Virus record (IMG/VR): IMGVR_UViG_3300042923_000474
Coordinates: 124,001-188,000 of that record
Length of the DNA stretch: 64,000 bases
Strand: one strand, 5' to 3'
Part shown: positions 1-64,000 of the stretch, one piece after another
Numbering within the stretch: the first letter of the stretch is position 1
Layout: each line of letters begins with the position of its first letter
The notes under the pieces: model-generated
The model's database searches: none
What the model saw: the letters and a program-made list of their open reading frames with translations, nothing else
What the model was told of the DNA's origin: nothing
Made by a program: the position numbers and the translations under genes

Positions 1-1
1 G

Positions 2-3000
2 TAGGGCACCTACACCGGGGATTCGACTAAGCATGCCACCAAGGCGACCAACACCAGGGATACGGCCCAGTTTGCCACGCAGCCAACGACCAGCTCCCTT
101 GGTCTTGTTCCAGAGCTTACCCAGTCCTTTCTTACCATGCTCTGCCAAATCAGCAGCATTAGCAGCGTCCTGCAGATCCAACCCACCTTCTTCATCCTCC
201 TCTTTCTTCTTGCCCCCGAACAAACCTTTGAGCTTATCACCCAAAGCGGCCAGTAGCCCACCGCCAGCAGCGGCCTTACCAGCACCCCCAGCACCCATGG
301 CCTCACGATCCTTATCCTTCTCGGACTTGGCGTTGCGCTTGGCTAGGATGTCCTGCCAGCTACCTTCCACGACACCGTCACCATCTCGGTCACCGGTCTT
401 ACGCTTCTTGTTCGCTGGGTTCATCTGGGCGATCTGTTCAAGGATCGCAGTTTGCACCTCAAGTTGAGCCGACAGGATTCCGTTTGCGCCCGAGTCTTCA
501 CTCAGCCAACGGTTGATCTTGCCACCCAATCCAGACAGGGAACTCAACGCCCAGTTGCCGAAGCCCTTGGCACGTTTCAGTACGCCCTTACCGAAGTTCT
601 TGAGACCTGTGTAAAGCTTCTTGCCATTTTCCCACGCAGCATTGCCCATCGCTTTAACGCGACTGACTGCCGTGAGCCAGTTGGCCTTGACCTTTTCGCC
701 GTACTGGTCGACCAAGCCCTTACGCATGTCATCCAATGACAGTACGAGGTTACCCTGCAAGTCCACCACGTCGCCCTTGATGTCGCTGAGCTTGGTGATG
801 ACCTTGTTAGTGGCCTTGTCGATGTACCCGCCGTTCTGCAACACGAACTTGAGCAGACGAGGTGTGTCCTCACCCGCCACGTAGACGTCGTGCAGCTCGG
901 TCATCTTGCCCCAGGCCCAGTCTTTAGCAGACTTGAACGCGCCAGTGATCTTGCCGGCCAAATTACCCCAAGCCCCAGATACCCGCTCAAACAGGTTCTT
1001 GCCCAAGTCCTTGACGTTCTTGATACCGGCCATCACAACACGGCGACCCAGTCGGTCATGCAGACCCTTCTTGATGTCGTCGATGGTCAGGACAATGCGA
1101 GTGGTACCGTCGTCCATCAACTCTTCCACTTCCCCGGTGATATCGGAAAGCTTCTTGATGATTTTGCCGGTGACCTTGTCGCGGTACATGCCCAGTTCAA
1201 TCTTGCGGGCTTCCAGTGCAGCGCGTTCCCAACCCTTGACATAGACGTCAACGATCTGACCTTTCCAGTTGTCGGCAAAGGTAGCGAGCTGCCCCATCTT
1301 GTCCTTACCGAAGGACAACGCCTTGCCTGCTGTTTGACGAGCAGAGGTCAGACGATTGCCGACTGCTTTACGGGCTTTACCGAACATGTCACGAGCGCCT
1401 GTGAGCGCGCGCTTGCCACGGTTCTTCCACACGGCACCTTCGGTACCCAGTTGCTTGCCATTCACGATGAACAGATCGTCAGACACCACCACGTTGGCTT
1501 GTTGACGGCCGTCCGTGAGAATGTCCATGATCTCTTCCAACACCAGCGTTTGATAGCCTGAGTTGTAAGTGTCGTTCATGCTTTGCAGCGCTTCAATGAT
1601 CTTGTCCATACGGGACATGTATTCATCGATTGGACCACAGCATGCATCATCGTCGTTCTTAGCCTTGGTGTCTTGCAGAGCCTTGGCCATGGCTTCGCCC
1701 ATCAGGTTGTAATTGATGGTGCCACCGGTTGGGAGCAGGGGTTGCTTACTGCGGTTCTGTTGAGCCAGCAGCTGTTGGTTGGTGAACTGTTGCAACGAGG
1801 TGGACAGATTGTTGATGGCCTTGTTACCAGCACCTTTACCGCCGCCGCCCCACTGACGACCTTTAGGTGAGTAGGCCCGTGGACCGAAGTCCTGACCCGC
1901 CTGCCCTTCACCCAAACGCAGATCATTGATCGCATCAAGGTTCAGTGTAACGTGGCCGTCCTTCTCATTCAGCAGACCAGCAGCAATCAGTTCTTCCTTG
2001 TACCCCGCATCCACCAATGTTTTAATCATTGGCATTGGGTCTTGGAAGTTGTGACGCATGCCCTGCAGCAGGTTACCAATGTCGGCTTCCTTGTTGTTGA
2101 TGTCTTCCGACGGGCTGGTGAACGAGCCATCCACTTGACGACCAAAGCGTTTGGACAGCAGATCCCGTACCGCAGCTTTACCCGCAGCACTGCCCGGACC
2201 GTACATCGCACCGCCGTTAGCCAAAGCCTTGACGTCGAACTTACGGTTACGCATGTTCAGCTCAGCCAAGTGACGTTGCAACGCTTTACGGCCATCGCCT
2301 TTGAGTTCACCGTCTGGATCAATCTCTTTGATGATCTTGTCCAAACCCTCAACGTTGTACTTGTCCTGGCCTTCGGTCATGAACTGATTGACCACCCGCT
2401 TGACCATGGACTTGGAATCGGTAAAGACTCCAGAGGTCGCGTCGTAGCGAATCATCGGCACGTCTTCATCACCCGTACGGAACTTCACCACCTCATGGTG
2501 GATACGGGCAAGCAAGCCTGGGATGACATCAATGATGGAGCGGTTGGTCAACTGGTTGAAGTTGTCCGGCATATGGCCTTGTTGTAGGTCATTGCCTTTA
2601 AGCGAGGTTTCCAGTTGAGTCGTGTGCAACAACGAACGGCCCAAGTCCTTGAAGAACCCTTTAACGGTGCCATCGTTCTCACGCTTACCAGCCTGCTCAT
2701 CCAACCAGCGGCCACCGTTGGTCATGACGTTACGGAACATGCCCTGACGGGAGTTGAACTTGTCGTGTTGACCGAACTTCGCCTTGACGCGGTCACCGTA
2801 CTTGTTAACAACCCAATCAGAACCCACACCCAGACCCAAGTCGAGAATGGTTTGCAGGCTGTCGTCTTCACCACCCTGCTGCTTCAACTCGTTCTGCATC
2901 TGGATGACGTCACCAGCGGCATCAGCACCGCCACGGAAACCATCACGAGCCGAACGCAGTTTGTCACCAATGGTACGGGTAACGCGGCCTTTAATGTTGT

Positions 3001-3901
3001 TGGTCGTCTTGGCCAGGTAATCGCCTAGATTACCCGAGAGTGCCTGCGACACCTGACCCAGCAGACGCTGTTGAGTCAGTCGGGTGAACTCTTCAGACTT
3101 GGTGATCTTCACAGCCTCAGGCAAGGCGGTGTTCTTGACGATCAGGTCCAAGCGGTTCAATGTATCGGCGGTGGCTCGGGTGACGTTGTCCACCAAGTCG
3201 GCCATCATGAAGTTTTGGTTCAGCTGCAGTTCAAGCGACTTGCGCTTCCAGCGAGCATCCACCCCTTCATTGTAATCGCGCAGTTGCCGCAGCGTGGTGT
3301 CCATCGACCCGAACGCGGCCATCTGCGTGGTGAAGCGTTTACGAACGTTGACTTCACCTGCAATCCGACGAGCCTCAGCGGTTTCCTTATCGGCAACGGC
3401 TTGGTCATTCTGGATGCCCATGATCTCGTCAAGTTTGGACGCAATGTCTTCTTGACGCTCTTGTTCCTTCGACTTGTAATTGCCGTAGGAATCATCTTCC
3501 CCGGCTATCTTGTCAAGGAACTTGCCTAACTTATCAGGGAGACTCCCCCGCACTTTTGGCAAAGTACGACGAAGGGTTTTTTGCATGTCGGTCTTGGTCT
3601 TTTGGACCTCGCCCATGTTGACATCAAAAATATCTTTCATGCTGGAGGCAGTATCGAAACCTACCCCGACAACATCGCTGTAAGCCCCTGGCATTGTTTT
3701 CGTCAGAGTCTTACGGATACGACCAGGGTCAGCTATCGTCTTGCCAACAGACTTCATTGCGGTGGAGGCGACTTTGCGCACTGGAGATCGGTCGTCCTTT
3801 GGTTCTTCGAAAGCATCATCGAAGTCAAAGTCCGGCCAATCCAGGTCGTCCATGTTGTCGATATCGAAGTTGATATCTCCACCCTTATCTTTTTTGGCCA
3901 T
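2..3901 (-). CDS. Giant tail tape-measure / virion lytic transglycosylase protein, 5' ~1300 codons (phiKZ gp181 / SPN3US gp239-like); 3' end lies outside the window
   Basis: Manual translation from ATG 3901 (in-frame ATG also at 3913) gives MAKKDKGGDINFDIDNMDDLDWPDFDFDDAFEEPKDDRSPVRK. The same frame reads ...GMLSRIPGVGAL at the window edge; I checked both ends, not every codon. It has Gly/Lys-rich amphipathic segments and is divergent from vRNAP beta', as in phiKZ gp181/gp180. The ORF track misses it, consistent with no stop inside the window. Confidence 0.85.
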   Translation of the reverse strand, partial: MAKKDKGGDINFDIDNMDDLDWPDFDFDDAFEEPKDDRSPVRKVASTAMKSVGKTIADPGRIRKTLTKTMPGAYSDVVGVGFDTASSMKDIFDVNMGEVQKTKTDMQKTLRRTLPKVRGSLPDKLGKFLDKIAGEDDSYGNYKSKEQERQEDIASKLDEIMGIQNDQAVADKETAEARRIAGEVNVRKRFTTQMAAFGSMDTTLRQLRDYNEGVDARWKRKSLELQLNQNFMMADLVDNVTRATADTLNRLDLIVKNTALPEAVKITKSEEFTRLTQQRLLGQVSQALSGNLGDYLAKTTNNIKGRVTRTIGDKLRSARDGFRGGADAAGDVIQMQNELKQQGGEDDSLQTILDLGLGVGSDWVVNKYGDRVKAKFGQHDKFNSRQGMFRNVMTNGGRWLDEQAGKRENDGTVKGFFKDLGRSLLHTTQLETSLKGNDLQQGHMPDNFNQLTNRSIIDVIPGLLARIHHEVVKFRTGDEDVPMIRYDATSGVFTDSKSMVKRVVNQFMTEGQDKYNVEGLDKIIKEIDPDGELKGDGRKALQRHLAELNMRNRKFDVKALANGGAMYGPGSAAGKAAVRDLLSKRFGRQVDGSFTSPSEDINNKEADIGNLLQGMRHNFQDPMPMIKTLVDAGYKEELIAAGLLNEKDGHVTLNLDAINDLRLGEGQAGQDFGPRAYSPKGRQWGGGGKGAGNKAINNLSTSLQQFTNQQLLAQQNRSKQPLLPTGGTINYNLMGEAMAKALQDTKAKNDDDACCGPIDEYMSRMDKIIEALQSMNDTYNSGYQTLVLEEIMDILTDGRQQANVVVSDDLFIVNGKQLGTEGAVWKNRGKRALTGARDMFGKARKAVGNRLTSARQTAGKALSFGKDKMGQLATFADNWKGQIVDVYVKGWERAALEARKIELGMYRDKVTGKIIKKLSDITGEVEELMDDGTTRIVLTIDDIKKGLHDRLGRRVVMAGIKNVKDLGKNLFERVSGAWGNLAGKITGAFKSAKDWAWGKMTELHDVYVAGEDTPRLLKFVLQNGGYIDKATNKVITKLSDIKGDVVDLQGNLVLSLDDMRKGLVDQYGEKVKANWLTAVSRVKAMGNAAWENGKKLYTGLKNFGKGVLKRAKGFGNWALSSLSGLGGKINRWLSEDSGANGILSAQLEVQTAILEQIAQMNPANKKRKTGDRDGDGVVEGSWQDILAKRNAKSEKDKDREAMGAGGAGKAAAGGGLLAALGDKLKGLFGGKKKEEDEEGGLDLQDAANAADLAEHGKKGLGKLWNKTKGAGRWLRGKLGRIPGVGRLGGMLSRIPGVGAL

Positions 3902-3964
3902 AGCAACACCCATTGGTCAAAAGTTTCTTAATCATACATTAACTTGAAATCGGTGAAGGGCCTT

Positions 3965-5584
3965 ATGAAAAAGACCATGCTGCCCGCCAACGTCTGGATT
4001 CTTGACACCAATTTACCTAAGGTCAAGAGTCTGCGCACCGTTACCACGTTGGACATCAACGAAGGTGCGACCAGGGTGCTTCACCCTGAGGGACTGTTCT
4101 CTACCCAAATCTTCGGGCGGGTAGGTGCGGATGAGCGCGACACCACATTTGGTAAGATTGATCTGGCCGTGCCAGTCTTCGATCCGACCACGTTTGATTT
4201 GTTGATGTCGCTTAAAGGCTTGTACCCAGCCATTATCAACGAGCAGAAGTACGCCAAGTTCGATGACGTGGAAAAGGACTTCATCGTCTCTGATCCTGTC
4301 AACGGCGATACCGGCTTTGACTTCTTCTTTAAGCACTGGAAGAAGATCCAGTTCACTCGCAACAACTCAGATCGCCGGAACATCAAGATCCAGCAGATCG
4401 AGAAGTACAAGGACGTCGCTGAGATTCGGCACTTCGCTGTTTTGCCAGCCGGGTTGCGTGAAATTGAAGTGAACGATGCAGGGCGTCAGGAAGAGCACGA
4501 GATTAATGAGCTGTACCGTCGTGTGCTCTCCTCTGCGCGTGTTATGAACATCGGCAATACAACGGGCGACATTCGTTCGTTAAACGCCCCACGGCGCTCC
4601 CTGCAGCGTGCCATTCAAGAAGTCTGGCAGTACCTGTTTGACTTCATCGGTGGCAAGCGTGGTTACATGGCCGTGCGCATGGCCAGCCGTCGAGTGTTCG
4701 ATGGTACTCGAAACGTGATTACTGCAATGGACCCGGTACGCGCTGAGATTGGCGTCGGTGAACCATTGGACCTGAACCACACCCAGGTCGGCATCTTCCA
4801 GACTGCCAAAGGCACTCGCCCGATGACCATTGGTCGTCTGCGTAAAGCCATGTTTGACCATGTGTTTGAGAACTCACCTGAGTCCACTCACGCTTGGCTC
4901 ATCAATCCAAAAGACTTTGCCCGTGTGCATGTCAATGTGGGTCACCAACTGAAAGACCGTTGGACCACCAAAGACGGGTTGGGTAAAGTCATCGAATCGT
5001 TCCGTGAAGACAGCCTACGCCAGCGAGCGATAATGATCGCAGGTATGTATGTAGGTCTGGTGTATGAAACAGAAGACACCTTCAAGGTCTTCTACGACAT
5101 GGCCGAGCTGCCGAAGGAATTGGATCGTGCGAAAGTGCGCCCCATGAACTTGACGGATTTCATCTATCTTAACTGTATCGATGATTGGCTCAAGTGCTAC
5201 GTCTTCCCCACCCGCTACCCTGTGGCAGGTGCTGGTTCTATTTATCCATCGAAACCCAGCCTGGTCTCTACGGTGCCGTCTAAGCAGTGCCGTGAACTGG
5301 ATGACAACTGGGAACCGTCGGATCGGGTGATCGCAAGCTACCCGGTTCTGAACGCAGTCTATTACGACTCGATGTCGGTGCACATGGCCATGCTCGTGGG
5401 CCTGTCTGCTGACCATGACGGTGACATGACCTCAGCCAACTATGTATTCTCTAAAGAATCCATCGCCGAACTGCAAGCGCACTTCGACAAGGCTGAAACT
5501 TACTTGAACCCAGATGGTGGGCTGAAGTCCTCCATGGACTACTACACGCTCACGCTGGTAACGCACAACATGAGCCGGAGATAA
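3965..5584 (+). CDS. Virion RNA polymerase beta'-like subunit carrying the catalytic loop (phiKZ gp180-like)
   Basis: GLFSTQIFG, LPAGLR, GKRG, RNVI, RYP and LSADHDGD (the NADFDGD equivalent, DHDGD at 5411-5425). ATG 3965 is preferred over TTG 3944. Confidence 0.93.
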   Translation: MKKTMLPANVWILDTNLPKVKSLRTVTTLDINEGATRVLHPEGLFSTQIFGRVGADERDTTFGKIDLAVPVFDPTTFDLLMSLKGLYPAIINEQKYAKFDDVEKDFIVSDPVNGDTGFDFFFKHWKKIQFTRNNSDRRNIKIQQIEKYKDVAEIRHFAVLPAGLREIEVNDAGRQEEHEINELYRRVLSSARVMNIGNTTGDIRSLNAPRRSLQRAIQEVWQYLFDFIGGKRGYMAVRMASRRVFDGTRNVITAMDPVRAEIGVGEPLDLNHTQVGIFQTAKGTRPMTIGRLRKAMFDHVFENSPESTHAWLINPKDFARVHVNVGHQLKDRWTTKDGLGKVIESFREDSLRQRAIMIAGMYVGLVYETEDTFKVFYDMAELPKELDRAKVRPMNLTDFIYLNCIDDWLKCYVFPTRYPVAGAGSIYPSKPSLVSTVPSKQCRELDDNWEPSDRVIASYPVLNAVYYDSMSVHMAMLVGLSADHDGDMTSANYVFSKESIAELQAHFDKAETYLNPDGGLKSSMDYYTLTLVTHNMSRR

Positions 5585-5586
5585 TC

Positions 5587-8500
5587 ATGGTTCGTTTCGA
5601 AGCATTTAACCGCCGACACGGTTTGATCAGATCTGAGTATCTGAGCATGCCGCGTTTGGCGGACATGGTTAAGGTGGAGTTCCCCGCAGCGTCGGTGATT
5701 CACTATCTGCCTGAGAGCGATGTGGATTGGTGGCCCGAGCCTACGTGGTGGATGATCCGTCAGACCGCTGGCGACATTTGGGTTGAGCATAGCCTTGAGT
5801 TCAATGCGACTCACGGTAAAACCATCCCGGTCACTGGCAGTCCGCAGAACGCTATCCGCAAGTATCACCAACGTTTCCCTACGCTTAAAAAGGTGATCAG
5901 TCAGGACGCAGCCCTGCGCAACGAAATGAGCTGCTTGGTTATCAACCATGCAATCGCCCGTCACTTCCTGAAGTATCAGGGTACTCAGTTCATCGAGTAC
6001 AGCCGCAACCGCAACATCCGTGACAACATCTTCGACGTTATCGCCAAGATGGTTAAGCAGGTAGATCGCCAGCACTTTGTGCCGATCCGCATGCCAACCA
6101 CGTTCCCGGTGTTGAATCAGATCCAAAAGGCTGAGCGTGAAGAGATCCTGACCATTGACTCGGTCAAGCGCTTTACGTCGCTGGAGCATTTGATGTTCCT
6201 GGAGATCTGGCGTTGGTTGGGTGATCCGGGTCCTCGCAAAGGTAAAGGCGGTGAAGACCTTGATCGTGGCGTATTGTCTCAGTTGCTCAAGATTCCAGAA
6301 GACAAGCTCCAACATGTGAACTTCGTGTTCACGGTGCGTGGCAACTGGATGATGTACAACTTGGCGGATCTGGCAGCGCTCAAGAAGATCGAGGCCAACC
6401 CCAAAGGCAAGTGGGAACCTCTGCAGATGCAGAAGCGTTTCCTCAACGCATTGATTCAATTGGTAGAAGCCGGCATCAATGCGGAAAAAAAGCCAGAAGG
6501 GTTGCTCGATCAAGAAGCGCCGGAAGAGCAGTCCAACCAAAAGACAAACCAGGAGATCCAAGCCCACAACGAAGTGATCTTGTCCCAGGTACCGGTGTCG
6601 AAGGAAATCTCGTCGAAGATCGAACGGAACCAGCCATCGACATTGTCGACGATCGGCGTGGACAGCTCCCAAGGAACTACAGTCCTTCCGCGCTCGGTCG
6701 AGGAGGAGGTGGCAGCGAAGGATCAAGCGAGCAAGGAGAAGGAATTATCGGAAGCGTTATCCGCCGCCTCGCAGGGCGCAAAGGTTTCAAGTGATCTGAC
6801 GGACGAGGAAATCGACGCCAACCTTGAAGCACTGGAACGCGTGGAACAGATTCAGCAGGGTGCTGACTTCCATCCGGTGAACCCGAACGCCAACCCATTA
6901 GAGGAAGGCATTCTCTCCCGTGGTCGTGCATTGGCCAAAGACGGGGTGATCTCGGGCGCTGAACTGCGCCGCATTGAGAACCTCGCTGAAGGCTACAAGA
7001 AGATCAAGAACCCCTTCGGTCCTGGTCTGATGCACGAAGCTGCTGTGGTCACGCCTGAAGAGCTGGTGGTTGAGCCTGAGGAGTATCACGTCAAGGGCCC
7101 GATCTTCGATCAGTCCATGCTGTCTTCTTCGGTGCGGGTAGCGAACGCCAAGTACGTCAAGCACACCATGAACAAGGACGTGGTGAACTGCATCCTGAAC
7201 TTCCAGCGTACAGGTTTGGCAGTGACAGGTGTGGAACTGGACAAGTCCAAGTCCATTTTGGGTGAGCAGAACATTCTGTCTATCCGCTGGCAACCAATCG
7301 GTGGGGCTGCTTCTACAAGCCGCATCATCTATCCGGTGGTCAACGAGGAAGGTGTGTTCAAAGCAGGTGGCACCCGCTACCGCATGCGCACTCAGCGTAC
7401 CGACGTACCGATCCGTATTGTGGCCCCTGGCCGAGTGTCTTTGACCAGCTACTATGGCAAGATCAATGTCTCGTTGTCTGAGCGTGAGATCCACAACTAT
7501 GGCCGTTGGTTGACTGACCAGATCAGTGCACTGTCGATGGAGAGCAATGGACCCATCAAGGAGATCCACTTCACCAACGTGTTTGACCGCTCGATCGTAG
7601 CGCCTAAGGCTTACACCCGTTTGGCCCACAGTGTTCACACGATGCAAGTCGGTGACATGAACCTCAACTTCAAGCACAAGGAACGTTTGAACTTCGCTAA
7701 GGAAGCGGAGATCTTTGCACTGGAGCAAGACGGTTCTGTGGTCGTGGGTAAAACCAATCTGGGCCAACTGATCACCATCAACCCTGAGAACCAGTTCGTG
7801 GTCAAAGGGCAGCCTCGTGGGACCATCGAAGAGATCCTGAAACTGGATCAAACCGGTGCACCTCATCAGGTGGCGATGATGCGTCTGCGTGGTCAGTGGG
7901 TTCCGTTGGGCGTGATCATGGCCAGCTACATTGGCCTGTCTGCATTGATCAGTCGAGTAAAGGCTACTGTCCGTCGTGTCAAGGCGGGCGATCGCATGAA
8001 CCTCGAACCCCACGAGTACGCGATTCGTTTCAGCGATGAGTCTCTGGTGTTGGATTCCCGTGAACAGCTGCCGATGTTGCTGCTGTCGGGTTTCCGCTTC
8101 TATCACAAAGAGATCCGTCAGATCAGCGTCTACAGTTTTGACAACAAACCTGCGTACGGCATTCTCCTCGATGCCAAGTCCCGTAACGGGGCGTACACAG
8201 TTGAGTTGGAAATGCTGAACGACCTGTTCGTTGATCCGATGACCCGTGACCTACTCAAGGAGATGAAGGAGCCTACTGAGTGGCAACCTCTGATCATGCG
8301 TGCAGCGCAGCTTCTGCTACAGGACTACGCGCCGGATGAAGTGGACGGGGCGTACATGTTGCTCAAGGGTTACGAGCGTGTACCGGGTGCTGTGTACCGT
8401 GAGCTGGTAGCTGCAACGCGTCAGTACAAGTTGCGTAGCCGTGTGACCAAAGCCTCTATCGACATGAAGCCCACCGCTGTGTGGAATAGCTTTACTGCCG

Positions 8501-9942
8501 ACAGTGCAATCAGTCCGGTCAACGACTGCAACCCGATTGCGGATCTGCGGGCTTCTGAAGCCGTGACCTACATCGGTGCTGGTGGTCGTAGCAAACGTTC
8601 CATGGTGGCTCGTACTCGTAAGTACCATCGCAACGACATGGGTACGATTGGCGAACAAACGGTGGACAGTGGTGACGTAGGTATCAACGTCTACATGAGC
8701 GCCAATCCACGCATTGTCAACACACGCGGTCTCACTAAGCCTGCTCCTAATGCTGACGTGGGCATTTCGTCTTTGGTTTCTACTGCTGCCATGCTGTCTC
8801 CAGGCGCAGACATCGACGATCCAAAGCGTGTGAACTTTATCGGTATCCAGCATGGTTCCGGTATTGGTGCAGTCGGTTATCGCACCATGCCGTACGCCAC
8901 TGGTTATGAGCAGGTCATTGCTCACCGCTCGGGCAAGAAGTTTGCTTACGCGGCCAAAGGTAAAGGCGTGGTGGCCAGCATCAAGAACAACGTCCTGAAA
9001 GTGAAGTACGAGGACGACTCTGTCGATGCAGTAGAAGTGGGCCGGGTGTTCACAAGCGGGGAAGGTCACACTTACCCGAACGACTTGATCTGTACGGTCA
9101 AGGCGGGTGACACAGTGGACGTGGGTGACATCCTCGTTTACAACAACTGGTTCTTTGAGCCGTCGCCTTTTGCACCGCGTCAGGTTACCTACAAGCATGG
9201 CGTCCCTGTGCGAGTGGCCCTGTTGGAATCGGTGAACACGCTGGAGGACAGCTCGCGTATTTCGTCGAAGATCTCTGCGGCGATGCGAGCCTACGAAACT
9301 GAGATCCGTGAGTTGGTGCTGGACTTTAAAGTCACGCTCCACGCACTGGTTGAAGAAGGCGAAGAGGTTCACCCGGACGATACTCTATGTACCATGGAAG
9401 ACCCCACCTCTACGGCGGCGGATCTGTTCTCTGAAGTCGGTGTCAGCTCGCTGCAAATGCTGGTTGACAAGGCTCCACGTGCCAAGCTGCATGGTCGGGT
9501 AGACCGTATCGAGATTGCCTACAACGGTGAACTCGAAGACATGTCGCCTAGTCTGCGCAAAGTAGTGGAAGAGGCTGACCGCAAGCTGCGGAACAAGAAC
9601 CGGGATCTGGGTGATGACGTTAGCGAAGGCCGTGCTGATGAAAGCATGCGCGTCAATAACCAACCACTGCAGATGGACCAGCTCGTCATCCGAATCTTTA
9701 TCTCTCACGGGCGTGACGCCTTCGCGGGCGACAAAGGGGTACTGGGCAACCAGATGAAGTCGGTGTTCGGGCAGGTTATTCCGGGTACGTTCGAAACAGA
9801 GTCGGGTGTTCCACTGGACATGGAATTCTCGGACAAATCCATTGAAGACCGGATTGTTCGTTCGTCTCGTAAGTCGGGCATGATGAATGCTCTGCTGATA
9901 CACACAGGGTCAAGAGGTGTAGCTGCTTACCGGGGCGCGTAG
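5587..9942 (+). CDS. Virion RNA polymerase beta-like subunit (phiKZ gp178-like)
   Basis: 1451 aa. Beta-subunit motifs: YHRNDMGTI...DSGDVG, DDPKRVNF, TGYE, EDS, GDKGVLGNQMKS. Syntenic with the beta' gene. Confidence 0.93.
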   Translation: MVRFEAFNRRHGLIRSEYLSMPRLADMVKVEFPAASVIHYLPESDVDWWPEPTWWMIRQTAGDIWVEHSLEFNATHGKTIPVTGSPQNAIRKYHQRFPTLKKVISQDAALRNEMSCLVINHAIARHFLKYQGTQFIEYSRNRNIRDNIFDVIAKMVKQVDRQHFVPIRMPTTFPVLNQIQKAEREEILTIDSVKRFTSLEHLMFLEIWRWLGDPGPRKGKGGEDLDRGVLSQLLKIPEDKLQHVNFVFTVRGNWMMYNLADLAALKKIEANPKGKWEPLQMQKRFLNALIQLVEAGINAEKKPEGLLDQEAPEEQSNQKTNQEIQAHNEVILSQVPVSKEISSKIERNQPSTLSTIGVDSSQGTTVLPRSVEEEVAAKDQASKEKELSEALSAASQGAKVSSDLTDEEIDANLEALERVEQIQQGADFHPVNPNANPLEEGILSRGRALAKDGVISGAELRRIENLAEGYKKIKNPFGPGLMHEAAVVTPEELVVEPEEYHVKGPIFDQSMLSSSVRVANAKYVKHTMNKDVVNCILNFQRTGLAVTGVELDKSKSILGEQNILSIRWQPIGGAASTSRIIYPVVNEEGVFKAGGTRYRMRTQRTDVPIRIVAPGRVSLTSYYGKINVSLSEREIHNYGRWLTDQISALSMESNGPIKEIHFTNVFDRSIVAPKAYTRLAHSVHTMQVGDMNLNFKHKERLNFAKEAEIFALEQDGSVVVGKTNLGQLITINPENQFVVKGQPRGTIEEILKLDQTGAPHQVAMMRLRGQWVPLGVIMASYIGLSALISRVKATVRRVKAGDRMNLEPHEYAIRFSDESLVLDSREQLPMLLLSGFRFYHKEIRQISVYSFDNKPAYGILLDAKSRNGAYTVELEMLNDLFVDPMTRDLLKEMKEPTEWQPLIMRAAQLLLQDYAPDEVDGAYMLLKGYERVPGAVYRELVAATRQYKLRSRVTKASIDMKPTAVWNSFTADSAISPVNDCNPIADLRASEAVTYIGAGGRSKRSMVARTRKYHRNDMGTIGEQTVDSGDVGINVYMSANPRIVNTRGLTKPAPNADVGISSLVSTAAMLSPGADIDDPKRVNFIGIQHGSGIGAVGYRTMPYATGYEQVIAHRSGKKFAYAAKGKGVVASIKNNVLKVKYEDDSVDAVEVGRVFTSGEGHTYPNDLICTVKAGDTVDVGDILVYNNWFFEPSPFAPRQVTYKHGVPVRVALLESVNTLEDSSRISSKISAAMRAYETEIRELVLDFKVTLHALVEEGEEVHPDDTLCTMEDPTSTAADLFSEVGVSSLQMLVDKAPRAKLHGRVDRIEIAYNGELEDMSPSLRKVVEEADRKLRNKNRDLGDDVSEGRADESMRVNNQPLQMDQLVIRIFISHGRDAFAGDKGVLGNQMKSVFGQVIPGTFETESGVPLDMEFSDKSIEDRIVRSSRKSGMMNALLIHTGSRGVAAYRGA

Positions 9943-9960
9943 CCCCGGTGTTTCTTTTTT
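9929..9960 (+). terminator. Intrinsic terminator
   Basis: ACCGGGGC-GCGTA-GCCCCGGT followed by a T-rich tract; overlaps the stop codon. Confidence 0.75.
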
Positions 9961-9985
9961 GTTCCATTGAAGCTGGAGATCGTCC

Positions 9986-10177
9986 ATGGACGTCAATCAA
10001 ATCCGTCTGATCGAGCACAACACCGCGGTGGTGGCCAACGTGCTTAACGTCGTTACTCTGGCCATTGGTCAGGTGGCTGGCAAACAGGTTCAGCGTAAGC
10101 TGGATCAAGAAACCGTCTCCGATGAAGCACTGACCAGTCTGGTTGCTGCTCGTCTGAAAAACACCCTGAAGTTGTAA
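9986..10177 (+). CDS. Small conserved-position protein (SPN3US gp242-like position)
   Basis: GGAG RBS, 63 aa, lies between vRNAP beta and the head protein gene. Confidence 0.7.
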   Translation: MDVNQIRLIEHNTAVVANVLNVVTLAIGQVAGKQVQRKLDQETVSDEALTSLVAARLKNTLKL

Positions 10178-10187
10178 GGAGCGCCCA

Positions 10188-11618
10188 ATGTTTAATCCAT
10201 CCGTTTTGGCCGAAGCACAAGCTCTGGCCACCTCGACTGCTGAACGTGGGATTGCCATCAACAGCGCTCAGGAAAGCTTTCTCGACAACCTGGTTAACCT
10301 GAGTCACAACTCCCTCGACACACAAGTGGTCTCGATGGATGAAGCAGGCACTCGTTTCGAGCGCAGTTCCTCGTACGGTGATCCAGAACTCGCCTGTGCA
10401 ACCCACACCGCCTTTACCGATGAGTCGGCACTGGCTGTGGCTGAAATTGCATCGCGCAATATTCTCGTGGCCCGTACTGACGCCCTGCCTTTGATTGGCC
10501 AGGTGATGGAGCAGTTCGAGCAGATCATCAACCCTGACATTCCTTACGCTTATCGCAAGCGTTCGGTAGTGCCTGTTGCTTTCCACCCTCTGTGGAGCAG
10601 CGAGTATGTGTTGGGCGTGGGTGATACTTACGCTGATGGCGGTGATGCAGGTCAAGTGCCGGCAGGTCTGATCCTGTCCGCCGACGAAGAGCAGTTCACC
10701 AACTTCCTGGAGCTGACCAAGACCGGTCTGCCTGCCGTGGATGCCCAACTGGCGAACCTGCTGAGCGGCTACGAAGATGAAGACCTGCGTCGTCTGTTCA
10801 AGGACGTATTCAGCGGCGGTCACCTGCCAGTGGTGCGTGGTCCTTACTCGCTGACCGAAGGCTGGGTGAACGATCAGATCTTGATCCATGTTTGGGCCCG
10901 TGCCCTGGCTGACAAGTCGCCGAGCAAGTCGAGCCACAACCTGGCTTCGTACCGCACTGGCTTGGCCACTGTTGTTGAGCGTTCTGGCAACAACATCTGG
11001 CACATCAACAAGATCCGTTCGAACTGCGCCGAAGGTGGTGTGATCGTTCTGGCTTACGCGGGCGATACCATTCACGTTCACTCGGACATCTACACCGAAT
11101 GGCTGAAGCAGGAAGGTGCAGGCAACTGCCCTGAAGTTGTGCTGGGTGCTTCGCTGCTCACCGGTCAACTGCGTCCTGCTACTGGTGCCGAGTTGACGGC
11201 CTCTGGTGAAGCGCTGGTAGCCAAGTGGAACGACTACGTCTCCATGTCCAGCCGCACTGAGCAAGAGAACCTCAACGCTCAAGCGCGCATCGAGTTGTTT
11301 CGTCTGATCCGCACTCACGTTGACAAGCGTCTGGCCGAAGGTCTGGTGCCGGTCTACGAAGATGCGATGGCCGTGCTGAACGATTCCATCGAACGCCTGA
11401 AGACCAACTTCATCAAAGACCCGTACGAGCCTATCCGCGACATCATCCTGGATGTGTTCTACGCCGGTACCGAAGTGAAGATGTTCGTCATGGCGATGGA
11501 TGAGATCGAGGAAGACGACGACGACCTCGAAGAAGAAGAGATCGCGTTCCTCGCTGTTGTCAACTACCTCACTGACTGGGCAGCTTGCTTGCTGGTCAAA
11601 AAGAGCGGTCAGCTCTAA
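10188..11618 (+). CDS. Virion internal head protein (phiKZ gp177 / SPN3US gp243-like)
   Basis: AAGGAG RBS, 476 aa, synteny. Candidate protease sites AQE and SMDE near the N-terminus; acidic C-terminal tract. Confidence 0.7.
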   Translation: MFNPSVLAEAQALATSTAERGIAINSAQESFLDNLVNLSHNSLDTQVVSMDEAGTRFERSSSYGDPELACATHTAFTDESALAVAEIASRNILVARTDALPLIGQVMEQFEQIINPDIPYAYRKRSVVPVAFHPLWSSEYVLGVGDTYADGGDAGQVPAGLILSADEEQFTNFLELTKTGLPAVDAQLANLLSGYEDEDLRRLFKDVFSGGHLPVVRGPYSLTEGWVNDQILIHVWARALADKSPSKSSHNLASYRTGLATVVERSGNNIWHINKIRSNCAEGGVIVLAYAGDTIHVHSDIYTEWLKQEGAGNCPEVVLGASLLTGQLRPATGAELTASGEALVAKWNDYVSMSSRTEQENLNAQARIELFRLIRTHVDKRLAEGLVPVYEDAMAVLNDSIERLKTNFIKDPYEPIRDIILDVFYAGTEVKMFVMAMDEIEEDDDDLEEEEIAFLAVVNYLTDWAACLLVKKSGQL

Positions 11619-11629
11619 GGGGGTAGGGG

Positions 11630-12352
11630 ATGGACATCAGCCGTCTTAAGCGTGACCCGGATAAGGTGAATAGCAACATCATCGTCCGGGGTAATGAGAT
11701 GGTCACCAAGGTCCCCTGCAAGATCCTGGTTCCTGCTCGGTACATCGAGCAGGGGCTGGGGGTGCTGGAGCCTGAAGTTTATGTGATCGCCATCTATGCC
11801 ATCGTAATGGAAGACAGCTACTACGCTGTGTCCAGTGCGCCGTCCATGATGCGTCTTACGCCAACCGACATCAACCACGTCACGATCGACGATGTGGAAT
11901 ACGTTGAACTGATCTTCCCTAAGGGTGCTGTTGTTTGCCCTCAGTTGAACTTGGTGATGCGTAACGAAATGGTTTACTACGTCTACAACGAACTGACTTC
12001 CAAGGGTAACTACGGTTGGTGGTGCGAAGAAGACGACATGACCATGCCGTTTGAGAACGCTGAGGAGTTCTGCGGGGTGCGTGTGGGTTCCAACCATGCG
12101 ATCATGCAGATGGTGGCTTCCTCCTGTACTCGTCTGGCCAGTGACAAGTCCATTCAGTTCAGGCATGCGGTCAAGACGCCTGCGGATGAGCAGAAGCTCA
12201 AGTTCACGATTATCCCCCTAAGGTCTATTATTTGGGGTCCGACGAACACGTTTGCTCGGGCGATCGGTCCTTACTTCAAGGAGGGTTTGACGACTGCGCT
12301 GGTGAACCCATCGACCAAGTCTGAGACCATCGAGGAAACGTTAAGAGGGTAG
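11630..12352 (+). CDS. Probable small virion RNAP subunit (phiKZ gp176 / SPN3US gp244-like)
   Basis: 240 aa, immediately upstream of the prohead protease. C-terminal NTFARAIGPYFKEGLTTAL resembles the beta' C-terminal region. Confidence 0.7.
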   Translation: MDISRLKRDPDKVNSNIIVRGNEMVTKVPCKILVPARYIEQGLGVLEPEVYVIAIYAIVMEDSYYAVSSAPSMMRLTPTDINHVTIDDVEYVELIFPKGAVVCPQLNLVMRNEMVYYVYNELTSKGNYGWWCEEDDMTMPFENAEEFCGVRVGSNHAIMQMVASSCTRLASDKSIQFRHAVKTPADEQKLKFTIIPLRSIIWGPTNTFARAIGPYFKEGLTTALVNPSTKSETIEETLRG

Positions 12353-12358
12353 TCGGTC

Positions 12359-13153
12359 ATGGCCGCTAAATCAATCAGCTACGGATGTACGGCGCTTTTG
12401 GGCGTCAACAAAAAGGGCATCATTAAACCCGATGCCAACGGCTATTACGAAATCACCGTGGGTGGATTCAACGTCCACAACTACGGTGGTGCGTACTACC
12501 CGCTCGGTAAAGCCGAGCAACTGTTCAAGGATAGCGGGTCGTTGATGCGTCGTATCAAGGCCGGCTGCCTGCGTGGTGAACTGGGGCATCCTCGTCAAGA
12601 GAGCCTCGGTCCATCGGCTTACTTCAAACGGCTGAACGAGATCCACGAAGACAAGGTGTGTGCCCACTTTGCTGAAGTGCGTTTGGACTACGACAACTAC
12701 AAGTCTAAGTCGGGCTTCCCGATGGTGGCTGTGATTGCTCGTGTCAAGCCTGCTGGTCCGTACGCCGACACGCTGCAAAAGTCCTTGGACAACCCCGAGG
12801 AAGAAACCTGCTTCTCCATCCGCGCTGCTGTCGTGCCGGAAATGGAAGGCGGTCGCGAAGTCCGTTACATTGAAGACATCGTGACTTGGGACTATGTGAA
12901 CGAAGGCGGCATTGCCATCGCTCGCAAGTATTACTCCATGGCTTTGGAGAACATGGGCGGTGCTGTAGCCGAACTGTCTGACAACCTGATTGTTACACCT
13001 GCGATGCTGCATGTGGCCAAGCAGAACGTGCAGACAACCATGGGTCTGGAATCCAACGAGATGTTTGCGTTGGACAGTCTGGAGAAGCGCCTGGGCTGGT
13101 CTCGTCCTGCTGAGACCAAGTTCGATCGCCCACGTTACCTGAACTGGAGATAA
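12359..13153 (+). CDS. Prohead (head maturation) serine protease (phiKZ gp175 / T4 gp21-like)
   Basis: GELGHP (His), CFSIR (Ser), TWDYVNEGG (Asp); 264 aa; synteny. Confidence 0.9.
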   Translation: MAAKSISYGCTALLGVNKKGIIKPDANGYYEITVGGFNVHNYGGAYYPLGKAEQLFKDSGSLMRRIKAGCLRGELGHPRQESLGPSAYFKRLNEIHEDKVCAHFAEVRLDYDNYKSKSGFPMVAVIARVKPAGPYADTLQKSLDNPEEETCFSIRAAVVPEMEGGREVRYIEDIVTWDYVNEGGIAIARKYYSMALENMGGAVAELSDNLIVTPAMLHVAKQNVQTTMGLESNEMFALDSLEKRLGWSRPAETKFDRPRYLNWR

Positions 13154-13156
13154 GCG

Positions 13157-13348
13157 ATGGAAGTTGTCTACGCGAATACCGTAAAGCGACAAGCCGCGGA
13201 CAATAAGGTGATCCACTCTGTGGGCACTGCGTTGATCAATGGTTACTCTGCCCGCTGCCTGTTGCGAGTGGGTAAGTTGGAAGCAGGTACGCTTGAGCGT
13301 CACAGTCTTCGACGTGGGCAGCTCATCCCCGCATATTGCCGGCGCTAA
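13157..13348 (+). CDS. Small hypothetical protein
   Basis: GGAG RBS, 63 aa, ends directly at the terminator-like element. Confidence 0.55.
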   Translation: MEVVYANTVKRQAADNKVIHSVGTALINGYSARCLLRVGKLEAGTLERHSLRRGQLIPAYCRR

Positions 13349-13387
13349 CATAATCCCCAGCCCTTTGCGGGGCTGGGGACTTATGCC
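13349..13387. terminator. CATAA-hairpin-TTATGCC terminator-like element
   Basis: CATAA TCCCCAGCCC TTTGC GGGGCTGGGGA C TTATGCC. Confidence 0.75.
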
Positions 13388-13398
13388 ATTGAATGATT

Positions 13399-13423
13399 TT
13401 TCAGACCTAGATTATTCATGTGA
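13399..13423 (+). promoter_or_regulatory. Putative phage early promoter (copy 1 of 4)
   Basis: TTTCAGACCTAGATTATTCATGTGA; aligns without gaps to copies at 14958, 35764 and 62954. Confidence 0.65.
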
Positions 13424-13466
13424 GCATCCCCCAAAGGTGTTCGATTCCCCCAACGAGGTAACACAC

Positions 13467-13733
13467 ATGACTGAGATGATAATCAGGAGAACTCAAGAAC
13501 GAGTCAGTAATCGATACCTAGGAGCGACCTCACAAGTACACGTTTACAACAAGCGTAAAAAGATGTGGGAATGGAAGTCACTGTGGAACTTTCAAGTGTG
13601 TAACAAAGAAGCTGTTACGCAGGAGATACCTCCACCGGGATCTGACGTCATCACACTTACAGCTATCACCCCGACGAATCATTACGAGGATCGGTGTGAG
13701 GATCTTAATTTGAAACATTGGGGAGTTAAGTAA
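13467..13733 (+). CDS. Small hypothetical protein (weak N-x-Q family member)
   Basis: GAGG RBS before ATG 13467; TAATG coupling to the next ORF. Confidence 0.65.
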   Translation: MTEMIIRRTQERVSNRYLGATSQVHVYNKRKKMWEWKSLWNFQVCNKEAVTQEIPPPGSDVITLTAITPTNHYEDRCEDLNLKHWGVK

Positions 13734-13996
13734 TGACCAACGCAGGATTCCACCACTACAGCAATCGTCAAGTTCGTCTGTCTGATGGCAGTGTTCGTTG
13801 TAGTTTTGTGGGACTCCTGGAAGAGGTGGTAGCTGGCGGGGCTCGCAAGGGCTCCGCATCCCGCACCGTCTCTATCCGGGATAAGGCTGGGAGCAAACGG
13901 GTAATCAGCAGGCTGGTCCTCTGCCATCCAACCAAAGGAGTAGTGCGACGTGGCTTCGTCTTCAAACCTCAACAAGCAGCGACGCTCTGGGGATAA
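13733..13996 (+). CDS. Small hypothetical protein, N-x-Q family
   Basis: FHHYSNRQVRLSDG; GGGAG RBS, TAATG overlap. Confidence 0.65.
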   Translation: MTNAGFHHYSNRQVRLSDGSVRCSFVGLLEEVVAGGARKGSASRTVSIRDKAGSKRVISRLVLCHPTKGVVRRGFVFKPQQAATLWG

Positions 13997-14201
13997 TCTG
14001 TACGTCTACCAAATGGTCATGGGCCGTGAGGATGGCGAATTCGAACCAAGGTGGACCGAGAAGGTTTACGCCTTTGGTCATTGTCAATTTTCCCAACACC
14101 ATTCATTCAGCAATGGTCGGGAACGCATCTACGGAGATCCTCCACCGTGGATTAAGGGAGTGTTCAAAGATGAGAAAGACACTCGAACAATCTCTTTCTG
14201 A
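13950..14201 (+). CDS. Small hypothetical protein, N-x-Q family
   Basis: AAGGAG upstream of GTG; SNLNKQRRSGD. Confidence 0.55.
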   Translation: MASSSNLNKQRRSGDNLYVYQMVMGREDGEFEPRWTEKVYAFGHCQFSQHHSFSNGRERIYGDPPPWIKGVFKDEKDTRTISF

Positions 14202-14430
14202 ACATGTCAAAGACTTCATGCTTGTACAGACACGCAATGTTCAGAAAGACGGACAGATTCTGATGGAGCAAGCTCAGATCAGTTTCGGTCCAGATCGTCG
14301 GTTGATGAAGGCGCCTCAAATCGTCTTGATCCATCGGCAGAGTAATGCACCAGCCTTTGCCAGTTACTGGGCAGAGAACGGTACTTTCCGAAAGCGGGGG
14401 TTAAGGAACTTCCATGATCCTGCGTCGTAA
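14170..14430 (+). CDS. Small hypothetical protein, N-x-Q family (start 14170 or 14218)
   Basis: MLVQTRNVQKDG; GGGAG RBS. Confidence 0.6.
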   Translation: MRKTLEQSLSEHVKDFMLVQTRNVQKDGQILMEQAQISFGPDRRLMKAPQIVLIHRQSNAPAFASYWAENGTFRKRGLRNFHDPAS

Positions 14431-14611
14431 CAGCATGCAGATCAACCGTGGCCCTAACGATCAGGTGGGCATGGACTGGGAGTGGACTGCCAAAGGCGTA
14501 AGTCGATTGGTAGCCCATGACATCTCAGGCGGTACGTTTACCTACCACGGGTTGGCTAAGCGTGCAACGTTCTATGCTCGCATACCCCCATGGAAAGGAG
14601 ATGGCACGTAA
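14414..14611 (+). CDS. Small hypothetical protein, N-x-Q-like family
   Basis: AAGGA RBS; MILRRNSMQ; TAATG coupling. Confidence 0.6.
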   Translation: MILRRNSMQINRGPNDQVGMDWEWTAKGVSRLVAHDISGGTFTYHGLAKRATFYARIPPWKGDGT

Positions 14612-14952
14612 TGCTTGTCACCCACACCAACTCGCAATGCAACTTGGGCAATGGCTACACTCAGACCTTTCAGTCTCGGGTGATTAAAGAGCCATCGGCC
14701 AACGAGGTCATTACGGCCAACGTAACCGGTACCAACTTCAAAGACGGTAACGATTACGCGCAGGTGAACCAGATCAGCTCCCATTGGCCCTTCATGGACC
14801 ATGGTGTTGCAAGGTTCCGCAAGTCCTATATCCGTGCTCGACTGATGTCGCCACAGCGTTACTACGAAGAGATGCTGGTTGACAAATCCGACGGTCTTCA
14901 TTTAGACCTAGGTTCCGGTATTACATTGCACGCTGTATGTGATGTGAAATAA
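14611..14952 (+). CDS. Small hypothetical protein, N-x-Q family
   Basis: AAGGAG RBS; MLVTHTNSQCNLGNG. Confidence 0.65.
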   Translation: MLVTHTNSQCNLGNGYTQTFQSRVIKEPSANEVITANVTGTNFKDGNDYAQVNQISSHWPFMDHGVARFRKSYIRARLMSPQRYYEEMLVDKSDGLHLDLGSGITLHAVCDVK

Positions 14953-14957
14953 AGAAA

Positions 14958-14982
14958 TCTGAACCCTAAACTATCAAGTTGA
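14958..14982 (+). promoter_or_regulatory. Putative phage early promoter (copy 2)
   Basis: TCTGAACCCTAAACTATCAAGTTGA. Confidence 0.55.
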
Positions 14983-15065
14983 ACAATGCTTCTTGAAAAG
15001 CTGTTCACACTCATTCCTCTGCCCATGGTCTGGTCAGGGGTCTAACTTTTAAAGGAACGTATTAC

Positions 15066-15563
15066 ATGGCAATCCAAAAGAAGCTGTCCAAAGGCACCAC
15101 CCACTTGCTGGCTCGCCTGGAAGCTGAAGTGAAAGCAGTCATCGGCGACGACAAGATGCCGGGCGATCTGGAAATCACTCTGGACAATGCGAAGCTCGGC
15201 GAAGTGCTGACCGACTATCGCACCACCACTTCCGTCGGTGAGCGCGCAGTGACCGTTGACGACATCGAAGCCGTGGGCAACTTCCGTCGCGATCTGCAGA
15301 ACGCTACCCGCATGTTCGCAGGCGATACTGGCCTGACTTACATGCAGACCAACGAAGACGCTGACAGCTATCGCATCACCGTCAACACCCAGGACAACGC
15401 CCTGTCGGTGCAGTCGGCATTCTTCCGCCCAGGCAAAGAAGAGCAAGGCAACACCAACTTCGTCAGCATCACCGATCAGTGGACCGGCAGCGACGAAGAC
15501 AAGGCGATCGAGAATCACCTGAAAGGCCTGACCAAGACTTTGGCAGGGGCTGTTAAGAAGTAA
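15066..15563 (+). CDS. Hypothetical protein (own promoter and terminator; codon usage suggests high expression)
   Basis: AAGGA RBS, 165 aa; followed by a hairpin and T tract at 15575-15609. Confidence 0.8.
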   Translation: MAIQKKLSKGTTHLLARLEAEVKAVIGDDKMPGDLEITLDNAKLGEVLTDYRTTTSVGERAVTVDDIEAVGNFRRDLQNATRMFAGDTGLTYMQTNEDADSYRITVNTQDNALSVQSAFFRPGKEEQGNTNFVSITDQWTGSDEDKAIENHLKGLTKTLAGAVKK

Positions 15564-15648
15564 TCATCCCCGTTGACCGGCCGCCAAGGATGGCATGCCG
15601 GTCTTTTTTATTCGGTTGTTTCTTTTTTGTTTAGCAGGAGGGGTTCTT

Positions 15649-16680
15649 ATGTTTGGCTTCAATGAGAAGGAAATGCAGGAGGCTGAAAAGCTCGCGGACC
15701 TTTATGACCGTCTGCGCAGGTACGCTCGCGAAGCCAAGGTCAAGGTGATTGTTGCTACCGCAGGTGTTCAGTCTGCTGTGGACGTTACTGACATGACCGT
15801 TAGCTGGCACCCCAGCGAGCCTCGTGTGGTGGACTACCTCAACATCGTTCGCACCAAAGAGCGTCCGGTGTCTGAGAAGATGCATGAGCTGTCCTGGGAC
15901 TTCACCATGCCCATCGGCTACAGTGCCCTGCGCGATGGAGTACGTCAGGTGATGGACGGCGAGAACGACCCTGTCAGACCCTCCCTCACTGCCAAGGATA
16001 TCGCGGCCTTGTTGGAGAAACATCCTGACATGGACAAGTGGACACTCAATGGCGACTTCGTCTATCCGGTAGGTGGCAGTGGTGAGCCAAGTCATCGGAT
16101 TCCTGTCGTGGGTGCAAAGCATGACCACATCAGTGACCGTGATGTTGAGTTCATGTATCAGGGGCGAGCCAGATTGATCGGGGTTAGTACGCCATCGGCT
16201 CGTTCAGACATTCTGGACGACTCGGTCAGGCACACCTACCCACATGGTCGAGTAGAGGCTCAGTTGGGGTTGTCCCGCGAAGACCTGGAAAGCCTTATGC
16301 AGGAATACCCAGTGGGTAAGCTGGACCTGCCGGAGATACTTGCCAAAGCTGCTGAGAAGTTTGGCATCGATCCAGGGGTGCTGGAAGCTGTTATGCGGGT
16401 TGAAAGTGCAGAAGCCTACCGTGATCCCATCATCGTTGGTGGCCGGCAACCTGGGCGTGATACTCGTCTACTTGGCCTGGCGCTTGACCGTCTGGACAAG
16501 GTTGAGACTGTCCATGGGTGGGCTGCTGACTTCGATGGTCAAGTGGCTGGGCCCAAGCGTTTCATCTCCAAGCGACGTTATTGGGGAGAGGGTGCAGATA
16601 CACCAGAAAGCGGTGCACGCAAACGTCGTCAGTCTGACGTGCATGTCAATGGCAAGCCCAAGAAGGGGTGGCAAAAATGA
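15649..16680 (+). CDS. Hypothetical mosaic protein with a short SLT-transglycosylase-like segment
   Basis: AGGAGG RBS; ILAKAAEKFGIDPGVLEAVMRVES plus other motif-like fragments (see findings). Confidence 0.75.
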   Translation: MFGFNEKEMQEAEKLADLYDRLRRYAREAKVKVIVATAGVQSAVDVTDMTVSWHPSEPRVVDYLNIVRTKERPVSEKMHELSWDFTMPIGYSALRDGVRQVMDGENDPVRPSLTAKDIAALLEKHPDMDKWTLNGDFVYPVGGSGEPSHRIPVVGAKHDHISDRDVEFMYQGRARLIGVSTPSARSDILDDSVRHTYPHGRVEAQLGLSREDLESLMQEYPVGKLDLPEILAKAAEKFGIDPGVLEAVMRVESAEAYRDPIIVGGRQPGRDTRLLGLALDRLDKVETVHGWAADFDGQVAGPKRFISKRRYWGEGADTPESGARKRRQSDVHVNGKPKKGWQK

Positions 16681-16877
16681 AAGCTTCTTTTGCATACAGG
16701 CGTTCGGTGGTCAAGGCTAAGCGGGCTCTTAAAGTTCTGGCTGATTACCTCCGAAAGATGTTTAAGCAGATGATGGATTGGGCCGAGAAGTACCGCTCCC
16801 ACATCCAAGCCCAGACCAAACTGCGTCCAGCGTATGGTCGCAACGGCAAGCCACTCAAGAGTTGGCAAGCATGGTGA
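16677..16877 (+). CDS. Small basic hypothetical protein
   Basis: ATGA overlap with the upstream gene; K/R-rich. Confidence 0.65.
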   Translation: MKASFAYRRSVVKAKRALKVLADYLRKMFKQMMDWAEKYRSHIQAQTKLRPAYGRNGKPLKSWQAW

Positions 16878-17161
16878 TGGAACGAGTGCTCCACACCAAT
16901 CGGCAGGAGCGCTTCACTCGTCCAGACGGAACAACCGATCTGTTCTCACGCACCAGTGTGGAAGTGATAGACCTCGTCAATTCTGCACACAACCACGTCA
17001 TGCACATTGACTCTGGTTCTGGCAAGTACGTCACCTCCACCGATCATGAGCGTTTCGTTAAGGTTTGCACCCTTCATGGACCGGTCAGGACTTTCTGGGA
17101 CAAGCGTGTTCCTTTGTCGATAAAGATGCGGGGGTTTCGCCATGATGATTCTGAGGACTAA
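16877..17161 (+). CDS. Small hypothetical protein, N-x-Q family
   Basis: TGATG coupling; VLHTNRQERFTRPDG. Confidence 0.65.
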   Translation: MERVLHTNRQERFTRPDGTTDLFSRTSVEVIDLVNSAHNHVMHIDSGSGKYVTSTDHERFVKVCTLHGPVRTFWDKRVPLSIKMRGFRHDDSED

Positions 17162-17435
17162 TGTTCAGCAATGTACTCTGTTCTCTGATGGGGTGGTGGC
17201 AGTACACACTCACCATACTCAACAGTTACACGAGCAAGGTTTCATGGGTGGCTTTGTCATCAACCACATAGACAACCCAGCCAATCCATCTCGCACCGGC
17301 AGCTTCTACAGCTCCCGCAACGTTAGCTGGGGTGAGGGATCTATTCTTGATCGCGAGGAAAAGCGCAGTGGCCTGTGGCGGGAGACTGGGTTGTCTGTGC
17401 AATTGCAGGGGGTTAGTCGTGGAAATGACGATTAA
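17142..17435 (+). CDS. Small hypothetical protein, N-x-Q family
   Basis: MILRTNVQQCTLFSDG; C-terminus resembles that of the preceding ORF. Confidence 0.65.
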   Translation: MMILRTNVQQCTLFSDGVVAVHTHHTQQLHEQGFMGGFVINHIDNPANPSRTGSFYSSRNVSWGEGSILDREEKRSGLWRETGLSVQLQGVSRGNDD

Positions 17436-17700
17436 ACAAACACAGACACAGGGCGAAGATTGGCGTGGTGCTCAAACCGCTGGCGTACTTTGTCAGATCG
17501 GGGTTGATGAGAACGGGTTCAATTGGTGCAGTACGGTGGGTCACATGACCCGAGAAACGCTCGACAAACCTGCCCCTCACTGGGCGGTTAGTGAACGTAG
17601 CTTTTACGCCGGTCACCTGAACTTCCACGGGTGTCTGAACATTTATGCCAGCGCCTCGTTTAACGAAACACCGCTGTCCGTTGTACCGCGTAAGTTTTAA
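17425..17700 (+). CDS. Small hypothetical protein (weak N-x-Q family member)
   Basis: Overlapping start; MTIKQTQTQ...TPLSVVPRKF. Confidence 0.6.
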   Translation: MTIKQTQTQGEDWRGAQTAGVLCQIGVDENGFNWCSTVGHMTRETLDKPAPHWAVSERSFYAGHLNFHGCLNIYASASFNETPLSVVPRKF

Positions 17701-17761
17701 CCATGCGACTACGGGCGTTCCCTGTAAGTTCGCCCGATAGTTACATACCGAGGATTGTTTC

Positions 17762-17920
17762 ATGGACCGTGATCAAATGAACGAGTTCCTGAATACCGCT
17801 TCACCTGACTGGGACGATGTAGAAGATCGACGAGACTTCTACGCCGCTCAAATGTTTGTATTGATTTTTATTGTCATTGTTTGCCTGGTTCTTTGGGGAG
17901 TATCCAAATGGCTGGGCTAA
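17762..17920 (+). CDS. 52-aa single-pass membrane peptide (below the ORF-track cutoff)
   Basis: GAGGA RBS; MDRDQMNEFLNTASPDWDDVEDRRDFYAAQMFVLIFIVIVCLVLWGVSKWLG. Confidence 0.7.
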   Translation: MDRDQMNEFLNTASPDWDDVEDRRDFYAAQMFVLIFIVIVCLVLWGVSKWLG

Positions 17921-17931
17921 GGGGAAATAAG

Positions 17932-18807
17932 ATGGGCCGTACACTGGAAGACTTTTTCGTACATGGCAAGAAGCACAACTGCCTGTCGAACCGCACATTC
18001 ACCCGCATTGGTGGCGTCCTCTACGAGCAGACGGCTACCGATTGGACGCTGGTCTCTTCGCCTACCTTTCAGGACATCGTCTCTGGCAAGGTGCAGTCCA
18101 AGCCGTTCGGTCAACACCTGCCTGACCATGCAAAGGTCGGCATCCTGGGTGGGATGCGTCCACGTGACGTCTTCAGCCGGGAGCGTGAAGAGAGCATGAC
18201 CAATCAGAACTTCATGGCCAACACTGTGGCAGAGCGTCGGCTGTCTACACGACCGGCGAAGCGTACTCAATTGCAGCTGAGCGAGCTGGCCGTCTCTGGC
18301 CACATGTTCAAAGTGGGTAACCTAGCCCTAGAAGCTGCCGTAGTCGAAAAGTGGATCATGCTGGGCCATCAGGAACCCCAAGTCGAAATGGCTCGGGTGA
18401 TGGAGATCGATCGTCTGGTGAAGGGAAGTGCGATTGCAGCCTCGTTCGTGTGCCGGATCATCAACCACCTGTTCGAACCTGCCGCGGCGATGGACCCCAA
18501 CACCTACGAGTTCACCTCTCGCACCCTGCAAGAGATGAACCACATGCAACTGGGCGACGTGTTCAGGAATGCTCGTCCTGTCAGGATGGCCATCACCGAC
18601 ATCTCCCGTGCGTTCAAGCAGGTGCAGGCAACGTTGCCGCATGTGAAGTACGTTTACTTCAACAACGACCTTAAGTGGAAGTTTGTTGATCGCGACTTCA
18701 AGGCTGTTCAAGTAGACGGCATTATTCCTGATGACGTCTTGGAAACTGCAGTGCTCGCGGCAGTAGACCGCGGCGTACTCAACAAATGGCTGAACCCAGC
18801 CGCTTAA
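17932..18807 (+). CDS. Hypothetical protein
   Basis: AAGGGG RBS, ~291 aa. Confidence 0.75.
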   Translation: MGRTLEDFFVHGKKHNCLSNRTFTRIGGVLYEQTATDWTLVSSPTFQDIVSGKVQSKPFGQHLPDHAKVGILGGMRPRDVFSREREESMTNQNFMANTVAERRLSTRPAKRTQLQLSELAVSGHMFKVGNLALEAAVVEKWIMLGHQEPQVEMARVMEIDRLVKGSAIAASFVCRIINHLFEPAAAMDPNTYEFTSRTLQEMNHMQLGDVFRNARPVRMAITDISRAFKQVQATLPHVKYVYFNNDLKWKFVDRDFKAVQVDGIIPDDVLETAVLAAVDRGVLNKWLNPAA

Positions 18808-18864
18808 AGTTCCACCACTCGACTGTATAGTTTGCAGTCCTCCCAAACCAAGGAGCAATACCCG

Positions 18865-19200
18865 ATGAAACTCGTTATCGTAAACGCTGGTCTGATCGCT
18901 GCTTTCGAGAAAGTTGAAGGCAAAGAAGGCGTGGTTAAAGCCAAGGTTCTCTCTGGCAGCAACAGCGAAGTCGCTCGTCTGACTGCTCTGGGCGGCGCCC
19001 CAATCGATCTGGCCATCGAAGGCCTGACCAAGGGCCACACCCTGACCATGGGCGAAGAAGTTCAGTTCACCGCTGACGGCACTTTCGCCGTTGAGCCTTC
19101 GATCACTGCTCCTGCCGAGAAGGCCGAAGAAGTGCGCAAGACCACCGGCGGCGCAAGCCCTGCCATGCCGGCTGAACGCTCCAATCGTTTCACCAGCTGA
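18865..19200 (+). CDS. Hypothetical protein, likely highly expressed
   Basis: AAGGAG RBS, strong codon bias; followed by hairpin-TTTATGC at 19215-19244. Confidence 0.8.
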   Translation: MKLVIVNAGLIAAFEKVEGKEGVVKAKVLSGSNSEVARLTALGGAPIDLAIEGLTKGHTLTMGEEVQFTADGTFAVEPSITAPAEKAEEVRKTTGGASPAMPAERSNRFTS

Positions 19201-19258
19201 TTAGCACCCGGCCTGCCTCCGTCCTACGGGACGGAGGTTTATGCACTAAGGATAGAAG

Positions 19259-19807
19259 ATGACAACTATCGTTTACAGTCACGATGAGCGCGCTATTGCT
19301 ACCGACAGCCGCGTCATCCGTAACCAAGGCACTAGTGAGGCTGAAATCTCCACCTTTGCCGAAAAGGTCTACACCAGTAAGTGCGGGCGCCTTTACCTGA
19401 CCAAAGCAGGTCCGGGTTGGACTGATGAGTTCTTTGAGAAGGTTGCCGTGGCGTTAATCCCTAAGTTGTTCAAGCTTAAGGACAAACCCAACACCTTGCT
19501 GAACCTTGGTCGATTGATGGCCAATACCAGTCAGGACGTCTTCTCCTACAGTGACACCGTTCTGGCGGTTACAGCTGACGGGGCATACGTGCTAGAAGAG
19601 CGTAAGACACGCATTCTAGCTGCAGGTGACATTGTCGCTATGGGTAGCGGGGAGTATTACTCTCGCGCAGCTGTAGTGGCCGGACAGAGCGTTGTAGACG
19701 CTGTCAAGGTTACCCTTCGATTCGATCGGTTGTCAGGTGGTGGGGTTCATCACTACAAGGCCTCTGATCTTAAGCCAATGGTTCAAGAGGAGATGGTTGA
19801 TGAGTAA
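19259..19807 (+). CDS. Ntn-hydrolase, HslV/proteasome-beta-like peptidase
   Basis: N-terminal MTTIV (Thr nucleophile), ATDSR, EKV, AMGSG, D-x-x-SGGG. Confidence 0.8.
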   Translation: MTTIVYSHDERAIATDSRVIRNQGTSEAEISTFAEKVYTSKCGRLYLTKAGPGWTDEFFEKVAVALIPKLFKLKDKPNTLLNLGRLMANTSQDVFSYSDTVLAVTADGAYVLEERKTRILAAGDIVAMGSGEYYSRAAVVAGQSVVDAVKVTLRFDRLSGGGVHHYKASDLKPMVQEEMVDE

Positions 19808-20378
19808 CCTCTGCCTGTTCAAAGATGAACGCATCCGCTTCTCTCCCATCATCGAAAGTTCCTCCCATCCACCGATCATGCAAGAGCTGGAAGACTGGTT
19901 AACACCGGAAGGTCTGGTTCTGCCGCTGACTCGTGGTGCGTTGGAACTGCGTGAGGTTCTGCTCGACCCGACCTATCACGCTGATCTGATGTATGAAGAC
20001 GGGATCATGGGGTTGGTAGTTCGGCCTAACGGTCGACTGGTAGTAGGTGAGTTCACTCGCAACGAACGTAATCGTTCGCTGACCCGACCTATCTTCATGG
20101 TGCGCCCTACTGGCAAGAATGCCAAATGGGCAATGGCGGGCTCACGACTGGCTGAACAATCAGCGATGGTCATGTTGGAGTTCACTGAGGATCTGAGTAA
20201 GGTCATTGACGACCTCGATCGTATCGAACCGATGCTGACCGGGGGTTACGAGGAATGGGATTATGCGAAGCTTGTCGAATACGTCGCAGGAGAAGTCAAA
20301 GCCCGGTTCCCAGCTAAACCCAAATCTCCCACTCGAAGGGGAATACATACCAGCGACGAAGGGGGAGACTCCGAGTAG
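19800..20378 (+). CDS. Hypothetical protein, possible degenerate Ntn/proteasome-like paralogue
   Basis: Coupled to the HslV-like gene; WAMAGS...LDRIEPMLTGGY parallels AMGSG...LRFDRLSGGGV. Confidence 0.65.
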   Translation: MSNLCLFKDERIRFSPIIESSSHPPIMQELEDWLTPEGLVLPLTRGALELREVLLDPTYHADLMYEDGIMGLVVRPNGRLVVGEFTRNERNRSLTRPIFMVRPTGKNAKWAMAGSRLAEQSAMVMLEFTEDLSKVIDDLDRIEPMLTGGYEEWDYAKLVEYVAGEVKARFPAKPKSPTRRGIHTSDEGGDSE

Positions 20379-20688
20379 TCACTCCTTCGCTGCCGAAGAT
20401 ATCTACGGGTTCGATGAAGTGTTGGAAGCGATTGTTAAACTTGAGGACGTCTTTAAGACGGTGATTGTTAACCCTCAAGTCTCAGACGCAGGAAGAATTC
20501 TACCTGACCTCTTTAATCAAGATGGCACGTTGAATGAAGCGGCAGTTACCGAAAGGAATCGCCGCATAGAAGCCGTACGCGCTCGCCAGAAGATCCAGTC
20601 TGATGTTGATGACTTCATCTGGCGAGTTGGTATGCCACTGTTAGGTGTCATGTTGATTGGCATCGCAGTGATGACACGTTTTATTTAA
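20347..20688 (+). CDS. Hypothetical protein with a C-terminal TM helix (start uncertain)
   Basis: Open frame from 20263; the best SD (AAGGGGA) precedes an ATA at 20347; hydrophobic C-terminus. Confidence 0.55.
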   Translation: MPATKGETPSSHSFAAEDIYGFDEVLEAIVKLEDVFKTVIVNPQVSDAGRILPDLFNQDGTLNEAAVTERNRRIEAVRARQKIQSDVDDFIWRVGMPLLGVMLIGIAVMTRFI

Positions 20689-20724
20689 TCCACTAGAGCC
20701 CCACTTGGGGTAAGGAACCGCCAC

Positions 20725-21108
20725 ATGGCACAAGCAAACACGATTGAACAACAAGTAATGGCGTATCTGGTACAGTGCGCTATTGAACGCCGGACAACTA
20801 CCTACGAAGAGGTGGCTGCCCATTTCGGCTTACCGACCACCTGGCCCCGTTTGAGTCAGGTACTGTCGCCCATTCTCTACCGCATCTATGACTGGTGCGA
20901 TAAGAAACGCCTGCCTAAGCTTACCATTCTTGTGGTGCGTAAGTCGGGTGCCGACATGGCATTGCCGGGTAAAGGCTTCTGGTCGATCAGTGGGTTGCAC
21001 CACACCGACCGCAAGGAACGCATCCTGTTAACCGAAATGTGGACCACGGAAGTGTACGCCTATTTCGAAGTACCCACGACTGGGTTTGAGGGCGGCAATG
21101 GCCATTGA
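20725..21108 (+). CDS. Winged-helix-like DNA-binding protein (TY.E.A ... LP.L..LVV.K.G ... PG.GF family)
   Basis: TTYEEVA, LPKLTILVVRKSG, LPGKGFW; AAGGA RBS. Confidence 0.65.
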   Translation: MAQANTIEQQVMAYLVQCAIERRTTTYEEVAAHFGLPTTWPRLSQVLSPILYRIYDWCDKKRLPKLTILVVRKSGADMALPGKGFWSISGLHHTDRKERILLTEMWTTEVYAYFEVPTTGFEGGNGH

Positions 21109-21340
21109 AGACGAGTACCTGCATATCTACCAGAACATGCAAGGCCGTTATGAAGACGGCCATCGCACGGTTACTTCTCGGGTGGATGTGATCAATGAGG
21201 ATGGGATGTACGTGCGTGAGTTTGAGGAGGAGATCCCGGTTCCCCATCGTAAAGGTGTCGGCACCATCTGGACTCCCAACAGCTTCGACGCCTTCGCAAC
21301 CCCTCCACCCCGCCACCGTTATCGGAGTCGGATCGTATGA
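21098..21340 (+). CDS. Small hypothetical protein, N-x-Q family
   Basis: LHIYQNMQGRYEDG; overlapping start and stop. Confidence 0.65.
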   Translation: MAIEDEYLHIYQNMQGRYEDGHRTVTSRVDVINEDGMYVREFEEEIPVPHRKGVGTIWTPNSFDAFATPPPRHRYRSRIV

Positions 21341-21552
21341 GAGAGCTAAGATTCGTCAACACCCAGTGCCACTCGCCGGATGGCGTTCCTATGGGGCGCT
21401 CTTCGATGTTCACCGTCATGGATCAGGAAGGGCGTGTGGTGGCCTCGCAGTGGGTCAACAAAGAGGGTGGACCTCGCAAGCGCTACACCTTCTACCCCAA
21501 TACCTCGGCCTGGCAGCGTAGCTACCCATTGTCCGAACGGAGGGTGCGATGA
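21337..21552 (+). CDS. Small hypothetical protein, N-x-Q family
   Basis: ATGA overlap; LRFVNTQCHSPDG. Confidence 0.65.
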   Translation: MRELRFVNTQCHSPDGVPMGRSSMFTVMDQEGRVVASQWVNKEGGPRKRYTFYPNTSAWQRSYPLSERRVR

Positions 21553-21755
21553 GTATCCAATACACCAACAAACAAATGCTGGTCATGGGTCCTTACCGTT
21601 GGCCAGAGGAACATCAGGCTCGCGCCTTCTTTACGGTGACCACACCTGAGTACAAAAACTTGGTCAGATTCTGGCCTTGGGATGGCGTGCGAGATCACTT
21701 GTCCATTGGTCCAGACTGGGCGTGGAGTAAGCACTATCCACGTAGCACTCAATGA
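21549..21755 (+). CDS. Small hypothetical protein, N-x-Q family
   Basis: ATGA overlap, GGAGG RBS; IQYTNKQ. Confidence 0.65.
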   Translation: MSIQYTNKQMLVMGPYRWPEEHQARAFFTVTTPEYKNLVRFWPWDGVRDHLSIGPDWAWSKHYPRSTQ

Positions 21756-21973
21756 AGACTCTTCTCTACTACAACCAGCAAAGGCCCGAGGCCCATAGAA
21801 CGAAGGTCGATCATGTAGTCATCGTTGATGGTGAGCGCTGCTACGGTCGATTCACGATCACGCTGACCGATGGTACGGTTGATGACGACTGGGTCTTCAA
21901 CTGCCGCAAGTGGGCGAAGAACATCACGCCTCCTTTCGTTTACAAACCACCGCCTAACTACGAGTTCATCTAA
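21752..21973 (+). CDS. Small hypothetical protein, N-x-Q family
   Basis: ATGA overlap; LLYYNQQ. Confidence 0.65.
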   Translation: MKTLLYYNQQRPEAHRTKVDHVVIVDGERCYGRFTITLTDGTVDDDWVFNCRKWAKNITPPFVYKPPPNYEFI

Positions 21974-22185
21974 TGAGCGACGTTATTACCAGCACGCAGC
22001 GACGACAACTGTCTGGCGAAACCCTCAATACCTACAACCGGTATTTGGGTGGTGGTAACCGTCAACTTGTCTGTCGCTTGACCAACGATAAAGGTGAAAG
22101 TTCGTACGCCATGAATGGCACCTACGATCGTGGGGCCTGTACCAACTACCCGTGGTTCAGGAAAGAAGGGCCACCAGCGTTCTAA
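21973..22185 (+). CDS. Small hypothetical protein, N-x-Q-like family
   Basis: TAATG overlap; ITSTQRRQLSG, similar to the 13950 ORF. Confidence 0.6.
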   Translation: MSDVITSTQRRQLSGETLNTYNRYLGGGNRQLVCRLTNDKGESSYAMNGTYDRGACTNYPWFRKEGPPAF

Positions 22186-22282
22186 GCATTGCTCCCCTAC
22201 CTTCGGGTAGGGGAGTTTATGCCCTCACCTCTTTTTTTTTTGTTCGACGGCATAATGGCCGGGCCGAAGCCCGACCACCACT
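22186..22282. terminator. Back-to-back terminators between convergent units
   Basis: CTCCCCTACC-TTCG-GGTAGGGGAG-TTTATGCCC on plus; GGTCGGGC-TTCG-GCCCGGCC-ATTATGCC on minus. Confidence 0.8.
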
Positions 22283-23158
22283 TTACGCCTGCAGACCAAC
22301 GGCGTTCTGCGCAGCTTCCTCGATCGACTTCTTGTAGCCTCGGCCAGCGGCCTCGACGTCGGCGTGGATGCTGTCGAACGCAGCCGGACGGTTGTTCGGA
22401 GACACGCCAGTCAGGGAGATGCTGTTGAGCACTTCCTGGGCGAACTCGAACACAGCCTGAGTCGACTCGGTCACAGAGGTGAACTCCATGGACAGGGTCA
22501 GCGCAGTGTCGCCTTCTGGCAGGTTGCGAACCATTTCGCGAGGGATACCGGACGAAGGCATCATGTTGCTGAGCAGGGCAGCTTCCACCACGTAGCGGTG
22601 GGTTGGGTCTGGCTCGATGAAGAGCATGCTCATTGACATGAAGTTTTCCAGGATTTCCTCTGGCATGTCCGAGACAGCCATGTGGAGGATTTCCGGGAAC
22701 TTCGTTTCCGGGTTCATCATCGCAGTACGTTGCCAGTAGGTGTAGAAACGGGTGATGACCTTCCCGTACTTCTCCTGATAGCTGAACGAAGGCGTGGATT
22801 CCGCCTGCATCATGTTCTGGATGATTCGCAACTTCTGGCCACCGCCGCCCACTGCAGTTTCTGCAAACTCAGGCGTGATGGTGAGGTTGATACCCTCGAT
22901 GGAGAGTGGATGCTCTTCGACCAGAACCTTGAGGGTTTCGATCAACAGCTGACCACCGTCGATGTAATCCATGAACAGCGGATGCTGAACAAGGATCGGA
23001 ATCATCGACTTCCGGGTGTAAGGGGTGTTGCTGGGCAGTTCGCGGAAGTTGGGCATGAAGCCCATCTGTTGACCCATCCGCGGGTCCACTACGGGCGAGT
23101 ATGCACCCTTCACGAACCCCTGCTTACCCAGCATGCGGTTTACATAGTCGTTTGCCAT
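22283..23158 (-). CDS. Tail tube protein (phiKZ gp30-like)
   Basis: 291 aa, downstream of the sheath gene; MLFIEPDPT motif. Confidence 0.85.
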   Translation of the reverse strand: MANDYVNRMLGKQGFVKGAYSPVVDPRMGQQMGFMPNFRELPSNTPYTRKSMIPILVQHPLFMDYIDGGQLLIETLKVLVEEHPLSIEGINLTITPEFAETAVGGGGQKLRIIQNMMQAESTPSFSYQEKYGKVITRFYTYWQRTAMMNPETKFPEILHMAVSDMPEEILENFMSMSMLFIEPDPTHRYVVEAALLSNMMPSSGIPREMVRNLPEGDTALTLSMEFTSVTESTQAVFEFAQEVLNSISLTGVSPNNRPAAFDSIHADVEAAGRGYKKSIEEAAQNAVGLQA

Positions 23159-23212
23159 GACAATAGCATCCTCATGTCACTCTCCCCTTGCGGGGAGAGC
23201 GGGGGGTGGGGG

Positions 23213-25288
23213 TTAAGCCGCGGCGGCTACGCCTTCCAGGGCTTCCAGGCGGTTGGTGCGCACGGTGAACGAACCCACGGTACGCAGAGGGCCCATGTAG
23301 AGGTCCACACGGCAAGACCACGAGAAGCCGCGCTTGCTATCCGACGGGGTGAACATGGTGTTTGGAACCACCGTTACACGACCATCGTATTTGCCAGCGA
23401 CTTCTTTGGCGATCAAGTTGTTCGAGCGCTGAATGAACTGCGCTTCGGTGAGACCCTTGATACCGACCAGCTTGGTCCAGACCTTACGGCAGACCTTGAT
23501 GATGTCGACAGCGGCGATCATGTTGAACGCGCCATTGAGCACCGAGGTGTCGTCTTCAAACACGGTCTGATAGGCCGGGATGAATTGGTCACGACGGTCG
23601 ACGTACTGGGCCCAGACGATGCCGTTTTCCCAGAAGTTGTCGATCATTGCTTCGGACTTGCTGCGGGCGTTGATCTCGGTGTAACCCTTGACCACGTTGT
23701 TACCCGGCTCGTCTGGCATCTTCTCACCGTCCCACAGCTGAGTACCGGCACCCATGTACTGGGCGCAGTCGTCTGCGAACTTGTAGGTGAGCGGCACCAC
23801 GGACTTGACTTTCGCCTTCGGCATGGTACCTGCGTGACCGATGATGATCGCGCGGCAGCAACCGGTGCCGTAGAGGGTGGACTCAGGATACGACATGAGT
23901 TCGTTCTTGAGCGCCACGCCGATCGAGTAGTCCTCGTTCTCTTCGTTGGCAGGCTTGCCCCACACCTGGGTAGACAGCACCAGGTAGATGTCATCGCGGT
24001 TAGCGAGCATCTGTGGGAACTTCAGCTTGGTCTCCAACGAGAAGCCCGAGTCGTACATGCAGGACATCGGCACGCGCCAGCGGTCCCACAGACGGGACGG
24101 ATGGTTCATGAAGTTGTCCAGGAAGTCGCCGACGGCCTTGTCGTAAGCTGCGTCATCCAGAGTACCGTCACCGCCGCCTTGAGCGAAGTGAGTGGTGGAC
24201 TCAGTGAAGAGCAGACCGCCGGAGGCAGGACCTTCAACTTCGATCGTGTGATACGGGTAACCCAGGTACGACTGACCAGTCAGGAAGTTAACCATGTGGA
24301 AGTCGTCTTCGGTATCACCAGCGCTACCGAACGGCAGCTCGTCTTCGTGCAGCGCCTTGAGGAACTCTTCAAGGTACTCTTCGTAGACGTGGTAGCCCGA
24401 CCAGGTACCGAAGGTATCTGGACCACCGTCGTCGGACTTGGCATTGTAGGCCTGTTTAAAGGTCTCTTCAATGCCGTATTCGGCAGCAGTGGTTTTGTCG
24501 TACACGCCTTCTTTGAACGAGAAGGTCAGGTACTGGTCACCGTCGATGGTGGTTTGGATCAGCGCGCTGGAGCGATCGTTCTTGCGCTCCATGGCCTGGA
24601 AGCGATACAGGAAAGCACGCTGATCTTCGATCAGGTCTTCACGAGTACCACCCGAGCTGCGGGCAGTCGGCGCGAGAAGGCGGAAGCCACCACGGTCGCC
24701 AGCCTTACCGCGGAACGGACGCTGGAATTCGAACAGTGGATATTTCTCGGAGCTGGAACCATCCTCGTCAGAAACGAGGTCGCCGGTACCAGCCACTTGC
24801 TGACCCAACTCGTTGCCTTTCAGCGCCGAACTGGTGATCTTCACGCGCTTTTTGGCGATGGTTGGAGTGCTCTCATCGACCAGCGGTCCAGTCGGGCCCA
24901 TTTTATAGGTGCCGTCAGAATTACGCTGATAGTTAGGGCGCACGTCTGAGACGTATTCACCCCAGATGGTGATACCTGCAGGCTTTGGAGCATCGGCCGC
25001 AACAATGCGGCAGATCATCTGCTGGTTACCAGCTTCGTTGATAGCTTCCGACAGCAACGATTGATGGCAGAAGTAGCCACCTTTGCGGTCATACATGTCA
25101 TCACCGTACAACCGCTTCATGCGAGCCCCGGAAACGATCTCGTCGGTTTCAGGACCCCAGGAAGTACGGAGCAATAGCAGCGGGGTATGCGTTGCAATCT
25201 GCAACGGTTCTACGGGCAACTGCTGATTAGAGTTGTCCTCGAACCCGTCGAAGAGAAAACGCGGGGCCGCATTTTTAACTGTGGCCAT
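23213..25288 (-). CDS. Contractile tail sheath protein (phiKZ gp29-like)
   Basis: 691 aa; NAAP N-terminus, YDSGFSLETK, YPESTLYGT.CRA, RGFSW. Confidence 0.9.
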   Translation of the reverse strand: MATVKNAAPRFLFDGFEDNSNQQLPVEPLQIATHTPLLLLRTSWGPETDEIVSGARMKRLYGDDMYDRKGGYFCHQSLLSEAINEAGNQQMICRIVAADAPKPAGITIWGEYVSDVRPNYQRNSDGTYKMGPTGPLVDESTPTIAKKRVKITSSALKGNELGQQVAGTGDLVSDEDGSSSEKYPLFEFQRPFRGKAGDRGGFRLLAPTARSSGGTREDLIEDQRAFLYRFQAMERKNDRSSALIQTTIDGDQYLTFSFKEGVYDKTTAAEYGIEETFKQAYNAKSDDGGPDTFGTWSGYHVYEEYLEEFLKALHEDELPFGSAGDTEDDFHMVNFLTGQSYLGYPYHTIEVEGPASGGLLFTESTTHFAQGGGDGTLDDAAYDKAVGDFLDNFMNHPSRLWDRWRVPMSCMYDSGFSLETKLKFPQMLANRDDIYLVLSTQVWGKPANEENEDYSIGVALKNELMSYPESTLYGTGCCRAIIIGHAGTMPKAKVKSVVPLTYKFADDCAQYMGAGTQLWDGEKMPDEPGNNVVKGYTEINARSKSEAMIDNFWENGIVWAQYVDRRDQFIPAYQTVFEDDTSVLNGAFNMIAAVDIIKVCRKVWTKLVGIKGLTEAQFIQRSNNLIAKEVAGKYDGRVTVVPNTMFTPSDSKRGFSWSCRVDLYMGPLRTVGSFTVRTNRLEALEGVAAAA

Positions 25289-25474
25289 CGGTGTAACTCC
25301 TTTAAAGGAAGGTGTTCATTCTTTGCAAAGAGGTCGCCTACCGGTCAACGCTCCCTTAGGGCCATGGTCCCCCTCGGAAGAGGCAGGCCTTGCGATAGGC
25401 CAATTTGAGTTAGCCATAAGATAATAGCTTAGCTTTCAACCGATCTTTCATATACACAACGTGCCGAGGCCAGC

Positions 25475-26350
25475 ATGATCATTGACCCCTACGAAACAAC
25501 CCTCACCCGTCCTTACCTTGCAGACAAGATCCGCAATGGGGTCGTTCAAGCAGCCCTGGCCGACAGTCCTTACGGATTGCTCTTCCGTATCGCTGACGAG
25601 CACAGTGAAGTGCCGTCCTTCACCCAGCCCATGGTTTTCGAAACGCCGGGTAATAAAGGCAAACGCATTGCAGTGGATAGCCGTCAGTACAAGGGTTCCA
25701 GTCCGTTCGTGAAAGAACAATTGGACCTGTTGGAAATGCGCGCTGCCCTGACCCTTTACGGTGTACGTGAAGAGAACCTGGCTGCGTTCTACCATCCGGT
25801 GGCCTCGACGGCCTTTGCCAACCTGATCGCTGGCATGGTCAGTCAACGATTTGGTGTAGACCCTCGTCTGAAGCTCTACATCACCGTGGTAGCGGCTGCC
25901 CACTACTACAACATTACCCATGCACTGGACAACGGCTACGGCGATCAAGACTTGCCGATGCTGATGCAGAACATCATGCGTGATCTGCGCCTGCCGGCTG
26001 ATGTGGTGGAAGCTGCATTGGACAAGTGCGAGTACGGTGACACCATGGCCTCGCTCTGCGAGAACATCAAGCGTGTCGACGATACCGATCGTACCAAGTC
26101 TCTGGTGCCCGGTTTGATCATCAACAGTTCGGGTGGTCTGTGGTTTGGCATCAATGCTGCTGAAACCGTGGGCGTGGCTTTCGAACATGCACCGACCTTC
26201 TGTGCTTTGCTGTTCAATGCGCTCGGCGATGGTTCTTACAGCCGTGGTGAAATGGCCAAGCGTTTGAAGAACGTCAACAGCGTACGTCAGAAAGCGGAAC
26301 TGTTCCGCAAGTCGATGCGCACCATTCAGGCGGAGATCACCAATGCCTAG
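25475..26350 (+). CDS. Conserved virion protein (phiKZ gp28-like)
   Basis: PYETT N-terminus, AFEHAPTF; divergent from the sheath gene as in phiKZ. Confidence 0.75.
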   Translation: MIIDPYETTLTRPYLADKIRNGVVQAALADSPYGLLFRIADEHSEVPSFTQPMVFETPGNKGKRIAVDSRQYKGSSPFVKEQLDLLEMRAALTLYGVREENLAAFYHPVASTAFANLIAGMVSQRFGVDPRLKLYITVVAAAHYYNITHALDNGYGDQDLPMLMQNIMRDLRLPADVVEAALDKCEYGDTMASLCENIKRVDDTDRTKSLVPGLIINSSGGLWFGINAAETVGVAFEHAPTFCALLFNALGDGSYSRGEMAKRLKNVNSVRQKAELFRKSMRTIQAEITNA

Positions 26351-29039
26351 TGAGTACCTCGTTGAGCATGCCCAGGCGAATGTCTGGTGCACGCCCGACC
26401 AGGACTACCAGACAGTTATCGCCCCCCACCGTATTTCCGATTATCTCGGGGTGAAGGGTTCGTTGCGCGTGGAGATGGGCCAAGACATCACGATGCCTCT
26501 GCCCGATGTGAAGTTCCACGTGTACCAGATCGGTAACTTGCACCCTGGCCTGATCGGGTTGTTCCCTCGTGCGGGTCATTGGGCGAAAGCCACTGACCAC
26601 ATGAACGTGCAGGGCATGATCATTAATGTCTACGACAAGATGGGCATCAACCTACCGCGCTTTGAAACGTGGTTCGTGGTGCTCCCCAACCGTAACCTGC
26701 TCGTGGCCATTGCCGATCAAGGCGATCGCTTCGACCTGTTGACCCGTCCGATCTTTGTGCGCTGCTATTCGAACGCGTTCTTTGAATCGGACCGCAGTGA
26801 TGATCACCCGCGCATTCCTGACTCCGTCTACATCGAGAACCCTGAGAACGACTGGGCTAACCTCGGTGGGTTGAAGTCGGGCAACTTCGGCGACGTGCTC
26901 ATTGAAGGCACTCGCTGCAAAGTGCGCAATGACCTCATGGTCATGAACAACCGCGTCAAGACGCTGCGTGACATGAACGTGGGTAAGGTCACCTGCTACT
27001 ACAACGGGTTGCTGGTGCCTGACTTCGATGGCCGCTTCTACACCGCTGCCATGTTCAAGCCGGGCGACTGGGTTGAGGTGGTATTGGATGCTTCGATGTC
27101 TGAGGTCTTGGAATTCAAACTCCAGAACCTTGACACATTCGACTCCATCCTCGACGGCCTGCGTAAGTACCTCCTGCACCGTCCTACAGACGTGCTCAAG
27201 GAGATTCAGTTCAAGGATGATCTGGATGTCTGGTTAACTCGTCCGGTGGGCTCAGATCGCTTTGAGGGACGTTACTTCTATCAGAACACTCGACGAGCTG
27301 TTCGACAGGTGACGCATCAGGACTGGGCTATCCCTGTTCCCTTTGTGACAGGTTTCTCTGAGGCAGGGACTGACTTCAGTAACCCGCTGCAGTGGACTGT
27401 CCGCGTGTATGTCCGCAAGTCGGGTTACGCCCGTGAGTTGGTGAATGAAGCGGCCCGTATCAACGAGCTGTATCGTCTACCGGCTACCCAGCGTCGTCGT
27501 GCCATGTTGGGGATGGATTCGAACCTACCCTTCTGGCGTGCGGATAATCTGGAAGCTGGGATGTACGCGTTCCTGATGCAGGACTTCCCAGGGATGTTCA
27601 CTCGGGCTCAGGTGCAGGAAGCTTACGGCTACAACGCCATCAGTAAGTTGGTGGCTGACAGTCCTCTGGCGACCGTTAACCAGAACGGTAACAAGATCGT
27701 CATGATGCCTCCGGGGCTACAACGTGAGGCGACGGTCTACGAGTACGACAAGGATGGGCTGCTGCTCGGCTACTACCAGACTTACGGTACCTTGCATTAT
27801 GGTTGCCGCAATGACAACGCTGCCTTTGTAGAAGGCCGTGTGGGTTTCGGTGGTCCTAACCTGTCGACCGTGTTTGGTGTGGCACCTGTCACGATCAATC
27901 CTGACTGGGATTACTTCTGCATGAAAGTGCAGATCTGGAACGGGGAGATTACTGGGGAGTGGGAAGCGGCTATCCTGGACAAGGACTATGTGATCCGTAA
28001 CGGAGAGATCCGTTGGAACTTGGATGGCAAGGCCTGGCTCTGTGTGGTGCGCAACAACAAGAACTTCTTGGCCTACGACATTGAACTCGATGCCCGCGAT
28101 GGTCTCATGATCTTCAGTGTGCAGTCTGAGGAAGCGAACGAGTACGAGCCGGCCAACCGTGTGGAAGCAGTTCCCTACGGCAAGTTGGACCTGTGGCTCA
28201 ATCGTCGTCCTTTGATCGAGGGCATTGATTACGTGGTGCGCTGGCCACAAGTGGTCATCTGCAACAAAGAGTTCTTGCGTCTGGCTGACACGCAGTTGGT
28301 CTCCATTCGCTGCACAGGTTTGCCGATGGTGGATGAGGCGGGTAAGTTCTACCGTCAGCTGCCTCTGGACGTGGGCTTTGTTCAGTACGGTCAACTGTCT
28401 CGCAACAACCGCTACAACGTACGGGCCGACAAGGTTCAGCGTTTGGTGGTGCGGGGTAAGGTCAAACAGCCGAGTGAAGTCTCGTACCCAGAAGACGGGG
28501 CGGGCATCAGTGTGGGTGGCATTACCAACGGTGATCCGTATTCCGTTGAAGAGGTGATTGTTCCAATCGGTACCTTTACTGTGGACGGGACGTATCCGCT
28601 GCGGAATCAGGCACTGGTGCGGGACCGTCAGGTTGAGGACTACATGTCTCAGTACATCGTGGACCCGGTTGAGGAGAACTACAACCCGATCCCCGCCAAG
28701 TACGACCTCTTCAGTCCGTTCCTCGCCAAGATCATCCGCGACCTGCAACACGGGTATCTGGTGATCGAGAACAAAGAGGTGCCGCTGACCAATGCTCAAG
28801 TGCGCGACAAGCTTAAGGACTACATGTACCTGCTCGAATACGATCCGACCCGCTTGGATCTGCCGACTGACTATGTGGAAATCCATGTGCACGACAGCTA
28901 TCAGCTGATCACCTTGGGTGTCTATCATTTCTACCTGCTGGAAATGGCAGCCAAGCTCTGGATGCCAGGGCAGGTTGACATCAGCCGTTGGGTGGGTATC
29001 GACACCAACTGGGTTCCGATTCCGATTGGCCCTGCATAA
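26343..29039 (+). CDS. Virion structural (baseplate/tail) protein (phiKZ gp27-like)
   Basis: 898 aa; NVWCTPDQD, WRADNLE, AYGYNA, YDLFSPF. Confidence 0.8.
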   Translation: MPSEYLVEHAQANVWCTPDQDYQTVIAPHRISDYLGVKGSLRVEMGQDITMPLPDVKFHVYQIGNLHPGLIGLFPRAGHWAKATDHMNVQGMIINVYDKMGINLPRFETWFVVLPNRNLLVAIADQGDRFDLLTRPIFVRCYSNAFFESDRSDDHPRIPDSVYIENPENDWANLGGLKSGNFGDVLIEGTRCKVRNDLMVMNNRVKTLRDMNVGKVTCYYNGLLVPDFDGRFYTAAMFKPGDWVEVVLDASMSEVLEFKLQNLDTFDSILDGLRKYLLHRPTDVLKEIQFKDDLDVWLTRPVGSDRFEGRYFYQNTRRAVRQVTHQDWAIPVPFVTGFSEAGTDFSNPLQWTVRVYVRKSGYARELVNEAARINELYRLPATQRRRAMLGMDSNLPFWRADNLEAGMYAFLMQDFPGMFTRAQVQEAYGYNAISKLVADSPLATVNQNGNKIVMMPPGLQREATVYEYDKDGLLLGYYQTYGTLHYGCRNDNAAFVEGRVGFGGPNLSTVFGVAPVTINPDWDYFCMKVQIWNGEITGEWEAAILDKDYVIRNGEIRWNLDGKAWLCVVRNNKNFLAYDIELDARDGLMIFSVQSEEANEYEPANRVEAVPYGKLDLWLNRRPLIEGIDYVVRWPQVVICNKEFLRLADTQLVSIRCTGLPMVDEAGKFYRQLPLDVGFVQYGQLSRNNRYNVRADKVQRLVVRGKVKQPSEVSYPEDGAGISVGGITNGDPYSVEEVIVPIGTFTVDGTYPLRNQALVRDRQVEDYMSQYIVDPVEENYNPIPAKYDLFSPFLAKIIRDLQHGYLVIENKEVPLTNAQVRDKLKDYMYLLEYDPTRLDLPTDYVEIHVHDSYQLITLGVYHFYLLEMAAKLWMPGQVDISRWVGIDTNWVPIPIGPA

Positions 29040-29063
29040 GGGCCCTCCACCTTTCACGAGAGT

Positions 29064-30779
29064 ATGCGCATGTCTACTATCAATACCAATCCATCGATGC
29101 AGATCGACCGTAACCGGCCGTGGCAGTCGTGGAACATCACGCAGATCTTCGTGCCCGGTGGTGCGGGTGGTCTGATCGTGCCCAACATCGACGACGAGAT
29201 CATGCAATGGGGTAGCAACAGCTACTTCGTGTACCGCTGCTCTGATGTCGATTACACCACGGGTAAGTCTACCCTCGAACTGATGCACGAGACGCCTTAC
29301 ACACCCCCTACCGGTGTGGAAGACATCATCCTGTCCAGTGGACCGGGTACTCCGGTTGAAGCGTTCCGTGCCTACGTGGACCGCAGCGTTAAGCCGGCTA
29401 CTATCTCGGTGGACCGTCAGTTCTACTTCCTCGGGACCATGGCTCGCTATGTGAAGATCTACCGCGGCACCAACACCGGTGCAACGGGTCAGGTCATCTC
29501 TGCCATGTACGACCAAGGCGGGGCGGGTGATCTGCTCGGTGAGAACATCCCCCTCAAACAGGTGGCTACTGCGAAGTTGCCGGCTGCAGGGTTGGTGGAA
29601 GCGATTGACTCGGCGGTGAAGATCGTTGAGACCGGTTATCTCACTGTGGATGTGCCGGACAACGAAATCATCACTGTGGTGGCGTTCGACGACAATGGCA
29701 ACATCGTTCAGCAACGAGCGATCACTGTCTACAACACCAGCTTTTCCCTACAGGTGGACAGCTCCCGTCGCTATGTGCGTGACGTGCGGCTGAAGACCCA
29801 GTTCCTGTCCGAAGGCGATAACACCGTTATTGCTGTTCCTCGGAACATGACCCTGGAATCCATTCTGGCCATGGGTGAGGTGATCTACTCCGACGGCTCC
29901 ATCGAATCGCATCCGGTAGATGGCACCAAGATGGCGGTGCACGGACTCTACTCCAACCGCTTCATCGCTAACTCCGATGGCGCACGTGGGCGGGTGGTTC
30001 TGATGTATCGCTTGGATGCCAACGAGTATCTCTACGGGGCACAGGTGGGTGAATTCCCGCACATGTCCAAGGCTTACTCGGTGGAATCGGTACCGTTCGA
30101 AAAGGCTTTCGCCTGCCGTATCTGGGCCTTCCCGCAATGGGTCGACGTCAACAGTGGTTATCGTATGAGGTATTTCCTCTCGACCTTGCGTCGTGATCAC
30201 CTCTATGACATCACCGATAAGGTGCGCATGGCTCCGGCCTCGCCTGCCTTTAACCCTCTGGCGTACGGTCAACTGCAGAACTTGGTTCTGACGGTAGACA
30301 TGCAAAAGGTGGACGACGCATTCAAGTCGTGGAAGTACGTGCAGCCAACGGGTATCACCCTGTTCGCTCCTGCTTCGGCCGGTGATGAAACCAGCTACAC
30401 CGTGAACTTCGATCCAGCTGACAGCACGGTGTTTGGCCTTAAATTGCAGGTGAAGGGCGACTACCGTTCAGCCGGTGTTTGGATGATGGATGTGTCGATG
30501 AAGGCGGGTAGCAAAGAGGACTGGCTGGATAAGCTGTTCTTCAATGCTCGCCCTATCTACAACACAACCAGTGAGATGCGTGCCCCGCCACCTACTCACT
30601 TCAATCTGGTGATTGCAGGCGTTCGTAAAGAGTTCTCCGTGAATAACTGGATGACTCCTTTGCAAATGAATGCGCAGCCTGGACCAGGCGAGATGATCCT
30701 TTTCGAATGGATCATGCGCGATGGCAACGGGGATCACCTGCTGGGCGTTACCGCCGTTCCAATGTTCCAAGTGGACTGA
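29064..30779 (+). CDS. Virion structural protein (phiKZ gp26-like)
   Basis: 571 aa, beta-rich, lies between the gp27-like gene and terminase. Confidence 0.75.
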   Translation: MRMSTINTNPSMQIDRNRPWQSWNITQIFVPGGAGGLIVPNIDDEIMQWGSNSYFVYRCSDVDYTTGKSTLELMHETPYTPPTGVEDIILSSGPGTPVEAFRAYVDRSVKPATISVDRQFYFLGTMARYVKIYRGTNTGATGQVISAMYDQGGAGDLLGENIPLKQVATAKLPAAGLVEAIDSAVKIVETGYLTVDVPDNEIITVVAFDDNGNIVQQRAITVYNTSFSLQVDSSRRYVRDVRLKTQFLSEGDNTVIAVPRNMTLESILAMGEVIYSDGSIESHPVDGTKMAVHGLYSNRFIANSDGARGRVVLMYRLDANEYLYGAQVGEFPHMSKAYSVESVPFEKAFACRIWAFPQWVDVNSGYRMRYFLSTLRRDHLYDITDKVRMAPASPAFNPLAYGQLQNLVLTVDMQKVDDAFKSWKYVQPTGITLFAPASAGDETSYTVNFDPADSTVFGLKLQVKGDYRSAGVWMMDVSMKAGSKEDWLDKLFFNARPIYNTTSEMRAPPPTHFNLVIAGVRKEFSVNNWMTPLQMNAQPGPGEMILFEWIMRDGNGDHLLGVTAVPMFQVD

Positions 30780-30832
30780 TACAGACTGCCTCCTCTCCCG
30801 CAAGGGAGGGGAGGCATTTAGGAGCGACGATT

Positions 30833-33013
30833 ATGATTTTACACGACGGGGATATTGACCAGTACCCCGGTGCCATTTACGACGTACACACGAGCAATAA
30901 AAGCTTTGTGCGTTATGTGGCGCTGCTGCGAAAGATGGGCGTTAAGAACGCCTACTTCTGTTTGGCCCTGCTGCACCCAGAATTGCAAGGCGTAGACCCG
31001 CACGATCCAAACTTGGATGAACAGACCAAGGTGAAGATCTGGCGGGAGTGTATGGAGAACCCGTGGTACTTCATCCGGGAAGTGATCCGCATTAAAGCGG
31101 GTGACATGATTCCGTACATCGCCAACCGTGGCAACATGGCTTTGATGTGGCTCTTCCTTAACCACATCGACATGTTCCTCATTCAGCCTCGTCAGACCGG
31201 TAAATCGGTGGGGGCTGACTGTTTGATGTTGTGGTTGATTTACTTTGGCTGTTATAACGTCGACATACAGCTAATTACAAAAGACGCCAAGCTTCGAACG
31301 GACAACATCCTTCGACTCAAGGCGATGCGCGACGGCATACCGCAGTGGTTGGTACTCCATTCCAAGGGAGACCCGGACAACACGGAAGAGATTGGTTATG
31401 AAGCGCGGAAGATGCGTTACATTGCAAAGGTACCACGTGCATCTGCCACGGACGCTGAGAAAGTAGGTCGGGGTGCTACCAGTCCGATCCTGCAGTTCGA
31501 CGAAGCACCCTTCATCAACCACATTGGCATTACCCTACCTTCTGCAATGGGTTCCTCTACTCGGGCCCGTGAGAACGCCAGGCGCCTAGGTGCGCCGTAT
31601 GGGGTACTGTACACAACCACGGCAGGCAAGATCGACAGCCGTGATGGTCGTTTCGTTTACGACATGCTGCAAGGCGCTGCAACGTGGAACGAGCGTTACA
31701 TGGATGCTGGTTCTCAAGAGCAGCTTGAGCAGATGATCATGGACCACTGCACGGGCGATGTTCCGCTCATGAACGTGACCATGTCTCACCGTCAGTTGGG
31801 TTACACCGACGAGTGGCTGTGGGAAACCATGGCTCGAAACAAAGCCTACGGCGAGATCGCAGAACGAGACTATATGAACCGCTGGACCAACGGTACCGGT
31901 AGTAACCCTATCGATGCCAAAACCCTGGAACGCATCACCAAGTCTGAGCGTGAGCCGGATTGGGTGGAGTTGTCCAAAGAGGGTTACATGGTCAACTGGT
32001 ACATCGAGAAGGAAAAGATTCAGCAGTTCATGTCCACACGTCGTTTCATCATGGGCCTCGATACGTCCGATGCTATCGGTCGAGATGGTATCGCCATGGT
32101 GATCATCGATACACGGTCTTTGGCTGTGGTGGCTTCGGGTGTGTTCAACCGCACCAACATCTACCGCTGGATCAGTTTCTTGGGTGCGTTCATGCTGGCC
32201 TATCCAACGGTCACGCTCATCCCAGAACGCAAGTCGTCGGCTCAGTCGATTGTGGACGGCCTCATTCAGATTCTGGATGCTGCCGGTGTCGATCCATTCC
32301 GTCGGATCTTCAACCACATCGTCGACAACCGCGAGCGCTACTCGGACGAGTTTGTCAACACCAGCAACTCGCTCATGCGTCGTCGTATGTTCGAAACGCA
32401 CAAGCAGCACTTCGGGTTCAACACCACAGGCGATTCTCGTACTCAGCTCTACGTCAACGTACTCAACAGTGCGCTGGATGATGCTGCTGGCAAGATCCAA
32501 GACAAGAAGCTGTCTGGCGAGTTCAGAAGCCTTGTGGTCAAGAACGGTCGGATCGACCACCAAACTGGCGGGCACGATGACTGCATCATTGCCTACCTCA
32601 TGGCCAACTGGATGTTGCTCCATGCGAAGAACCTCACGCACTACGGCATTCAGAAGTCTGACGTGCGCACCGAGGTGATTAAAGGTAAGGATACCATCTC
32701 TGTACAGGACATGATCAAACAAGACCGTGCCCGTAAGATCCGTGAGCAACTCGATGACCTGTTCATCAAGCTTGGGGATGCAGAGAGTGATGTGGAAGCG
32801 GTTCGCTACGAGCATGAGATCCGTCACGTGATGACGATGTCTGTGGAGATTGGTGAATCGGCTGAGAGTATTCAGGAGTTGATTGACACTGCGACCGTGC
32901 GTCGTCGTGAACGTCTGCGTACTCGCCGCATGGGTGGTTCCATGGGGAATGGGAACTATGGTTGGATGAACAACCGCAGTCAAGGCTACACCCCTCCTCC
33001 AATGACCTGCTGA
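30833..33013 (+). CDS. terL: Terminase large subunit (phiKZ gp25-like)
   Basis: Walker A QPRQTGKS, Walker B LQFDE, coupling motif YTTTAG, nuclease GLDTS and HDD; AGGAG RBS before ATG 30833. Confidence 0.93.
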   Translation: MILHDGDIDQYPGAIYDVHTSNKSFVRYVALLRKMGVKNAYFCLALLHPELQGVDPHDPNLDEQTKVKIWRECMENPWYFIREVIRIKAGDMIPYIANRGNMALMWLFLNHIDMFLIQPRQTGKSVGADCLMLWLIYFGCYNVDIQLITKDAKLRTDNILRLKAMRDGIPQWLVLHSKGDPDNTEEIGYEARKMRYIAKVPRASATDAEKVGRGATSPILQFDEAPFINHIGITLPSAMGSSTRARENARRLGAPYGVLYTTTAGKIDSRDGRFVYDMLQGAATWNERYMDAGSQEQLEQMIMDHCTGDVPLMNVTMSHRQLGYTDEWLWETMARNKAYGEIAERDYMNRWTNGTGSNPIDAKTLERITKSEREPDWVELSKEGYMVNWYIEKEKIQQFMSTRRFIMGLDTSDAIGRDGIAMVIIDTRSLAVVASGVFNRTNIYRWISFLGAFMLAYPTVTLIPERKSSAQSIVDGLIQILDAAGVDPFRRIFNHIVDNRERYSDEFVNTSNSLMRRRMFETHKQHFGFNTTGDSRTQLYVNVLNSALDDAAGKIQDKKLSGEFRSLVVKNGRIDHQTGGHDDCIIAYLMANWMLLHAKNLTHYGIQKSDVRTEVIKGKDTISVQDMIKQDRARKIREQLDDLFIKLGDAESDVEAVRYEHEIRHVMTMSVEIGESAESIQELIDTATVRRRERLRTRRMGGSMGNGNYGWMNNRSQGYTPPPMTC

Positions 33014-33051
33014 CATACGCCCCCTCCCCGTAATGGGGAGGGGGCTATGCC
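33014..33051. terminator. Bidirectional CATA-hairpin-TATGC element
   Basis: CATAC GCCCCCTCCCC GTAAT GGGGAGGGGGC TATGCC, between convergent genes. Confidence 0.8.
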
Positions 33052-33052
33052 G

Positions 33053-34372
33053 TTACCACTTGATGTCTTGGAGCAGTTGAGCGAGAACTTTCTTCTTGTC
33101 CTCGTCGGTGTTGGGGTCGTCCATCTCAGATTGGATCAGAGAACGAACAGCCTTGGCCTCTTCCACGTTAACGCCGTATGCAAAGCGCACCAACGTGTTG
33201 TAGACCGCAATCTCCAAGTTGATCAGGTCAATCATGCGACTGACCATTTTGATGTAGCCCTTGGCGATACCAATGCGGGTTTCCAACGCCTTCTTGAAGT
33301 CGGGCGGCAACTTAACACCCACGTCAGCCAAACGCTTTTCCTGTTTAGGTAAGTCGTTCTTGACCTTGTCGATGTCAGACACCAGTGTCGCGTACTTGTC
33401 AAGCTTCGGTGGTTCGAGCTTACGTTCGCGACGTTTCTCCATGGCCTCCAAGCGAATGGTCAGTTCGTGGTCAGAACGTTCGCTAGGGGCAGTGGCCCAT
33501 TCCAGGAAGATCCTGACTTCCTCATCGCTACCACCGCGCATGCGGCCAGCAATATGCTTGACATACATGGACTCGCAACGGCGACGCAGATAGGTGGCCA
33601 AGTCCTCCATGCTGGACCAGCCGATGAAGGTCGAGTTGGCATGGGCCATCAGGAACTTCGGTGTGATGAGTGAGCTGGAAGAGCTGTTAGCAAACTTCAC
33701 AGCTTCGTCCAAGTAGGGTACCAGTTGACCATGGTATTCTTTCCACACCGACAGCTTGGCTTTCTCCAGCGCATCTTCCAGCGACTTACCGGGCTCCTCC
33801 ATCCCATTGAGGATCAGACCAATGGAGGCGTAGACGTAGTTGGACGGGCGGCTCTCAAGGAAAGCAGCAACCACCTTAGCGCGGGCTTCCTCACGGGCTT
33901 TGCGAGCAGCATCAGCAGCGATGACCTGATCACGTTCAGCCGCATGCATCCGTTCACGCCATGCAGCGTTGGCAGCCACGGACTTCTTGTAGTCGTCATC
34001 CATCTTGGTGTTGATGTCGCTGATCTTCTTCTTGTTGGCATTCATGACCCAGAAGATCAACGTGCCGAAAGCTGCGACGATTGCCACACCGATTGCAACC
34101 TTTACCGCAGTGCTCAGTGCCTCTGTTGCCACCGGGAAGTTGGTGTTGGTCACCTGTGTGGTGAACGACTCCATCGCGATCTGTGGTGGGAGGATGCCTT
34201 TGAACTGGCTGGCCTGCTCCTTGGACACCCCACCTGCTTGCTGGATGGCTTCCAACTGCATCTGGAATTCAGCAGCCCGCTCATTGGCCATTGTTTCCAG
34301 ATCGTCCAACTCCTCGATGCTCATGTTGGCGAGGGATGAAAGATCGACATCGGTCAATCCTGGAATAATCAT
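33053..34372 (-). CDS. Protease-processed internal head (ejection-type) protein with a TM helix
   Basis: Acidic propeptide with AME-SF...TN...ATE-AL, typical of phiKZ-like head paralogues, then a TM segment and coiled coil. Confidence 0.65.
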   Translation of the reverse strand: MIIPGLTDVDLSSLANMSIEELDDLETMANERAAEFQMQLEAIQQAGGVSKEQASQFKGILPPQIAMESFTTQVTNTNFPVATEALSTAVKVAIGVAIVAAFGTLIFWVMNANKKKISDINTKMDDDYKKSVAANAAWRERMHAAERDQVIAADAARKAREEARAKVVAAFLESRPSNYVYASIGLILNGMEEPGKSLEDALEKAKLSVWKEYHGQLVPYLDEAVKFANSSSSSLITPKFLMAHANSTFIGWSSMEDLATYLRRRCESMYVKHIAGRMRGGSDEEVRIFLEWATAPSERSDHELTIRLEAMEKRRERKLEPPKLDKYATLVSDIDKVKNDLPKQEKRLADVGVKLPPDFKKALETRIGIAKGYIKMVSRMIDLINLEIAVYNTLVRFAYGVNVEEAKAVRSLIQSEMDDPNTDEDKKKVLAQLLQDIKW

Positions 34373-34382
34373 GATGGTCCCT

Positions 34383-35708
34383 TTACTTGAAATAGTTCAT
34401 GGTGATTGCACGGACCACGATGTAGAGTTCCAGTGCGGTACGCAGCGAAGCGATTTGGGATTCGGACTTGGACAGCTTGGACTTGCGAACAATCTCTTCC
34501 GCATAAGCACGAGCCTTGATCAAGCCTTGATCCTTCATACGGGAGGCCCCGTACAGGTCTTTGAGTTTGCTAACCAGACCCGCCAGATTGTCCACAGACT
34601 TGACGTCGATGCGGTTGACCTGAATGTAGTCGATAGCGTGCAGCACCAACTCTTCAGCCAGTTCTGCCGTCTTGACCTTGGTCCGACCACTGTGAGCGGT
34701 ACACACCCACTTGAGCAGTTCCCAGAAAAGACCTTCCGATACTGTGCCCACCATTTCACGCACAACCGTAACCACCTCTTCACGGATAAACGTGTTGGGG
34801 TCGTTCATGACAGACTGAATGTACGTCACGTAACGTTTGTTGTCGTTGGTGTTGGACTTGAGCATCAACTCCCCGTCAATGACCAGGGTTGCAGTCGTCG
34901 TACGGATGCGGCCGCCGTTACGGCGAATGTCCATGTGTACTTGGAAGATCTTCTTGACCACTTCACGCAGACGGTCCTGTGGCTCTGTTACAGCGTAGGT
35001 AACACGGCTGTCGGGTGCGTAGTGGGTCACGACGCGAGCGTGGATCGCATTAGGCTTGAGGAAGTCCTCAGCACGCTGTGTGAACCACAGATCCCAACTG
35101 CCTGCCTTCTTGATACCCCACTTGAGGTCCAGCGAGGCGTAGGTGGCTTTGGCTTCTTCGATGCTGGCTGGCTTGTCGTAATAGTGCGACAGAAGGGACG
35201 TGAACAGTTTGACCTGCAACATGTAGAACACGTTGATCTTGGCCTGTTCCTTTTCCTTGATGGTCAGCTTGTTGGAATTATGCAGGCGGTAAAGCAGATA
35301 CAGCGCTGCCGTGTTGTACGGGTCAGACAGACGAGCCCAGTCCGAATCGATCAGTGGGGTCTTGATGATCAGTTGACGAGCATCGTGCTCATCCAAACCC
35401 ATCACGTCTTGAAAGAAGGCATCACGGTCCATCTTGGTGTGACGCACAATCTCAACGCCGAGCAAGTTACCGCCGAAGAAAGCGATGTGGTCTTCGTTCT
35501 TGTTGATGAACCCGGACTTGTATTTGCGGATACGGTCAACCAGATACTTGTCTGCTACCAAGTCAACGCACAGTTCGTCGTAGACCTGTTTAATGGCATC
35601 GCCGGTAGCACCCAATGCTTCCAACGCCATGAGGGGTTCTGGGTTGGTCAGGTGCAGTAAATCGAATTCTTGGTCGAACCCGTAGGTACTCGATTGTTCG
35701 TAGGACAT
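34383..35708 (-). CDS. Conserved jumbo-phage protein, probably virion-associated
   Basis: 441 aa; N-terminal ALEAL candidate cleavage site; NEDHIAFFGGNLLGV block. Confidence 0.65.
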   Translation of the reverse strand: MSYEQSSTYGFDQEFDLLHLTNPEPLMALEALGATGDAIKQVYDELCVDLVADKYLVDRIRKYKSGFINKNEDHIAFFGGNLLGVEIVRHTKMDRDAFFQDVMGLDEHDARQLIIKTPLIDSDWARLSDPYNTAALYLLYRLHNSNKLTIKEKEQAKINVFYMLQVKLFTSLLSHYYDKPASIEEAKATYASLDLKWGIKKAGSWDLWFTQRAEDFLKPNAIHARVVTHYAPDSRVTYAVTEPQDRLREVVKKIFQVHMDIRRNGGRIRTTTATLVIDGELMLKSNTNDNKRYVTYIQSVMNDPNTFIREEVVTVVREMVGTVSEGLFWELLKWVCTAHSGRTKVKTAELAEELVLHAIDYIQVNRIDVKSVDNLAGLVSKLKDLYGASRMKDQGLIKARAYAEEIVRKSKLSKSESQIASLRTALELYIVVRAITMNYFK

Positions 35709-35763
35709 AATGGATTCCCTAGGGAGTTAACTGACTATACGATAAAGACCGGTTTTAACCAGA

Positions 35764-35788
35764 ATTCAAACCTATAATACCTAAGTGA
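35764..35788 (+). promoter_or_regulatory. Putative phage early promoter (copy 3)
   Basis: ATTCAAACCTATAATACCTAAGTGA; core TATAATAC resembles the phiKZ early motif TATATTAC. Confidence 0.7.
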
Positions 35789-35846
35789 ATGACAGTCAAT
35801 AATGATCGTCGTTTAACCTATTCCCAAGTCCTAAGGAGGACACATC

Positions 35847-36731
35847 ATGGAACAAGCGAACATTACTTTCACCGAAGACGCTGAAGGTGCACTGATCTTT
35901 CAATACGCTGGCCGTAAGTATCTCTACGCCGGTCGTAAAGATGGGATCATGTACGGCATCTCCACCGCTCGTAAAGAGTGGAAGGAGTTGCTGGAAGATG
36001 CTGGAAACCGCGAATACGAGAAGGTTGGTAGTCGGGCAGTGGCCATGGGTCTGGACTTTGTGCACTTCGATCTGGGTATCCTCAAGATCGACGTCGTCGC
36101 TAAGTTGACGGATCTGATGGAGACCTACGATGACTTCGAAGGTCTGGGCATTATGACCATCAGCAAAACCGATTGCCGTTCTCCAGACGGCATCACGATC
36201 GGTTTGATCGATGGCATGATCGCCATGGCTCGGGTTCTGCGTAAGGCCAACCTTGGCTCGGCAGAAGTGCAAGAGGCTCTGAAGGACTTCACCACCGATG
36301 AGGATGTGAAGTGGCTGATGGAGCACTCGGTACAGAACTGGGAGTTCGGCGCGGATGCTGACAAGGACTGGGAACTGGGTGATCCACTGCAGGTGGTCAT
36401 CCCTGAGTCGGCCCTTCAGTCGGCTGTGGAGCCTTCCAAAGATGGCAAGTACAAGGTGGAATACTGCCAGAAGACTTGGCCAGCTGGTTGGGATCACGAG
36501 GACTCGACCATCGAGTTTGATAGCCGGGATGAAATGAACACCTGGCTATTGGGGAAGATTGAGTGGTGCAAGTATGAAGATAACGGTTTCCGCTGCCGTG
36601 TCTACTTGTACAAGGACAACTTCCCTCACTCGATCGGTAAGGGCGAGTGGCTCTCTGACCAGTTCGTCAGTGTTGGATTGAGCTGGGTGCCTACCCTGGA
36701 CATCCTCTCCGACATGGAATGGATGAAGTAA
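35847..36731 (+). CDS. Hypothetical acidic protein
   Basis: Strong SD, 294 aa. Confidence 0.8.
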   Translation: MEQANITFTEDAEGALIFQYAGRKYLYAGRKDGIMYGISTARKEWKELLEDAGNREYEKVGSRAVAMGLDFVHFDLGILKIDVVAKLTDLMETYDDFEGLGIMTISKTDCRSPDGITIGLIDGMIAMARVLRKANLGSAEVQEALKDFTTDEDVKWLMEHSVQNWEFGADADKDWELGDPLQVVIPESALQSAVEPSKDGKYKVEYCQKTWPAGWDHEDSTIEFDSRDEMNTWLLGKIEWCKYEDNGFRCRVYLYKDNFPHSIGKGEWLSDQFVSVGLSWVPTLDILSDMEWMK

Positions 36732-36801
36732 CGCCGCAACACCCTAGCCTGCCAATGGTGGTGGGCTAGGATTTATAACCACGTTCTAAGGAGAACACAA
36801 C

Positions 36802-37218
36802 ATGGCTTTCAAAGACTACAACCGCAATCAACTGATCACTGGCCTCGTACTGCTGGCTGTTGTTTTCATCGGCGCAGTTCTGGGTTTCATGTTTGTCTAC
36901 AAGTTCGTAGGCAAGCTGGCTACAACGCTTTTGACGCTGGCAGCGATTGTCTACTACGTGTGGCAATACTTCCACTTCAAGAGCAACGCAAAGGCAAAGG
37001 CCGATTACATCGGTGCCCTGCGTGCGTCTCTGTACAAACAAACTGTCACCAACCATCTGGTGATGATCTTGAACCTGACCAATGTGGCAGCGTTGCTGGC
37101 TCTGGTCATTATGGGTTGGTGGTTCGTGGCGATCTGTGGGGCAGTGATGTCTTACATTACACTGGGGCATGTTCGTGAAGCGGAAGCTTTGCACAATGCT
37201 TCCCTGGCCACCCGCTAA
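36802..37218 (+). CDS. Multi-pass membrane protein
   Basis: About four hydrophobic helices; strong SD. Confidence 0.8.
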   Translation: MAFKDYNRNQLITGLVLLAVVFIGAVLGFMFVYKFVGKLATTLLTLAAIVYYVWQYFHFKSNAKAKADYIGALRASLYKQTVTNHLVMILNLTNVAALLALVIMGWWFVAICGAVMSYITLGHVREAEALHNASLATR

Positions 37219-37265
37219 TCCTTCCTCCACCCGCAACCTCAATCTCATTTTCAAGGAATACAGCC

Positions 37266-37709
37266 ATGCAAAACTTCAACGTTAACACTCTGACCATCCT
37301 CGCCGCCCTGCAAGCTGAAGGCTTCAACGCTCGCCTGGAAAAAGAAGGCGCTTCCAACAAGAAGCACCAACTGCTGGGCGTGGTGGTCTGCTTCGTCGAT
37401 AACGCTGAGCAGTATGTCTGCCCGGCCTACACCGACCTGGCAACGTTTGAACTGAACCCAATCCGTCTGCGTGAAGGCAAACTGATCGTGGGCTCTAGCT
37501 CTGTCGGCACTGCTGACAGCGGTGGTCACAAGTGGTTCGAGTCGATCGCCAAAGACTTCAAAGGTGAACTGTTCCCAGTTTCCCTGGAGCCTGTAACCGA
37601 GGAGTACACTCCTCAACCAATCATCGAGCCAGTCGTGCCGGTGGTGTCCAAAGCTGAAGCTGCGGCCAACGCTTCTGAAGCTGTAAACGCTACCCCAGCG
37701 GCTGCTTGA
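37266..37709 (+). CDS. Hypothetical protein (Y-x-CPA domain)
   Basis: AAGGA RBS; followed by hairpin-TTATGCCC at 37716-37749. Confidence 0.8.
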   Translation: MQNFNVNTLTILAALQAEGFNARLEKEGASNKKHQLLGVVVCFVDNAEQYVCPAYTDLATFELNPIRLREGKLIVGSSSVGTADSGGHKWFESIAKDFKGELFPVSLEPVTEEYTPQPIIEPVVPVVSKAEAAANASEAVNATPAAA

Positions 37710-37804
37710 TGTACAGGGCCTTCCTTCGGGAGGGCCCGCTCTTATGCCCATTCATTTCGAGTGTGCATAAAAGTCTAATCACCAGGTCCTAAGGAGGACT
37801 AGCA

Positions 37805-38923
37805 ATGCGTACACTTAAAGATTACACCGCAGAACAAATCGCTGCTGCCAAAACGTGGATGTCGAATGAGTTGGAGGCGATGTCTGAAGCCAACTACGAC
37901 AAGACCCTGCTGCAGGTGCTGGAATTCCACCACCCAACTGGTCACGTGGAAGACATCCAGCCTGTTGTGATGGCTGCTCCTAAGCCGCTGGAAGGCGAGT
38001 TCCAACAGGGTGAAGAACCTGTGCTGGAAATCTACGGCAAAGAGGATGAAGTCAAGGCCATGCCTGAATTCAGCCAGTCGGGTCCTAAGGAGTTCGAGGA
38101 CAAGGTGGTTCAGCGCCTCATGCTGGCCATGGCTCGTGGTGAAATCAAGCTGGAACTCGATGGCACTCCTGAAGGCAAAGCTCGGGACGCCAAGGTGGTC
38201 AAAGATTACCTGACCCGCAATGCCGCGTACTACCCTCACGAATCCCGTGACGAGTGGTTGCGTGAGAACGGTGGCGTTTCCTCGGATGGCAAGGGCACTT
38301 TGTGGTTTGAATACCCAGGCGATGGCATGAGCGACATCAACCCACCTCGTCCTACCGAACAACACGGGGCTGAATTGGCTGCTCGTTTGGCCAATCAAAA
38401 GTTCCCACTCGACCGTTTCGGTAAACCGGGTAAGGGTGTCGAGGTGACTGTTCATCCCGATCACCTGGTCATGTTGGACAAGCCAGTCTACGTCGAGATA
38501 GACATCTCCAAGCTGGCAGAAGGTGACAGCTACATAACGCCGGACGGCAAGACCTACACCAAGGTGCATGGTCGTATGGTGCCAGCAGACGCCGTGCAGA
38601 CCGCCCTGTCGTCAATTCACCTGGACCGTCCTACCTCCGCTGCTCGTCAGCAAATGCATGAAGGGTCCCGTGCTCAACAGGACCTGACCAAGCCTGCTGG
38701 TCCAACCATTACCACCGGCATGGAGATCTTCATGGACCCGATGTCGATCGCTAAGCGGTTGGTGGGTCCGTGGGATGGTCCGGGCTGGGACAAGGGCATG
38801 GATGAAAAGGTGCGTCAGGAACGTTTGGAGTTGTTCGAGACCTACTTCGCCAATCGTCATCCTGATCTGTCCCGCGGTAAAGATGTAAAGCTGCACATCG
38901 TCCCTGTAAAGAAAGACGATTAA
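37805..38923 (+). CDS. Hypothetical protein
   Basis: Strong SD, 372 aa. Confidence 0.8.
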   Translation: MRTLKDYTAEQIAAAKTWMSNELEAMSEANYDKTLLQVLEFHHPTGHVEDIQPVVMAAPKPLEGEFQQGEEPVLEIYGKEDEVKAMPEFSQSGPKEFEDKVVQRLMLAMARGEIKLELDGTPEGKARDAKVVKDYLTRNAAYYPHESRDEWLRENGGVSSDGKGTLWFEYPGDGMSDINPPRPTEQHGAELAARLANQKFPLDRFGKPGKGVEVTVHPDHLVMLDKPVYVEIDISKLAEGDSYITPDGKTYTKVHGRMVPADAVQTALSSIHLDRPTSAARQQMHEGSRAQQDLTKPAGPTITTGMEIFMDPMSIAKRLVGPWDGPGWDKGMDEKVRQERLELFETYFANRHPDLSRGKDVKLHIVPVKKDD

Positions 38924-38955
38924 TCAACACATACCCACGTCCTAAGGAGGACAAG

Positions 38956-39825
38956 ATGTCTAAAGAACAACGTGCACTGATCGATTCCCTGACCCCAGAG
39001 AATCGCAACATCCTGCTACTCTTGCAAATGCGCATGGGTTGCTACATGGATGGTGAGATTGAGTTCTGTAGGCGAGTGAATGTTATCCGCAACAATGGGG
39101 TCGAATACCTGTGCCCGGCTCGTAACCCTTCGATCTATAAAGGGATCGCCACTCAGCCGCTCGTACTCAATGCCTTCGGAGAGATCATTCTGGCTAATGA
39201 GACTGTGACCATCGGTGGTGCCCCTGTGTATGTCGGTTCGCTGGACATCATGGTGGGTGCCGCTGAGTTGCAAGAAGGCATGCGCCGTAACTCGGTAGAG
39301 CGTCGTAAGGTTGCGTCCACTCCGTTGATGGGTGGTCGTCGCATTACGGATGGGCCGGGTGTTAACCCGTTGTCACAGTTGGGAGAGGGCATCGAACTTC
39401 CAGTAGGTGGTCGAGATGCTCGTAAGTTCCGCAATGTTACCGTTGGCGAAATGGACCCTCTTCCAGATCGCTCTGACGTAGTGATCTCCCTGGATCGTCA
39501 TCGACCACTTCGCCAGAGTCCTATTCGGATTCATGGCGAGTCTGAGATCAACACTGAACGCTTAGGGCTTAATCTGAACCCAGAAGTGTTGGCGTCCATT
39601 AACAGCTTCATCGGTGAAGAATCTCGCAGTGCCTCGGCATCGCTGGCAAAGAACATGATGCCGCTGAGCGATTCGGAATACTTCAATCGCAAGATGCAGC
39701 TCCCTGGCTACACCCCACCTAAGTTCAGCTTCTGGACTCGGATGGGTTGGAAGTGGGAAAGCTTCAAGGAACGTGTGGCAGAAAGCCGTGTTGGCCAGTT
39801 CTTCCGCAATCTGTTTAATCGTTAA
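38956..39825 (+). CDS. Hypothetical protein (N-terminal Y-x-CPA domain, amphipathic C-terminus)
   Basis: Strong SD, 289 aa. Confidence 0.8.
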   Translation: MSKEQRALIDSLTPENRNILLLLQMRMGCYMDGEIEFCRRVNVIRNNGVEYLCPARNPSIYKGIATQPLVLNAFGEIILANETVTIGGAPVYVGSLDIMVGAAELQEGMRRNSVERRKVASTPLMGGRRITDGPGVNPLSQLGEGIELPVGGRDARKFRNVTVGEMDPLPDRSDVVISLDRHRPLRQSPIRIHGESEINTERLGLNLNPEVLASINSFIGEESRSASASLAKNMMPLSDSEYFNRKMQLPGYTPPKFSFWTRMGWKWESFKERVAESRVGQFFRNLFNR

Positions 39826-39852
39826 TTATTCCCAAGTCCTAAGGAGGACACA

Positions 39853-40050
39853 ATGGTTTCTGTTAAAGGTATCGCTACTCTGGTTCTCGGCATGGTTGTG
39901 GGTGGTGTGATTGTGAGCAACTCGACACTGATCCAAGGTAAGCCTGCGGTTACTCCGGCTGAAGAAGTTGTCACCGGTCACCGCGTTTCCCCTCTGGGTC
40001 AAGAGATGCTCACCTACAAAGGTGCGCGTACTCAGATCGTTGCACTCTAA
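39853..40050 (+). CDS. Small protein with an N-terminal TM/signal segment
   Basis: Strong SD; GIATLVLGMVVGGVIV. Confidence 0.75.
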   Translation: MVSVKGIATLVLGMVVGGVIVSNSTLIQGKPAVTPAEEVVTGHRVSPLGQEMLTYKGARTQIVAL

Positions 40051-40074
40051 TCACTTACTACCCGGAGAGATACC

Positions 40075-40473
40075 ATGGACCTGTTTGACGTAGTAGAAGT
40101 TGCAGCCACCACTCGCCGCATGAAATTCCAAGACGACTGGTTTACCGGTTGCTGTGGCATGCAAGCGTTTGCGCATGCAGTAATTCCAGATACAGTACCG
40201 GGTGATGTCCTCTTCACCCACGCACCTAGCGGCAACCGTACCATTGCTGTGGTAACGCCGCTGGGCAATGTGATCCTGCAGGAGATGGAGCGCGATGCGC
40301 GCCAAGTGCTCCTGTGGTCCACCAAACTCTTGGAGGGTTTGTGGGGCAAGGGTCTCATCCCTGAAGATCAGCTGGAATCCCTGCTTGGTCTTTGGGGGAA
40401 AGATAACGTTGGCATTCGCATTCAGCAGATGCTCAACCAGCAAACCAACATCCATGAAACCAAAGGAGGTTGA
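40075..40473 (+). CDS. Hypothetical protein
   Basis: GGAG RBS, 132 aa. Confidence 0.7.
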   Translation: MDLFDVVEVAATTRRMKFQDDWFTGCCGMQAFAHAVIPDTVPGDVLFTHAPSGNRTIAVVTPLGNVILQEMERDARQVLLWSTKLLEGLWGKGLIPEDQLESLLGLWGKDNVGIRIQQMLNQQTNIHETKGG

Positions 40474-40474
40474 C

Positions 40475-40822
40475 ATGGTCAGCAACAACACAGCAGTCCT
40501 TTATATTCGCAACCCCGATGAGAACTCCCGCGAACGCCACATCGCTGTCGATGACGATCCCAAGTGGATCGCCAAAGTCAAGTACGTCCTCGACAACGGC
40601 GCTGAGTATGCAGATCTTGTAGGTCCGCTGCTCGTGGCCCACGACGTACCGGGTGGCGGTCGCATGATGTTCTACCCGCTGCCGTACATCTTCCGCAGTG
40701 AGCGTGAGCGTGCAGCAGCGGCTGCTCGCCATGGCAAAACCCCACCGCCTGAATCCTGGGTTCAGCGGAAGGTTCGTGTACTGCAGAAAGTGTTTGGTCG
40801 TCAAGACCCACAGGCCGCCTAA
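40475..40822 (+). CDS. Hypothetical protein
   Basis: AAGGAGGT RBS before ATG 40475. Confidence 0.75.
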   Translation: MVSNNTAVLYIRNPDENSRERHIAVDDDPKWIAKVKYVLDNGAEYADLVGPLLVAHDVPGGGRMMFYPLPYIFRSERERAAAAARHGKTPPPESWVQRKVRVLQKVFGRQDPQAA

Positions 40823-40862
40823 ATCTTAAGGCGGCGCATTCCCCATGTCCTAAGGAGGACAA

Positions 40863-41234
40863 GTGATGAAGTCGATCCGTGAAAACGTAATGGAAACGAA
40901 ACTCCACCATACCGAACGTACAGTTGTAGACGGCATGGTGTTGGCACATGGCTTGTTGGGTTCGTGCAGAGCCTGGCAGCAAGATGCCATTCAACAAGGT
41001 GATGTCGGGGAGACGCATACGCGCCTGCTGCATGACCTTGCTTTTCTGTTGCACTGCATGCCTAAGGAAGAAGCCAACGCAACGCTCACCAATCTGGAGA
41101 GTCATGGTTTCTTGGTTGGGTGTGAGCAGGAGACTTCTCGTGTAGCCATTGCGTGTGATGGTCACCAGTTGTCCGCTGTCATTACCCGCGAGCAGGCGCT
41201 GGCGTACCACACAAACAATCTCACCACTCACTGA
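40863..41234 (+). CDS. Hypothetical protein
   Basis: SD hairpin upstream; start GTG 40863 or ATG 40866. Confidence 0.7.
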   Translation: MMKSIRENVMETKLHHTERTVVDGMVLAHGLLGSCRAWQQDAIQQGDVGETHTRLLHDLAFLLHCMPKEEANATLTNLESHGFLVGCEQETSRVAIACDGHQLSAVITREQALAYHTNNLTTH

Positions 41235-41251
41235 CCCGATAAGGAGGACGC

Positions 41252-41749
41252 ATGAACAAGCTTGTAGATGTAACGTCCTCCATCATCGCGCAACATTACG
41301 GCCTTGCCTGGCATGGACACTCACTGACTCTCAAGCGATGGGGGTCAGTGGGTTGCCTGTCCAGTTTATTTTTTGTCTCCGTGTTCGATGGTTTGGTTTT
41401 AGTGGACCGTGTCAATGTGTCAGCCGAAGAGCAAGGGATGCGTCTTAAGCTCCCAAGCTTTCACATCTCCCCTCGGATGATCAATCAGATCTCAGGCAAT
41501 GTTCACCGCGTTTGGTATCTGGTAGCTGATGGGGAATTGTTCTGGATCAAAGACCGTGACTTCGATCGGTTGCTGCACCGCGTCAGGATTACCATTGTGG
41601 GGGATGACATGAATCACTTTGAACAGGACGTCATCGGTCCTGACATCGAGATTCGACAAGACTACATTCCGGGGCGTGGCAGACAACGTCGCGATTACTG
41701 GAAGAACCACCTCAATCGAAAACCCAGACCCGTCCTAGTGGCGTCATAA
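41252..41749 (+). CDS. Hypothetical protein
   Basis: TAAGGAGG RBS; followed by a terminator at 41745-41796. Confidence 0.7.
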   Translation: MNKLVDVTSSIIAQHYGLAWHGHSLTLKRWGSVGCLSSLFFVSVFDGLVLVDRVNVSAEEQGMRLKLPSFHISPRMINQISGNVHRVWYLVADGELFWIKDRDFDRLLHRVRITIVGDDMNHFEQDVIGPDIEIRQDYIPGRGRQRRDYWKNHLNRKPRPVLVAS

Positions 41750-41881
41750 ACCCTCTCCCATTACGGGAGAGGGGATCTATGCTGTCTTTTTTTTTTGTGT
41801 CGTGGTGGCTCATTGATGCCAGTTTTGCTTGGGTTAATCTATGTAGTACCTTGTTAATCCCCTTATGTACGGAGTTTACCC

Positions 41882-42271
41882 ATGCCTCTAGCATTGGTTG
41901 AACGCATCGAGTCAACGAATCAATCCAGGTTTGTTCTGGACGGCAGAGGTCCCTCTGCTGCTCAGTATTGGGGCGACTATCGTGGTCTTGAGGCCATGCT
42001 CTCTGAACGGCATAGCACGGCGCTGTACATGGCGCACGCTGCTAAGGAAAGGGGTGAACTAGACAGGAAGTTCTCGACCGACATTCCCCAACGTGTCCTG
42101 AACGACTACATTGTCCAAGCACCCTCGATTCTGCGCAAGCTGGACAGAGATATCAAAAACATCATTGATGCAGGAGGAGCCGACGCCATAGTGTACTTGA
42201 AAACACTATCCACGGTGAGAGGCGCGTTGACGGAAACGATCACGCACTTTGGCCGTATCGTAGGAACCTGA
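41882..42271 (+). CDS. Hypothetical protein
   Basis: GGAG RBS, 129 aa. Confidence 0.65.
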   Translation: MPLALVERIESTNQSRFVLDGRGPSAAQYWGDYRGLEAMLSERHSTALYMAHAAKERGELDRKFSTDIPQRVLNDYIVQAPSILRKLDRDIKNIIDAGGADAIVYLKTLSTVRGALTETITHFGRIVGT

Positions 42272-42273
42272 CC

Positions 42274-42720
42274 ATGACTGTACTTGTCACTTATCAAAGC
42301 GTGTTCGACGCCCAAGCACAAGCGTTGGTCGTCACGGTGAACTGTGTCGGTGTGATGGGTAAAGGGGTTGCAGAGATTTGCAAACGCCGTTATCCGTTGG
42401 TGTTCATCGACTATGTACGCCGGTGTAGAAGTGGCAAGGTTAAACCTGGTCGCATCAGCAACGAGGATTGTTACCAATTACCTGATGGGCGATACATCAT
42501 CCTGTTCCCCACCAAGAATCATTGGCGACGTAATACTGAAGCCTGTTGGGTTGAGACTGGCCTAGCGGATCTTCTGCTCCACTGCCACCGTCTGAGCCTA
42601 GACGACGTGGCACTTCCTCCCCCTGGCTGCGGTAATGGCGGCTTGGAACTGACCGAGGTACAGCCGATGATCGACCTCATGTTTGAGGACGAAGACATTG
42701 AAGTTACCTTATGTATATAG
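42274..42720 (+). CDS. Macrodomain ADP-ribosyl-glycohydrolase (DarG/TARG1-like)
   Basis: VNCVGVMGKGVA, LFPTKNHWR, ALPPPGCGNGGL. Confidence 0.88.
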   Translation: MTVLVTYQSVFDAQAQALVVTVNCVGVMGKGVAEICKRRYPLVFIDYVRRCRSGKVKPGRISNEDCYQLPDGRYIILFPTKNHWRRNTEACWVETGLADLLLHCHRLSLDDVALPPPGCGNGGLELTEVQPMIDLMFEDEDIEVTLCI

Positions 42721-42989
42721 ACGCGTTGCTGCGGCTAGATCCTTACCCTGAGGAGTTGACCAGCGATCTGGGAATACCAGACATGGTTGGCGAGACGGGT
42801 GCGGCGGTGGGCTTTGTGTCCTTTCACCACCGCAAGTTGTACAAGGCTAGTTATCCCCCGATGGCTAGGTTGTGCAGCCTACAGAGCATGGGGGCGTCCC
42901 GCCCTTGCCCGCCCCACCCCCGTGCTCTGTGGGGTGCTTTCCTCATCGCACCAGTGTTTAGGCCGGCCTTCGGGTCGGCCTTTATGCCC
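42718..42989 (+). ncRNA. Candidate ~245-nt structured RNA followed by a terminator
   Basis: Nested helices found by eye (see findings); ORFs here lack RBSs and have poor composition. Confidence 0.35.
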
Positions 42990-43041
42990 ACACCCATTCT
43001 ATGCGACACCCCAGTCGTAGTTAACCCCAAAGGAGACACCC

Positions 43042-43560
43042 ATGAAAATTGATGTGGCCAAAACGGCACAGGAAAACCTGATCGCGCTGATCGTTGCCGC
43101 TAACCCCGGCAAAGAGTTGGCAGCCAATCAGTTCACCGCAGCCGCTCCTGTCGTCATCCCAGACGACGCTGGCCGCAACACCACCATCACTCTGTCCGCT
43201 GTTGTTGGTCAGGGCTACGGTGCTGGTGATGCGACCTTCAAATACACCCGTCTGTCCCTGGCTGGTGTGAACGTTACCCCTGTCACCAGCGTTCGCGTTG
43301 TTGACGGTGATGACGAGGCTGCTACCCTGACCAAAGTGCTCGCTGCTACCGGCATTCTGGCCAGCGAAGTTGATGCGTCGGATTACAACGCACCGACCGA
43401 TGATTCGGTTCCGGGCATGATCACTCTGACCCCGAAAGCAGGTTCCACCCTGTACGTCGGCGAAGAAGTGGTTATCGAACTGACCTGGGCCGCTGAAGCA
43501 GAGCCTACTCTGGGCGAAACCTTCACCGTGACCGATCTGGACGGCTTCGAACCCGCCTAA
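43042..43560 (+). CDS. Virion fibre/decoration paralogue (Y-x-R-x-x-L family)
   Basis: RNTTITL...FKYTRLSL...; C-terminal PTLGETFTVTDLDGFEPA. Confidence 0.75.
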   Translation: MKIDVAKTAQENLIALIVAANPGKELAANQFTAAAPVVIPDDAGRNTTITLSAVVGQGYGAGDATFKYTRLSLAGVNVTPVTSVRVVDGDDEAATLTKVLAATGILASEVDASDYNAPTDDSVPGMITLTPKAGSTLYVGEEVVIELTWAAEAEPTLGETFTVTDLDGFEPA

Positions 43561-43573
43561 GTCGTAATTGCGA

Positions 43574-43610
43574 CATAAACCCCCGGCCTGTTGAGGGCCG
43601 GGGGTTTATG
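43574..43610. terminator. Perfect bidirectional CATAAA-hairpin-TTTATG element
   Basis: CATAAACCCCCGGCC-TGTTGAG-GGCCGGGGGTTTATG, a 15-bp perfect inverted repeat between convergent genes. Confidence 0.85.
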
Positions 43611-43611
43611 C

Positions 43612-44292
43612 TCACGCTGGTTCAAACCCGTTAAGGTTCTTGACATCAAACACATCAGCCAAAGTCGGCAGCGACCCCATCGAGACGAAACTACCCGCCA
43701 CGAAGAAGTAGCTGTCCTTGTTGGCAACCAGATAGATCGTGTTGGCTGTAACCTTACACTTGGTCAGGTCAAAGTCAGCATCTTCTACCAGAATGCCTTT
43801 GGCACGGATTGCAGCGATCACCGCAGCAACGTTGGCGTAGTCCTTAGGTACCAGTTTCAGTGCAGCCAACACGTTGATGTAACGACGGTTGTAAACAACT
43901 TGCACCGGTACACGGTAGGCACTGGTTTCTGTGGGGGAGATGGTCACAGTGGTTTGAGCACCGGAGCCATTCGCCACGGGTTTACCAATGGTCAGCGTGT
44001 TCCAGTCTGGCTGCACCGTCATCTTGCGAGCGGTCATGGTCTTGAAGTTATCCAAGCCCGTGATGTCAAACGGCAATGTAACAAAGCCATCAGCCACCTG
44101 GGAAACCAGAACCCGGACACCTTGAAGCTTGGCGAGGGGTATCACGTTCTGGGCAACCAACATCCGCGCTTGGGCAACCCGCACCTGAGGATTGGGCTGT
44201 TCGATCACAATCCCTTGGATCGAGAACAGGTCCGTCCCTATGCGGTCCTTTTCAATGACCACACCTTGCAATGTAAACAGATCAGTATCCAT
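43612..44292 (-). CDS. Virion fibre paralogue with four N-terminal ~17-aa repeats
   Basis: TDLFTLQGVVIE / TDLFSIQGIVIE / VRVAQARMLVAQ / AKLQGVRVLVSQ; YNRR; tail LADVFDVKNLNGFEPA. Confidence 0.75.
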   Translation of the reverse strand: MDTDLFTLQGVVIEKDRIGTDLFSIQGIVIEQPNPQVRVAQARMLVAQNVIPLAKLQGVRVLVSQVADGFVTLPFDITGLDNFKTMTARKMTVQPDWNTLTIGKPVANGSGAQTTVTISPTETSAYRVPVQVVYNRRYINVLAALKLVPKDYANVAAVIAAIRAKGILVEDADFDLTKCKVTANTIYLVANKDSYFFVAGSFVSMGSLPTLADVFDVKNLNGFEPA

Positions 44293-44302
44293 GGCATTCC
44301 CC

Positions 44303-45352
44303 TTAACGTGCTAATACGGTAAGGGAAACCTCTAGCCCAGTAAGGGCTGTGGCAGGAAGGCTCTCATCGTTGGTATGAGAGTTGTTGGCCACAGCCAGTG
44401 CCGGGTTACCCAAAGACACTGTCGGGTTCAGCACCAAGTCACGAGTATCCTCATGCGTGCCTCGCACAACCTTGCCACCGAGGTTGGCAGGAATGCCCTG
44501 AGTATAGGACGCACGACTACGGAGCATGATGCCGTTGACGTTGGACTGAATCGGTAACACGTAGCCGTCCACTGGCTTGAGTTTCAGCACAGCGTTCGCA
44601 CCATTACCCACCACGTATTTACCAGCATCGGCAGCGTGATCCTTCCAACCCAGGACATTGGCAATGTTGGTGACGTCCCAGTTCTGGCTGGACACTACCT
44701 GCATTGGAACATCAGAAATGTCCTGAGGCCCCAAACGCCCGCTAGGAGTATCGTCGCCCATGTCTGCAGTGGCGTAAATGTCGGTGATGTACAAACGCTC
44801 CGTGCCAGAGACTGGGAAGCCTATCTGCCAGGTATTGGCAAGCAGTGCATTCACGTCGGTGCCATTGGTGATGGTGACCGTCACCATGAACCGGCCATCA
44901 ACGTAAACCGATACGGTTCGATCAGTGCGGTTGAACACCATCTCCACGTACCATTCGGTAATCAGCGCTGGCACCGTGTACGACGGATAAACTACAGCCC
45001 CCCGAAATAGAGGGATTGCCAATGCAGCCAAGGCACTGGCCTTGCGCTTGTAGCGAATGCCGATAACGAACGAATTAGCGGCCTGAGGGGTGAGGTGGGC
45101 GATATTCATCGCGAACTGGAAGAAGAGGTTGCTTGCACCGTTACCGGTACCGCCTCCCAACCAATACTTGTTACCCACCTTTTCTACGGCCAGGGCAAAG
45201 CTGTCCTGATAGGGACTCCAACTGGAGCCTGCGGTTATCGCAGGCAGTGCGCCAGGCAAGCCCAAGGACCCAGCGCCAGCAGCGGTAGCGATGCTGGACA
45301 ACTCAATGCCCGTTTGCACTCCGCTGAAGTTTTCGAGTTGTGTAATGGCCAT
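44303..45352 (-). CDS. Virion protein with a ConA/LamG-like beta-sandwich (putative receptor-binding)
   Basis: WYVEMVFN...VSVYVDG, ITDIY...RLGP. Confidence 0.65.
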   Translation of the reverse strand: MAITQLENFSGVQTGIELSSIATAAGAGSLGLPGALPAITAGSSWSPYQDSFALAVEKVGNKYWLGGGTGNGASNLFFQFAMNIAHLTPQAANSFVIGIRYKRKASALAALAIPLFRGAVVYPSYTVPALITEWYVEMVFNRTDRTVSVYVDGRFMVTVTITNGTDVNALLANTWQIGFPVSGTERLYITDIYATADMGDDTPSGRLGPQDISDVPMQVVSSQNWDVTNIANVLGWKDHAADAGKYVVGNGANAVLKLKPVDGYVLPIQSNVNGIMLRSRASYTQGIPANLGGKVVRGTHEDTRDLVLNPTVSLGNPALAVANNSHTNDESLPATALTGLEVSLTVLAR

Positions 45353-46431
45353 TATGCAGGGTCCTTCAGAGTGAGGCTGAAGTCAACCGAAGCCAAGGGC
45401 ACGTTCGCCGCCGCAAACTCGGTACGCGGACGTGTCCAGTTAACGACATCGGCAGTCGTAGTGTTGAAGTTGATGGCGGCAGCGTTGGTGTACTTGGTCC
45501 CATCCACGGTCTGAGAAACATCGACCACCGGAATCACGGTAGCCGCACGTCGACCGCCCATCAGGATACCTGCAGCCAAGACCTTGCCAGTGATACCGGC
45601 CATGTCCAACTTGAAGTTCACCGCACTGTTGGCGTCAGTCAACTTCACTGTACCAGCAGGCTTGGACCATGGACCACCTGAAGCGGTGTTGACCAGTGGT
45701 TGGTTCAAAATGGCCTGGGTAGCAGCAGCATCTTTGTTGGCACCTGCAACACTTGTAACGAGCACAGGAGCACGTTTGATGTTGACAGGACCCAGGCGCT
45801 TGGTGACACCTACGCCATCGTCCACAATAGCGTAAATGTCGCGGACTTTGAACTGGTCAGGACTGACCTTGGCCACACCCGCATTGGTCCACGGCGTGGC
45901 GTTCTTGAACATCACCCCGGTGGTCAGCAGACGGTTGTTGTAGATGTCGTTATAGAGCGGCCCAAAGGTGGTCGACATTACCAACTCCGCCACCAGTATT
46001 CCATCCTTGTAGTAGCGGACACGGTCGGTTGGGAAGTCGATCTCCAGTTCGAGGAAGACCTCCGGCGTACCTGTACCGCCCAGCAGCCCCAAGGACGGGT
46101 GGTTGGTCACCATCGGGTCGTTCAATGCCTGGGTAGACTGAAAGCGAAACAGCCCGTAGCCGGCGTTGTTGACGTTGCGGAAGCGAGCACCGAAGATGTA
46201 GACCTTGTTCTTCTCGAAAGTGAGTGATTGGATAAGTTGGCCACGGTACTCGCCCGCGCCATTGCCTTCCGCACCGCACATCCAACCCGCTTCATCAATG
46301 CAGGGTGGCTGGGTCCAGCTACCCGAGGTGTTATAGATGCCACCCACAATGGGGGCTAGGCCGAAACTCTTGAGATCGGCACCCCCGATAGAGCGCATGT
46401 TGTCAAAACAAAGAGCATACAAGAGACTCAT
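45352..46431 (-). CDS. Virion protein with a ConA/LamG-like beta-sandwich
   Basis: FLELEID...VRYYKDG, VRDIY...RLGP; AAGGAGG RBS before ATG 46431. Confidence 0.65.
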   Translation of the reverse strand: MSLLYALCFDNMRSIGGADLKSFGLAPIVGGIYNTSGSWTQPPCIDEAGWMCGAEGNGAGEYRGQLIQSLTFEKNKVYIFGARFRNVNNAGYGLFRFQSTQALNDPMVTNHPSLGLLGGTGTPEVFLELEIDFPTDRVRYYKDGILVAELVMSTTFGPLYNDIYNNRLLTTGVMFKNATPWTNAGVAKVSPDQFKVRDIYAIVDDGVGVTKRLGPVNIKRAPVLVTSVAGANKDAAATQAILNQPLVNTASGGPWSKPAGTVKLTDANSAVNFKLDMAGITGKVLAAGILMGGRRAATVIPVVDVSQTVDGTKYTNAAAINFNTTTADVVNWTRPRTEFAAANVPLASVDFSLTLKDPA

Positions 46432-46441
46432 GGTACCCTCC

Positions 46442-47533
46442 TTACACGGAACCAAGACTGAGAGAGGTAAAGACCGTCGACAGAGCAGGCTTGCGGCCCA
46501 CTGTGAGCGTGTAGGTACCCTTGAAGAGTGGAGAGGTAGCCTTTGCCTGCAGTGTCAACGTAAACGTCGTCAGGCTGTCCTGAGCCACTACAGGGAGGTC
46601 TTCCAGATCGTAGATCGTGAACGGGATGCCGGTGATCGCATTGATCGTTGGCAGAATGTGGTGAACCGTGGTGTCCTCCAAAACCTTGACAGTTGTGGGA
46701 AACGTGAAAGCCGCCATGCCTGACAAATCAACACGGTTGTAGAACACATTCTTACTGATCGTACTCTGCCCATCCACGCTCGGGTAAGTCACGCCGCGCT
46801 TGATCTCACGAATACTGGATGGACCGGTATTGAGCGATGCACTGTCGGCAAAGGTTACCGAGGCAGGTGTCAGGGTGCGGCCCAAGATAGTTCCCAATTG
46901 GGTCACAAAGGCCGCTTTGGCAAAGTACGCGGGCAGTGCAGCCAACGTAGCTGGCCAGGACAACCCCACAAGCTCCCAATCGCGGTCTGAGGGGCACATC
47001 CACCCAACGTTGACCTGAGTCCCCGGTTGGAAGTACAAAGAGTTCTCAGAGGCTTCCAGGGTGCATGGGCCATCTTGGGGGATGGGTGTACTCTTAAAGT
47101 CCGAAGCACTCAGTGCCGTACCGAAGGTAGCATTGAATCGTGGGATCACCTGATCGGTTGTGGTCATGACCTTGTCGTACTTCAGGGTATCGAGGTTACG
47201 ATCCCGGACGATCTCCTTTAAAGGGAATCGGTAGTAGGCAAAGTCCAACGAACCACGGTAACCCGAGCTGGGCTTGAAAGTCACCGGCAGTTTGGCATTG
47301 AACCGATCTTTGACAGCAGCCGATGGCACACCGAATGTCAGGTCAGCCAAGACGAAGCTTTTCTGCCACGTCGAGTTGATCGAGTTAACGATGTGCTGAT
47401 TGACTTCTACTGTGAATGGATCTGTGGGGGGAGAGGACAAGACCGCGTAAGCCGCGATCTGATCCAGTTTCAACAACGCGGGTTGCTGTAAAACAGCATA
47501 CGCCGCAATCTGATCAACTTTTACAGTTGCCAT
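46442..47533 (-). CDS. Virion fibre paralogue with two family domains and two N-terminal repeats
   Basis: KVDQIAAYAVL and KLDQIAAYAVL; YYRFPL and YNRVDL domains. Confidence 0.75.
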   Translation of the reverse strand: MATVKVDQIAAYAVLQQPALLKLDQIAAYAVLSSPPTDPFTVEVNQHIVNSINSTWQKSFVLADLTFGVPSAAVKDRFNAKLPVTFKPSSGYRGSLDFAYYRFPLKEIVRDRNLDTLKYDKVMTTTDQVIPRFNATFGTALSASDFKSTPIPQDGPCTLEASENSLYFQPGTQVNVGWMCPSDRDWELVGLSWPATLAALPAYFAKAAFVTQLGTILGRTLTPASVTFADSASLNTGPSSIREIKRGVTYPSVDGQSTISKNVFYNRVDLSGMAAFTFPTTVKVLEDTTVHHILPTINAITGIPFTIYDLEDLPVVAQDSLTTFTLTLQAKATSPLFKGTYTLTVGRKPALSTVFTSLSLGSV

Positions 47534-47544
47534 CGACGTTCACC

Positions 47545-48678
47545 TTAGAGAGCGGCCGCCAACTTGACGGTGTATTTATCAAGTTCCGTTTTGGCAGGGG
47601 TGGCAGCAATCGACTTGAACGCCATGCGACGCGCCAGACCAGTGGCCTGAAGTGCACGGGTGTAGTCGAACGTTTGCTGGAAGGTTGCCGTTTGGCTCTG
47701 GTCACTAGCACCGCTCTTGAGCAGGTCCAGCTTCAGGTTGGACGAGCCACTGGTAGCCAGCGCGTCTACCTGAACCATCAATGCCTTCACAGTATCCGTG
47801 TCGCTGATACCCGCAGTATCGAGGGTGACCACACCACTGGCATCGTTGTCGGTGACAGACACCGTGGTTGGTGTACCGACAGCCGCGTTGAAAGTGGCGT
47901 GTGCGTCGTTCAGGGATTCGACAACAGTCTTGCCTGCCACGTCGGGCGTCCATGTGGGGGCATTGACGGCTTTGACCGGAAGGGACTTAAGACGCACAGG
48001 GCCAACCTTCTTGACCATATCGTTGGCTGCAATCTCGGACAGGAGAATGTCTTTGAAGGCATCGTCACGATACAGCTCAGCGTAACCGCCACCGTTCGTG
48101 GTCTGAACACCCACCCAGAACGCAACCAGCTTAACCCCAGATGCGGCTAGGCGGGCGGAGATGGACAGGGTTTTCAGGTAGACGTTGTCGCGATAAACGG
48201 TGACTTCGCCGGTGACACGATCCACGGTGATCTCAAAATAGTGACCAGTGCCGACTGTGTTTGGTGTGGCCCAGTCTGCCGCCATCACAATGGAAAGTGG
48301 GGCCAACGAATCAGAAAGACGCAGACCAGCACTTGAGACCAGTGCGCCAGAGGTTCGAGCCTCGTGGGTCACACGAAAACCGAACGACAGCATCGAGGTG
48401 CCAGCCTGCAGCCCGGCTTCAGCGTTTTCCAACATGGCCTCAACGGTGGCCAAGTAGGTGCCGCCAGAGTAGTTGGACAGATTACGGGCACGTACCACCA
48501 ATGCATCTGGGTCGGTGCCTTTGCGGATGCCAAAGGTTGGACCAGTAGGCGCGTAGGCGTAAGGGTCGGTATACCCCACCGTCATTCGACTGCCTTCGAT
48601 CTGACCAACATAAGGGGTGTTGGTGTTGAAGAGACCGGTGGGGGCCTTGGTAAAACCGTAGGCTTCAATAATGCGCAT
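47545..48678 (-). CDS. Virion protein with a ConA/LamG-like beta-sandwich
   Basis: HYFEITVD...VTVYRDN, FKDIL...KVGP. Confidence 0.65.
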   Translation of the reverse strand: MRIIEAYGFTKAPTGLFNTNTPYVGQIEGSRMTVGYTDPYAYAPTGPTFGIRKGTDPDALVVRARNLSNYSGGTYLATVEAMLENAEAGLQAGTSMLSFGFRVTHEARTSGALVSSAGLRLSDSLAPLSIVMAADWATPNTVGTGHYFEITVDRVTGEVTVYRDNVYLKTLSISARLAASGVKLVAFWVGVQTTNGGGYAELYRDDAFKDILLSEIAANDMVKKVGPVRLKSLPVKAVNAPTWTPDVAGKTVVESLNDAHATFNAAVGTPTTVSVTDNDASGVVTLDTAGISDTDTVKALMVQVDALATSGSSNLKLDLLKSGASDQSQTATFQQTFDYTRALQATGLARRMAFKSIAATPAKTELDKYTVKLAAAL

Positions 48679-48693
48679 GCTGAACTCCTAGGC

Positions 48694-49017
48694 TTATCGG
48701 CCGTAGTGCATGTACAAGCGGCGGCTGTCCTGACCTTCCAGATCCTGAAGGCGGATACCCACCACACGCTTGAACAAAGGGTTGGTCGGCAACATGTCGT
48801 CGTTATCACCTACATAGATGATCTCGGCGCCTTCGAGGGAGGTCAGGTCGGTACCGGTGGTAACCCACTTGCCCTGATCCTCGGTGGGGTCGTACTGACC
48901 CAGTGCGGCCGACAGCGTTGTAAGTTTGTCTTCCGGGATGGGGCCTAACTCCAGCTCATTCAAGAATTCCTCGAATGGGGCGAAGTCAACGCGGAAGAAG
49001 TTGGGCAAAGTTTGCAT
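48694..49017 (-). CDS. Stand-alone C-terminal domain of the fibre family
   Basis: LPTNPLFKRVV...RLYMHYG matches the C-termini of ORFs in 49525-54720. Confidence 0.7.
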   Translation of the reverse strand: MQTLPNFFRVDFAPFEEFLNELELGPIPEDKLTTLSAALGQYDPTEDQGKWVTTGTDLTSLEGAEIIYVGDNDDMLPTNPLFKRVVGIRLQDLEGQDSRRLYMHYGR

Positions 49018-49019
49018 GG

Positions 49020-49517
49020 TTAACTCCAGTCGAAGTAGGGTTCGGGAATGGCTGCAGAGATCGACGGAATACCGCCACTGAACAACGTGCAGCTACCTTT
49101 CCAGAAGATACCCGTAGATTTGGCGGTCAATGGGATTTTGAATGTCCCGTCACCGTTATCGATCAGGGCCGCATCTTCCACATCGTCGGCATCAAACAAC
49201 ACGCCAAACGTTTTGAGGATGTAGGGGAAGCAGTCGTAAACACGGGCTGCGCCTGTCAGTACATTGGTCTGAGCAGTGCCCGCACTGGCGCCCAAGACGG
49301 CCAAGTCCACACGGTTGTACTTAAACGACCGGTAGTCCTTATACGTTGGGTTGGTCCCTGTTGCCGTGAGTTTGATTTTGGTGTCAAACCCTTCTGGATC
49401 ATTGGCCAGCGCCGAGGGCGGCGAGAGGGTCCAGAGGTTGGCAGCAGAATAAGCGAGGGCATGATTGGCCTGCAGCTGAATAAGCAGGCTGATCTTGGAA
49501 CCTTGTTTTAAGTCCAT
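49020..49517 (-). CDS. Virion fibre paralogue
   Basis: DTKIKL...FKYNRVDL. Confidence 0.75.
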   Translation of the reverse strand: MDLKQGSKISLLIQLQANHALAYSAANLWTLSPPSALANDPEGFDTKIKLTATGTNPTYKDYRSFKYNRVDLAVLGASAGTAQTNVLTGAARVYDCFPYILKTFGVLFDADDVEDAALIDNGDGTFKIPLTAKSTGIFWKGSCTLFSGGIPSISAAIPEPYFDWS

Positions 49518-49524
49518 GGCTCAC

Positions 49525-50418
49525 CTACACCTTGTAGTGAAGCAAGAATTTACCCACGAACCAACCACCCGCCGCAGGTGGAGTAATGACCACCACATTG
49601 TTGTAGTCTGTGGAGTTTGCCTCGGGCACGTTTACGTTGGGTAGGGCATACTTGATGCAGCGAGCATCTTGCAGGCCACCCTCAGTCGCAGCCGGAACAT
49701 AAGCGTTGAGCTTACGGCCAGCCACCAGGCTCATGTACGACACCAAGTCTTTCGCCTGCGCAGTGCTGGGCAAAACCTGAAGCGTGGTCAAAGACTGCAG
49801 CAGTGCACTGAACTTGGAGAAGTCCGTCCCATAGGTCATGAAGTCGGCCATGGGTTTCGGGTTACCGCCCGGCGCTACTCCACTAACCAAGGTCAGCAGG
49901 AGCGGGGTGGTGGCAGGCACCTGTTCAGACACAGGCTTTTTGGTAGCCTTGCGGTTCCAGCGAAAAGACCCAATCCACGCGGGGTTGTTAGTCGGGAAGT
50001 TCCAAATGTAGCCGGTTTGCACCGTATTGGGAACCACTGCACGGTCCGAGTCCGAGGCGATGAACTTGGTGCCATACTTCTGGTTGATCCAGCGCATCGC
50101 CGATTCAATCTTGACGTTGACGCCGGTCAAGTCGTCAGGCGTGGCGTAGTCGTCGATTACCGGTACGCCTTGTTGGAACAAGACATCCGAAGACAGACGA
50201 CGGTAGGTGAGCACGGTGGTGGCCATGTAGCCGGAACCGGTACGAGGCATCACCGAAATTTGTGTGTTGCGAATCCCCTGACCAGTGATCGCTGCCGGAA
50301 CACCCAAACGACAGTTATCTGGCGTGAGTTTGTACGGCAGCTGAGGATTGTCCCGATTGATCAAATCAAAGACCAATTCGGCAGATGTTTTTCGATAGTC
50401 TAAGTCCATCTTCTTCAT
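49525..50418 (-). CDS. Virion fibre paralogue (two-domain)
   Basis: LINRDNP, RNT, TYRRL; VPEAN...GKFLLHY. Confidence 0.75.
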   Translation of the reverse strand: MKKMDLDYRKTSAELVFDLINRDNPQLPYKLTPDNCRLGVPAAITGQGIRNTQISVMPRTGSGYMATTVLTYRRLSSDVLFQQGVPVIDDYATPDDLTGVNVKIESAMRWINQKYGTKFIASDSDRAVVPNTVQTGYIWNFPTNNPAWIGSFRWNRKATKKPVSEQVPATTPLLLTLVSGVAPGGNPKPMADFMTYGTDFSKFSALLQSLTTLQVLPSTAQAKDLVSYMSLVAGRKLNAYVPAATEGGLQDARCIKYALPNVNVPEANSTDYNNVVVITPPAAGGWFVGKFLLHYKV

Positions 50419-50459
50419 CCCAGTTGGAAGGGGCCGGGGAGTACCCGGCCACTATGCCG

Positions 50460-51344
50460 TCAGTCCGCCGAGTTCGGGTTATCCGGGTCGTTGAAGTGCA
50501 GGTAGAAGCGACCAGTGGGTGTGGTCACGCCGGTACGCAGCTCCAAGCACATCACGTACTTGTACGACTGGTTGGTGGGGAAGACCATGGTGTTCAGACC
50601 GCAGAAGATCACTTTGGCGCCGTTGAGCGACCAGGTGTTGCTGCTGTCGGAGTTGTTCCACAGTGTGGCGCCAGGACCCTGATCGAGTGCCTTAAGGGCC
50701 GTCACCAGGATGTCAGCATTGGCGGAAGACAGTACGCCTTCGGCCATGGCCAGCAATTGGTCACGGTAACCTGTCAGGTTCAGCGGGTAGGCGTACAGCA
50801 GTGCCGAGGTCTGAGTCGCCGGATCGGCCACTGGGTAGTTCAAACCATTCAACGCCTTGACCGTGGTCAGGGTGTCGATGTTTGCACCACCTTGAACGAC
50901 ATCAAAGGACAACTGACCCAGCCACAGAGGCGAAGCGTCCTTGGCCTTGATGGTCACGGTACCGGCACCTTGGCCATCCAGCACCACAGGCTCGCTGAGA
51001 ATATCCTGCGGACCCAGCACGAGGCCGAAGTAGTACAGGATGTTCGACAACAGGTCGATGGTCGTTGCAGGTTGGTAAACCGGCAGAGGGCGGGTAGGAC
51101 GGAACTTGGCGAAGTCTGCCAACTTCAAGCGATCGTATTTAACGGTCGCCTTACCTTCGAAACCAGCGCCTTGTTTCGGCGTTACCTTGGCGTAGGTGTT
51201 TTTGGTGGTAGTACCCTCCATCCACGTCCCGGCGATCGGCTTGGGATCGGACCAGGTGAGGTTGGCTGCAGTGAACTGCGTGGTACTGTTGGCCGCATTC
51301 AAATAGTTGAAGAGGGCCTGCTTGGAATCTACGAAAACAGACAT
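50460..51344 (-). CDS. Virion fibre paralogue (two-domain)
   Basis: KNT, KYDRLKL, LNGLNYP; GRFYLHFN. Confidence 0.75.
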   Translation of the reverse strand: MSVFVDSKQALFNYLNAANSTTQFTAANLTWSDPKPIAGTWMEGTTTKNTYAKVTPKQGAGFEGKATVKYDRLKLADFAKFRPTRPLPVYQPATTIDLLSNILYYFGLVLGPQDILSEPVVLDGQGAGTVTIKAKDASPLWLGQLSFDVVQGGANIDTLTTVKALNGLNYPVADPATQTSALLYAYPLNLTGYRDQLLAMAEGVLSSANADILVTALKALDQGPGATLWNNSDSSNTWSLNGAKVIFCGLNTMVFPTNQSYKYVMCLELRTGVTTPTGRFYLHFNDPDNPNSAD

Positions 51345-51356
51345 GGCTGCCTCCTC

Positions 51357-52244
51357 TTAAAGGTTGAAGTACAGAATCCACTTGCCTGCGAGGCGTGGGT
51401 TGCTGGCGTCGGTGACCGTGAGGATCTTCGCGTAGGCAAAACCTGGCTTGTTCGCCTCGGGGTGTATGGCGCTCGGTAGCGCCACCGCGGAGAACGTGCC
51501 GTTGGACATGTTCCACGGAGCTGTATCGGCATTGTAGGTGCCCACAGCAATCGGCCAACCCGTCAAGCGAGTGATCTCGGCAATTACGCCGCCCTGACCA
51601 CTGAGGACAACCGTGTTGCTAGCGGTCCAGCCTTGGGCCAGTGCGAACTCAGTGAAGTCCAGACCTGCAAAGACAAACTCAGGACGCAGACTGCGATCTG
51701 GCTTGGCCACGAAGTCGTTACCGCCTGGCCATTGGGCGCCATCCAGTTCAGTCACGGTCAGAATGTCGATACCGACTTGCTGCAGGCCACGGTTCCAGGT
51801 GACGGTGAAGCTACCCACGTAGGCCAGGTTATCGGCAGTGGCCGTCCAAACGCGTGCGGCACCGCTGTTGGTAGAGTTCCAGACGCTGCCCGTGATGCCG
51901 GACACTGTCAGGTTCACGCCGTACAGTTGGTTGACGTAACCGATGGCCTGGGCCAGGGTCATGGAGGCGCCATCGTTCAGCCAGCGAGTGAATGCGATGT
52001 TGTTACCACGGAACAGGCTGGTCAGATCGCGGCGACGATACAGAACTTCCAGCACGCCTCGGTACTTGCTGGAGGACTTGGCCGTGATCTTGAGCTTGGT
52101 ATTGCGACCGAAACTGTCAGCGGCAACAACCACGGGTTTACCGAAGATGAAGTCGGTGGTATTGATGGGCCATGGCAGCGTCGGGTTATCCGCGTTGATC
52201 TGCGCGATGGCCTCTTCGAGAGGACTGCCTGTGAGAATTGGCAT
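51357..52244 (-). CDS. Virion fibre paralogue (two-domain)
   Basis: INADNP, RNT, YRRRDL; PEAN...GKWILYFN. Confidence 0.75.
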   Translation of the reverse strand: MPILTGSPLEEAIAQINADNPTLPWPINTTDFIFGKPVVVAADSFGRNTKLKITAKSSSKYRGVLEVLYRRRDLTSLFRGNNIAFTRWLNDGASMTLAQAIGYVNQLYGVNLTVSGITGSVWNSTNSGAARVWTATADNLAYVGSFTVTWNRGLQQVGIDILTVTELDGAQWPGGNDFVAKPDRSLRPEFVFAGLDFTEFALAQGWTASNTVVLSGQGGVIAEITRLTGWPIAVGTYNADTAPWNMSNGTFSAVALPSAIHPEANKPGFAYAKILTVTDASNPRLAGKWILYFNL

Positions 52245-52254
52245 GTGCTTTTAC

Positions 52255-53022
52255 CTAGGCTGGATTGTAGTGGAAGTACATGGCGCCTTGTAAAAGGCCG
52301 CTCTGCACAGTCGACTGAATAACGACGCGTTTGAACACAGGGTTGGCATCAGGTACTTCTGCCGTTGCCTTGTCCACAACTTTGCCTTTAACCCAGTCAG
52401 GGATACCCATGGCACGAGTCACTGTTTGAACGAGCGCCCAATCGGAATACTCGCCCTTGGCAGTTGGCTTCAATGCATCCTGGATACCAGAGAAGTCCGC
52501 ACCCCACGTCCACATCCGGCTGGATTGTCGGTTGGTATTGTTGGGGTGTTTGAAGATGTCCAGATCGGTCTTGCCAATCATCGAGTCCAGCCACGAGGGA
52601 CCGAACGACAGATTGAGGTCCAGACCACCGAACCACTGCAACGAGGTCTCTGCAATCTCGATGCGCGAAGAGATCGCCTCACCATCACCCAGCACAGGTG
52701 GGGTGTACTCTTCGAAGTCTTCGGGGTTGATGTCGAGGCCAAACTTGTTAGCCAGGCCCAGCACAATCATTTCACGGTTCATGGCTTCCAGAGAACGGAA
52801 GTCAAAAGACGTCACGTAGTCTGCCAGATTCATGCGGTCATAGTAGACATCGACCTCACCGTAGTAACCGCGCCCCGGAATACCGGAGATGGTCACCAGT
52901 GTGTTGCGGTCGTGCTCTGTGGTCGGTTGGGGTACCGAGAACGAGAGCCGCTTTTCCGTGAACTCCTTGGGTGGAGTGAACATGTCGTTTAGAACGACAA
53001 ACATCCGTTCGGCGTTAGCCAT
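52255..53022 (-). CDS. Virion fibre paralogue (two-domain)
   Basis: RNT, YYDRMNL; VPDANP...GAMYFHYN. Confidence 0.75.
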   Translation of the reverse strand: MANAERMFVVLNDMFTPPKEFTEKRLSFSVPQPTTEHDRNTLVTISGIPGRGYYGEVDVYYDRMNLADYVTSFDFRSLEAMNREMIVLGLANKFGLDINPEDFEEYTPPVLGDGEAISSRIEIAETSLQWFGGLDLNLSFGPSWLDSMIGKTDLDIFKHPNNTNRQSSRMWTWGADFSGIQDALKPTAKGEYSDWALVQTVTRAMGIPDWVKGKVVDKATAEVPDANPVFKRVVIQSTVQSGLLQGAMYFHYNPA

Positions 53023-53032
53023 GGTTCACCCC

Positions 53033-53875
53033 CTATGCCAGGTCTGGATCGGGTTCATTGAAGTGAAGCGTCAGCTCACCTGTCAGACCCAAGCAGTTGG
53101 CATCCACCAGCATGACCTTAATGAAGCGGTCGTACTTCGGGTTGGCTTCATTCGGATGCTCGGCGGAAATACCCACCATGCGAATCGTTGCACCGGCCAG
53201 ACTGAAACGGCTGATGCCTTCGATCTTCCAATCGTCACCTGTCTGCGTTTTAAGCAGAGGACCCAACACGTTCACCGGGGCATCACCCACCACGATGTCC
53301 TTGAGCTGCTCGTAGGAGGTCGTGAAGTCACGCCAGTACGAATAGATCTGGGCATACGGTCGAGTGGTGGTCGCCGATGGGTAGCGCAGACCGTTGAGAC
53401 GGGTCACCTTGAGGTAGTCCGCCAACTGGTAGCCACCCGGACGGGTACCCACCGAAACAGTGCCAGTCCATGCCAAGCTGGTAGGCAGTGCCTCCAACTC
53501 AACCACGCCGCCTTGAGCTTTCTCTTCGTCAGTCAGCGCACGGATCAGTACATCTTTATCCGTGAGCAGTGTGCCGTAGCGTTTGTTCATGGCCGCAATG
53601 ATGTCACTGGTGCTTTGCGGTTCTTTGACCGGCACCAACAAGGTCACTTGCGCAGCCAAGTCGGACAATGGGTTGCGATGGTAGCGGAACGTCTCGGAAC
53701 CGGAGTACGCTGTCTCTTGGTTTTTGGCAGTGAGCACGATCGTCGTATTGAACTGCCCTACCGGAGTAATCGCGATAGGTGCTTCGAAGATGTATTCACT
53801 GGCCACCAAGTCAAGCTTGTTCAGCCGGTTGATCGATTCCACCATCACATCCAAAGAGGGTTTATAAAGCGACAT
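53033..53875 (-). CDS. Virion fibre paralogue (two-domain)
   Basis: FNT, YHRNPL, LNGLRYP; EANPKY...GELTLHFN. Confidence 0.75.
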   Translation of the reverse strand: MSLYKPSLDVMVESINRLNKLDLVASEYIFEAPIAITPVGQFNTTIVLTAKNQETAYSGSETFRYHRNPLSDLAAQVTLLVPVKEPQSTSDIIAAMNKRYGTLLTDKDVLIRALTDEEKAQGGVVELEALPTSLAWTGTVSVGTRPGGYQLADYLKVTRLNGLRYPSATTTRPYAQIYSYWRDFTTSYEQLKDIVVGDAPVNVLGPLLKTQTGDDWKIEGISRFSLAGATIRMVGISAEHPNEANPKYDRFIKVMLVDANCLGLTGELTLHFNEPDPDLA

Positions 53876-53886
53876 AATCGTGCCCT

Positions 53887-54720
53887 TTAGGAAGTGAGGT
53901 TATAGTGGAAGTAGGCGATACCCGAGTAGTCCATGGTTTGCACGTTGGCAATATCCTTGATCACCTGAACAAGCACTCGATCGTAGTCCTTGTTAGCTTC
54001 CGGTACCTGCGCCGTACTGTAGTCGAACATGGGGTTGTTCCATGCCACGGGCCAGTTCGAGTAACCGAACGAAGCCATCAGTGTCCGCATGGCGTTCCCG
54101 TCGTTAACGATGTTGTAGAACGGGTGCTTGCGAACTTTGGCGTAATGTTCCGACCAGTCTTCACTGTAAGTGAACAACGTGATCGGTCGCTTGTTCAGCG
54201 TGTCCAGCGTTTGACCCGGATGCAACATGACATCGAGATCACGCATGACGACAACCTCAGACAGCAGAGGACGACGTCGGGTAAAGCGAATAACAAACTG
54301 GCCGATGTAGGACAATGAAGTGGTAAGGGCTACGAGGGGGATGTTGACCTCTTCGTTTTCGCCCAACCAGCTGTAGTCAACCTGCTCGAAGTCATCGACA
54401 TCCAACTGGATGCCCAACTCTTGGCCGATATACGGCAACATCGAATGCAGGTTTCCGTTACTCAGCCCATTGATCCGGGGACGGATATCACCAAACGCGC
54501 TTGTAAGGTCCATCCGCTCGTACTCAACGGGGACCATGCCTTCATAGGTCGTATCGGGAATCGGCACAACGACACTACGGACCAGGGTAGGTAGGGGACC
54601 CTGGACAAACTTAGGCGTGGTAAAAAGCACATCGTCCGGGTTCAACGGGGAGGGAAGGACATTCTGCTGATTGATGAGATCAACTAAAACGTCCCTGCCC
54701 TTTCCAGGGACAAGGATCAT
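53887..54720 (-). CDS. Virion fibre paralogue (two-domain)
   Basis: AGGAG RBS before ATG 54720; YERMDL; VPEANKDY...GIAYFHYN. Confidence 0.75.
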   Translation of the reverse strand: MILVPGKGRDVLVDLINQQNVLPSPLNPDDVLFTTPKFVQGPLPTLVRSVVVPIPDTTYEGMVPVEYERMDLTSAFGDIRPRINGLSNGNLHSMLPYIGQELGIQLDVDDFEQVDYSWLGENEEVNIPLVALTTSLSYIGQFVIRFTRRRPLLSEVVVMRDLDVMLHPGQTLDTLNKRPITLFTYSEDWSEHYAKVRKHPFYNIVNDGNAMRTLMASFGYSNWPVAWNNPMFDYSTAQVPEANKDYDRVLVQVIKDIANVQTMDYSGIAYFHYNLTS

Positions 54721-54880
54721 TTTTCTCTCCTGAAACCGTGATCTGAAGGGAAGGAATGTGTGCCGGATAGGAAACATTCACATAGGATTAGCCCTTGCTG
54801 AAATAAGATAGGTAAGGGCATAAAAGAGAGTGGCCTTTCGGCCACTCCCAGTGAGTCCCTTCGTTCACGCACGTCAGGTC

Positions 54881-55444
54881 TTACTCGGCCGGCGGGGTTG
54901 CCGGAGGAGTTGGGTAGTTCAGACCAGACAGAGTGGTCACGGTGATCACGTCGGACAATGGGATGTCTTCAGCGGTCAAGGTCACGCTCAGGGATTCCAG
55001 GAAGACGTAGGAGTCTGCGTCAGCCGGGATCTGGATGATCTTGGTTTCGTTGGGAGTACCTTCCCAATCACCGATGTCGCCGTCGATGTAGTCGTCGGCG
55101 GTCAGGTTGATGCCGAGTGCAGTGTTGATCTCGTCGATCAGGTCTGCGAACTTGGCAGCGTCACCTACCGGGATCTCCAGCGCGCCAGTGATGCCAGCGG
55201 CGGCGATGAAGCCGTCGAGAGCCAGGCGGTTGTAGTTCACGGCCACTTCACCGGTATAACCGGAGTTAGGCAGAGCCGACACTTCCAACGTGGTGTTGGC
55301 CACTGGGTTCTGACCAGTAGCGGCTTGAGGCACGCCCAGACCCATTACGGTGCTGGAGATGGTCTTGCCAGGGTTGTCGAAGTTGATGAGATCGAAAATG
55401 ATCTCTTTTGGAGCTTTCTTGAAGTCACTGACATGGAGGGCCAT
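54881..55444 (-). CDS. Virion fibre/decoration paralogue (single domain, own terminator)
   Basis: LINFDNP, ANT, YNRLAL, PLSDVITVTTLSGLNYP; hairpin-TTTTATGCCC at 54816-54849 on the minus strand. Confidence 0.78.
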   Translation of the reverse strand: MALHVSDFKKAPKEIIFDLINFDNPGKTISSTVMGLGVPQAATGQNPVANTTLEVSALPNSGYTGEVAVNYNRLALDGFIAAAGITGALEIPVGDAAKFADLIDEINTALGINLTADDYIDGDIGDWEGTPNETKIIQIPADADSYVFLESLSVTLTAEDIPLSDVITVTTLSGLNYPTPPATPPAE

Positions 55445-55541
55445 GGGGACACCTTTTGGTTGCTGCGTGATGGAAAAAGGCCCCTTAGTAAAGGACCACA
55501 TATCATAGTAAAGTTATAGACGACCGCCTAGGGGCATTTAA

Positions 55542-56210
55542 ATGCAAGGGTTATTCATTACGTTGGAAGCAACTGAGGGGGCGGGCAAAGGTACCTCTCG
55601 TGGTTTCCTCGACGACTGTTTCAAAGCATCGGGTAGAACCACTACCTTAACCCGTGAACCGGGCGGTACACCACTGGCTGAAAAGATCCGTGAGCTGTTG
55701 CTGAGTCCCAGTGACGAGCCGATGTGCAATCAGACCGAACTGCTATTGATGTTTGCCTCTCGCATGCAGCACGTTGAGGGTGTCATTGGTCCTTACAAGG
55801 CCAAAGGCTGTGTGGTGCTCTGTGAGCGGTTCCTCGATAGCACGTACGCTTATCAGCATTATGCTCGGGGAATGCCTAAGGAGCTACTGGACGGGCTTGT
55901 GGAGCTACTTAAGCCACCGGTACCTGACTACACTTTCATTCTAGACATCGATCCGGTGATTGGGATGGCGCGTGCTAGCGCTCGTGGTGTGTTAGACCGT
56001 ATTGAGCAGGAGCACATCGACTTTTTTCACCGTGCTCGAAACGGTTTTCTATCACGAGCCAAGGAAGATACTTCAGGGCGTTTCCGTATTGTCGATGCAA
56101 CGCCACCGATTCCAGAAGTACGCAAGCAATACCTTGATCACCTACTTAACGATAACTTGATTACGCCAGAGGCTGCTGTCCTGGTGAGAGGAAAATACGA
56201 TGTCGCATAA
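55542..56210 (+). CDS. tmk: Thymidylate (dTMP) kinase
   Basis: EATEGAGKGT P-loop, TREPGGT, ELLLMFASR, ERFLDSTYAYQ, DRIE. Confidence 0.93.
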   Translation: MQGLFITLEATEGAGKGTSRGFLDDCFKASGRTTTLTREPGGTPLAEKIRELLLSPSDEPMCNQTELLLMFASRMQHVEGVIGPYKAKGCVVLCERFLDSTYAYQHYARGMPKELLDGLVELLKPPVPDYTFILDIDPVIGMARASARGVLDRIEQEHIDFFHRARNGFLSRAKEDTSGRFRIVDATPPIPEVRKQYLDHLLNDNLITPEAAVLVRGKYDVA

Positions 56211-57690
56211 AGGCAAGCACCCCTATGAACTCAACCCAGTTGACTTCGTTAACAACCCAACTCACCGCGCACACATTCTCGAAGGTCTGGAAGGTTTCCT
56301 GAAACTGGATTACACCCTAGACCACAGCCCGGTGGCTGAAGGCCCAGCCGAAGCAGCCCGTAAATGGATTCGTCAGGTTATTGACTGGGCCCAGTGCAAT
56401 AAGGGCTACGCCGAGCAGATCGAAGAGGTCAAGTCTGGTGGTATGACCCGGCAACAAGCCGAGGATATGGTTGATGACATTCGCAAGGACGTTATCGGCT
56501 TCCACAAAGACGTGGATCGCTCACTGGAACTGATCAAGGAAATGCAAGCGCGTCCTGATGCCGACCCTGCGCTGGACTACATTGGTAAGGCTCTACGTCG
56601 TGCCAAATCGGGTGGTGGCATTGACGTGTTCGCTCTGTCGGCTAAGGCTGTCCGTCATAAAGACGTTGAGCAGATCATGCCGGTCAGCCTGCAACAGATT
56701 GCCCATCGCCTCCGCAGTCGGTCAGGACCTGTGGTCAGTCAGCTGGAAGTGATTGAAGCCATCGAAGCATTGCCAGAAAGCCTGCGTAAGCATCGCGATC
56801 TGGTGGGCCGTGGTCTGACCGAACCTAAGGTCACCTACGATCCAGTGGTCACCGAAGTCAAGCAGTACATCGAGAACGTTCAGGCGGCTCGTGGCTATCT
56901 CAGTCAAGCCGACATGCCTGACCAACTGGAAGAGGTGGAAGACTATCTGGTCGCCCACCTGCGTTGGCTGATGGCACCTCGCCATAACCTGAACCCGGTG
57001 ATGGAACTCAAACACATCGCCGAGATCATGCGCGATTGGATCGCTGCCGAAAGTTTGGCCTCGCATGTGAAGTTTGACATGTCGAACATGGTCGAGTCTC
57101 TGGAGAAGCTGGCTGCACAACACGCTGCTGCTCCGGTGGAAGTGAAGCTTGACGGTAGCGGTACTCGTACCGTATCGCGCCTTGAGCACACGCTGGAAGT
57201 CCTCTCTGGCGCCGCTGATGCTCACCCCCTGGACATCGACCAACAGAAGCTGCGTGAAGTTGAATTGTGGCTCAAGGCCATCGTCCTGAACAACCCAGGT
57301 TTCAAGAACCTCGGGCAAGAAGGCTACATCCTCGTACCGGCTGGCAACAACGTACCGGGCCGTGTGGTTGATGCGGTGAATGATTACCTCATCATGTACG
57401 GTCAGGGTACTCACAAGGCTGAAGACCTGCGTGGTCAGGCTGCTCGTTCTGGTTCTGCGGCCATCTGCAACATGCCTGAATGGTTCGCTCAGACCTACGG
57501 CCATGTCAGCAAGGGCGGCTTTGCCTCGCTGATGTACCACACCATGTTGGCGGTGGCTGCGCAGGACGAACCCAAGGGTGTCTACCTGAAAGGGGCGAAG
57601 GTCGAAGAGTTGGAAGCTGCCCTGAAGGCTGGGGTCAAAACGGCGTGGACCGACTTTGTCGAGTCTGCTGAGAAGGTGGATGCACGATGA
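56200..57690 (+). CDS. Hypothetical helical protein
   Basis: 496 aa, coupled to tmk and DHFR. Confidence 0.75.
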   Translation: MSHKGKHPYELNPVDFVNNPTHRAHILEGLEGFLKLDYTLDHSPVAEGPAEAARKWIRQVIDWAQCNKGYAEQIEEVKSGGMTRQQAEDMVDDIRKDVIGFHKDVDRSLELIKEMQARPDADPALDYIGKALRRAKSGGGIDVFALSAKAVRHKDVEQIMPVSLQQIAHRLRSRSGPVVSQLEVIEAIEALPESLRKHRDLVGRGLTEPKVTYDPVVTEVKQYIENVQAARGYLSQADMPDQLEEVEDYLVAHLRWLMAPRHNLNPVMELKHIAEIMRDWIAAESLASHVKFDMSNMVESLEKLAAQHAAAPVEVKLDGSGTRTVSRLEHTLEVLSGAADAHPLDIDQQKLREVELWLKAIVLNNPGFKNLGQEGYILVPAGNNVPGRVVDAVNDYLIMYGQGTHKAEDLRGQAARSGSAAICNMPEWFAQTYGHVSKGGFASLMYHTMLAVAAQDEPKGVYLKGAKVEELEAALKAGVKTAWTDFVESAEKVDAR

Positions 57691-58391
57691 GTAAGCGCAA
57701 GATTGCCTGTATCCTGGCAACCAACCTCGTCAGCACAATTGGCGATAAAGGTAAGTTGCCCTGGCACCTACCCGATGATTTGGCTCGCTTTAAGCGAATC
57801 ACTTCGGGCAACACCATCGTTATCGGTCGTCGTACTCATGAGAGCTTGCAAGAGTTTCGTGATACGGCTATCCGTGCCCATGACCGCAAGGTTAAGGAAA
57901 CGTGGGAGTGGTTTGACAGTGAGAAGGCGACTCTGGAAACACAGGGTCACTCAGAAGCCAAACTGAAACGCCTGATCAGTAAGAAGGCGTATCAACGCGA
58001 CCTGTCTCTGTCGTTGATCCATCCGGTCTACCCCACCCACAGTTTGCCTAACCGCAAAACCATCGTGGTGTCCAAGACCATGGCGGAAGTCACCGATAAC
58101 CCGAACATCGTTGTCGTGCGGTCGGTAGACGAGGCGATTGTGGTGTGGCGCGCTCGTGGTCAGGGTACGTTGTATTGTGCCGGTGGGGCTGAGCTTTACA
58201 AAGAGTTCTGGCCCCACATGGAGCTGCTGCACCTTACGCTGCTCAACAACAGCACTGAAGGTGACACCAAGTACCCGTTTGAACTCGCAGGTGGCGAATG
58301 GCGGATGCTCGCTCGTCAGATCATGCGCAAGGATGACGGGTCAGGCGAAGTGAGTCACACCTTCTTCACCATGGACCGAAAGGGCGCTTAA
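57687..58391 (+). CDS. folA: Dihydrofolate reductase with a large insertion
   Basis: IG..GKLPWHLPDDLARFK, IGRRTHES, LPNRKTIVVS, AGGAELY, GDTKYP. Confidence 0.9.
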   Translation: MSKRKIACILATNLVSTIGDKGKLPWHLPDDLARFKRITSGNTIVIGRRTHESLQEFRDTAIRAHDRKVKETWEWFDSEKATLETQGHSEAKLKRLISKKAYQRDLSLSLIHPVYPTHSLPNRKTIVVSKTMAEVTDNPNIVVVRSVDEAIVVWRARGQGTLYCAGGAELYKEFWPHMELLHLTLLNNSTEGDTKYPFELAGGEWRMLARQIMRKDDGSGEVSHTFFTMDRKGA

Positions 58392-58393
58392 CA

Positions 58394-58768
58394 ATGAAGC
58401 TTTGGACAATCCAGCTCGGCCAGTGGCGTCTAGCACAAAAGAAAAACATTACAATGGTTAACACCACGGTGATGTCTGGAATGTCCTGGCTTGCTCCTAG
58501 TTGGGACATGGTTAAAGGTCACAAGCTGAAAATCTACACAGATGCTCAGTACACTGCCAAGTTCATCCCCATGATGGTCTTGTCGGAATGTGACCACCGC
58601 GACAAATGGCTAGAACTTGCCAACATGGAAGAGGTAGCCATTGCTTGTTATTGTAAGGCTGGGGCATTTTGTCACCGCATGTTGCTGGTTGAGATACTGC
58701 GGGTATTCTGCGAACGAGAGGGGATTGAGTTTACTTACATGGGTGAACTCAGGAAGGAGGCAGCATGA
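58394..58768 (+). CDS. DUF488-like protein
   Basis: LAPSW...Y..KF...ACYC...FCHR. Confidence 0.7.
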   Translation: MKLWTIQLGQWRLAQKKNITMVNTTVMSGMSWLAPSWDMVKGHKLKIYTDAQYTAKFIPMMVLSECDHRDKWLELANMEEVAIACYCKAGAFCHRMLLVEILRVFCEREGIEFTYMGELRKEAA

Positions 58769-59319
58769 GCAATCACTACGCTTATCAAACGCACGGGATG
58801 TACAAGAATCTCGTGGCAGACATTGTTCATTCACTTCGCAAGAGTGATTGGCCAAATGAAAAGGAAGTGCTGGAGAGCCTGCCAGCCATTCCGGCTGGAC
58901 GTGGCGACATGTCCATTCATTTCTGTGTAACCAAGCAGGGCAGCATTGTCCTTATTGCCATGGAGGGTACTACTGAACTGGCTCACTGGCATTTGGACGC
59001 CTCTGATACTGGTGTTGTGGTGGATGAAGCCTCCATCATGAGCATCGGTCGGCTGCAGAACACCCTTGAGCAATTCTGGGACGCGTACATTAACAAGTGT
59101 ACCCGCATCGACATGAACCACCATCGGCGTGGGTTGACGCCCCAGACTATGAGAAGTCGGCATTACTTCGCTGATCAGGCACTGCGCTCGTGGTTGGAAC
59201 ACAAGTGCGTTGACATTACCGTTCGGCCAGGTGAGGTACGCATCGGTAACGATGTCTATCACACCAACCGTTCGTGGCGTCGTAGCGTACGTGACATGGT
59301 AGGTCTCAGTGAAAAATGA
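58765..59319 (+). CDS. Hypothetical protein
   Basis: AAGGAGG RBS, ATGA overlap. Confidence 0.7.
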   Translation: MSNHYAYQTHGMYKNLVADIVHSLRKSDWPNEKEVLESLPAIPAGRGDMSIHFCVTKQGSIVLIAMEGTTELAHWHLDASDTGVVVDEASIMSIGRLQNTLEQFWDAYINKCTRIDMNHHRRGLTPQTMRSRHYFADQALRSWLEHKCVDITVRPGEVRIGNDVYHTNRSWRRSVRDMVGLSEK

Positions 59320-59741
59320 AGACCCCCATCAACTCTGTACTGGAAGAGTTTGTTAATGACGTAGGGCTAGCCCTGGGCATGGACTGGCGCTACCAATACC
59401 AACCTTACTACGACGACCCTGGAGCGGGTCTGGAGATTGAGATCTCGGTCTACGGAATCTTTATCTCTTATCCAAATTGTCACAACAGTGAGCGGACCAC
59501 TGTGACTTACGGTATCAGTGACAAGCAGTACCCGGTAGATTGGGAAACCCTTAGGGCAGGGTTGATCTTCTTCTATCGGTTGATTGGGCAGCACGTGTTA
59601 CCAGACTGCGTCACCCTTAAGCCGTGTGGGTTGACCAAGTTTGCGGTGGGCATGACCAAGGCAGTGATGCAAGGCATGCGCGATAGTCGAGTGGTGTTGA
59701 TGTCATTCAAGGATGGGCGTAACGACGTGGCATTCAAGTAA
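59316..59741 (+). CDS. Hypothetical protein
   Basis: ATGA overlap; ends at the bidirectional element 59742-59782. Confidence 0.7.
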   Translation: MKTPINSVLEEFVNDVGLALGMDWRYQYQPYYDDPGAGLEIEISVYGIFISYPNCHNSERTTVTYGISDKQYPVDWETLRAGLIFFYRLIGQHVLPDCVTLKPCGLTKFAVGMTKAVMQGMRDSRVVLMSFKDGRNDVAFK

Positions 59742-59775
59742 GGGCATAATCCCCCACCCGAAGGTGGGGGAGCAC

Positions 59776-60288
59776 TTATGCCGTCTGTGGGTAGTTCAAG
59801 CCACCCAGACTTGTGACGCGTATTACTTCAGACAGTGGGATCAGTTGGGGTTTGATCACTTCTGCCAGAATCTGACCTTTGTAGAAGAGTGAGTCGGGAC
59901 TTGCTTGGAGCATAACCATTGCTTCACCGTCGGTCCACTCAATGGGGCCATCGAGCAGGTCGTCGGTTTCCACGTTGAACCCGTACTTAAGTTGCAGTAA
60001 GGGAATCAGTTGGTGGATGGTTTGAGCGTAGGCTTCTAGTTCCAACGTATCCAGATTGATCTGTGAGAACAACCATTCCAGATCCAACTTATCAAAGGTT
60101 GAGACAACACTACCCGTCCAACGCTTTTGATCTAGCGATGTAATGGTAACGGCGGTATCACCCACCATGTCTGGGTTGTCGTTGATCCTGGGATCGCCTA
60201 CATACAGCAGGTCGTAGGGAATCTCATAGTCACTCGCTACAAAGATCAAGTCGAGCAGAATTTCCTTTTGGGGCCTTAATGTCGACAT
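59776..60288 (-). CDS. Isolated virion fibre-family paralogue
   Basis: [31 protein letters not shown] (close to the 54881 ORF); GAGGA RBS before ATG 60288. Confidence 0.72.
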
Positions 60289-60374
60289 GCGTGTATCCTC
60301 TGTGTGCGCATACCATTCTTCAACTCCCACACCCTAGGGACAATCTATCAGACCACTCAATCTCTGGAGCCACT

Positions 60375-61010
60375 ATGTCTTTCCTTTCCGATATCTCGAT
60401 CCGCGAACGTTGTGTTGCCCAGTTTCTAGGTAACCGACTTGCCAGCCCGATGATCGAACCTTTCTTCGAAGAATCGGTGAGGACCGAAGTTCGCAAGATG
60501 GGCAAATGTGATGTTAACGTTGACGTCTTCTCGTACGGTCTTTCCAGCTACGGTTATGACGTGCGGCTGGCCGATAGTCTGGAGATCTTCACCAACATCA
60601 ACAACGTGAGCGGTGACGCCAAGCGTCCAGCCAGCGGGAATAAGGTCAAGGCCGAGATCCTGACAGACAACTACGGTGGTCGCTTCGCATGGCTGCCCGC
60701 CGGTGGCTTCATGTTGGGTCATACCGTGGAATACTTCCGCATCCCTCGCAACGTCATCGTGATCTGTCTGGGCAAGTCCAGCTATGCTCGCGAAGGTATC
60801 ATCGTCAACGTGACCCCGCTGGAACCGGAATGGGAAGGTCAGGTAGTTATCGAGATCTCCAACACTTCCGGTGTACCGCAGAAGATCTACGTGGACGAAG
60901 GCATCAGTCAGTTCCTGTTCGGCATGGGTGACATGAACTGCGCCGTCTCCTACAAGGACCGTGGTGGCAAATACCAAGGTCAGACTGGTATCACTCACGG
61001 CAAGGTCTAA
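60375..61010 (+). CDS. dcd: dCTP deaminase
   Basis: [45 protein letters not shown]. Confidence 0.93.
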
Positions 61011-61012
61011 TC

Positions 61013-61261
61013 ATGCCTACAATGAAACTGAAGGACCACGTAGCACGGTACATCATCCTGAGTCCGATCAACGGTGAAGAGATCCGGTTTATTCTGGGCG
61101 TTAATGCACCAGAAGACCTGGGTCAGCAGGCAATGAAATGGTACGTGGACAACCCAGAGAGCACTGTCCATGATTTGGCCTTGTGGATGCAGGGTAAGAA
61201 CTGGGGCGTGGTAGCAGATTACGAGGCGGTCTCACTGAGCCGCCCAAGGAAGAAAGCATGA
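61013..61261 (+). CDS. Hypothetical protein
   Basis: Tight packing, 82 aa. Confidence 0.65.
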   Translation: MPTMKLKDHVARYIILSPINGEEIRFILGVNAPEDLGQQAMKWYVDNPESTVHDLALWMQGKNWGVVADYEAVSLSRPRKKA

Positions 61262-61764
61262 GACAAGACGATCCATGGTTGGTATCTCGTTACTCACCGA
61301 TCACGATTGACGGCACCATCTACTTCACCATCGCGGTGGGGTTGCCGGCGGGAACACTGCGTGAACGTAAGTCGCCTCGACTGGTTACTTACGTCGATCC
61401 CAAGACCGGGTGCGAATACACCCGTGAGGCCGACGACATGTTGCAGCGCTGCTGCTTTGCGACCCTCGATCAGGTTCAGGATACACTGGACTATCTCAAG
61501 CCCCACCATTACCGGGCCGTCCAGATCATGGCAGGGCATAAAGACGCCATCCCCGTCACCATGGTTATCAAGTCTTTCCCAGAAGCACGTGGGCAGGCAC
61601 TGAATATTCGGGACCGTGAGCTGATCCGTAAGTACAGCGCGGAACTTGATCCTCATGATCCTGCAAATTCTATTGTAGTGGCGGCGCGCTTGGTGGAAGA
61701 ACACCAGGCCACTCGGTTTATTCGTCTCTCCCGTATTTTGGGCGGGACTATCTGGAGCGTTTGA
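61258..61764 (+). CDS. Hypothetical protein
   Basis: ATGA overlap, AAGGA RBS. Confidence 0.65.
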   Translation: MRQDDPWLVSRYSPITIDGTIYFTIAVGLPAGTLRERKSPRLVTYVDPKTGCEYTREADDMLQRCCFATLDQVQDTLDYLKPHHYRAVQIMAGHKDAIPVTMVIKSFPEARGQALNIRDRELIRKYSAELDPHDPANSIVVAARLVEEHQATRFIRLSRILGGTIWSV

Positions 61765-61765
61765 A

Positions 61766-62023
61766 ATGGTAATGCGTGTTTGGCCAGCCAAGGTCAAGAT
61801 TGAAGTGACCCGCCTTCTGGATCAGGATGTTAAGGTTCCAGGTGATGCTATTATCCATCAGGAACAACTCATCGTCCGTGTAGAGGGCCTGTGTGCAGAT
61901 GCCGTGCTGCGCAAGATCAAGGACCACTACAAGGCCATCGACAAGAACTGCGACGTCAAGATTCTGAGCGGTGTCGACTGGTATCCTGCCGACATGATTG
62001 GCAAGGTTGAATTAAGTTTCTAA
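61766..62023 (+). CDS. Hypothetical protein
   Basis: GGAG RBS, 85 aa. Confidence 0.65.
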   Translation: MVMRVWPAKVKIEVTRLLDQDVKVPGDAIIHQEQLIVRVEGLCADAVLRKIKDHYKAIDKNCDVKILSGVDWYPADMIGKVELSF

Positions 62024-62027
62024 AGGG

Positions 62028-62934
62028 TCTGCTAGATGTATTAGCAGAAAGTATAAGGATCGCATGATGCGACGGATTCTCTTAGGGGGGTCGGGGTTGG
62101 GACTTGCTTTGGCTTTGGCTGCACTGGCACATGCCGTGGAGCCGGTTTGCGAAGGAGTGGAGTTGCCGTCTTTAGAGACGGACGACGTCGCTGGCCTACG
62201 CGTTGCCGCTAGCTCTCCCAACTCTCGATTCCCCGCCTATTCGGCTGTACCTACGAGCAGAGAACTAGGTGCCGCCCCTCTGAACCGCACGAGTCGGGAT
62301 CGTGTATGGACAGCTGGGGTCGCGCAGAGTCCGATGAAGACCTTTTGAACCTAGGGTGCCATGCCGACTTAGCCCACTATCAAATTCGGCACATAAGGAA
62401 AACAAGGAGCATCACACGAACTACTTGATCCGCTGGGCACTAATCCTGCTCGGGTCAGTAGTCGCAGTACCAACTATTCTTACGCGGAATGCTACCGTTC
62501 TCTTGCCATGGACCGTGGAGGTCCCGCAGGTTGAAACGCGTTCTTCGTTTGCACAGTTGGTATGGAAAAGTGTGTTGGCTGGGATCGGCAAACTGCCTAC
62601 CCAAACCCACAGCACTTTCGCGACTGCCTGACAAACTCACAGGCCGCTTAGCCAAAGTAGAGGTTTAAATGGACCTCATTAGGGATGGCTCTCAGCCTAC
62701 CTGTATATCTGCACAGAATCCTGCTCGCGAGGACAAGGCATCCTGAGTTCCCACGGACCCAGACCCTGTACCTTACCCAGGCCTAGGCAGTGACCGCTCG
62801 ACGATACCCCTATTCCATACGCTTCCCTGATCTCTCTAGCACCAGCTGATGCGCTCAGCCGGTTTCACTGACGAGACTTGAGTGGCTATGAGTCTAGTGG
62901 GTATTCGTTGGGTATTCATTTTCCATTTATGCCC
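62028..62934. ncRNA. Candidate large (~0.9 kb) structured non-coding RNA
   Basis: Longest gene-poor stretch in the window, dense in local and long-range helices (see findings). Confidence 0.5.
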
Positions 62935-62953
62935 TTGGGTCCTTTTAAAGAGA

Positions 62954-62978
62954 TTTGAGACCTAGATCATGAACTTGA
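62954..62978 (+). promoter_or_regulatory. Putative phage early promoter (copy 4)
   Basis: TTTGAGACCTAGATCATGAACTTGA; shares AGACCTAGAT with copy 1. Confidence 0.65.
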
Positions 62979-63035
62979 ATAGCTAACAGTAATGTTCGGC
63001 TTTTCCCTAATGTCCCAATACAAGGAACCTGTTTC

Positions 63036-63518
63036 ATGCGTCAGATCGACGAGCAAAACAATGAAGTCGCCATCGAGCGCATCCGGGCCACCTTTGATGC
63101 ATTGGTGGATGGTTTGGGTATTGACGTACCTGGCCTGCTCAGTGGTGAGAAGACCTACCTCGTCTTTCCCGAAGACTTGGTCAAGCCGAGTATCGTGCGC
63201 CCTGCTGAAGGCGACATGGTCTATGGCCTGAACAACAACGACGTGGAAACCATCGGGGTTTTCAATGTCATGGGTTGGGCACTGTTCTCCCGTGATGGTA
63301 GCTTTGAGCTGCCTGATGGTGCAGAAGAAGTTGACCCACTGGATATCTATCCGGTACACGAGCACTACGATTACTGGTACGAGCTGATTGGCAGCTATAT
63401 CCGTACCACCGACATGCCAGACAAAATCGAAGACCCTTACGACGACGAGATCAATGTCGAAGAAGGTTTCGGCGCTGCTGACGTTGACGGTGAACCAGTC
63501 GACCCGGAAGACGCATAA
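63036..63518 (+). CDS. Highly acidic hypothetical protein
   Basis: AAGGA RBS; D/E-rich, 160 aa; first gene after the putative early promoter. Confidence 0.75.
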   Translation: MRQIDEQNNEVAIERIRATFDALVDGLGIDVPGLLSGEKTYLVFPEDLVKPSIVRPAEGDMVYGLNNNDVETIGVFNVMGWALFSRDGSFELPDGAEEVDPLDIYPVHEHYDYWYELIGSYIRTTDMPDKIEDPYDDEINVEEGFGAADVDGEPVDPEDA

Positions 63519-63577
63519 GTCTAGCCGCTTCGATTTATCCTTTTGATGTTTTACCCATTTACTGGGGGAGAGTAACT

Positions 63578-64000
63578 ATGTCCGCTTTTCGTTTGAGTGA
63601 CCGTCGCCTGTTTATCCCAGGTGTTGGAATCATTCCGTATATCCGCTACTTGCGTCTGACCAAAGCTGGTCACCGTCAGTACCTGCTTGTGAAAGGAAAG
63701 CATGTTACACACAGTTTCGGCATCTATGGTGACAATGGGCGTGAGCCTTTGTTGCTCGCCTTGGAAGCCTTGGAAAAGGAGTATGGAGTAATCCGCACAG
63801 GTAGTGTACTGCGGAAGCGGGAACGCAAAGACAAAAAGAATCCAACAGGGATGGTGGGTGTCTTCCGTAAGGAAGGCTATCTGTCACAGCCGTATCAGGT
63901 GACCTGCCCTTACGAGACCAATGAAGCAGTAGGCAGTTTGTCGAAAGCTTACATGGTACGAGAAGCAGCAGTAGCCGAGTATGAACGCAAGAACATACTC
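63578..64000 (+). CDS. Basic protein with an AP2-like DNA-binding signature; truncated by the window end and absent from the ORF track
   Basis: GGGGAG RBS; manual translation MSAFRLSDRRLFIPGVG...RKRERKDKKNPTGMVGVFRK...AYMVREAAVAEYE, open to 64000. Confidence 0.65.
   Translation, partial: MSAFRLSDRRLFIPGVGIIPYIRYLRLTKAGHRQYLLVKGKHVTHSFGIYGDNGREPLLLALEALEKEYGVIRTGSVLRKRERKDKKNPTGMVGVFRKEGYLSQPYQVTCPYETNEAVGSLSKAYMVREAAVAEYERKNIL

What the first reader, a model, noticed from the sequence alone, without database searches (positions are those of the whole stretch)
13467..22185. Dispersed family of ~13 tiny coupled ORFs sharing an N-terminal 'hydrophobic-x-x-N-x-Q ... DG' motif
Seen: three tandem runs (13467-14952, 16877-17700, 21098-22185) of 65-113 aa ORFs joined by ATGA/TAATG or short overlaps. 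They are otherwise dissimilar but start alike. Clear members: FHHYSNRQVRLSDG (13733), SNLNKQRRSGD (13950), LVQTRNVQKDG (14218), LVTHTNSQCNLGNG (14611), VLHTNRQERFTRPDG (16877), ILRTNVQQCTLFSDG (17142), LHIYQNMQGRYEDG (21098), LRFVNTQCHSPDG (21337), IQYTNKQ (21549), LLYYNQQ (21752). Looser: ILRRNSMQ (14414), VITSTQRR (21973), IIRRTQER (13467), IKQTQTQ (17425). Many end in Pro/aromatic tails (PPPWIK, IPPWK, PPFVYKPPP, YPWF, VPLSI/TGLSV/TPLSV). The larger neighbouring ORFs do not start this way. Inference: a highly diversified paralogue library of small beta-rich early proteins, or a shared N-terminal docking/targeting strand for one common partner or scaffold. It could be a variable anti-defence or host-takeover repertoire. 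I do not recognise it as a described family.
Basis: partly seen in the sequence, partly recalled or inferred. Interest (0 to 1): 0.85.

Follow-up and report, generated by a model that had tools for sequence, protein, structure and literature searches.

The report
New small-protein family in jumbo phage
Fifteen tiny, tightly packed genes in an uncultured phiKZ-like giant phage are real and form a previously undescribed family, recognisable mainly by a shared first beta-strand; they are gained and lost quickly between related phages and their function is still unknown.

Summary
The window is part of an uncultured phiKZ-like jumbo phage contig. They lie in three translationally coupled arrays between the prohead protease gene and the tail-tube gene.

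- **Real genes:** orthologue dN/dS is 0.01-0.30, and substitutions by codon position are 77:52:232.
- **Shared motif:** an ungapped N-terminal block h-L-x-[YFH]-x-N-x-Q-x-R, usually followed by a DG turn. A leave-one-out PSSM beats 709 decoy N-termini for 12 of 14 window genes, and for 21 of 27 with relatives.
- **No known relatives:** Pfam, PHROGs, PDB, BFVD, GenBank phages and an exhaustive HMMER scan of 1.84 billion proteins find nothing outside about five related metagenomic phages. About 80 other jumbo-phage loci lack the family.
- **Structure:** AlphaFold2 puts the motif in strand 1 of an N-terminal hairpin in an all-beta protein.
- **Turnover:** related phages differ by single-gene gains and losses.

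Best reading: a lineage-specific, fast-diverging paralogue family of small beta-sheet accessory proteins. "Early" expression is not supported. A T4-CTS-like address tag remains a minority alternative, but no protease site follows the block.

The parts
13157..13348 (+). It starts 3 nt after the protease stop.
   Evidence: PSSM score 10.0, the best true non-seed N-terminus in the window. Orthologues in L092 (MTIQYSSYQRR, 15.6 bits) and L097. Junction.
13355..13415 (+). Conserved intergenic element upstream of run 1: GC hairpin 13355-13378, TTATGCC 13381-13387, ACCTAGATTAT 13405-13415. Putative terminator plus late-type promoter.
   Evidence: Conserved in L002, L091, L092 and L003 with compensatory stem changes. 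TATG is the phiKZ late-promoter consensus (PMC4666361).
13467..13733 (+). Member, 88 aa (MTEMIIRRTQERV); variant motif with T-Q.
   Evidence: LOO PSSM p=0.003. Orthologue in L002 at 90% identity; substitutions by codon position 8:2:47.
13733..13996 (+). Member, 87 aa (FHHYSNRQVRLSDG).
   Evidence: p=0.006. dN/dS 0.13. Its L091 and L098 orthologues give a BLASTP link to L091_7720, in the 21098 group of run 3.
13950..14201 (+). Member, 83 aa, GTG start behind AAGGAG (SNLNKQRRSGD); PPW-type tail.
   Evidence: p=0.079. dN/dS 0.30. HHalign link to L003_11489 at 65% probability. PPW tail.
14218..14430 (+). Member, 70 aa (MLVQTRNVQKDG); found only in this phage, no clear SD.
   Evidence: p=0.037. Absent from L002, L091 and L098. 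Annotated frame has the best codon score.
14414..14611 (+). Member, 65 aa (MILRRNSMQ); PPW-type tail; found only in this phage.
   Evidence: p=0.044. PPW tail. HHalign link to the 21337 group at 35% probability.
14611..14952 (+). Member, 113 aa (MLVTHTNSQCNLGNG).
   Evidence: p=0.001. dN/dS 0.15. C-terminal half related to L003_11106, HHalign 91% probability.
16877..17161 (+). Member, 94 aa (VLHTNRQERFTRPDG); PLSI tail; absent from L002.
   Evidence: p=0.004. PLSI tail. No tblastn match in L002.
17142..17435 (+). Member, 97 aa (ILRTNVQQCTLFSDG); GLSV tail.
   Evidence: p=0.025. dN/dS 0.13. AF2 predicts all-beta with the motif in strand E5-15 and DG in the turn, but pLDDT is only 54.
17425..17700 (+). 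Member by its C-terminal PLSV motif and position; N-terminal motif weak (MTIKQTQTQ), 91 aa.
   Evidence: p=0.47 for the N-terminal block. PLSV tail. dN/dS 0.07.
21098..21340 (+). Member, 80 aa (LHIYQNMQGRYEDG).
   Evidence: p=0.001. dN/dS 0.17. Orthologues in L002, L008/L091 and L098.
21337..21552 (+). Member, 71 aa (LRFVNTQCHSPDG); PLSE tail; the most constrained member.
   Evidence: p=0.003. dN/dS 0.01, with 1 aa change against dS 0.55.
21549..21755 (+). Member, 68 aa (SIQYTNKQ).
   Evidence: p=0.001. Orthologue in L098 (LTYTNLQMLVMGP).
21752..21973 (+). Member, 73 aa (LLYYNQQ).
   Evidence: p=0.001. dN/dS 0.24. AF2 pLDDT 69, pTM 0.52: four-stranded antiparallel meander, E4-12, E16-25, E28-38, E43-50.
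21973..22185 (+). Member, 70 aa (VITSTQRRQLSGE); YPW tail; absent from L002.
   Evidence: p=0.030. YPW tail.
22192..22223 (+). GC hairpin (TTCG loop) plus TTATGCC closing run 3. A mirror-image copy on the minus strand follows the tail-tube gene.

Best explanation
These genes are a lineage-specific, rapidly diverging multigene family of small, soluble, all-beta proteins in a narrow clade of uncultured phiKZ-like jumbo phages.

**Genes and expression.** The genes sit in three tandem arrays at fixed hot spots between conserved backbone genes: after the prohead protease, after the 361-aa and 69-aa gene pair, and before the tail-tube terminator. They are translated from polycistronic mRNAs by coupling.

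**The motif.** The shared signature h-L-x-Y-x-N-x-Q-x-R...DG is the first strand and turn of an N-terminal beta-hairpin. Its alternating residues (Leu, Tyr, Asn, Gln, Arg) lie on one face of that strand. This hairpin is the one element that all paralogues have kept, either as a folding core or as a common contact surface.

**Divergence and turnover.** The rest of each protein has diverged beyond recognition between paralogues but is held under purifying selection within each orthologue line. Copies are gained and lost one gene at a time between close relatives. That is the behaviour of accessory genes.

**Function (inferred).** Each copy probably binds a different host or defence factor.

**Shown:** real genes, real motif, clade restriction, turnover, predicted beta-hairpin. 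**Inferred:** common fold for all members, binder function, and timing (probably not early).
For: - **Coding:** dN/dS is 0.01-0.30 in 8 W/L002 orthologue pairs; in a ninth, 13467, dS is saturated (pN 0.048, pS 0.86). The protease gives 0.10. Substitutions by codon position are 77:52:232. The annotated frame has the best codon score for 14 of 15.
- **Motif:**
- **Motif replicated in relatives not used to define it:** L003 run 1 has 8 dissimilar members beginning LRYxNxQ-like, and L008/L091/L098 have others.
- **Common descent beyond the N-terminus for about half of the 26 groups:** PLSV and PPW C-terminal motifs, BLASTP links between groups in different runs and genomes, and HHalign links at 35-91% probability.
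- **Structure:** both AF2 models are all-beta, with the block as strand 1 and DG or PEA in the first turn. Composition is poor in Ala, Leu, Lys and Glu, and rich in His, Thr, Tyr, Trp and Arg.
- **Turnover:** W and L002 (protease 91% identical) differ by single-gene presence or absence at all three hot spots. L003 has all its copies at hot spot 1.
- **Clade restriction:**
Against: - With the block masked, 321 of 325 group pairs are no more similar than the reversed controls, and leave-one-out HMMs fail. A common fold for all members therefore rests on two AF2 models of modest confidence (pLDDT 54 and 69) and on partial C-terminal motifs.
- Foldseek gives no significant match, so the fold gives no functional lead.
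- Among orthologues the block is no more conserved than the rest of the protein (60% against 59% identity). It does not stand out as a special site.
- There is no direct evidence for any target, for timing or for translation. The host is unknown.
- Only 64 kb of the 232-kb genome was searched.
Confidence: 0.5

Rival explanations
1. The N-terminal block is an address tag shared by otherwise unrelated cargo proteins. One version is a capsid-targeting signal that docks the proteins into the prohead core, making them ejected effectors as with T4 internal proteins and their CTS. Another is a signal for sorting relative to the phage nucleus.
For: - Only the N-terminus is shared by all members.
- Run 1 begins 3 nt after the prohead protease gene.
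- The arrays share a strand with virion genes, and run 1 follows a TATG-containing element that also precedes a virion-protein gene array.
- The repertoire is hypervariable between relatives. This parallels the diverse T-even internal proteins, which share only a CTS (PMC3012670; PMC7411985).
Against: - No prohead-protease site follows the block. [SAG]-x-E at residues 10-45 occurs in 9 of 28 members, equal to the 33% expected by chance.
- The motif is degenerate (a pattern, not a near-identical peptide) and alternates like a beta-strand.
- AF2 builds it into the sheet in both models.
- C-terminal motifs and body similarity link many groups, so the bodies are not unrelated cargo.
- The family is absent from other phiKZ-like phages that share the same protease and head genes.
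Confidence: 0.2
2. The proteins are small nucleic-acid-binding proteins. The exposed Asn, Gln and Arg on the first hairpin would read DNA or RNA, as the beta-strands of Arc/MetJ or WRKY domains do. The paralogues would then act as regulators or RNA-processing cofactors.
For: - Asn, Gln and Arg alternate on one strand face next to a hairpin tip.
- 17 of 28 members have pI above 8.
- The weak structural neighbours are four-stranded sheet nucleic-acid binders (PUR repeat, probability 0.90; WRKY; PC4-like) and T4 Cef, but at E=0.04-1.
- That Arc Gln9/Asn11/Arg13 and WRKY strands contact bases is from my own knowledge.
Against: - No structural match is significant.
- There are no conserved Zn ligands and no helices of the RHH type.
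- Charges are mixed, with pI from 4.8 to 11.5.
- A single shared reading head would not explain why so many paralogues are kept.
Confidence: 0.1
3. The ORFs are not independent genes. They would be chance ORFs, or the fragments of a decayed large repeat-containing gene.
For: - Amino-acid composition (high Arg, His, Cys, Trp) resembles off-frame translation of 53% GC DNA.
- Codon bias is weak: GC3 is 0.58 against 0.65-0.75 in structural genes.
- One L002 copy carries a premature stop.
Against: - Purifying selection and third-position excess occur in exactly these frames.
- Starts, stops and SD-like sites are conserved in relatives.
- The motif recurs right after each start codon.
- There is no similarity to any larger protein.
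Confidence: 0.02

Closest known systems
T-even phage internal proteins (IPI, IPII, IPIII and the variable IP-locus ORFs) carrying the capsid targeting sequence
   Same: A set of small, mutually dissimilar proteins that share only their N-terminus. They are encoded in a locus whose content differs between related phages. At least some are anti-restriction effectors (PMC3012670; PMC7411985).
   Different: - The T4 CTS is a 10-20 aa propeptide removed by the prohead protease; that it is nearly identical between the internal proteins is from my own knowledge. Here the block is a degenerate strand pattern.
- AF2 predicts the block to be part of the fold.
- No cleavage motif follows it.
- Packaging has not been tested.
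Lineage-specific expansions of small domains in jumbo phages (for example about 35 zinc-ribbon copies in Bacillus phage G)
   Same: Many paralogous small genes confined to one phage lineage (PMC7824862).
   Different: Those expansions involve a recognisable known domain. This family matches no Pfam, PHROG or PDB entry.
Anti-defence (Acr-type) accessory gene islands of phages
   Same: Tandem, tightly coupled small ORFs without database hits. They turn over gene by gene between close relatives while kept copies are under purifying selection. HTH genes are adjacent (a weak EutK_C-like hit).
   Different: Acr islands hold unrelated proteins without a shared signature. No inhibition has been tested, and the host is unknown.
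Eukaryotic pathogen effector families marked by short N-terminal motifs (Y/F/WxC of powdery mildew; RxLR)
   Same: Small, fast-evolving proteins whose only common feature is a short motif near the N-terminus (PMC2886064, listed).
   Different: This is a different kingdom and cell biology. Those motifs follow a signal peptide; here there is none. The comparison is an analogy only.
Four-stranded beta-meander small proteins (PUR repeat, WRKY domain, T4 Cef)
   Same: Same strand count and order as the AF2 model of 21752-21973.
   Different: Matches are not significant (E=0.04 or worse, TM about 0.45-0.55) and there is no sequence similarity.

Membership tests
T4-type CTS-bearing internal/ejection proteins | Otherwise dissimilar small proteins share an N-terminal leader and sit in a locus that varies between related phages | tested here: met
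   shared block only; variable content.
T4-type CTS-bearing internal/ejection proteins | The leader ends at a prohead-protease cleavage site (T4 L/I-x-E; giant phages A/S/G-x-E) | tested here: not met
   [SAG]-x-E at residues 10-45 occurs in 9 of 28 members, against 33% expected by chance, and at no aligned position. The AXE motif is from PMC7411985.
T4-type CTS-bearing internal/ejection proteins | The leader is a detachable peptide outside the mature fold | tested here: inconclusive
   AF2 places the block in strand 1, paired with strand 2, in both models, but pLDDT is only 54 and 69.
T4-type CTS-bearing internal/ejection proteins | The protein is present in the capsid and ejected | not testable with these tools
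   No cultured member and no proteome.
Any curated protein family (Pfam-A, PHROGs) | Profile match above the family threshold | tested here: not met
   No hit below E=0.004 for any of the 15, and no family is hit by more than 1 of 27 members.
phiKZ-type paralogous virion proteins (phrog_1037) | Profile match to phrog_1037/2935/3589 | tested here: not met
   The 46.4-54.8 kb array matches these profiles. The small ORFs do not.
WRKY / PUR-repeat / PC4-like beta-sheet nucleic-acid binders | Significant structural match; for WRKY, also conserved C-C-H-H zinc ligands | tested here: not met
   Foldseek E is 0.75 or worse, TM 0.39-0.45. No conserved Cys or His columns in A2 or A3.
T4 Cef-like proteins | Significant structural or sequence match | tested here: inconclusive
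   Best BFVD hits are E=0.043 and 0.13, TM 0.46-0.54, over 45-54 residues. No sequence match.
Anti-defence accessory island | Small tandem ORFs with gene-by-gene turnover between close relatives | tested here: met
Anti-defence accessory island | Demonstrated inhibition of a host defence system | not testable with these tools
   Host unknown; no experiment possible.

The most novel reading that the evidence does not exclude
The L-x-Y-x-N-x-Q-x-R hairpin is a portable address strand. It would dock a hypervariable set of small effectors onto one phage machine by beta-strand addition. The machine could be the prohead core or inner body (making the proteins ejected effectors) or the sorting apparatus of the phage nucleus. 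That would be a beta-strand counterpart of the T4 capsid targeting sequence, and the first linear sorting signal in a phiKZ-like phage.
Probability: 0.15. Interest if true: 0.8.

Novelty: new variant of a known kind. Interest (0 to 1): 0.4.

Why it matters
Jumbo phages carry large numbers of small genes of unknown function. Rules for grouping them are scarce, because the proteins diverge beyond the reach of sequence searches.

- **A grouping rule.** A 12-residue N-terminal strand signature ties together at least 26 orthologue groups that BLAST, HMMER and HHalign mostly cannot connect. It also marks three hot spots of gene turnover inside an otherwise conserved structural-gene block.
- **If the proteins are binders.** The family would be a compact natural library of about 70-residue beta-sheet scaffolds with one fixed hairpin.
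- **If the strand is an address tag.** It would give a handle on how phiKZ-like phages sort or package small proteins, which is an open question.

The family is rare, seen in a handful of metagenomic contigs, and has no cultured host. Its immediate reach is therefore limited.

Tried and rejected
**Searches that found nothing**
- Megablast of the region against GenBank phages gave no match.
- tblastn of three members against the same collection at E up to 1 gave no match.
- Pfam and PHROGs on every member gave only noise.
- The ESM Atlas look-alike search gave no informative cluster.
- A profile search of PDB sequences gave only chance hits, such as colicin M at E=0.03.
- Foldseek against PDB and BFVD gave nothing significant.
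- The third fold search was not spent on the pLDDT-54 model, because matches to it would be meaningless.

**Tests of family-wide homology**
- HMM-based family detection: the first HMM search only re-found its own seeds, and leave-one-out HMMs fail. I switched to an N-terminus-anchored PSSM with decoys.
- HHalign of orthologue-group profiles with the block masked is mostly at control level. Full-length homology of all groups is therefore not demonstrated.

**Alternative explanations tested and rejected**
- A nucleotide-level repeat or recombination cassette at gene starts is rejected. The codons differ synonymously and the DNA is not conserved.
- A protease-cleaved leader is rejected.
- The block as an especially conserved site among orthologues is rejected.
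- The 47075-47221 ORF, which scores 15.3, is rejected as chance. It has a TTG start, is 48 aa, and lies inside a minus-strand phrog_1037 gene.

**Other dead ends**
- A sigma-70 promoter and intrinsic terminator scan found no more sites than in shuffled sequence.
- A search for AT-rich early-promoter-like stretches found only 2 in 64 kb.
- The syntenic intervals of cultured relatives (Xanthomonas phage RTH11, Ralstonia phage RP12) and about 80 IMG/VR jumbo-phage loci hold no members.

Full report
**Context**

The window is positions 124001-188000 of IMG/VR contig IMGVR_UViG_3300042923_000474, which is 231,724 bp long. It belongs to an uncultured phiKZ-like jumbo phage.
- PHROG profiles identify split multisubunit RNA polymerase beta genes (3944-5584, 5587-9942), a virion protein (11630-12352), the prohead protease (12359-13153) and the tail sheath (23213-25288, minus strand).
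- The gene at 22283-23158 (minus) is the tail tube, by the Pfam tag on its orthologue.
- Nothing in GenBank phages matches at DNA level. The tail sheath is at most 38% identical to cultured phages.
- The order RNAP - virion protein - protease - variable interval - tail tube - sheath is shared with Xanthomonas phage RTH11 and Ralstonia phage RP12.
- The finding occupies the variable interval, 13153-22283.

- All 14 ORFs are present with the stated N-termini.
- They are joined by TAATG/TGATG, ATGA, overlaps of 11-47 nt, or gaps of 3-16 nt, mostly behind SD-like purine runs.
- They are real genes. Nine have orthologues in the closest relative (L002, protease 91% identical). dN/dS is 0.01-0.30 in eight of them, against 0.10 for the protease; in 13467 dS is saturated (pN 0.048, pS 0.86).
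- Their substitutions fall 77:52:232 on codon positions 1:2:3.
- The annotated frame has the best codon-usage score of six frames for 14 of 15 members. Bias is weaker than in structural genes: GC3 is 0.58 against 0.65-0.75.

**The motif is more than chance**
- Aligned without gaps it is a 12-residue block, h-L-x-[Y/F/H]-x-N-x-Q-x-R-x-x, usually followed within a few residues by DG.
- Asn and Gln are encoded by both synonymous codons, so the constraint is on the protein.
- I built a position-specific matrix leaving out each member and its orthologues. I scored it against 709 decoy N-termini, taken from every ATG with at least 50 codons downstream on both strands outside the runs.
- 12 of 14 window ORFs reach p<0.05. 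The exceptions are 13950 at 0.079 and 17425 at 0.47. With members from relatives, 21 of 27 reach p<0.05.
- The matrix also picks out a 15th member, 13157-13348, which starts 3 nt after the protease stop. Its orthologue in another relative reads MTIQYSSYQRR.
- No larger ORF and no other region of the 64 kb scores comparably. One 48-aa TTG ORF inside a minus-strand virion gene is taken as chance.

**Replication in relatives**

Protease-anchored and tail-tube-anchored loci from IMG/VR and JGI metagenomes, plus one Logan contig, give about five related phages.
- The phage with 75% protein identity (L003) has none of the window's small genes by tblastn. It nevertheless carries eight different small ORFs right after its protease, starting SLRYCNTV, MRYENQQ, RLKYTHMT, IKYSNSQ, RIRYESHQ, MLRYRSHN, NLRYESVI and MLRHHRLQ.
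- L008/L091/L098 add LTFTNRQVREEDG, LYIYNKQ, KLRYIVDQ, MWCSNKQ, LEYNVQQ and LTYTNLQ.
- In all, 55 sequences fall into 26 BLAST groups.
- W and L002 differ by presence or absence of single genes at all three hot spots. 14218, 14414, 16877, 21549 and 21973 are absent from L002. L002 has two genes that W lacks.

**Restriction to this clade**
- An HMM and the matrix find no member in the other fetched jumbo-phage loci, about 90 loci and 1.7 Mb. Hits are isolated, about 8 among 25,660 small-ORF starts.
- The syntenic genes of RTH11 and RP12 do not carry the motif. One 45-aa RTH11 ORF beginning MVRTLQNRQ is taken as chance.
- A profile search of 5.8 billion proteins returns 7 proteins, all from this clade.
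- An exhaustive HMMER scan of 1.84 billion representatives returns 8, again all from this clade.
- The 113-aa member has only three homologues.
- tblastn of three members against GenBank phages at E up to 1 finds nothing.

**What the proteins share beyond the block**
- Pairwise BLASTP within the window is empty, and leave-one-out HMMs fail.
- With the block cut off, HHalign of the 26 group profiles beats the 99th percentile of a reversed-sequence control in only 4 of 325 pairs.
- Links do exist. PLS[VIE]/GLSV near the C-terminus occurs in 6 of 28 members against 4 of 511 controls: all three run-2 genes (16877, 17142, 17425), 21337 and its L008 orthologue, and L003_12278.
- A PPW-type tail occurs in 4 of 28 against 2 of 511.
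- BLASTP joins the 13733 group (run 1) to the 21098 group (run 3), the 14611 group to L003_11106, and two L003 genes to each other.
- About half of the groups are thus connected outside the N-terminus. This favours divergence from one ancestor over independent acquisition of a tag.
- Within orthologue groups the block is no more conserved than the rest (60% against 59% identity, p=0.79). Each paralogue's body is as constrained as its N-terminus. Only the pattern L/Y/N/Q/R survives between paralogues.

**Structure**
- AF2 with family alignments gives all-beta models.
- 17142-17435 has pLDDT 54, with strands 5-15 and 18-29 flanking the SDG turn.
- 21752-21973 has pLDDT 69 and pTM 0.52, with about 80 over residues 11-50. 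It is a four-stranded antiparallel meander (4-12, 16-25, 28-38, 43-50) plus a short helix.
- In both models the block is strand 1. The conserved alternating residues therefore share one face.
- Foldseek finds nothing significant. The best PDB hits have E of 0.3 or worse (PUR repeat, WRKY, cystatin-like scaffolds). The best viral hits have E=0.04-0.13 (T4-type Cef).
- Composition fits beta-rich, hydrophilic proteins: His 2.25-fold, Cys 1.9-fold and Arg 1.5-fold enriched, with Ala, Leu, Ile and Lys depleted. pI ranges from 4.8 to 11.5. There are no hydrophobic segments.

**Testing the address-tag idea**

The closest precedent is the T-even internal proteins: diverse, often anti-restriction, and sharing only a capsid targeting sequence that the prohead protease removes (PMC3012670; PMC7411985).
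- In favour: the position next to the protease gene, and the turnover between relatives.
- Against: the giant-phage cleavage motif A/S/G-x-E follows the block in 9 of 28 members, which is the chance rate, and at no aligned position.
- Against: the block is a degenerate strand pattern rather than a fixed peptide.
- Against: AF2 builds it into the sheet.
- Uncleaved docking by strand addition is not excluded.

**Timing**
- "Early" has no support.
- Between 13157-13348 and run 1 lies a GC hairpin (13355-13378) followed by TTATGCC (13381-13387).
- TTATGCC occurs 11 times in the window against 4.7 expected, and 0 of 100 shuffles reach 11. At 8 sites it directly follows a GC hairpin, often with a TTCG loop.
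- Several sites lie 40-100 nt upstream of same-strand genes. One of those genes is the first of the phrog_1037 virion-protein array.
- The element is conserved with compensatory stem changes upstream of run-1 orthologues in four relatives.
- It contains TATG, the phiKZ late-promoter consensus (PMC4666361).
- This suggests late-type transcription of run 1, but it is inference only. In the convergent gap 22186-22282 the same element follows both gene ends, so a role in termination is also possible.

**Verdict**

The finding is a real, previously undescribed, clade-restricted family of small beta-sheet proteins. A conserved first hairpin defines it. The genes are arranged in three coupled arrays that turn over gene by gene.
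- Most likely (0.5): they are diverged paralogues whose first hairpin is the retained core or common contact, acting as accessory binders of host or defence factors.
- Minority alternatives: an address tag (0.2) and nucleic-acid binding (0.1).
- Function is not established by any result here.
- The phenomenon of lineage-specific small-gene expansions in hypervariable phage regions is known (PMC7824862). The family and its signature are new.

Noticed in passing
window 13355-13387(+), 22192-22223(+), 22249-22280(-), about 37700-37748(+), about 42940-42988(+), 54817-54860(-), 59743-59782 (both strands): A recurrent regulatory element: a GC-rich hairpin, often with a TTCG tetraloop, immediately followed by TTATGCC(C). 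TTATGCC occurs 11 times against 4.7 expected. The element is conserved with compensatory stem changes in relatives. It contains the phiKZ late-promoter TATG and precedes several genes by 40-100 nt, including a virion-protein gene array. In one convergent gap it follows both gene ends. It is probably a terminator plus late-type promoter unit.
   Followed up: partly
window 13405-13415 and 62960-62970 (+): A second motif, ACCTAGATYAT, lies 24-33 nt downstream of two of the TTATGCC sites. It is conserved upstream of run-1 orthologues in relatives. Its role is unknown.
   Followed up: partly
window 46442-47533 and 49525-54777 (-): A tandem array of seven paralogous genes (255-363 aa) matching phrog_1037/2935/3589 virion structural proteins, a larger known paralogue family in this phage.
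   Followed up: partly
window 19259-19807 (+): An HslV-family peptidase-like gene (phrog_1040, E=8e-13) sits between runs 2 and 3. It is conserved in relatives, and an N-terminally similar gene lies at the corresponding position in Xanthomonas phage RTH11, which lacks the small family.
   Followed up: no
L002 11602-11853: The L002 orthologue of 13950-14201 carries a premature stop (67 aa instead of 83-84 aa in the window and in L097). This is a sign of ongoing decay of individual copies.
   Followed up: partly
window 20725-21108 (+); L091 3704-4024: A conserved 127-aa gene with a weak winged-helix-like hit (EutK_C, E=0.007, below threshold) directly precedes and overlaps run 3. In L091 an XRE-type HTH-looking ORF precedes the run-2 member. 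These are possible local regulators.
   Followed up: no
window 17762-17920 (+): A 52-aa ORF with a C-terminal hydrophobic segment (FVLIFIVIVCLVLWGV) directly follows run 2 and is conserved in L002. It is not a family member.
   Followed up: no
L076 10882-11205: A single small ORF starting MLMRINSQGRQ lies right after the protease in a distant jumbo phage (protease 38% identical), PSSM score 11.2. It is either a lone distant member or chance.
   Followed up: no

What the first reader, a model, noticed from the sequence alone, without database searches (positions are those of the whole stretch)
35828..40861. Six genes share an SD-occluding hairpin with a compensatory base-pair change: a probable translational operator regulon
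Seen: GTCCT-AAGG-AGGAC at 35828, 37786, 38939, 39836 and 40847, and GTTCT-AAGG-AGAAC at 36783. In that copy C-G becomes T-A, preserving the 5-bp stem while weakening the SD. All copies follow a C-rich stretch (TTCCCAAGTCCTAAGGAGGACAC is identical at 35821 and 39829) and sit 2-5 nt before start codons. I saw it only in this early island. Established: AGGA/GGA-loop hairpins over SDs are the binding mode of CsrA/RsmA, and phage translational repressors use similar operators. Inference: coordinated post-transcriptional control of this cassette by a host or phage RNA-binding protein. The repeats might also act as recombination points for gene-cassette shuffling.
Basis: partly seen in the sequence, partly recalled or inferred. 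Interest (0 to 1): 0.72.

Follow-up and report, generated by a model that had tools for sequence, protein, structure and literature searches.

The report
Covarying ribosome-site hairpin in early phage genes
A short RNA hairpin holding the ribosome-binding site recurs before ten early genes of an uncultured giant phage and its relatives, and its pairing is kept by matched mutations, so it is a real shared translation-start element whose exact job (most likely coordinated translational control) is still untested.

Summary
All six copies are at the stated coordinates, with 0 expected by chance. The window lies in a 231.7-kb phiKZ-like jumbo phage from IMG/VR that carries 10 copies. All are on the coding strand, 2-6 nt before start codons, in two operons that begin at early-promoter-like motifs.

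At least three related uncultured lineages carry the same element. Their stems differ (GTCCT, GTTCT, GATCT, ATCCT, TTTCT, AGTCT, TCCCT, ACTCT) but are always matched by the complementary 3' arm. Three copies have G.U wobbles. Orthologous leaders keep the hairpin although their proteins are only 31-58% identical. This is an RNA structure under selection.

"SD-occluding" overstates it. The hairpin is weak (-0.9 to -5.5 kcal/mol), half of the SD sits in the loop, and these SDs are predicted to be no more paired than those of other genes. A fixed 5' flank (TATnCCCAn) belongs to the module.

The phage encodes no CsrA or RegA homologue, and the fit to the CsrA/Rsm consensus is only partial. Two gene-cassette indels between relatives are bounded by motif copies.

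Best reading: a shared translational operator needing a trans factor (0.35). The main rival is a cis-only structured ribosome-binding site (0.3). The closest analogue is the start-associated sequence (SAS) of cluster K mycobacteriophages, whose function is also unknown.

The parts
35820..35841 (+). Module copy 1: 5' flank ATTCCCAA plus hairpin GTCCT-AAGG-AGGAC (35828-35841). It is the RBS of ORF 35847-36731 (294 aa, unknown function).
   Evidence: hairpin probability 0.97 in context; orthologues in G001, G002 and G005 keep it
36775..36796 (+). Module copy 2: flank ATAACCAC plus hairpin GTTCT-AAGG-AGAAC (36783-36796). It is the RBS of ORF 36802-37218 (138 aa, predicted membrane protein).
   Evidence: orthologous leaders have GATCT/AGATC (G001), GTTCT-AGG-AGAAC (G005) and GTTCA-AAGG-AGAAC (G002)
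37778..37799 (+). Module copy 3: flank ATCACCAG plus hairpin GTCCT-AAGG-AGGAC (37786-37799). It is the RBS of ORF 37805-38923 (372 aa).
   Evidence: the homology of G001, G002 and an RNA-library contig breaks at 37800-37807
38931..38952 (+). Module copy 4: flank ATACCCAC plus hairpin GTCCT-AAGG-AGGAC (38939-38952). It is the RBS of ORF 38956-39825 (289 aa).
   Evidence: the G005 orthologue has ATCCT/AGGAT and the G001 orthologue has loop TAGG
39828..39849 (+). Module copy 5: flank ATTCCCAA plus hairpin GTCCT-AAGG-AGGAC (39836-39849). It is the RBS of ORF 39853-40050 (65 aa, phrog_15989).
40839..40860 (+). Module copy 6: flank TTCCCCAT plus hairpin GTCCT-AAGG-AGGAC (40847-40860). It is the RBS of ORF 40866-41234 (122 aa; a GTG at 40863 is an alternative start).
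   Evidence: the G001 orthologue has loop AGGG
35752..35781 (+). Early-promoter-like motif heading the operon: a T-rich TTTTAAC block, then AACCTATAATACC at 35769-35781.
   Evidence: At least 9 related sites in G000, all on the + strand. It is conserved before the first gene in G001 and G005. The type agrees with the AT-rich -10 motifs of vRNAP early promoters (PMC7598289, PMC8244752). Promoter function is inferred.
35788..35813 (+). Predicted leader hairpin between the promoter-like motif and module copy 1.
   Evidence: fold; a similar hairpin occurs in the cluster-1 leader at G000 92480-92505 and in G002 and G005
36743..36778 (+). Terminator-like 12-bp hairpin (36743-36770) plus ATTTATAA, directly before module copy 2.
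   Evidence: similar GC-rich hairpins followed by TTTAT(A/G) precede several copies in G000, G001 and G002
37716..37746 (+). Terminator-like hairpin (37716-37737, loop TTCG) plus GCTCTTATG after ORF 37266-37709.
   Evidence: TTTATG/TTATGC is enriched in 18-20 upstream regions
40814..40835 (+). Hairpin GCCGCC...GGCGGC spanning the stop codon of ORF 40475-40822, 11 nt before module copy 6.
   Evidence: conserved in G001 and G005
41240..41249 (+). Control case: the SD TAAGGAGGAC of ORF 41252-41749 has no complementary 5' arm.

Best explanation
The element is an RNA module of about 25 nt, TATnCCCAn followed by a hairpin with a 5-bp stem and a 4-nt loop. The hairpin carries the Shine-Dalgarno sequence: AAGG in the loop and AG(G/A)AC as the 3' arm. 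It serves as the ribosome-binding site of nearly all independently initiated genes in two early operons of a phiKZ-like jumbo phage clade.

Shown: the copies, their position, the selected sense-strand pairing, and the restriction to these operons.

Inferred: it acts as a shared translational operator. On its own the hairpin is too weak to stop a ribosome that gains -9 to -12 kcal/mol from SD pairing, so these mRNAs are translated well when the hairpin is free. A trans-acting RNA-binding factor is proposed to recognise the fixed geometry (flank, closing pairs and loop, with stem sequence free to covary). By locking the hairpin it would switch the whole set off, or on, together. I think the factor is most likely a phage protein made after the first minutes of infection. 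This resembles T4 RegA in logic and the MS2 or PP7 operators in the way they are recognised.
For: Copies and position.

Covariation:
- Sites were chosen blind to the outer three pairs, using the CC flank, the CT-N-AGG-AG core and a nearby start codon. Of 45 such sites, 42 have three Watson-Crick pairs, with 7 different arm sequences.
- Pair types seen are GC/AU/UA/GU, UA/AU/CG/GC/UG and CG/UA.
- G.U wobble copies show that the sense RNA strand, not duplex DNA, is what is selected.

Orthologous leaders keep or compensate the stem at 31-58% protein identity.

Geometry is nearly fixed across three lineages. The loop is 4 nt in all but one copy, and the flank CCA has fixed spacing in 10 of 10 G000 copies.

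The hairpin is the dominant local fold, with probability 0.9-0.98 in 8 of 10 copies. It is weak compared with SD:anti-SD pairing, so repression would need a partner.

Restriction to two of at least 9 early-promoter-like operons. In the G004 lineage four copies lie about 20 nt behind the promoter-like motif.
Against: - No binding factor is identified. The genome gives no Pfam match to CsrA, RegA, S1 or S21, and the operon genes have no informative matches.
- No expression or ribosome data exist. The public runs are kept as contigs only and give no 5' ends.
- SD strength and hairpin strength change together, so the net energy is about -6 to -7 kcal/mol in all three variants computed. A purely cis balance explains this equally well.
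- CCCA just 5' of the SD is mildly enriched at other genes too (13 seen against 5.5 expected), so the flank may be a general context rather than a contact.
- Restriction to two operons could reflect spread of cassettes by recombination rather than a regulatory class.
Confidence: 0.35

Rival explanations
1. Cis-only structured ribosome-binding site. The hairpin needs no partner. It holds a very strong SD in a defined fold with AAGG exposed in the loop. This insulates initiation from neighbouring GC-rich terminator stems and sets a gene-specific rate. Because stability rises on cooling, it may also make translation temperature-dependent.
For: SD pairedness in hairpin genes is not above that of other genes (0.45 against 0.57). 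Net SD-minus-hairpin energy is nearly constant across variants. Gene B keeps a weak stem and a weaker SD in all four genomes, while genes A, E, F and I keep the strong one. Predicted stability rises from -4.9 kcal/mol at 37 C to -7.9 at 15 C for this soil and wastewater phage. Many copies directly follow strong terminator-like hairpins.
Against: A simple tuner could drift in loop size, register and arm position. Instead the geometry and the unpaired CCA flank are almost invariant across lineages whose proteins are only 31-58% identical. Other operons of the same genome manage without it.
Confidence: 0.3
2. Transcript-end element. The conserved flank marks a start site of the non-virion RNA polymerase or an endonuclease cut, and the hairpin then sits at or near the 5' end and stabilises each cassette's mRNA.
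For: Several copies lie 8-12 nt after terminator-like hairpins, where a downstream gene would need a new 5' end. The first stem base is a purine in 40 of 42 copies. Jumbo-phage non-virion polymerase promoters are very short and overlap the start site (PMC7598289).
Against: In the G004 lineage and in two G000 copies an early-promoter-like motif lies 20-75 nt upstream. There the flank is inside the 5' UTR and leaves a single-stranded 5' tail of 10 nt or more. Every copy keeps SD-to-start spacing. A 5-bp stem protects poorly. No T7-type polymerase was found, although the control genomes did not ring either. phiKZ 5' UTRs are mostly 31-40 nt (PMC8244752).
Confidence: 0.1
3. Host CsrA/RsmA-type protein binds the GGA of the hairpin and represses these early genes.
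For: AAGGA, which matches ANGGA, lies at the apex of a stem-loop over the SD. This is the general recognition mode of CsrA/Rsm (bioRxiv 10.1101/2020.08.24.265819). GTCCT copies carry two adjacent GGA.
Against: The loop has 4 nt, not 6, and the A of GGA is the closing pair. CANGGAYG is not matched. Loop variants TAGG and AGG lose the first A of ANGGA. The conserved CCA flank has no role in CsrA binding. The phage has no CsrA gene. The host is unknown. The motif is not enriched in bacterial genomes, with 6 scattered matches in 185,579 species genomes.
Confidence: 0.08
4. Chiefly a recombination module, like the PeSL cassettes of T4-type phages. The repeated 14-25 nt serve as homology for gain, loss and exchange of orphan-gene cassettes, and the RNA structure is secondary.
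For: The extra gene in G001 cluster 1 and the extra gene X in G002 are each one motif-to-motif unit. G000/G002 homology runs from 35824 to 36796, hairpin to hairpin. Contigs of other strains diverge right after 37800. The genes are orphans in variable regions.
Against: Recombination does not explain the compensatory stem changes, the G.U wobbles or the fixed SD spacing. Breakpoints at gene borders are expected in any mosaic phage. The repeats are short for homologous recombination.
Confidence: 0.07

Closest known systems
Start-associated sequences (SAS) of cluster K mycobacteriophages (Pope et al. 2011, PMC3203893; PMC12699233)
   Same: A short asymmetric repeat of 13-14 nt containing the SD core, with complementary outer bases. 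It sits 3-7 nt before start codons, in one orientation, in 10-20 copies, only among non-structural genes. It is conserved across sub-lineages before unrelated genes, is absent from the host genome, and has conserved positions that cannot pair with 16S rRNA. Its function is still unknown.
   Different: The sequence is unrelated (GGGATAGGAGCCC), and the hosts and phage families differ. No covariation has been reported for SAS, whereas here the pairing is shown by many compensatory changes. There is no equivalent of the 17-bp ESAS inverted repeats; the upstream hairpins here are ordinary terminator-like stems of varying sequence.
Phage translational operators (MS2/PP7 coat-protein hairpins, T4 gp43 and RegA targets; review PMC3014915)
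   Same: A small hairpin or site over the SD or start codon. The stem sequence is free while geometry and loop are fixed. As with RegA, many early genes are controlled together.
   Different: No repressor has been found. RegA sites are unstructured. The MS2, PP7 and gp43 operators are single sites, not a 10-copy family.
CsrA/RsmA binding hairpins
   Same: GGA at the apex of a short stem-loop overlapping the SD.
   Different: The loop has 4 nt, GGA is half in the stem, the SELEX consensus is not met, and the extra conserved 5' flank is unexplained.
PeSL promoter/stem-loop cassettes of T4-type phages (PMC2839356, PMC4122927)
   Same: Repeated regulatory sequence between orphan genes in variable early regions, with indels bounded by copies.
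   Different: PeSLs are about 100 bp with a sigma-70 promoter and a terminator. This element is an RBS hairpin without a recognisable promoter, in a phage that carries its own polymerases.
RNA thermometers (ROSE, fourU)
   Same: The SD is paired with a short upstream pyrimidine arm, and stability is strongly temperature-dependent.
   Different: Only 5 bp, with half of the SD in the loop. No Rfam match. There is a multi-copy family in one genome.

Membership tests
CsrA/RsmA target site | ANGGA in the apical loop of a stem-loop at or near the SD | tested here: inconclusive
   AAGGA is present, but its last A is the closing pair. The loop variants TAGG and AGG give UAGGA. Definition.
CsrA/RsmA target site | High-affinity consensus CANGGAYG in a hexaloop | tested here: not met
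   The sequence is CUAAGGAG in a tetraloop: GGA is shifted by one and the Y position is G.
CsrA/RsmA target site | A CsrA-family protein is present (phage or host) and binds | not testable with these tools
   No CsrA Pfam match in the phage. The host is unknown and binding cannot be tested.
Mycobacteriophage SAS | Consensus GGGATAGGAGCCC with at most 2 mismatches | tested here: not met
   The consensus here is GTCCTAAGGAGGAC. Definition.
Mycobacteriophage SAS | A repeat containing the SD core, 3-7 nt before start codons, in one orientation, restricted to non-structural genes | tested here: met
   All 10 G000 copies are on the + strand, 2-6 nt before starts, in two clusters of orphan genes.
Mycobacteriophage SAS | About half of the copies preceded by conserved 17-bp inverted repeats (ESAS) | tested here: not met
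   The upstream hairpins are terminator-like and differ in sequence.
PeSL cassette | Sigma-70-type early promoter joined to a terminator stem-loop | tested here: not met
   No such promoter lies within the module. The phage-type promoter-like motif lies upstream of only 2 of 10 copies.
PeSL cassette | Copies flank orphan genes, and indels between relatives end in copies | tested here: met
   Two indels of one motif-to-motif unit and hairpin-to-hairpin homology.
T4 RegA regulon | A RegA (Translat_reg) protein is encoded | tested here: not met
   No PF01818 match.
Any Rfam family | Match to a curated covariance model | tested here: not met
   No match at E <= 1 in window 33000-44000.
Structured RNA element (general) | Base pairs kept by changes on both sides in independent sequences | tested here: met
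   Three of five pairs covary, 8 Watson-Crick arm types occur, and 3 copies have wobbles.

The most novel reading that the evidence does not exclude
The module is the address label of a dedicated post-transcriptional regulon in phiKZ-like jumbo phages. A phage-encoded RNA-binding protein would read flank plus hairpin on early mRNAs and time their translation, or their hand-over from the early compartment to ribosomes. That would be the first sequence-defined translational regulon in this phage group.
Probability: 0.3. Interest if true: 0.75.

Novelty: new variant of a known kind. Interest (0 to 1): 0.55.

Why it matters
Gene expression in phiKZ-like jumbo phages has been studied almost entirely at the level of their unusual RNA polymerases and promoters. 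Nothing sequence-specific is known about translational control. The one conserved mRNA-binding protein studied, ChmC, binds near start codons without a known motif (PMC11077065).

This element is a compact RNA structure with strong comparative support that marks a defined subset of early genes, so it offers a concrete handle for study. It can be moved into reporters, used as bait for a binding protein, and used to predict early genes in uncultured relatives.

It is also a covariation-backed counterpart to the still unexplained start-associated sequences of mycobacteriophages. That suggests structured, repeated ribosome-binding sites may be a recurrent phage device.

Tried and rejected
- **Cultured relatives.** Megablast of the region against cultured phages gave no match. 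A 33-nt leader query gave only chance partial matches.
- **Bacterial genomes.** A scan for the 18-nt motif gave 6 scattered MAG matches, at or below chance, with no clue to the host.
- **Rfam.** Nothing.
- **Candidate protein partners.** Pfam searches of the genome for CsrA, RegA, S21, S1 and T7-type RNA polymerase were all negative. For T7-type polymerase the control genomes also did not ring, so that result is uninformative.
- **Gene functions.** PHROG and Pfam scans of the 17 operon genes gave only families of unknown function, plus a 28-residue match to an RNA polymerase beta PHROG that I treat as noise. The protein atlas gave no usable hit for genes A and E.
- **Public runs.** 24 runs hold the phage or relatives, but all are stored as contigs, so no transcript ends could be read. 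An apparent 965-nt 'skip' in X6 is the paralogous cluster-1 leader laid on the window, not a deletion.
- **Other early leaders.** The other early-promoter leaders were folded to see whether SD hairpins are general. Only weak 3-4 bp pairings were found.
- **CCA pairing with the start region.** G at +4 occurs in 14 of 42 copies, which is not enriched, so this was rejected.
- **Pseudoknot.** I considered flank CC pairing with loop GG, which would complete an anti-SD mimic. I rejected it as unlikely on geometry (my own reasoning, not computed), because the 2-nt linker would have to span a 7-bp helix.
- **T3/T7-type promoters.** A likeness of the module to these promoters is superficial and off register, so I rejected it.
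- **Distant homologues.** The gene A matches in L037 and L038 are domain-level only and gave no usable leader.

Full report
**What the window is.** The window is bases 124001-188000 of a 231,724-bp IMG/VR virus record with direct terminal repeats. It encodes a 1451-aa multisubunit RNA polymerase beta-type protein (phrog_3148), a tail sheath, a large terminase and virion proteins typical of phiKZ-like jumbo phages. The tail sheath is at most 38% identical to cultured relatives, which include Xanthomonas, Serratia, Klebsiella, Erwinia and Pseudomonas jumbo phages such as 201phi2-1 and Goslar. The lineage is therefore uncultured. Its words occur in soil, wastewater, leaf-litter and plant runs.

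**The observation.** They end 3-5 nt before the start codons of ORFs 35847, 36802, 37805, 38956, 39853 and 40866. The whole genome has ten copies. The other four lie at 90860, 92523, 92891 and 93773, outside the window; three of the ten have the T-A variant and one has loop TAGG. A covariance model built from the family finds exactly these ten. The 5' arm is not explained by the SD. Of 37 genes with an AAGGAG SD, nine have the arm, and the tenth copy has TAGGAG. The gene at 41252 has the same TAAGGAGGAC without it. No other 12-mer is repeated at gene starts.

**Is the pairing selected?** Yes.
- An exact-pattern scan of IMG/VR found related jumbo-phage contigs. Whole-record searches found 11, 9, 3, 9 and 6 copies in G001, G002, G003, G004 and G005.
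- The arms differ between copies but stay complementary: GTCCT/AGGAC, GTTCT/AGAAC, GATCT/AGATC, ATCCT/AGGAT, TTTCT/AGAAA, AGTCT/AGACT, TCCCT/AGGGA and ACTCT/AGAGT. Three copies have G.U or U.G wobbles: GTTCT/AGAAT, ATTCT/AGAGT and GCCCT/AGGGT.
- I chose sites without looking at the outer three pairs, requiring only CC at -4/-3, the core CT-N-AGG-AG and a start codon within 8 nt. Of 45 such sites, 42 have three Watson-Crick pairs, with seven arm types. Chance is 1 in 64 per site. The majority type is over-sampled because one scan contained it; the minority types were not selected.
- On the 42-copy alignment the three outer pairs show GC/AU/UA/GU, UA/AU/CG/GC/UG and CG/UA. The two inner pairs are invariant because their 3' partners are the SD. 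That alignment was filtered for pairing, so only the pair types are informative, not the percentage paired.
- The hairpin is kept or compensated in orthologous leaders whose proteins are 31-58% identical. Gene B has GTTCT, GATCT, GTTCT with a 3-nt loop, and GTTCA. Gene E has GTCCT and ATCCT. The gene at 90877 has GTTCT and GTCCT.
- Wobble pairs would be C.A mismatches on the other strand, so the sense RNA is what is selected.

**Anatomy.**
- The module is longer than the hairpin. T at -7, C at -4, C at -3 and A at -2 are conserved, and CCA is present in 10 of 10 G000 copies found without regard to the flank. The flank consensus is TATnCCCAn. G is almost absent from -11 to -2, and A is preferred just after the stem.
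- The loop is AAGG, with rare TAGG, AGGG or AGG.
- The hairpin forms with probability 0.9-0.98 in 8 of 10 copies when folded in 114-nt context.
- It is weak. Energies at 37 C are -4.9 (GTCCT), -2.5 (GTTCT) and -2.9 (GATCT) kcal/mol; across all nine variants computed they run from -5.5 (TCCCT) to -0.9 (wobble copies). Pairing of the SD with a canonical 16S tail gives -12.0 or -9.1 (the tail sequence is textbook knowledge and the host is unknown).
- Predicted pairedness of the SD is 0.45 in hairpin genes against 0.57 in the other 206 genes scored. So 'occluding' overstates it: half of the SD is displayed in the loop.
- SD strength and stem strength change together, leaving a net of about -6 to -7 kcal/mol in all variants.

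**Context.**
- A motif of the type T-rich block, then AAACCTA(a/t)A(a/t)TA(c/t)C, occurs at nine or more sites, all on the + strand, upstream of gene clusters. It is conserved before the first gene of the window's cluster in G001 and G005.
- It fits the description of jumbo-phage virion-polymerase early promoters: an AT-rich conserved block near -10 with T-rich sequence upstream (PMC7598289, PMC8244752).
- Both hairpin clusters start at such motifs (G000 89423/92463 and 159769). In the G004 lineage four copies lie about 20 nt behind one.
- A distant homologue of the 90877 gene in Klebsiella phage Eowyn also sits behind a TATATTAC-type motif. Its leader has CCCA and an SD but no arm.
- 'Early' is thus a well-founded inference, not a measurement.
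- Only two of the nine or more such operons use the hairpin. Within them, 10 of 13 genes with an upstream gap of 27 nt or more have it, and none of the closely coupled genes do.
- Several copies directly follow GC-rich terminator-like hairpins ending in TTTAT(A/G).
- All operon genes are orphans or belong to PHROGs of unknown function. Two are small membrane proteins.

**Mosaicism.**
- G001 has one extra unit in cluster 1 (motif, gene, terminator) inserted exactly between two motif positions. G002 has an extra such unit between the promoter leader and gene A.
- DNA homology between G000 and G002 runs from 35824 to 36796, that is from one hairpin to the end of the next.
- Contigs from other samples diverge just after 37800.
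- This fits PeSL-like cassette exchange (PMC2839356). However, breakpoints at gene borders are common in phages, and recombination cannot explain the covariation.

**Mechanism.** What is shown is an RNA hairpin under selection that is part of the ribosome-binding site of a defined gene set. Everything beyond that is inference.
- I favour a translational operator read by a trans factor (0.35). The geometry and the unpaired flank are held fixed while the stem sequence is free, which is how protein-bound hairpins evolve. The hairpin is also too weak to regulate by itself.
- The cis-only alternative (0.3) is nearly as good. It explains the constant net energy and the gene-specific stem strength, and it predicts temperature dependence, with -6.6 kcal/mol at 25 C and -7.9 at 15 C.
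- A transcript-end role (0.1) is weakened by the copies that sit inside 5' UTRs behind promoter-like motifs.
- CsrA/RsmA (0.08) fits only loosely.
- Recombination as the primary role (0.07) is unlikely, though it is probably a real side effect.

**Comparison and novelty.** No Rfam family matches and no cultured phage has the motif. The nearest described thing is the start-associated sequence of cluster K mycobacteriophages. It has the same position, copy number, orientation, restriction to non-structural genes and unknown function, but an unrelated sequence and no reported covariation. I therefore class this as a new variant of a known kind: repeated start-associated or operator-like RBS elements of phages. 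It is the first case I could find in phiKZ-like phages, and one with unusually clear structural support.

Noticed in passing
window 35752-35781; also G000 10675, 59018, 89423, 92463, 115692, 191006, 207009, 222333: A conserved motif (T-rich block, then AAACCTA-A-TA-C, then TGA-rich) occurs at nine or more sites, all on the + strand, upstream of gene clusters. It is probably the virion-polymerase early promoter of this phage. The G004 lineage has the variant AACCTATATTACC.
   Followed up: partly
window 38082-38095: A partial copy, GTCCTAAGGAGTTC, lies inside ORF 37805-38923. It shares 11 nt with the motif but its 3' arm is not complementary. It may be a chance SD-like stretch, an internal start, or a relic.
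   Followed up: no
window 41240-41251: The next gene in the operon (41252-41749, phrog_14072) has the same SD, TAAGGAGGAC, but no 5' arm. It is a natural control for reporter tests.
   Followed up: partly
genome-wide; e.g. window 36771-36778 and 37738-37746: TTTATG or TTATGC after GC-rich hairpins is 9-13-fold enriched in 18-20 upstream regions. It is probably the U-tract of this phage's terminators. It also resembles the TATG late-promoter core reported for phiKZ.
   Followed up: no
window 14570-14610 (G000 138570-138610): The leader of the gene at G000 138611 has the flank ATACCCCCAT and a predicted 4-bp stem, CCAU...AUGG, that holds the SD AAAGGAG in its loop. This is another case of an SD displayed in a loop.
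   Followed up: partly
G000 10694-10742 (outside the window): In another early-type leader, a 6-bp stem GTTCGT/ACGAAC encloses the SD in a 20-nt loop and ends at the start codon.
   Followed up: no
window 35500-41200 in public runs: Near relatives of this phage (38-54% of sampled words) occur in runs labelled as single organisms and in wastewater, leaf-litter and plant metagenomes. A culturable host-phage pair may therefore exist.
   Followed up: no
L045 1400-1476 (Klebsiella phage Eowyn): A distant homologue of the hairpin gene at G000 90877 lies behind a TTTATATTAC motif. It has CCCA upstream of its SD but no hairpin, so the arm is specific to the clade.
   Followed up: partly

What the first reader, a model, noticed from the sequence alone, without database searches (positions are those of the whole stretch)
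43612..48678. Possible docking code: adaptor N-terminal repeat pairs match the number of upstream lectin-like genes
Seen, in transcription order: lectin-like 47545 -> adaptor 46442 (one repeat pair, K[V/L]DQIAAYAVL x2) -> lectin-like 45352 -> lectin-like 44303 -> adaptor 43612 (two different pairs: TDLF.[L/I]QG.VIE x2, then VRVAQARMLVAQ / AKLQGVRVLVSQ). All repeats are ~17-aa spaced beta-strand-like peptides centred on a Gln. That gives three lectin-like genes and three distinct repeat pairs. Inference: each pair is a donor strand that completes the C-terminal beta-sandwich of its cognate lectin protein, giving a modular, swappable adhesin display on virion fibres.
Basis: inference. Interest (0 to 1): 0.7.

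Follow-up and report, generated by a model that had tools for sequence, protein, structure and literature searches.

The report
Peptide-repeat docks for phage lectin subunits
In this giant (phiKZ-like) phage, the two fibre proteins encoded just after lectin-like genes start with strictly 17-residue-spaced peptide repeats; in all 17 comparable fibre genes of the other loci examined (related metagenomic phage contigs and Burkholderia phage FLC9) such repeats occur only in that position, so they are probably the pegs that hang separate sugar-binding subunits on the virion's fibres, though binding itself is not shown.

Summary
The window lies in a complete 231.7 kb phiKZ-like jumbo phage. Three paralogous two-domain lectin-like genes alternate with two DUF7941 fibre proteins. 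The N-termini of those two proteins carry 2 and 2+2 peptide repeats at exactly 17-residue spacing, the two best such repeats in the whole genome.

In 13 non-redundant loci, all 17 DUF7941 genes directly downstream of a lectin gene have the repeat extension. None of about 109 others truly does. One relative gained a third lectin gene and a third repeat pair together. Copies of a pair differ at synonymous sites, so the peptide is under selection.

The strict rule of one pair per lectin gene is not general. Counter-examples are 3 lectins with 1 pair, 3 with 2 pairs, 6 with 8 repeats, 2 with 8 and 1 with 1.

The donor-strand mechanism is untested. An AlphaFold2 monomer of one lectin folds completely, and the single complex job gave no verdict.

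Best reading: the repeats are class-specific docking peptides that recruit separate lectin subunits onto DUF7941 baseplate fibres, with repeat copy number setting valency. This looks like a new, undescribed variant of modular receptor-binding-protein attachment. It is testable in cultured phages FLC9 and RTH11.

The parts
47545..48678 (-). lec1: lectin-like two-domain protein, 377 aa, class 'a'
   Evidence: Member of the lectin family profile (E 1.7e-62). Weak phrog_2448 hit. Paralogue of lec2 and lec3.
46442..47533 (-). Adaptor 1: DUF7941 protein, 363 aa. It has an N-terminal repeat region followed by two DUF7941 N-type modules.
   Evidence: PF25613 E 1.3e-27; phrog_1037 and phrog_2935 'virion structural protein'. 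Orthologues P0008-P0011.
47432..47533 (-). Adaptor 1 repeat region (residues 1-34): two 17-aa units with cores KVDQIAAYAVL (47489-47521) and KLDQIAAYAVL (47438-47470)
   Evidence: Translation. Ten of 11 residues are identical, but 7 of the 11 core codons differ at synonymous sites. Conserved in L001, L002, L006, L009 and L011; a single unit in L004 and L007.
45352..46431 (-). lec2: lectin-like protein, 359 aa, class 'b1'
   Evidence: Family profile E 9.4e-64. Orthologues support the ATG at 46431. Its stop overlaps the lec3 start by 1 nt.
44303..45352 (-). lec3: lectin-like protein, 349 aa, class 'b2'. N-terminal ConA-like jelly roll (about residues 1-210) plus a C-terminal beta domain (about 215-349).
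   Evidence: AF2 model with mean pLDDT 85.9 and pTM 0.87. VIA-align Z 8-10 to GH131, CBM and sialidase lectin-like jelly rolls over residues 1 to about 210. Foldseek hits to ConA-like folds. Whole-length matches to phage proteins in BFVD.
43612..44292 (-). Adaptor 2: 226 aa. It has an N-terminal repeat region, a DUF7941 N-type module and a C-terminal linker motif ...NLNGFEPA.
   Evidence: PF25613 22 bits (below the 27-bit cut-off), phrog_1037 E 1.3e-5. Own-genome DUF7941 search E 1e-5. Orthologues P0002-P0007.
44086..44292 (-). Adaptor 2 repeat region (residues 1-69): four 17-aa units. Pair B is TDLFTLQGVVIE (44251-44286) and TDLFSIQGIVIE (44200-44235). Pair C is VRVAQARMLVAQ (44149-44184) and AKLQGVRVLVSQ (44098-44133).
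   Evidence: Translation. The 2+2 layout is kept in orthologues down to 40% identity, and the two copies of a pair co-vary.
48694..49017 (-). 107-aa protein just upstream of lec1: probably a stand-alone DUF7941 C-terminal domain
   Evidence: Conserved at this position in all relatives and in FLC9 gp317 (A8). It ends in RLYxHYN, like the C-termini of the full-length paralogues. Its orthologues in L022 and L023 carry a PF25613 hit.
49020..49517 (-). 165-aa DUF7941 protein with the N-terminal module only
   Evidence: PF25613 E 5e-16.
49525..55501 (-). Array of seven further DUF7941 paralogues without N-terminal repeats. Six are full-length (255-297 aa); the seventh is a 206-aa protein with the N-type module only.
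   Evidence: PF25613 hits. No repeat extension in any of them. Gaps of 7-41 nt, and no terminator-like site above chance until 54826-54849.
43042..43560 (+). Convergent 172-aa DUF7941 N-module protein. It ends in the same linker motif (TDLDGFEPA) as adaptor 2.
   Evidence: PF25613 E 1.7e-12. Conserved at this position in L001, L002, L004, L006, L009 and L011.

Best explanation
The window encodes the host-recognition fibre module of a phiKZ-like (Chimalliviridae-type) jumbo phage. DUF7941 proteins build baseplate-attached filaments by head-to-tail docking; this rests on the literature.

Two of them, adaptor 1 and adaptor 2, carry an N-terminal array of 17-residue units. I infer that each unit is a short docking peptide for a separately encoded lectin-like protein. 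That protein has an N-terminal ConA-like jelly roll, which is the likely glycan- or receptor-facing part, and a C-terminal beta domain, which is the likely attachment part.

Units come in sequence classes. A class recruits one class of lectin: here the adaptor 1 pair would hold lec1, and pairs B and C would hold lec3 and lec2, with the order not settled. The number of copies of a class is two here and 1 to 5 elsewhere, and would set how many lectin subunits are held. Paralogous lectins of one class may compete for the same units. The loaded adaptor would then enter the DUF7941 filament network through its DUF7941 module and C-terminal linker motif.

Shown: the repeats, their selection, the lectin fold and the genomic association. 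Inferred: physical binding, its specificity, the docking surface and virion location.
For: (1) Exclusive association. In 13 non-redundant loci, 17 of 17 DUF7941 ORFs directly downstream of a lectin gene have the N-terminal repeat extension. The 106 others have none. Three further flags are start-codon artefacts, and one of those is in fact downstream of a lectin gene.

(2) Joint gain. L006 has a third lectin gene before adaptor 2 and a third repeat pair (DLRHITGYSVT / DLRQVVGYTVV). That lectin's nearest relatives are FLC9 lectins, and the new pair resembles FLC9 gp310 units VLRQVSAFTLQ.

(3) The same lectin classes recur with the same unit classes in different genomes. Examples are MLRA.IGFD lectins with SVRNA.G.AL units in L020 and L021, and MA.RAII and MAIT..G.EHLP lectins with LRD..VY.IT and ..GG[YF] units in L020 and L022.

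(4) The number of units rises with the number of upstream lectin genes: Spearman 0.79 over 20 modules, not corrected for phylogeny.

(5) Selection on the peptide. Copies are identical in protein but differ at most synonymous sites, and the two copies of a pair co-vary between phages.

(6) The period is exactly 17 residues in every relative, up to 8 units.

(7) lec3 folds as a ConA-like jelly roll plus a C-terminal beta domain. Within lectin classes the C-domain is more conserved than the N-domain in 61 of 64 pairs, but not between classes. That is the pattern of a conserved attachment domain and a variable receptor domain.

(8) Operon-like packing: gaps of -1 to 15 nt and no terminator-like site above chance.

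(9) DUF7941 proteins form filaments, sit at the peripheral baseplate, and in Goslar are sometimes fused to carbohydrate-binding domains (phiKZ gp127). Goslar, which has the fusions, lacks this lectin family.
Against: - There is no direct evidence of binding. The only complex prediction allowed gave no verdict, and no interface is known.
- Counts do not match everywhere. L011 has 3 lectins for one pair and 3 for two pairs. FLC9 has 6 lectins for 8 units.
- Class counts depend on how units are clustered. By eye they equal lectin genes in 17 of 20 modules. By a crude automatic clustering they do so in 11 of 20.
- Lectin genes and adaptors are inherited as a cassette, so association alone does not prove contact.
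- A strict 17-residue period is also what a self-folding structural repeat would show.
- That the lectins are virion proteins rests on names of look-alike clusters, not on proteomics of this phage.
Confidence: 0.5

Rival explanations
1. Each pair of repeats is a pair of donor strands that completes an incomplete C-terminal beta-sandwich of one cognate lectin, with exactly one pair per lectin gene.
For: In this phage and its closest relatives, three pairs match three lectins. L006 adds a lectin and a pair together. The C-terminal domain is the conserved half within each lectin class.
Against: Units occur singly (L007, L020), in threes (L022) and in interleaved sets of 5+3 (L023). Pairs are not always adjacent: FLC9 units 3 and 6 flank units 4 and 5. 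L011 has three lectins per pair. AlphaFold2 predicts lec3 alone with pLDDT above 90 through most of the C-terminal domain, with seven strands, so no missing strand is apparent. This is weak evidence, because such models can look complete anyway.
Confidence: 0.15
2. The repeats are a self-contained structural element of the adaptor, such as a beta-solenoid or beta-meander stalk or an oligomerisation region. They would space or stiffen the N-terminus or dock the adaptor to the baseplate or to other DUF7941 proteins. The lectins would bind elsewhere, or would be linked to the adaptor only as a co-inherited cassette.
For: The exact 17-residue period, the conserved linker Pro and the alternating hydrophobic pattern are typical of structural repeats. 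Unit number is not tightly tied to lectin number in L011, L023 and FLC9. DUF7941 proteins are already proposed to interact through linker peptides.
Against: The repeats occur only next to lectin genes, never in the about 106 other DUF7941 paralogues that also must join the filaments. Distinct unit classes persist and co-vary pairwise instead of homogenising. A lectin and a matching unit class were gained together.
Confidence: 0.22
3. The lectin-like proteins are not virion components. They would be assembly factors or chaperones for the neighbouring adaptors, or the module would have a non-adsorption role. The repeats would then be chaperone-recognition or regulatory segments.
For: There is no proteomic evidence for this phage. 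Phage fibre genes often sit next to dedicated chaperone genes (general knowledge). phrog_2448 has no assigned function.
Against: The nearest Atlas cluster and a BFVD look-alike are named 'virion structural protein'. The fold is that of carbohydrate-binding jelly rolls. FLC9 homologues carry long extra C-terminal domains (567-1156 aa), which is unlike chaperones. A fast-evolving N-domain suits a receptor-facing role.
Confidence: 0.08
4. The repeats are recent tandem duplications or chance similarity without function.
For: None beyond their short length.
Against: They are the top two of 897 genome segments. Synonymous divergence sits alongside protein identity. The layout is conserved down to 40% identity and across distinct phage clades.
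Confidence: 0.02

Closest known systems
DUF7941 (PF25613) filament proteins of Chimalliviridae: Goslar gp22/gp23, gp86/gp92/gp161; phiKZ gp126/gp127 (bioRxiv 10.64898/2026.04.21.720040; PMC13250141)
   Same: The same domain family is arrayed as many paralogues. It is proposed to form baseplate-attached filaments by head-to-tail docking of a linker to the next N-terminal domain. The proposed role is host recognition. Some members lack the C-terminal domain, like adaptor 2 and the 172-aa protein here.
   Different: In Goslar the carbohydrate-binding, hydrolase or LRR domains are fused to the DUF7941 module. Here the lectin-like units are separate genes, and the neighbouring DUF7941 proteins carry N-terminal 17-residue repeats. 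Neither paper mentions such repeats. Goslar has no member of this lectin family.
Cohesin-dockerin scaffoldins of cellulosomes (analogy from general knowledge)
   Same: One scaffold chain carries tandem docking sites of distinct specificity classes. These recruit separately encoded carbohydrate-active subunits, and the copy number of sites sets the stoichiometry.
   Different: Cohesins and dockerins are folded domains of about 70-150 residues with calcium sites. Here the scaffold sites would be 17-residue peptides. There is no sequence or fold relation. This is an analogy of logic only and was not tested.
Donor-strand complementation/exchange in chaperone-usher pili (Fim, Pap; general knowledge)
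   Same: A short N-terminal extension with alternating hydrophobic residues is proposed to pair as a beta-strand with a partner subunit.
   Different: Pilins have one extension and an Ig fold that lacks its last strand. Here there are arrays of 1-8 units on one chain, and the partner is predicted to fold completely on its own. No homology.
Branched or adaptor-mediated attachment of several receptor-binding proteins in phages (CBA120 tailspikes, G7C gp63.1/gp66, lactococcal BppU-BppL; general knowledge)
   Same: Several different receptor-binding proteins are mounted on one virion through a dedicated adaptor encoded next to them.
   Different: Those systems use folded adaptor domains, usually trimeric, not tandem short peptides. 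The proteins are unrelated in sequence.
Concanavalin A-like lectin/glucanase jelly rolls (LamG, CBM4/22/40, GH131, calreticulin lectin domain)
   Same: Residues 1 to about 210 of lec3 superpose with Z 8-10 on many members. The Atlas lists a Laminin_G_3 cluster among its neighbours.
   Different: There is no Pfam match. The only PDB sequence hit is E 0.02 to a lectin-like jelly-roll subdomain. Sugar-binding residues are not identified. The second, C-terminal domain has no named counterpart.

Membership tests
DUF7941 (PF25613) Chimalliviridae filament proteins | Match to the Pfam model above its gathering score | tested here: met
   Adaptor 1 scores 97.4 bits against a cut-off of 27. There are thirteen hits in the genome, all inside the window. 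Adaptor 2 alone scores 22.2 bits, below the cut-off. It is supported by phrog_1037 (E 1.3e-5), by the in-house profile and by Pfam-positive positional counterparts, the adaptor-2 genes of L020, L021 and L022.
DUF7941 (PF25613) Chimalliviridae filament proteins | Head-to-tail oligomerisation into filaments; location at the peripheral baseplate | not testable with these tools
   Known only from the Goslar preprint and the phiKZ map. There are no virion data for this phage.
Chimalliviridae / phiKZ-like jumbo phages | Multisubunit virion RNA polymerase, phiKZ-type sheath, PF12699 inner-body protein, DUF7941 | tested here: met
   phrog_3148 RNAP beta with E 0, phrog_3242 sheath. Sheath relatives are all jumbo phages. 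PF12699 E 1.2e-38. Chimallin itself was not searched for.
ConA-like lectin/glucanase fold | Two-sheet jelly roll superposable on known members | tested here: met
   AF2 model with pLDDT 86. VIA-align Z up to 10.2 over 150-190 residues. Foldseek probability 1.0 to the legume-lectin domain 7elv and to calreticulin. Z of 8-10 is only moderately above background.
ConA-like lectin/glucanase fold | Carbohydrate binding | not testable with these tools
   No conserved sugar-binding motif was identified. 'Lectin-like' describes the fold, not a shown activity.
Donor-strand complementation systems | The acceptor domain lacks a strand and cannot fold alone | tested here: inconclusive
   The AF2 monomer shows a confident seven-stranded C-terminal domain. 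A predicted model cannot prove completeness.
Donor-strand complementation systems | The peptide is inserted as a strand into the partner's sheet | tested here: inconclusive
   The complex prediction returned no verdict and no interface.

The most novel reading that the evidence does not exclude
A peptide 'barcode' scaffold. Tandem 17-residue units at the N-terminus of a fibre protein would act as class-specific sockets, each holding one separately encoded lectin subunit. A phage could then change what its fibres bind, and with what valency, by swapping lectin genes and short peptide units. The same lectin fold, next to a protein with 17-residue N-terminal repeats, also appears in Chi-like siphophages that lack DUF7941. 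The system may therefore be an old and widespread way of mounting receptor-binding subunits.
Probability: 0.35. Interest if true: 0.78.

Novelty: new variant of a known kind. Interest (0 to 1): 0.62.

Why it matters
DUF7941 filaments were proposed only in 2026 as a 'fibre cloud' for host recognition by nucleus-forming jumbo phages. How they acquire specificity is open wherever no binding domain is fused to them.

If the 17-residue units are docking sites, this module explains that gap. It gives a simple sequence rule for predicting which lectin sits on which fibre. It also points to a compact, exchangeable attachment system, a short peptide plus a cognate domain. That system could be studied in laboratory phage-host pairs and might serve as a protein-assembly tool.

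The question is directly testable, because two cultured phages carry the same arrangement: Burkholderia phage FLC9 and Xanthomonas phage RTH11.

Tried and rejected
- Complex prediction of lec2 + lec3 + adaptor 2 residues 1-80, each with its own alignment: the verdict was 'no answer'. The control in which lec2 was replaced scored as high as the real complex, so the job is evidence neither for nor against binding.
- First AF2 model of lec3 with 11 sequences: pLDDT 60, too poor. It was redone with 116 sequences.
- megablast and tblastn of the region and of lec1 and adaptor 1 against GenBank phages: no match. P0018 also gave none.
With the adaptor 2 alignment it found only two IMG/VR relatives.
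- Lectin profile search in Xoo-sp14, pEa_SNUABM_54, Eowyn and pPa_SNUABM_DT01: no members. None in Goslar either.
- Idea that the repeats mimic the lectin's own N-terminal strand in a cognate-specific way: mean best 9-mer score was 12.9 for cognate, 11.8 for non-cognate and 10.4 for an internal control. That is too weak to use, though single cases are striking, such as L006 MTIRKIVGF against VDLRQVVGY.
- Colinearity between lectin gene order and repeat order: the cases are inconsistent (L006 against L020 and L022), so it was dropped.
- Automatic clustering of units into classes at one BLOSUM threshold: unstable. It merges all units in FLC9 and L023 and splits pair C of this phage. Class counts are therefore given as judgement, not measurement.
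- PDB sequence searches with the lectin profile, the adaptor 2 profile and three Q29 proteins: no solved relatives.
- Sigma-70 promoter and terminator scan: nothing above chance inside the module.

Full report
**Where the window lies.**
The window is bases 124001-188000 of a complete, terminally redundant 231.7 kb virus genome. It encodes a phiKZ-type RNA polymerase beta subunit, tail sheath, terminase and virion proteins. Its sheath is related only to jumbo phages of Xanthomonas, Erwinia, Klebsiella, Pseudomonas, Burkholderia and Vibrio, at 31-38% identity. The genome also has a PF12699 'phiKZ inner body' protein. It is therefore a phiKZ-like (Chimalliviridae-type) jumbo phage with no close cultured relative.

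**Checking the observation.**
On the minus strand, tightly packed with gaps of -1 to 15 nt, lie five genes:
- lec1, 47545-48678.
- Adaptor 1, 46442-47533.
- lec2, 45352-46431.
- lec3, 44303-45352.
- Adaptor 2, 43612-44292.

Adaptor 1 starts with two units, KVDQIAAYAVL and KLDQIAAYAVL. Adaptor 2 starts with four: TDLFTLQGVVIE, TDLFSIQGIVIE, VRVAQARMLVAQ and AKLQGVRVLVSQ. All sit at exactly 17-residue spacing, and the coordinates were verified by translation.

In a six-frame scan of the whole genome (897 segments), these two proteins rank first and second for 17-residue-spaced self-similarity.

The copies are not recent DNA duplicates. In adaptor 1 the two cores are identical at 10 of 11 residues, yet 7 of the 11 codons differ at synonymous positions. 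The same holds in relatives.

**What the proteins are.**
Both adaptors belong to DUF7941 (PF25613). Adaptor 1 matches clearly. Adaptor 2 falls just below the Pfam cut-off but is supported by PHROG 1037 and by its relatives. All thirteen DUF7941 hits of the genome lie in this window, as a minus-strand array running from 55.5 kb down to 43.6 kb. One convergent gene (43042-43560) and one outlier (59776-60330) complete the set.

A 2026 preprint on phage Goslar identifies DUF7941 as a Chimalliviridae-specific family present in hundreds to thousands of copies per virion. It shows filaments of purified gp22. It proposes head-to-tail docking of one protomer's linker and C-terminal domain onto the next N-terminal domain. 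It also notes three members fused to carbohydrate-binding, hydrolase or LRR domains. In the phiKZ virion map, the DUF7941 protein gp127 sits at the end of the gp139 band in the outer peripheral baseplate.

Adaptor 2 and the convergent 172-aa protein both end in a ...L(N/D)GFEPA motif. It resembles the mid-protein linker of the full-length paralogues. The 107-aa protein upstream of lec1 ends like the DUF7941 C-terminal domain.

The three 'lectin-like' proteins are distant paralogues of one another, and they are the only members of their family in the genome. The family is wide: 282 clusters at 50% identity, mostly 330-390 aa.

With 116 sequences, AlphaFold2 gives a confident model of lec3, with mean pLDDT 86 and pTM 0.87. 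Residues 1 to about 210 form a ConA-like jelly roll. VIA-align gives Z 8-10 to GH131, Cip1, CBM4, CBM22 and CBM40, sialidase lectin domains and a mycobacteriophage baseplate protein. Foldseek matches legume-lectin and calreticulin domains. Residues of about 215-349 form a second, seven-stranded beta domain.

'Lectin-like' is thus right as a statement about fold. Sugar binding is not shown.

**Testing the link between repeats and lectin genes.**
I collected relatives from IMG/VR, Logan and ENA contigs and from GenBank phages.

*Presence and absence.* Across 13 non-redundant loci, 17 of 17 DUF7941 ORFs directly downstream of a lectin gene carry an N-terminal repeat extension. The 106 others carry none. 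Three extra flags were start-codon artefacts, and one of them actually lies downstream of a lectin gene. The repeats are therefore a property of lectin-adjacent adaptors, not of DUF7941 proteins in general.

*Natural variants.*
- L006 has three lectin genes before adaptor 2 and three pairs.
  - The extra lectin's nearest relatives are the FLC9 lectins.
  - The extra pair (DLRQVVGYTVV) resembles FLC9 units (VLRQVSAFTLQ).
- L004 and L007 have lec1 followed by an adaptor with a single unit.
- In a second clade (L020-L023), the same lectin types recur with the same unit types in different genomes.

*Counts.* Unit number rises with lectin gene number: Spearman 0.79 over 20 modules, not corrected for shared ancestry.

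- L011 has three class-a lectins but one pair, and three class-b lectins but two pairs.
- FLC9 has six lectin genes followed by gp310 with eight units, which by eye fall into four classes in the order 1,1,2,3,3,2,4,4.
- L023 has two lectins and eight units, in two interleaved classes.
- RTH11 has one lectin and four units.

By eye, unit classes equal lectin genes in 17 of 20 modules. A crude automatic clustering gives only 11 of 20, so I treat class counts as judgement.

The safest statement has three parts. The repeats occur only with lectin genes. Their classes track lectin classes. Copy number per class varies from 1 to 5. 'One pair per lectin gene' is a local state of this phage and its closest relatives.

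**Mechanism.**
The most economical reading is that each 17-residue unit is a docking peptide for one lectin subunit. Unit class would give specificity, and unit number would give valency. Paralogous lectins of one class, as in L011 and FLC9, would compete for the same units.

Three observations fit this:
- Strong purifying selection on the peptides.
- Pairwise co-variation of the copies between phages.
- The conservation pattern of the lectins.
  - Within each class, the C-terminal domain is more conserved than the jelly roll in 61 of 64 pairs.
  - Between classes it is not.
  - This is as expected if the C-domain is the class-specific attachment domain and the jelly roll faces a variable receptor.

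The specific donor-strand idea has no support yet. The lectin is predicted to fold completely on its own. The one complex job I could run gave no verdict (see Tried and rejected).

The main rival is that the repeats are a self-folding structural stalk or an anchor to other virion parts, linked to the lectins only by cassette inheritance. The strict period fits that reading. The exclusive association, the persistent classes and the joint gain in L006 fit it less well.

**Comparison with what is known.**
The nearest known system is the DUF7941 'fibre cloud', and membership of the adaptors in that family is met. The difference is that here the binding modules are separate polypeptides, and the adaptors carry repeat arrays. 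The two structural papers do not mention this, and a full-text search for DUF7941 finds nothing else relevant.

In logic the system resembles a cellulosome scaffoldin, with tandem type-specific sockets for separate subunits. It also resembles branched receptor-binding-protein adaptors of other phages. In possible mechanism it resembles beta-strand augmentation or donor-strand complementation. None of these is a homologue.

I rate it a new variant of a known kind, namely modular attachment of receptor-binding subunits.

**Wider reach (a lead only).**
The whole two-domain lectin fold matches 330-370 aa proteins of many non-jumbo phages in BFVD, with TM 0.5-0.67. tblastn with two family members hits Chi-like siphophages.

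In Proteus phage Q29, three lectin-family genes (E 1e-31 to 5e-17) lie beside a 665-aa protein. Its N-terminus has units RAVVYQIL, RNVLYQVS and RNVVYQIS at 17-residue spacing. No DUF7941 is detected in the ORFs tested there.

If this is the same system, it predates and is independent of DUF7941.

**Verdict.**
Confidence that the repeats dock the lectins is about 0.5. Interest is moderate to high, because the feature is conserved, undescribed and directly testable in cultured phages.

Noticed in passing
L025 (Proteus phage Q29, OM962992) 2245-4242 minus strand; lectin genes 5827-6894 (+), 6895-7890 (+), 7901-8827 (-): A Chi-like siphophage without DUF7941 has three lectin-family genes next to a 665-aa protein. 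That protein's N-terminus carries 3-5 units at 17-residue spacing (TSRAVVYQIL, THRNVLYQVS, QHRNVVYQIS ...). The lectin-plus-repeat pairing may be wider than jumbo phages. None of these proteins has a solved relative.
   Followed up: partly
window 48694-49017 (-) and 49020-49517 (-): A DUF7941 protein appears split into two genes here. The 165-aa protein is the N-terminal module plus linker. The 107-aa protein ends in RLYMHYGR, like the C-terminal domain of the full-length paralogues. The pair is conserved in every relative and in FLC9 (gp318/gp317), always just before the first lectin gene.
   Followed up: partly
window 46442-47533 versus L004 142-1512, L006 5476-6914, L009 9134-10563, L011 9155-10605: Adaptor 1 is a single 363-aa gene in this phage, L001 and L002. 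In other relatives it is two genes: a 288-317 aa protein with its own C-terminal domain, plus a 162-164 aa protein that matches the second half of adaptor 1. This is a gene fusion or fission with loss of a C-terminal domain.
   Followed up: no
window 43612-44292 C-terminus; L006 10163-11023; L009 12664-13401: The C-terminal motif ...F.V..L.GFEPA of adaptor 2 is duplicated in tandem in L006 and L009. The same motif also ends the convergent 172-aa DUF7941 protein (43042-43560). It is probably the linker peptide used for head-to-tail docking.
   Followed up: no
L017 (Xanthomonas phage RTH11, OQ790161) 10593-11439: The RTH11 adaptor seems broken into three ORFs: a 92-aa repeat part plus 122-aa and 65-aa DUF7941 pieces. 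The tail sheath of the same record is annotated in three pieces. This suggests frameshift errors in that assembly rather than real gene splits.
   Followed up: no
L005 (Burkholderia phage FLC9) gp311, gp312, gp313: The profile match begins upstream of the annotated GTG/ATG starts of these three lectin genes. The open frames are 358, 729 (with one TAA) and 376 aa, so the deposited starts are probably too far downstream.
   Followed up: no
window 2-3913 (-), near its C-terminus: The 1304-aa tail-fibre-like protein (phrog_3201) has a short 13-residue-spaced repeat, LRGKLGRIPGV / LGGMLSRIPGV. It ranked third in the window repeat scan.
   Followed up: no
window 42274-42720 (+) and its counterparts in the loci of relatives: In relatives, the gene at this position carries a Pfam Macro domain hit (PF01661). 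The window's own ORF aligns by eye with the L001 counterpart but was not scanned. It lies just beyond the convergent end of the fibre module in the window and in all close relatives.
   Followed up: no
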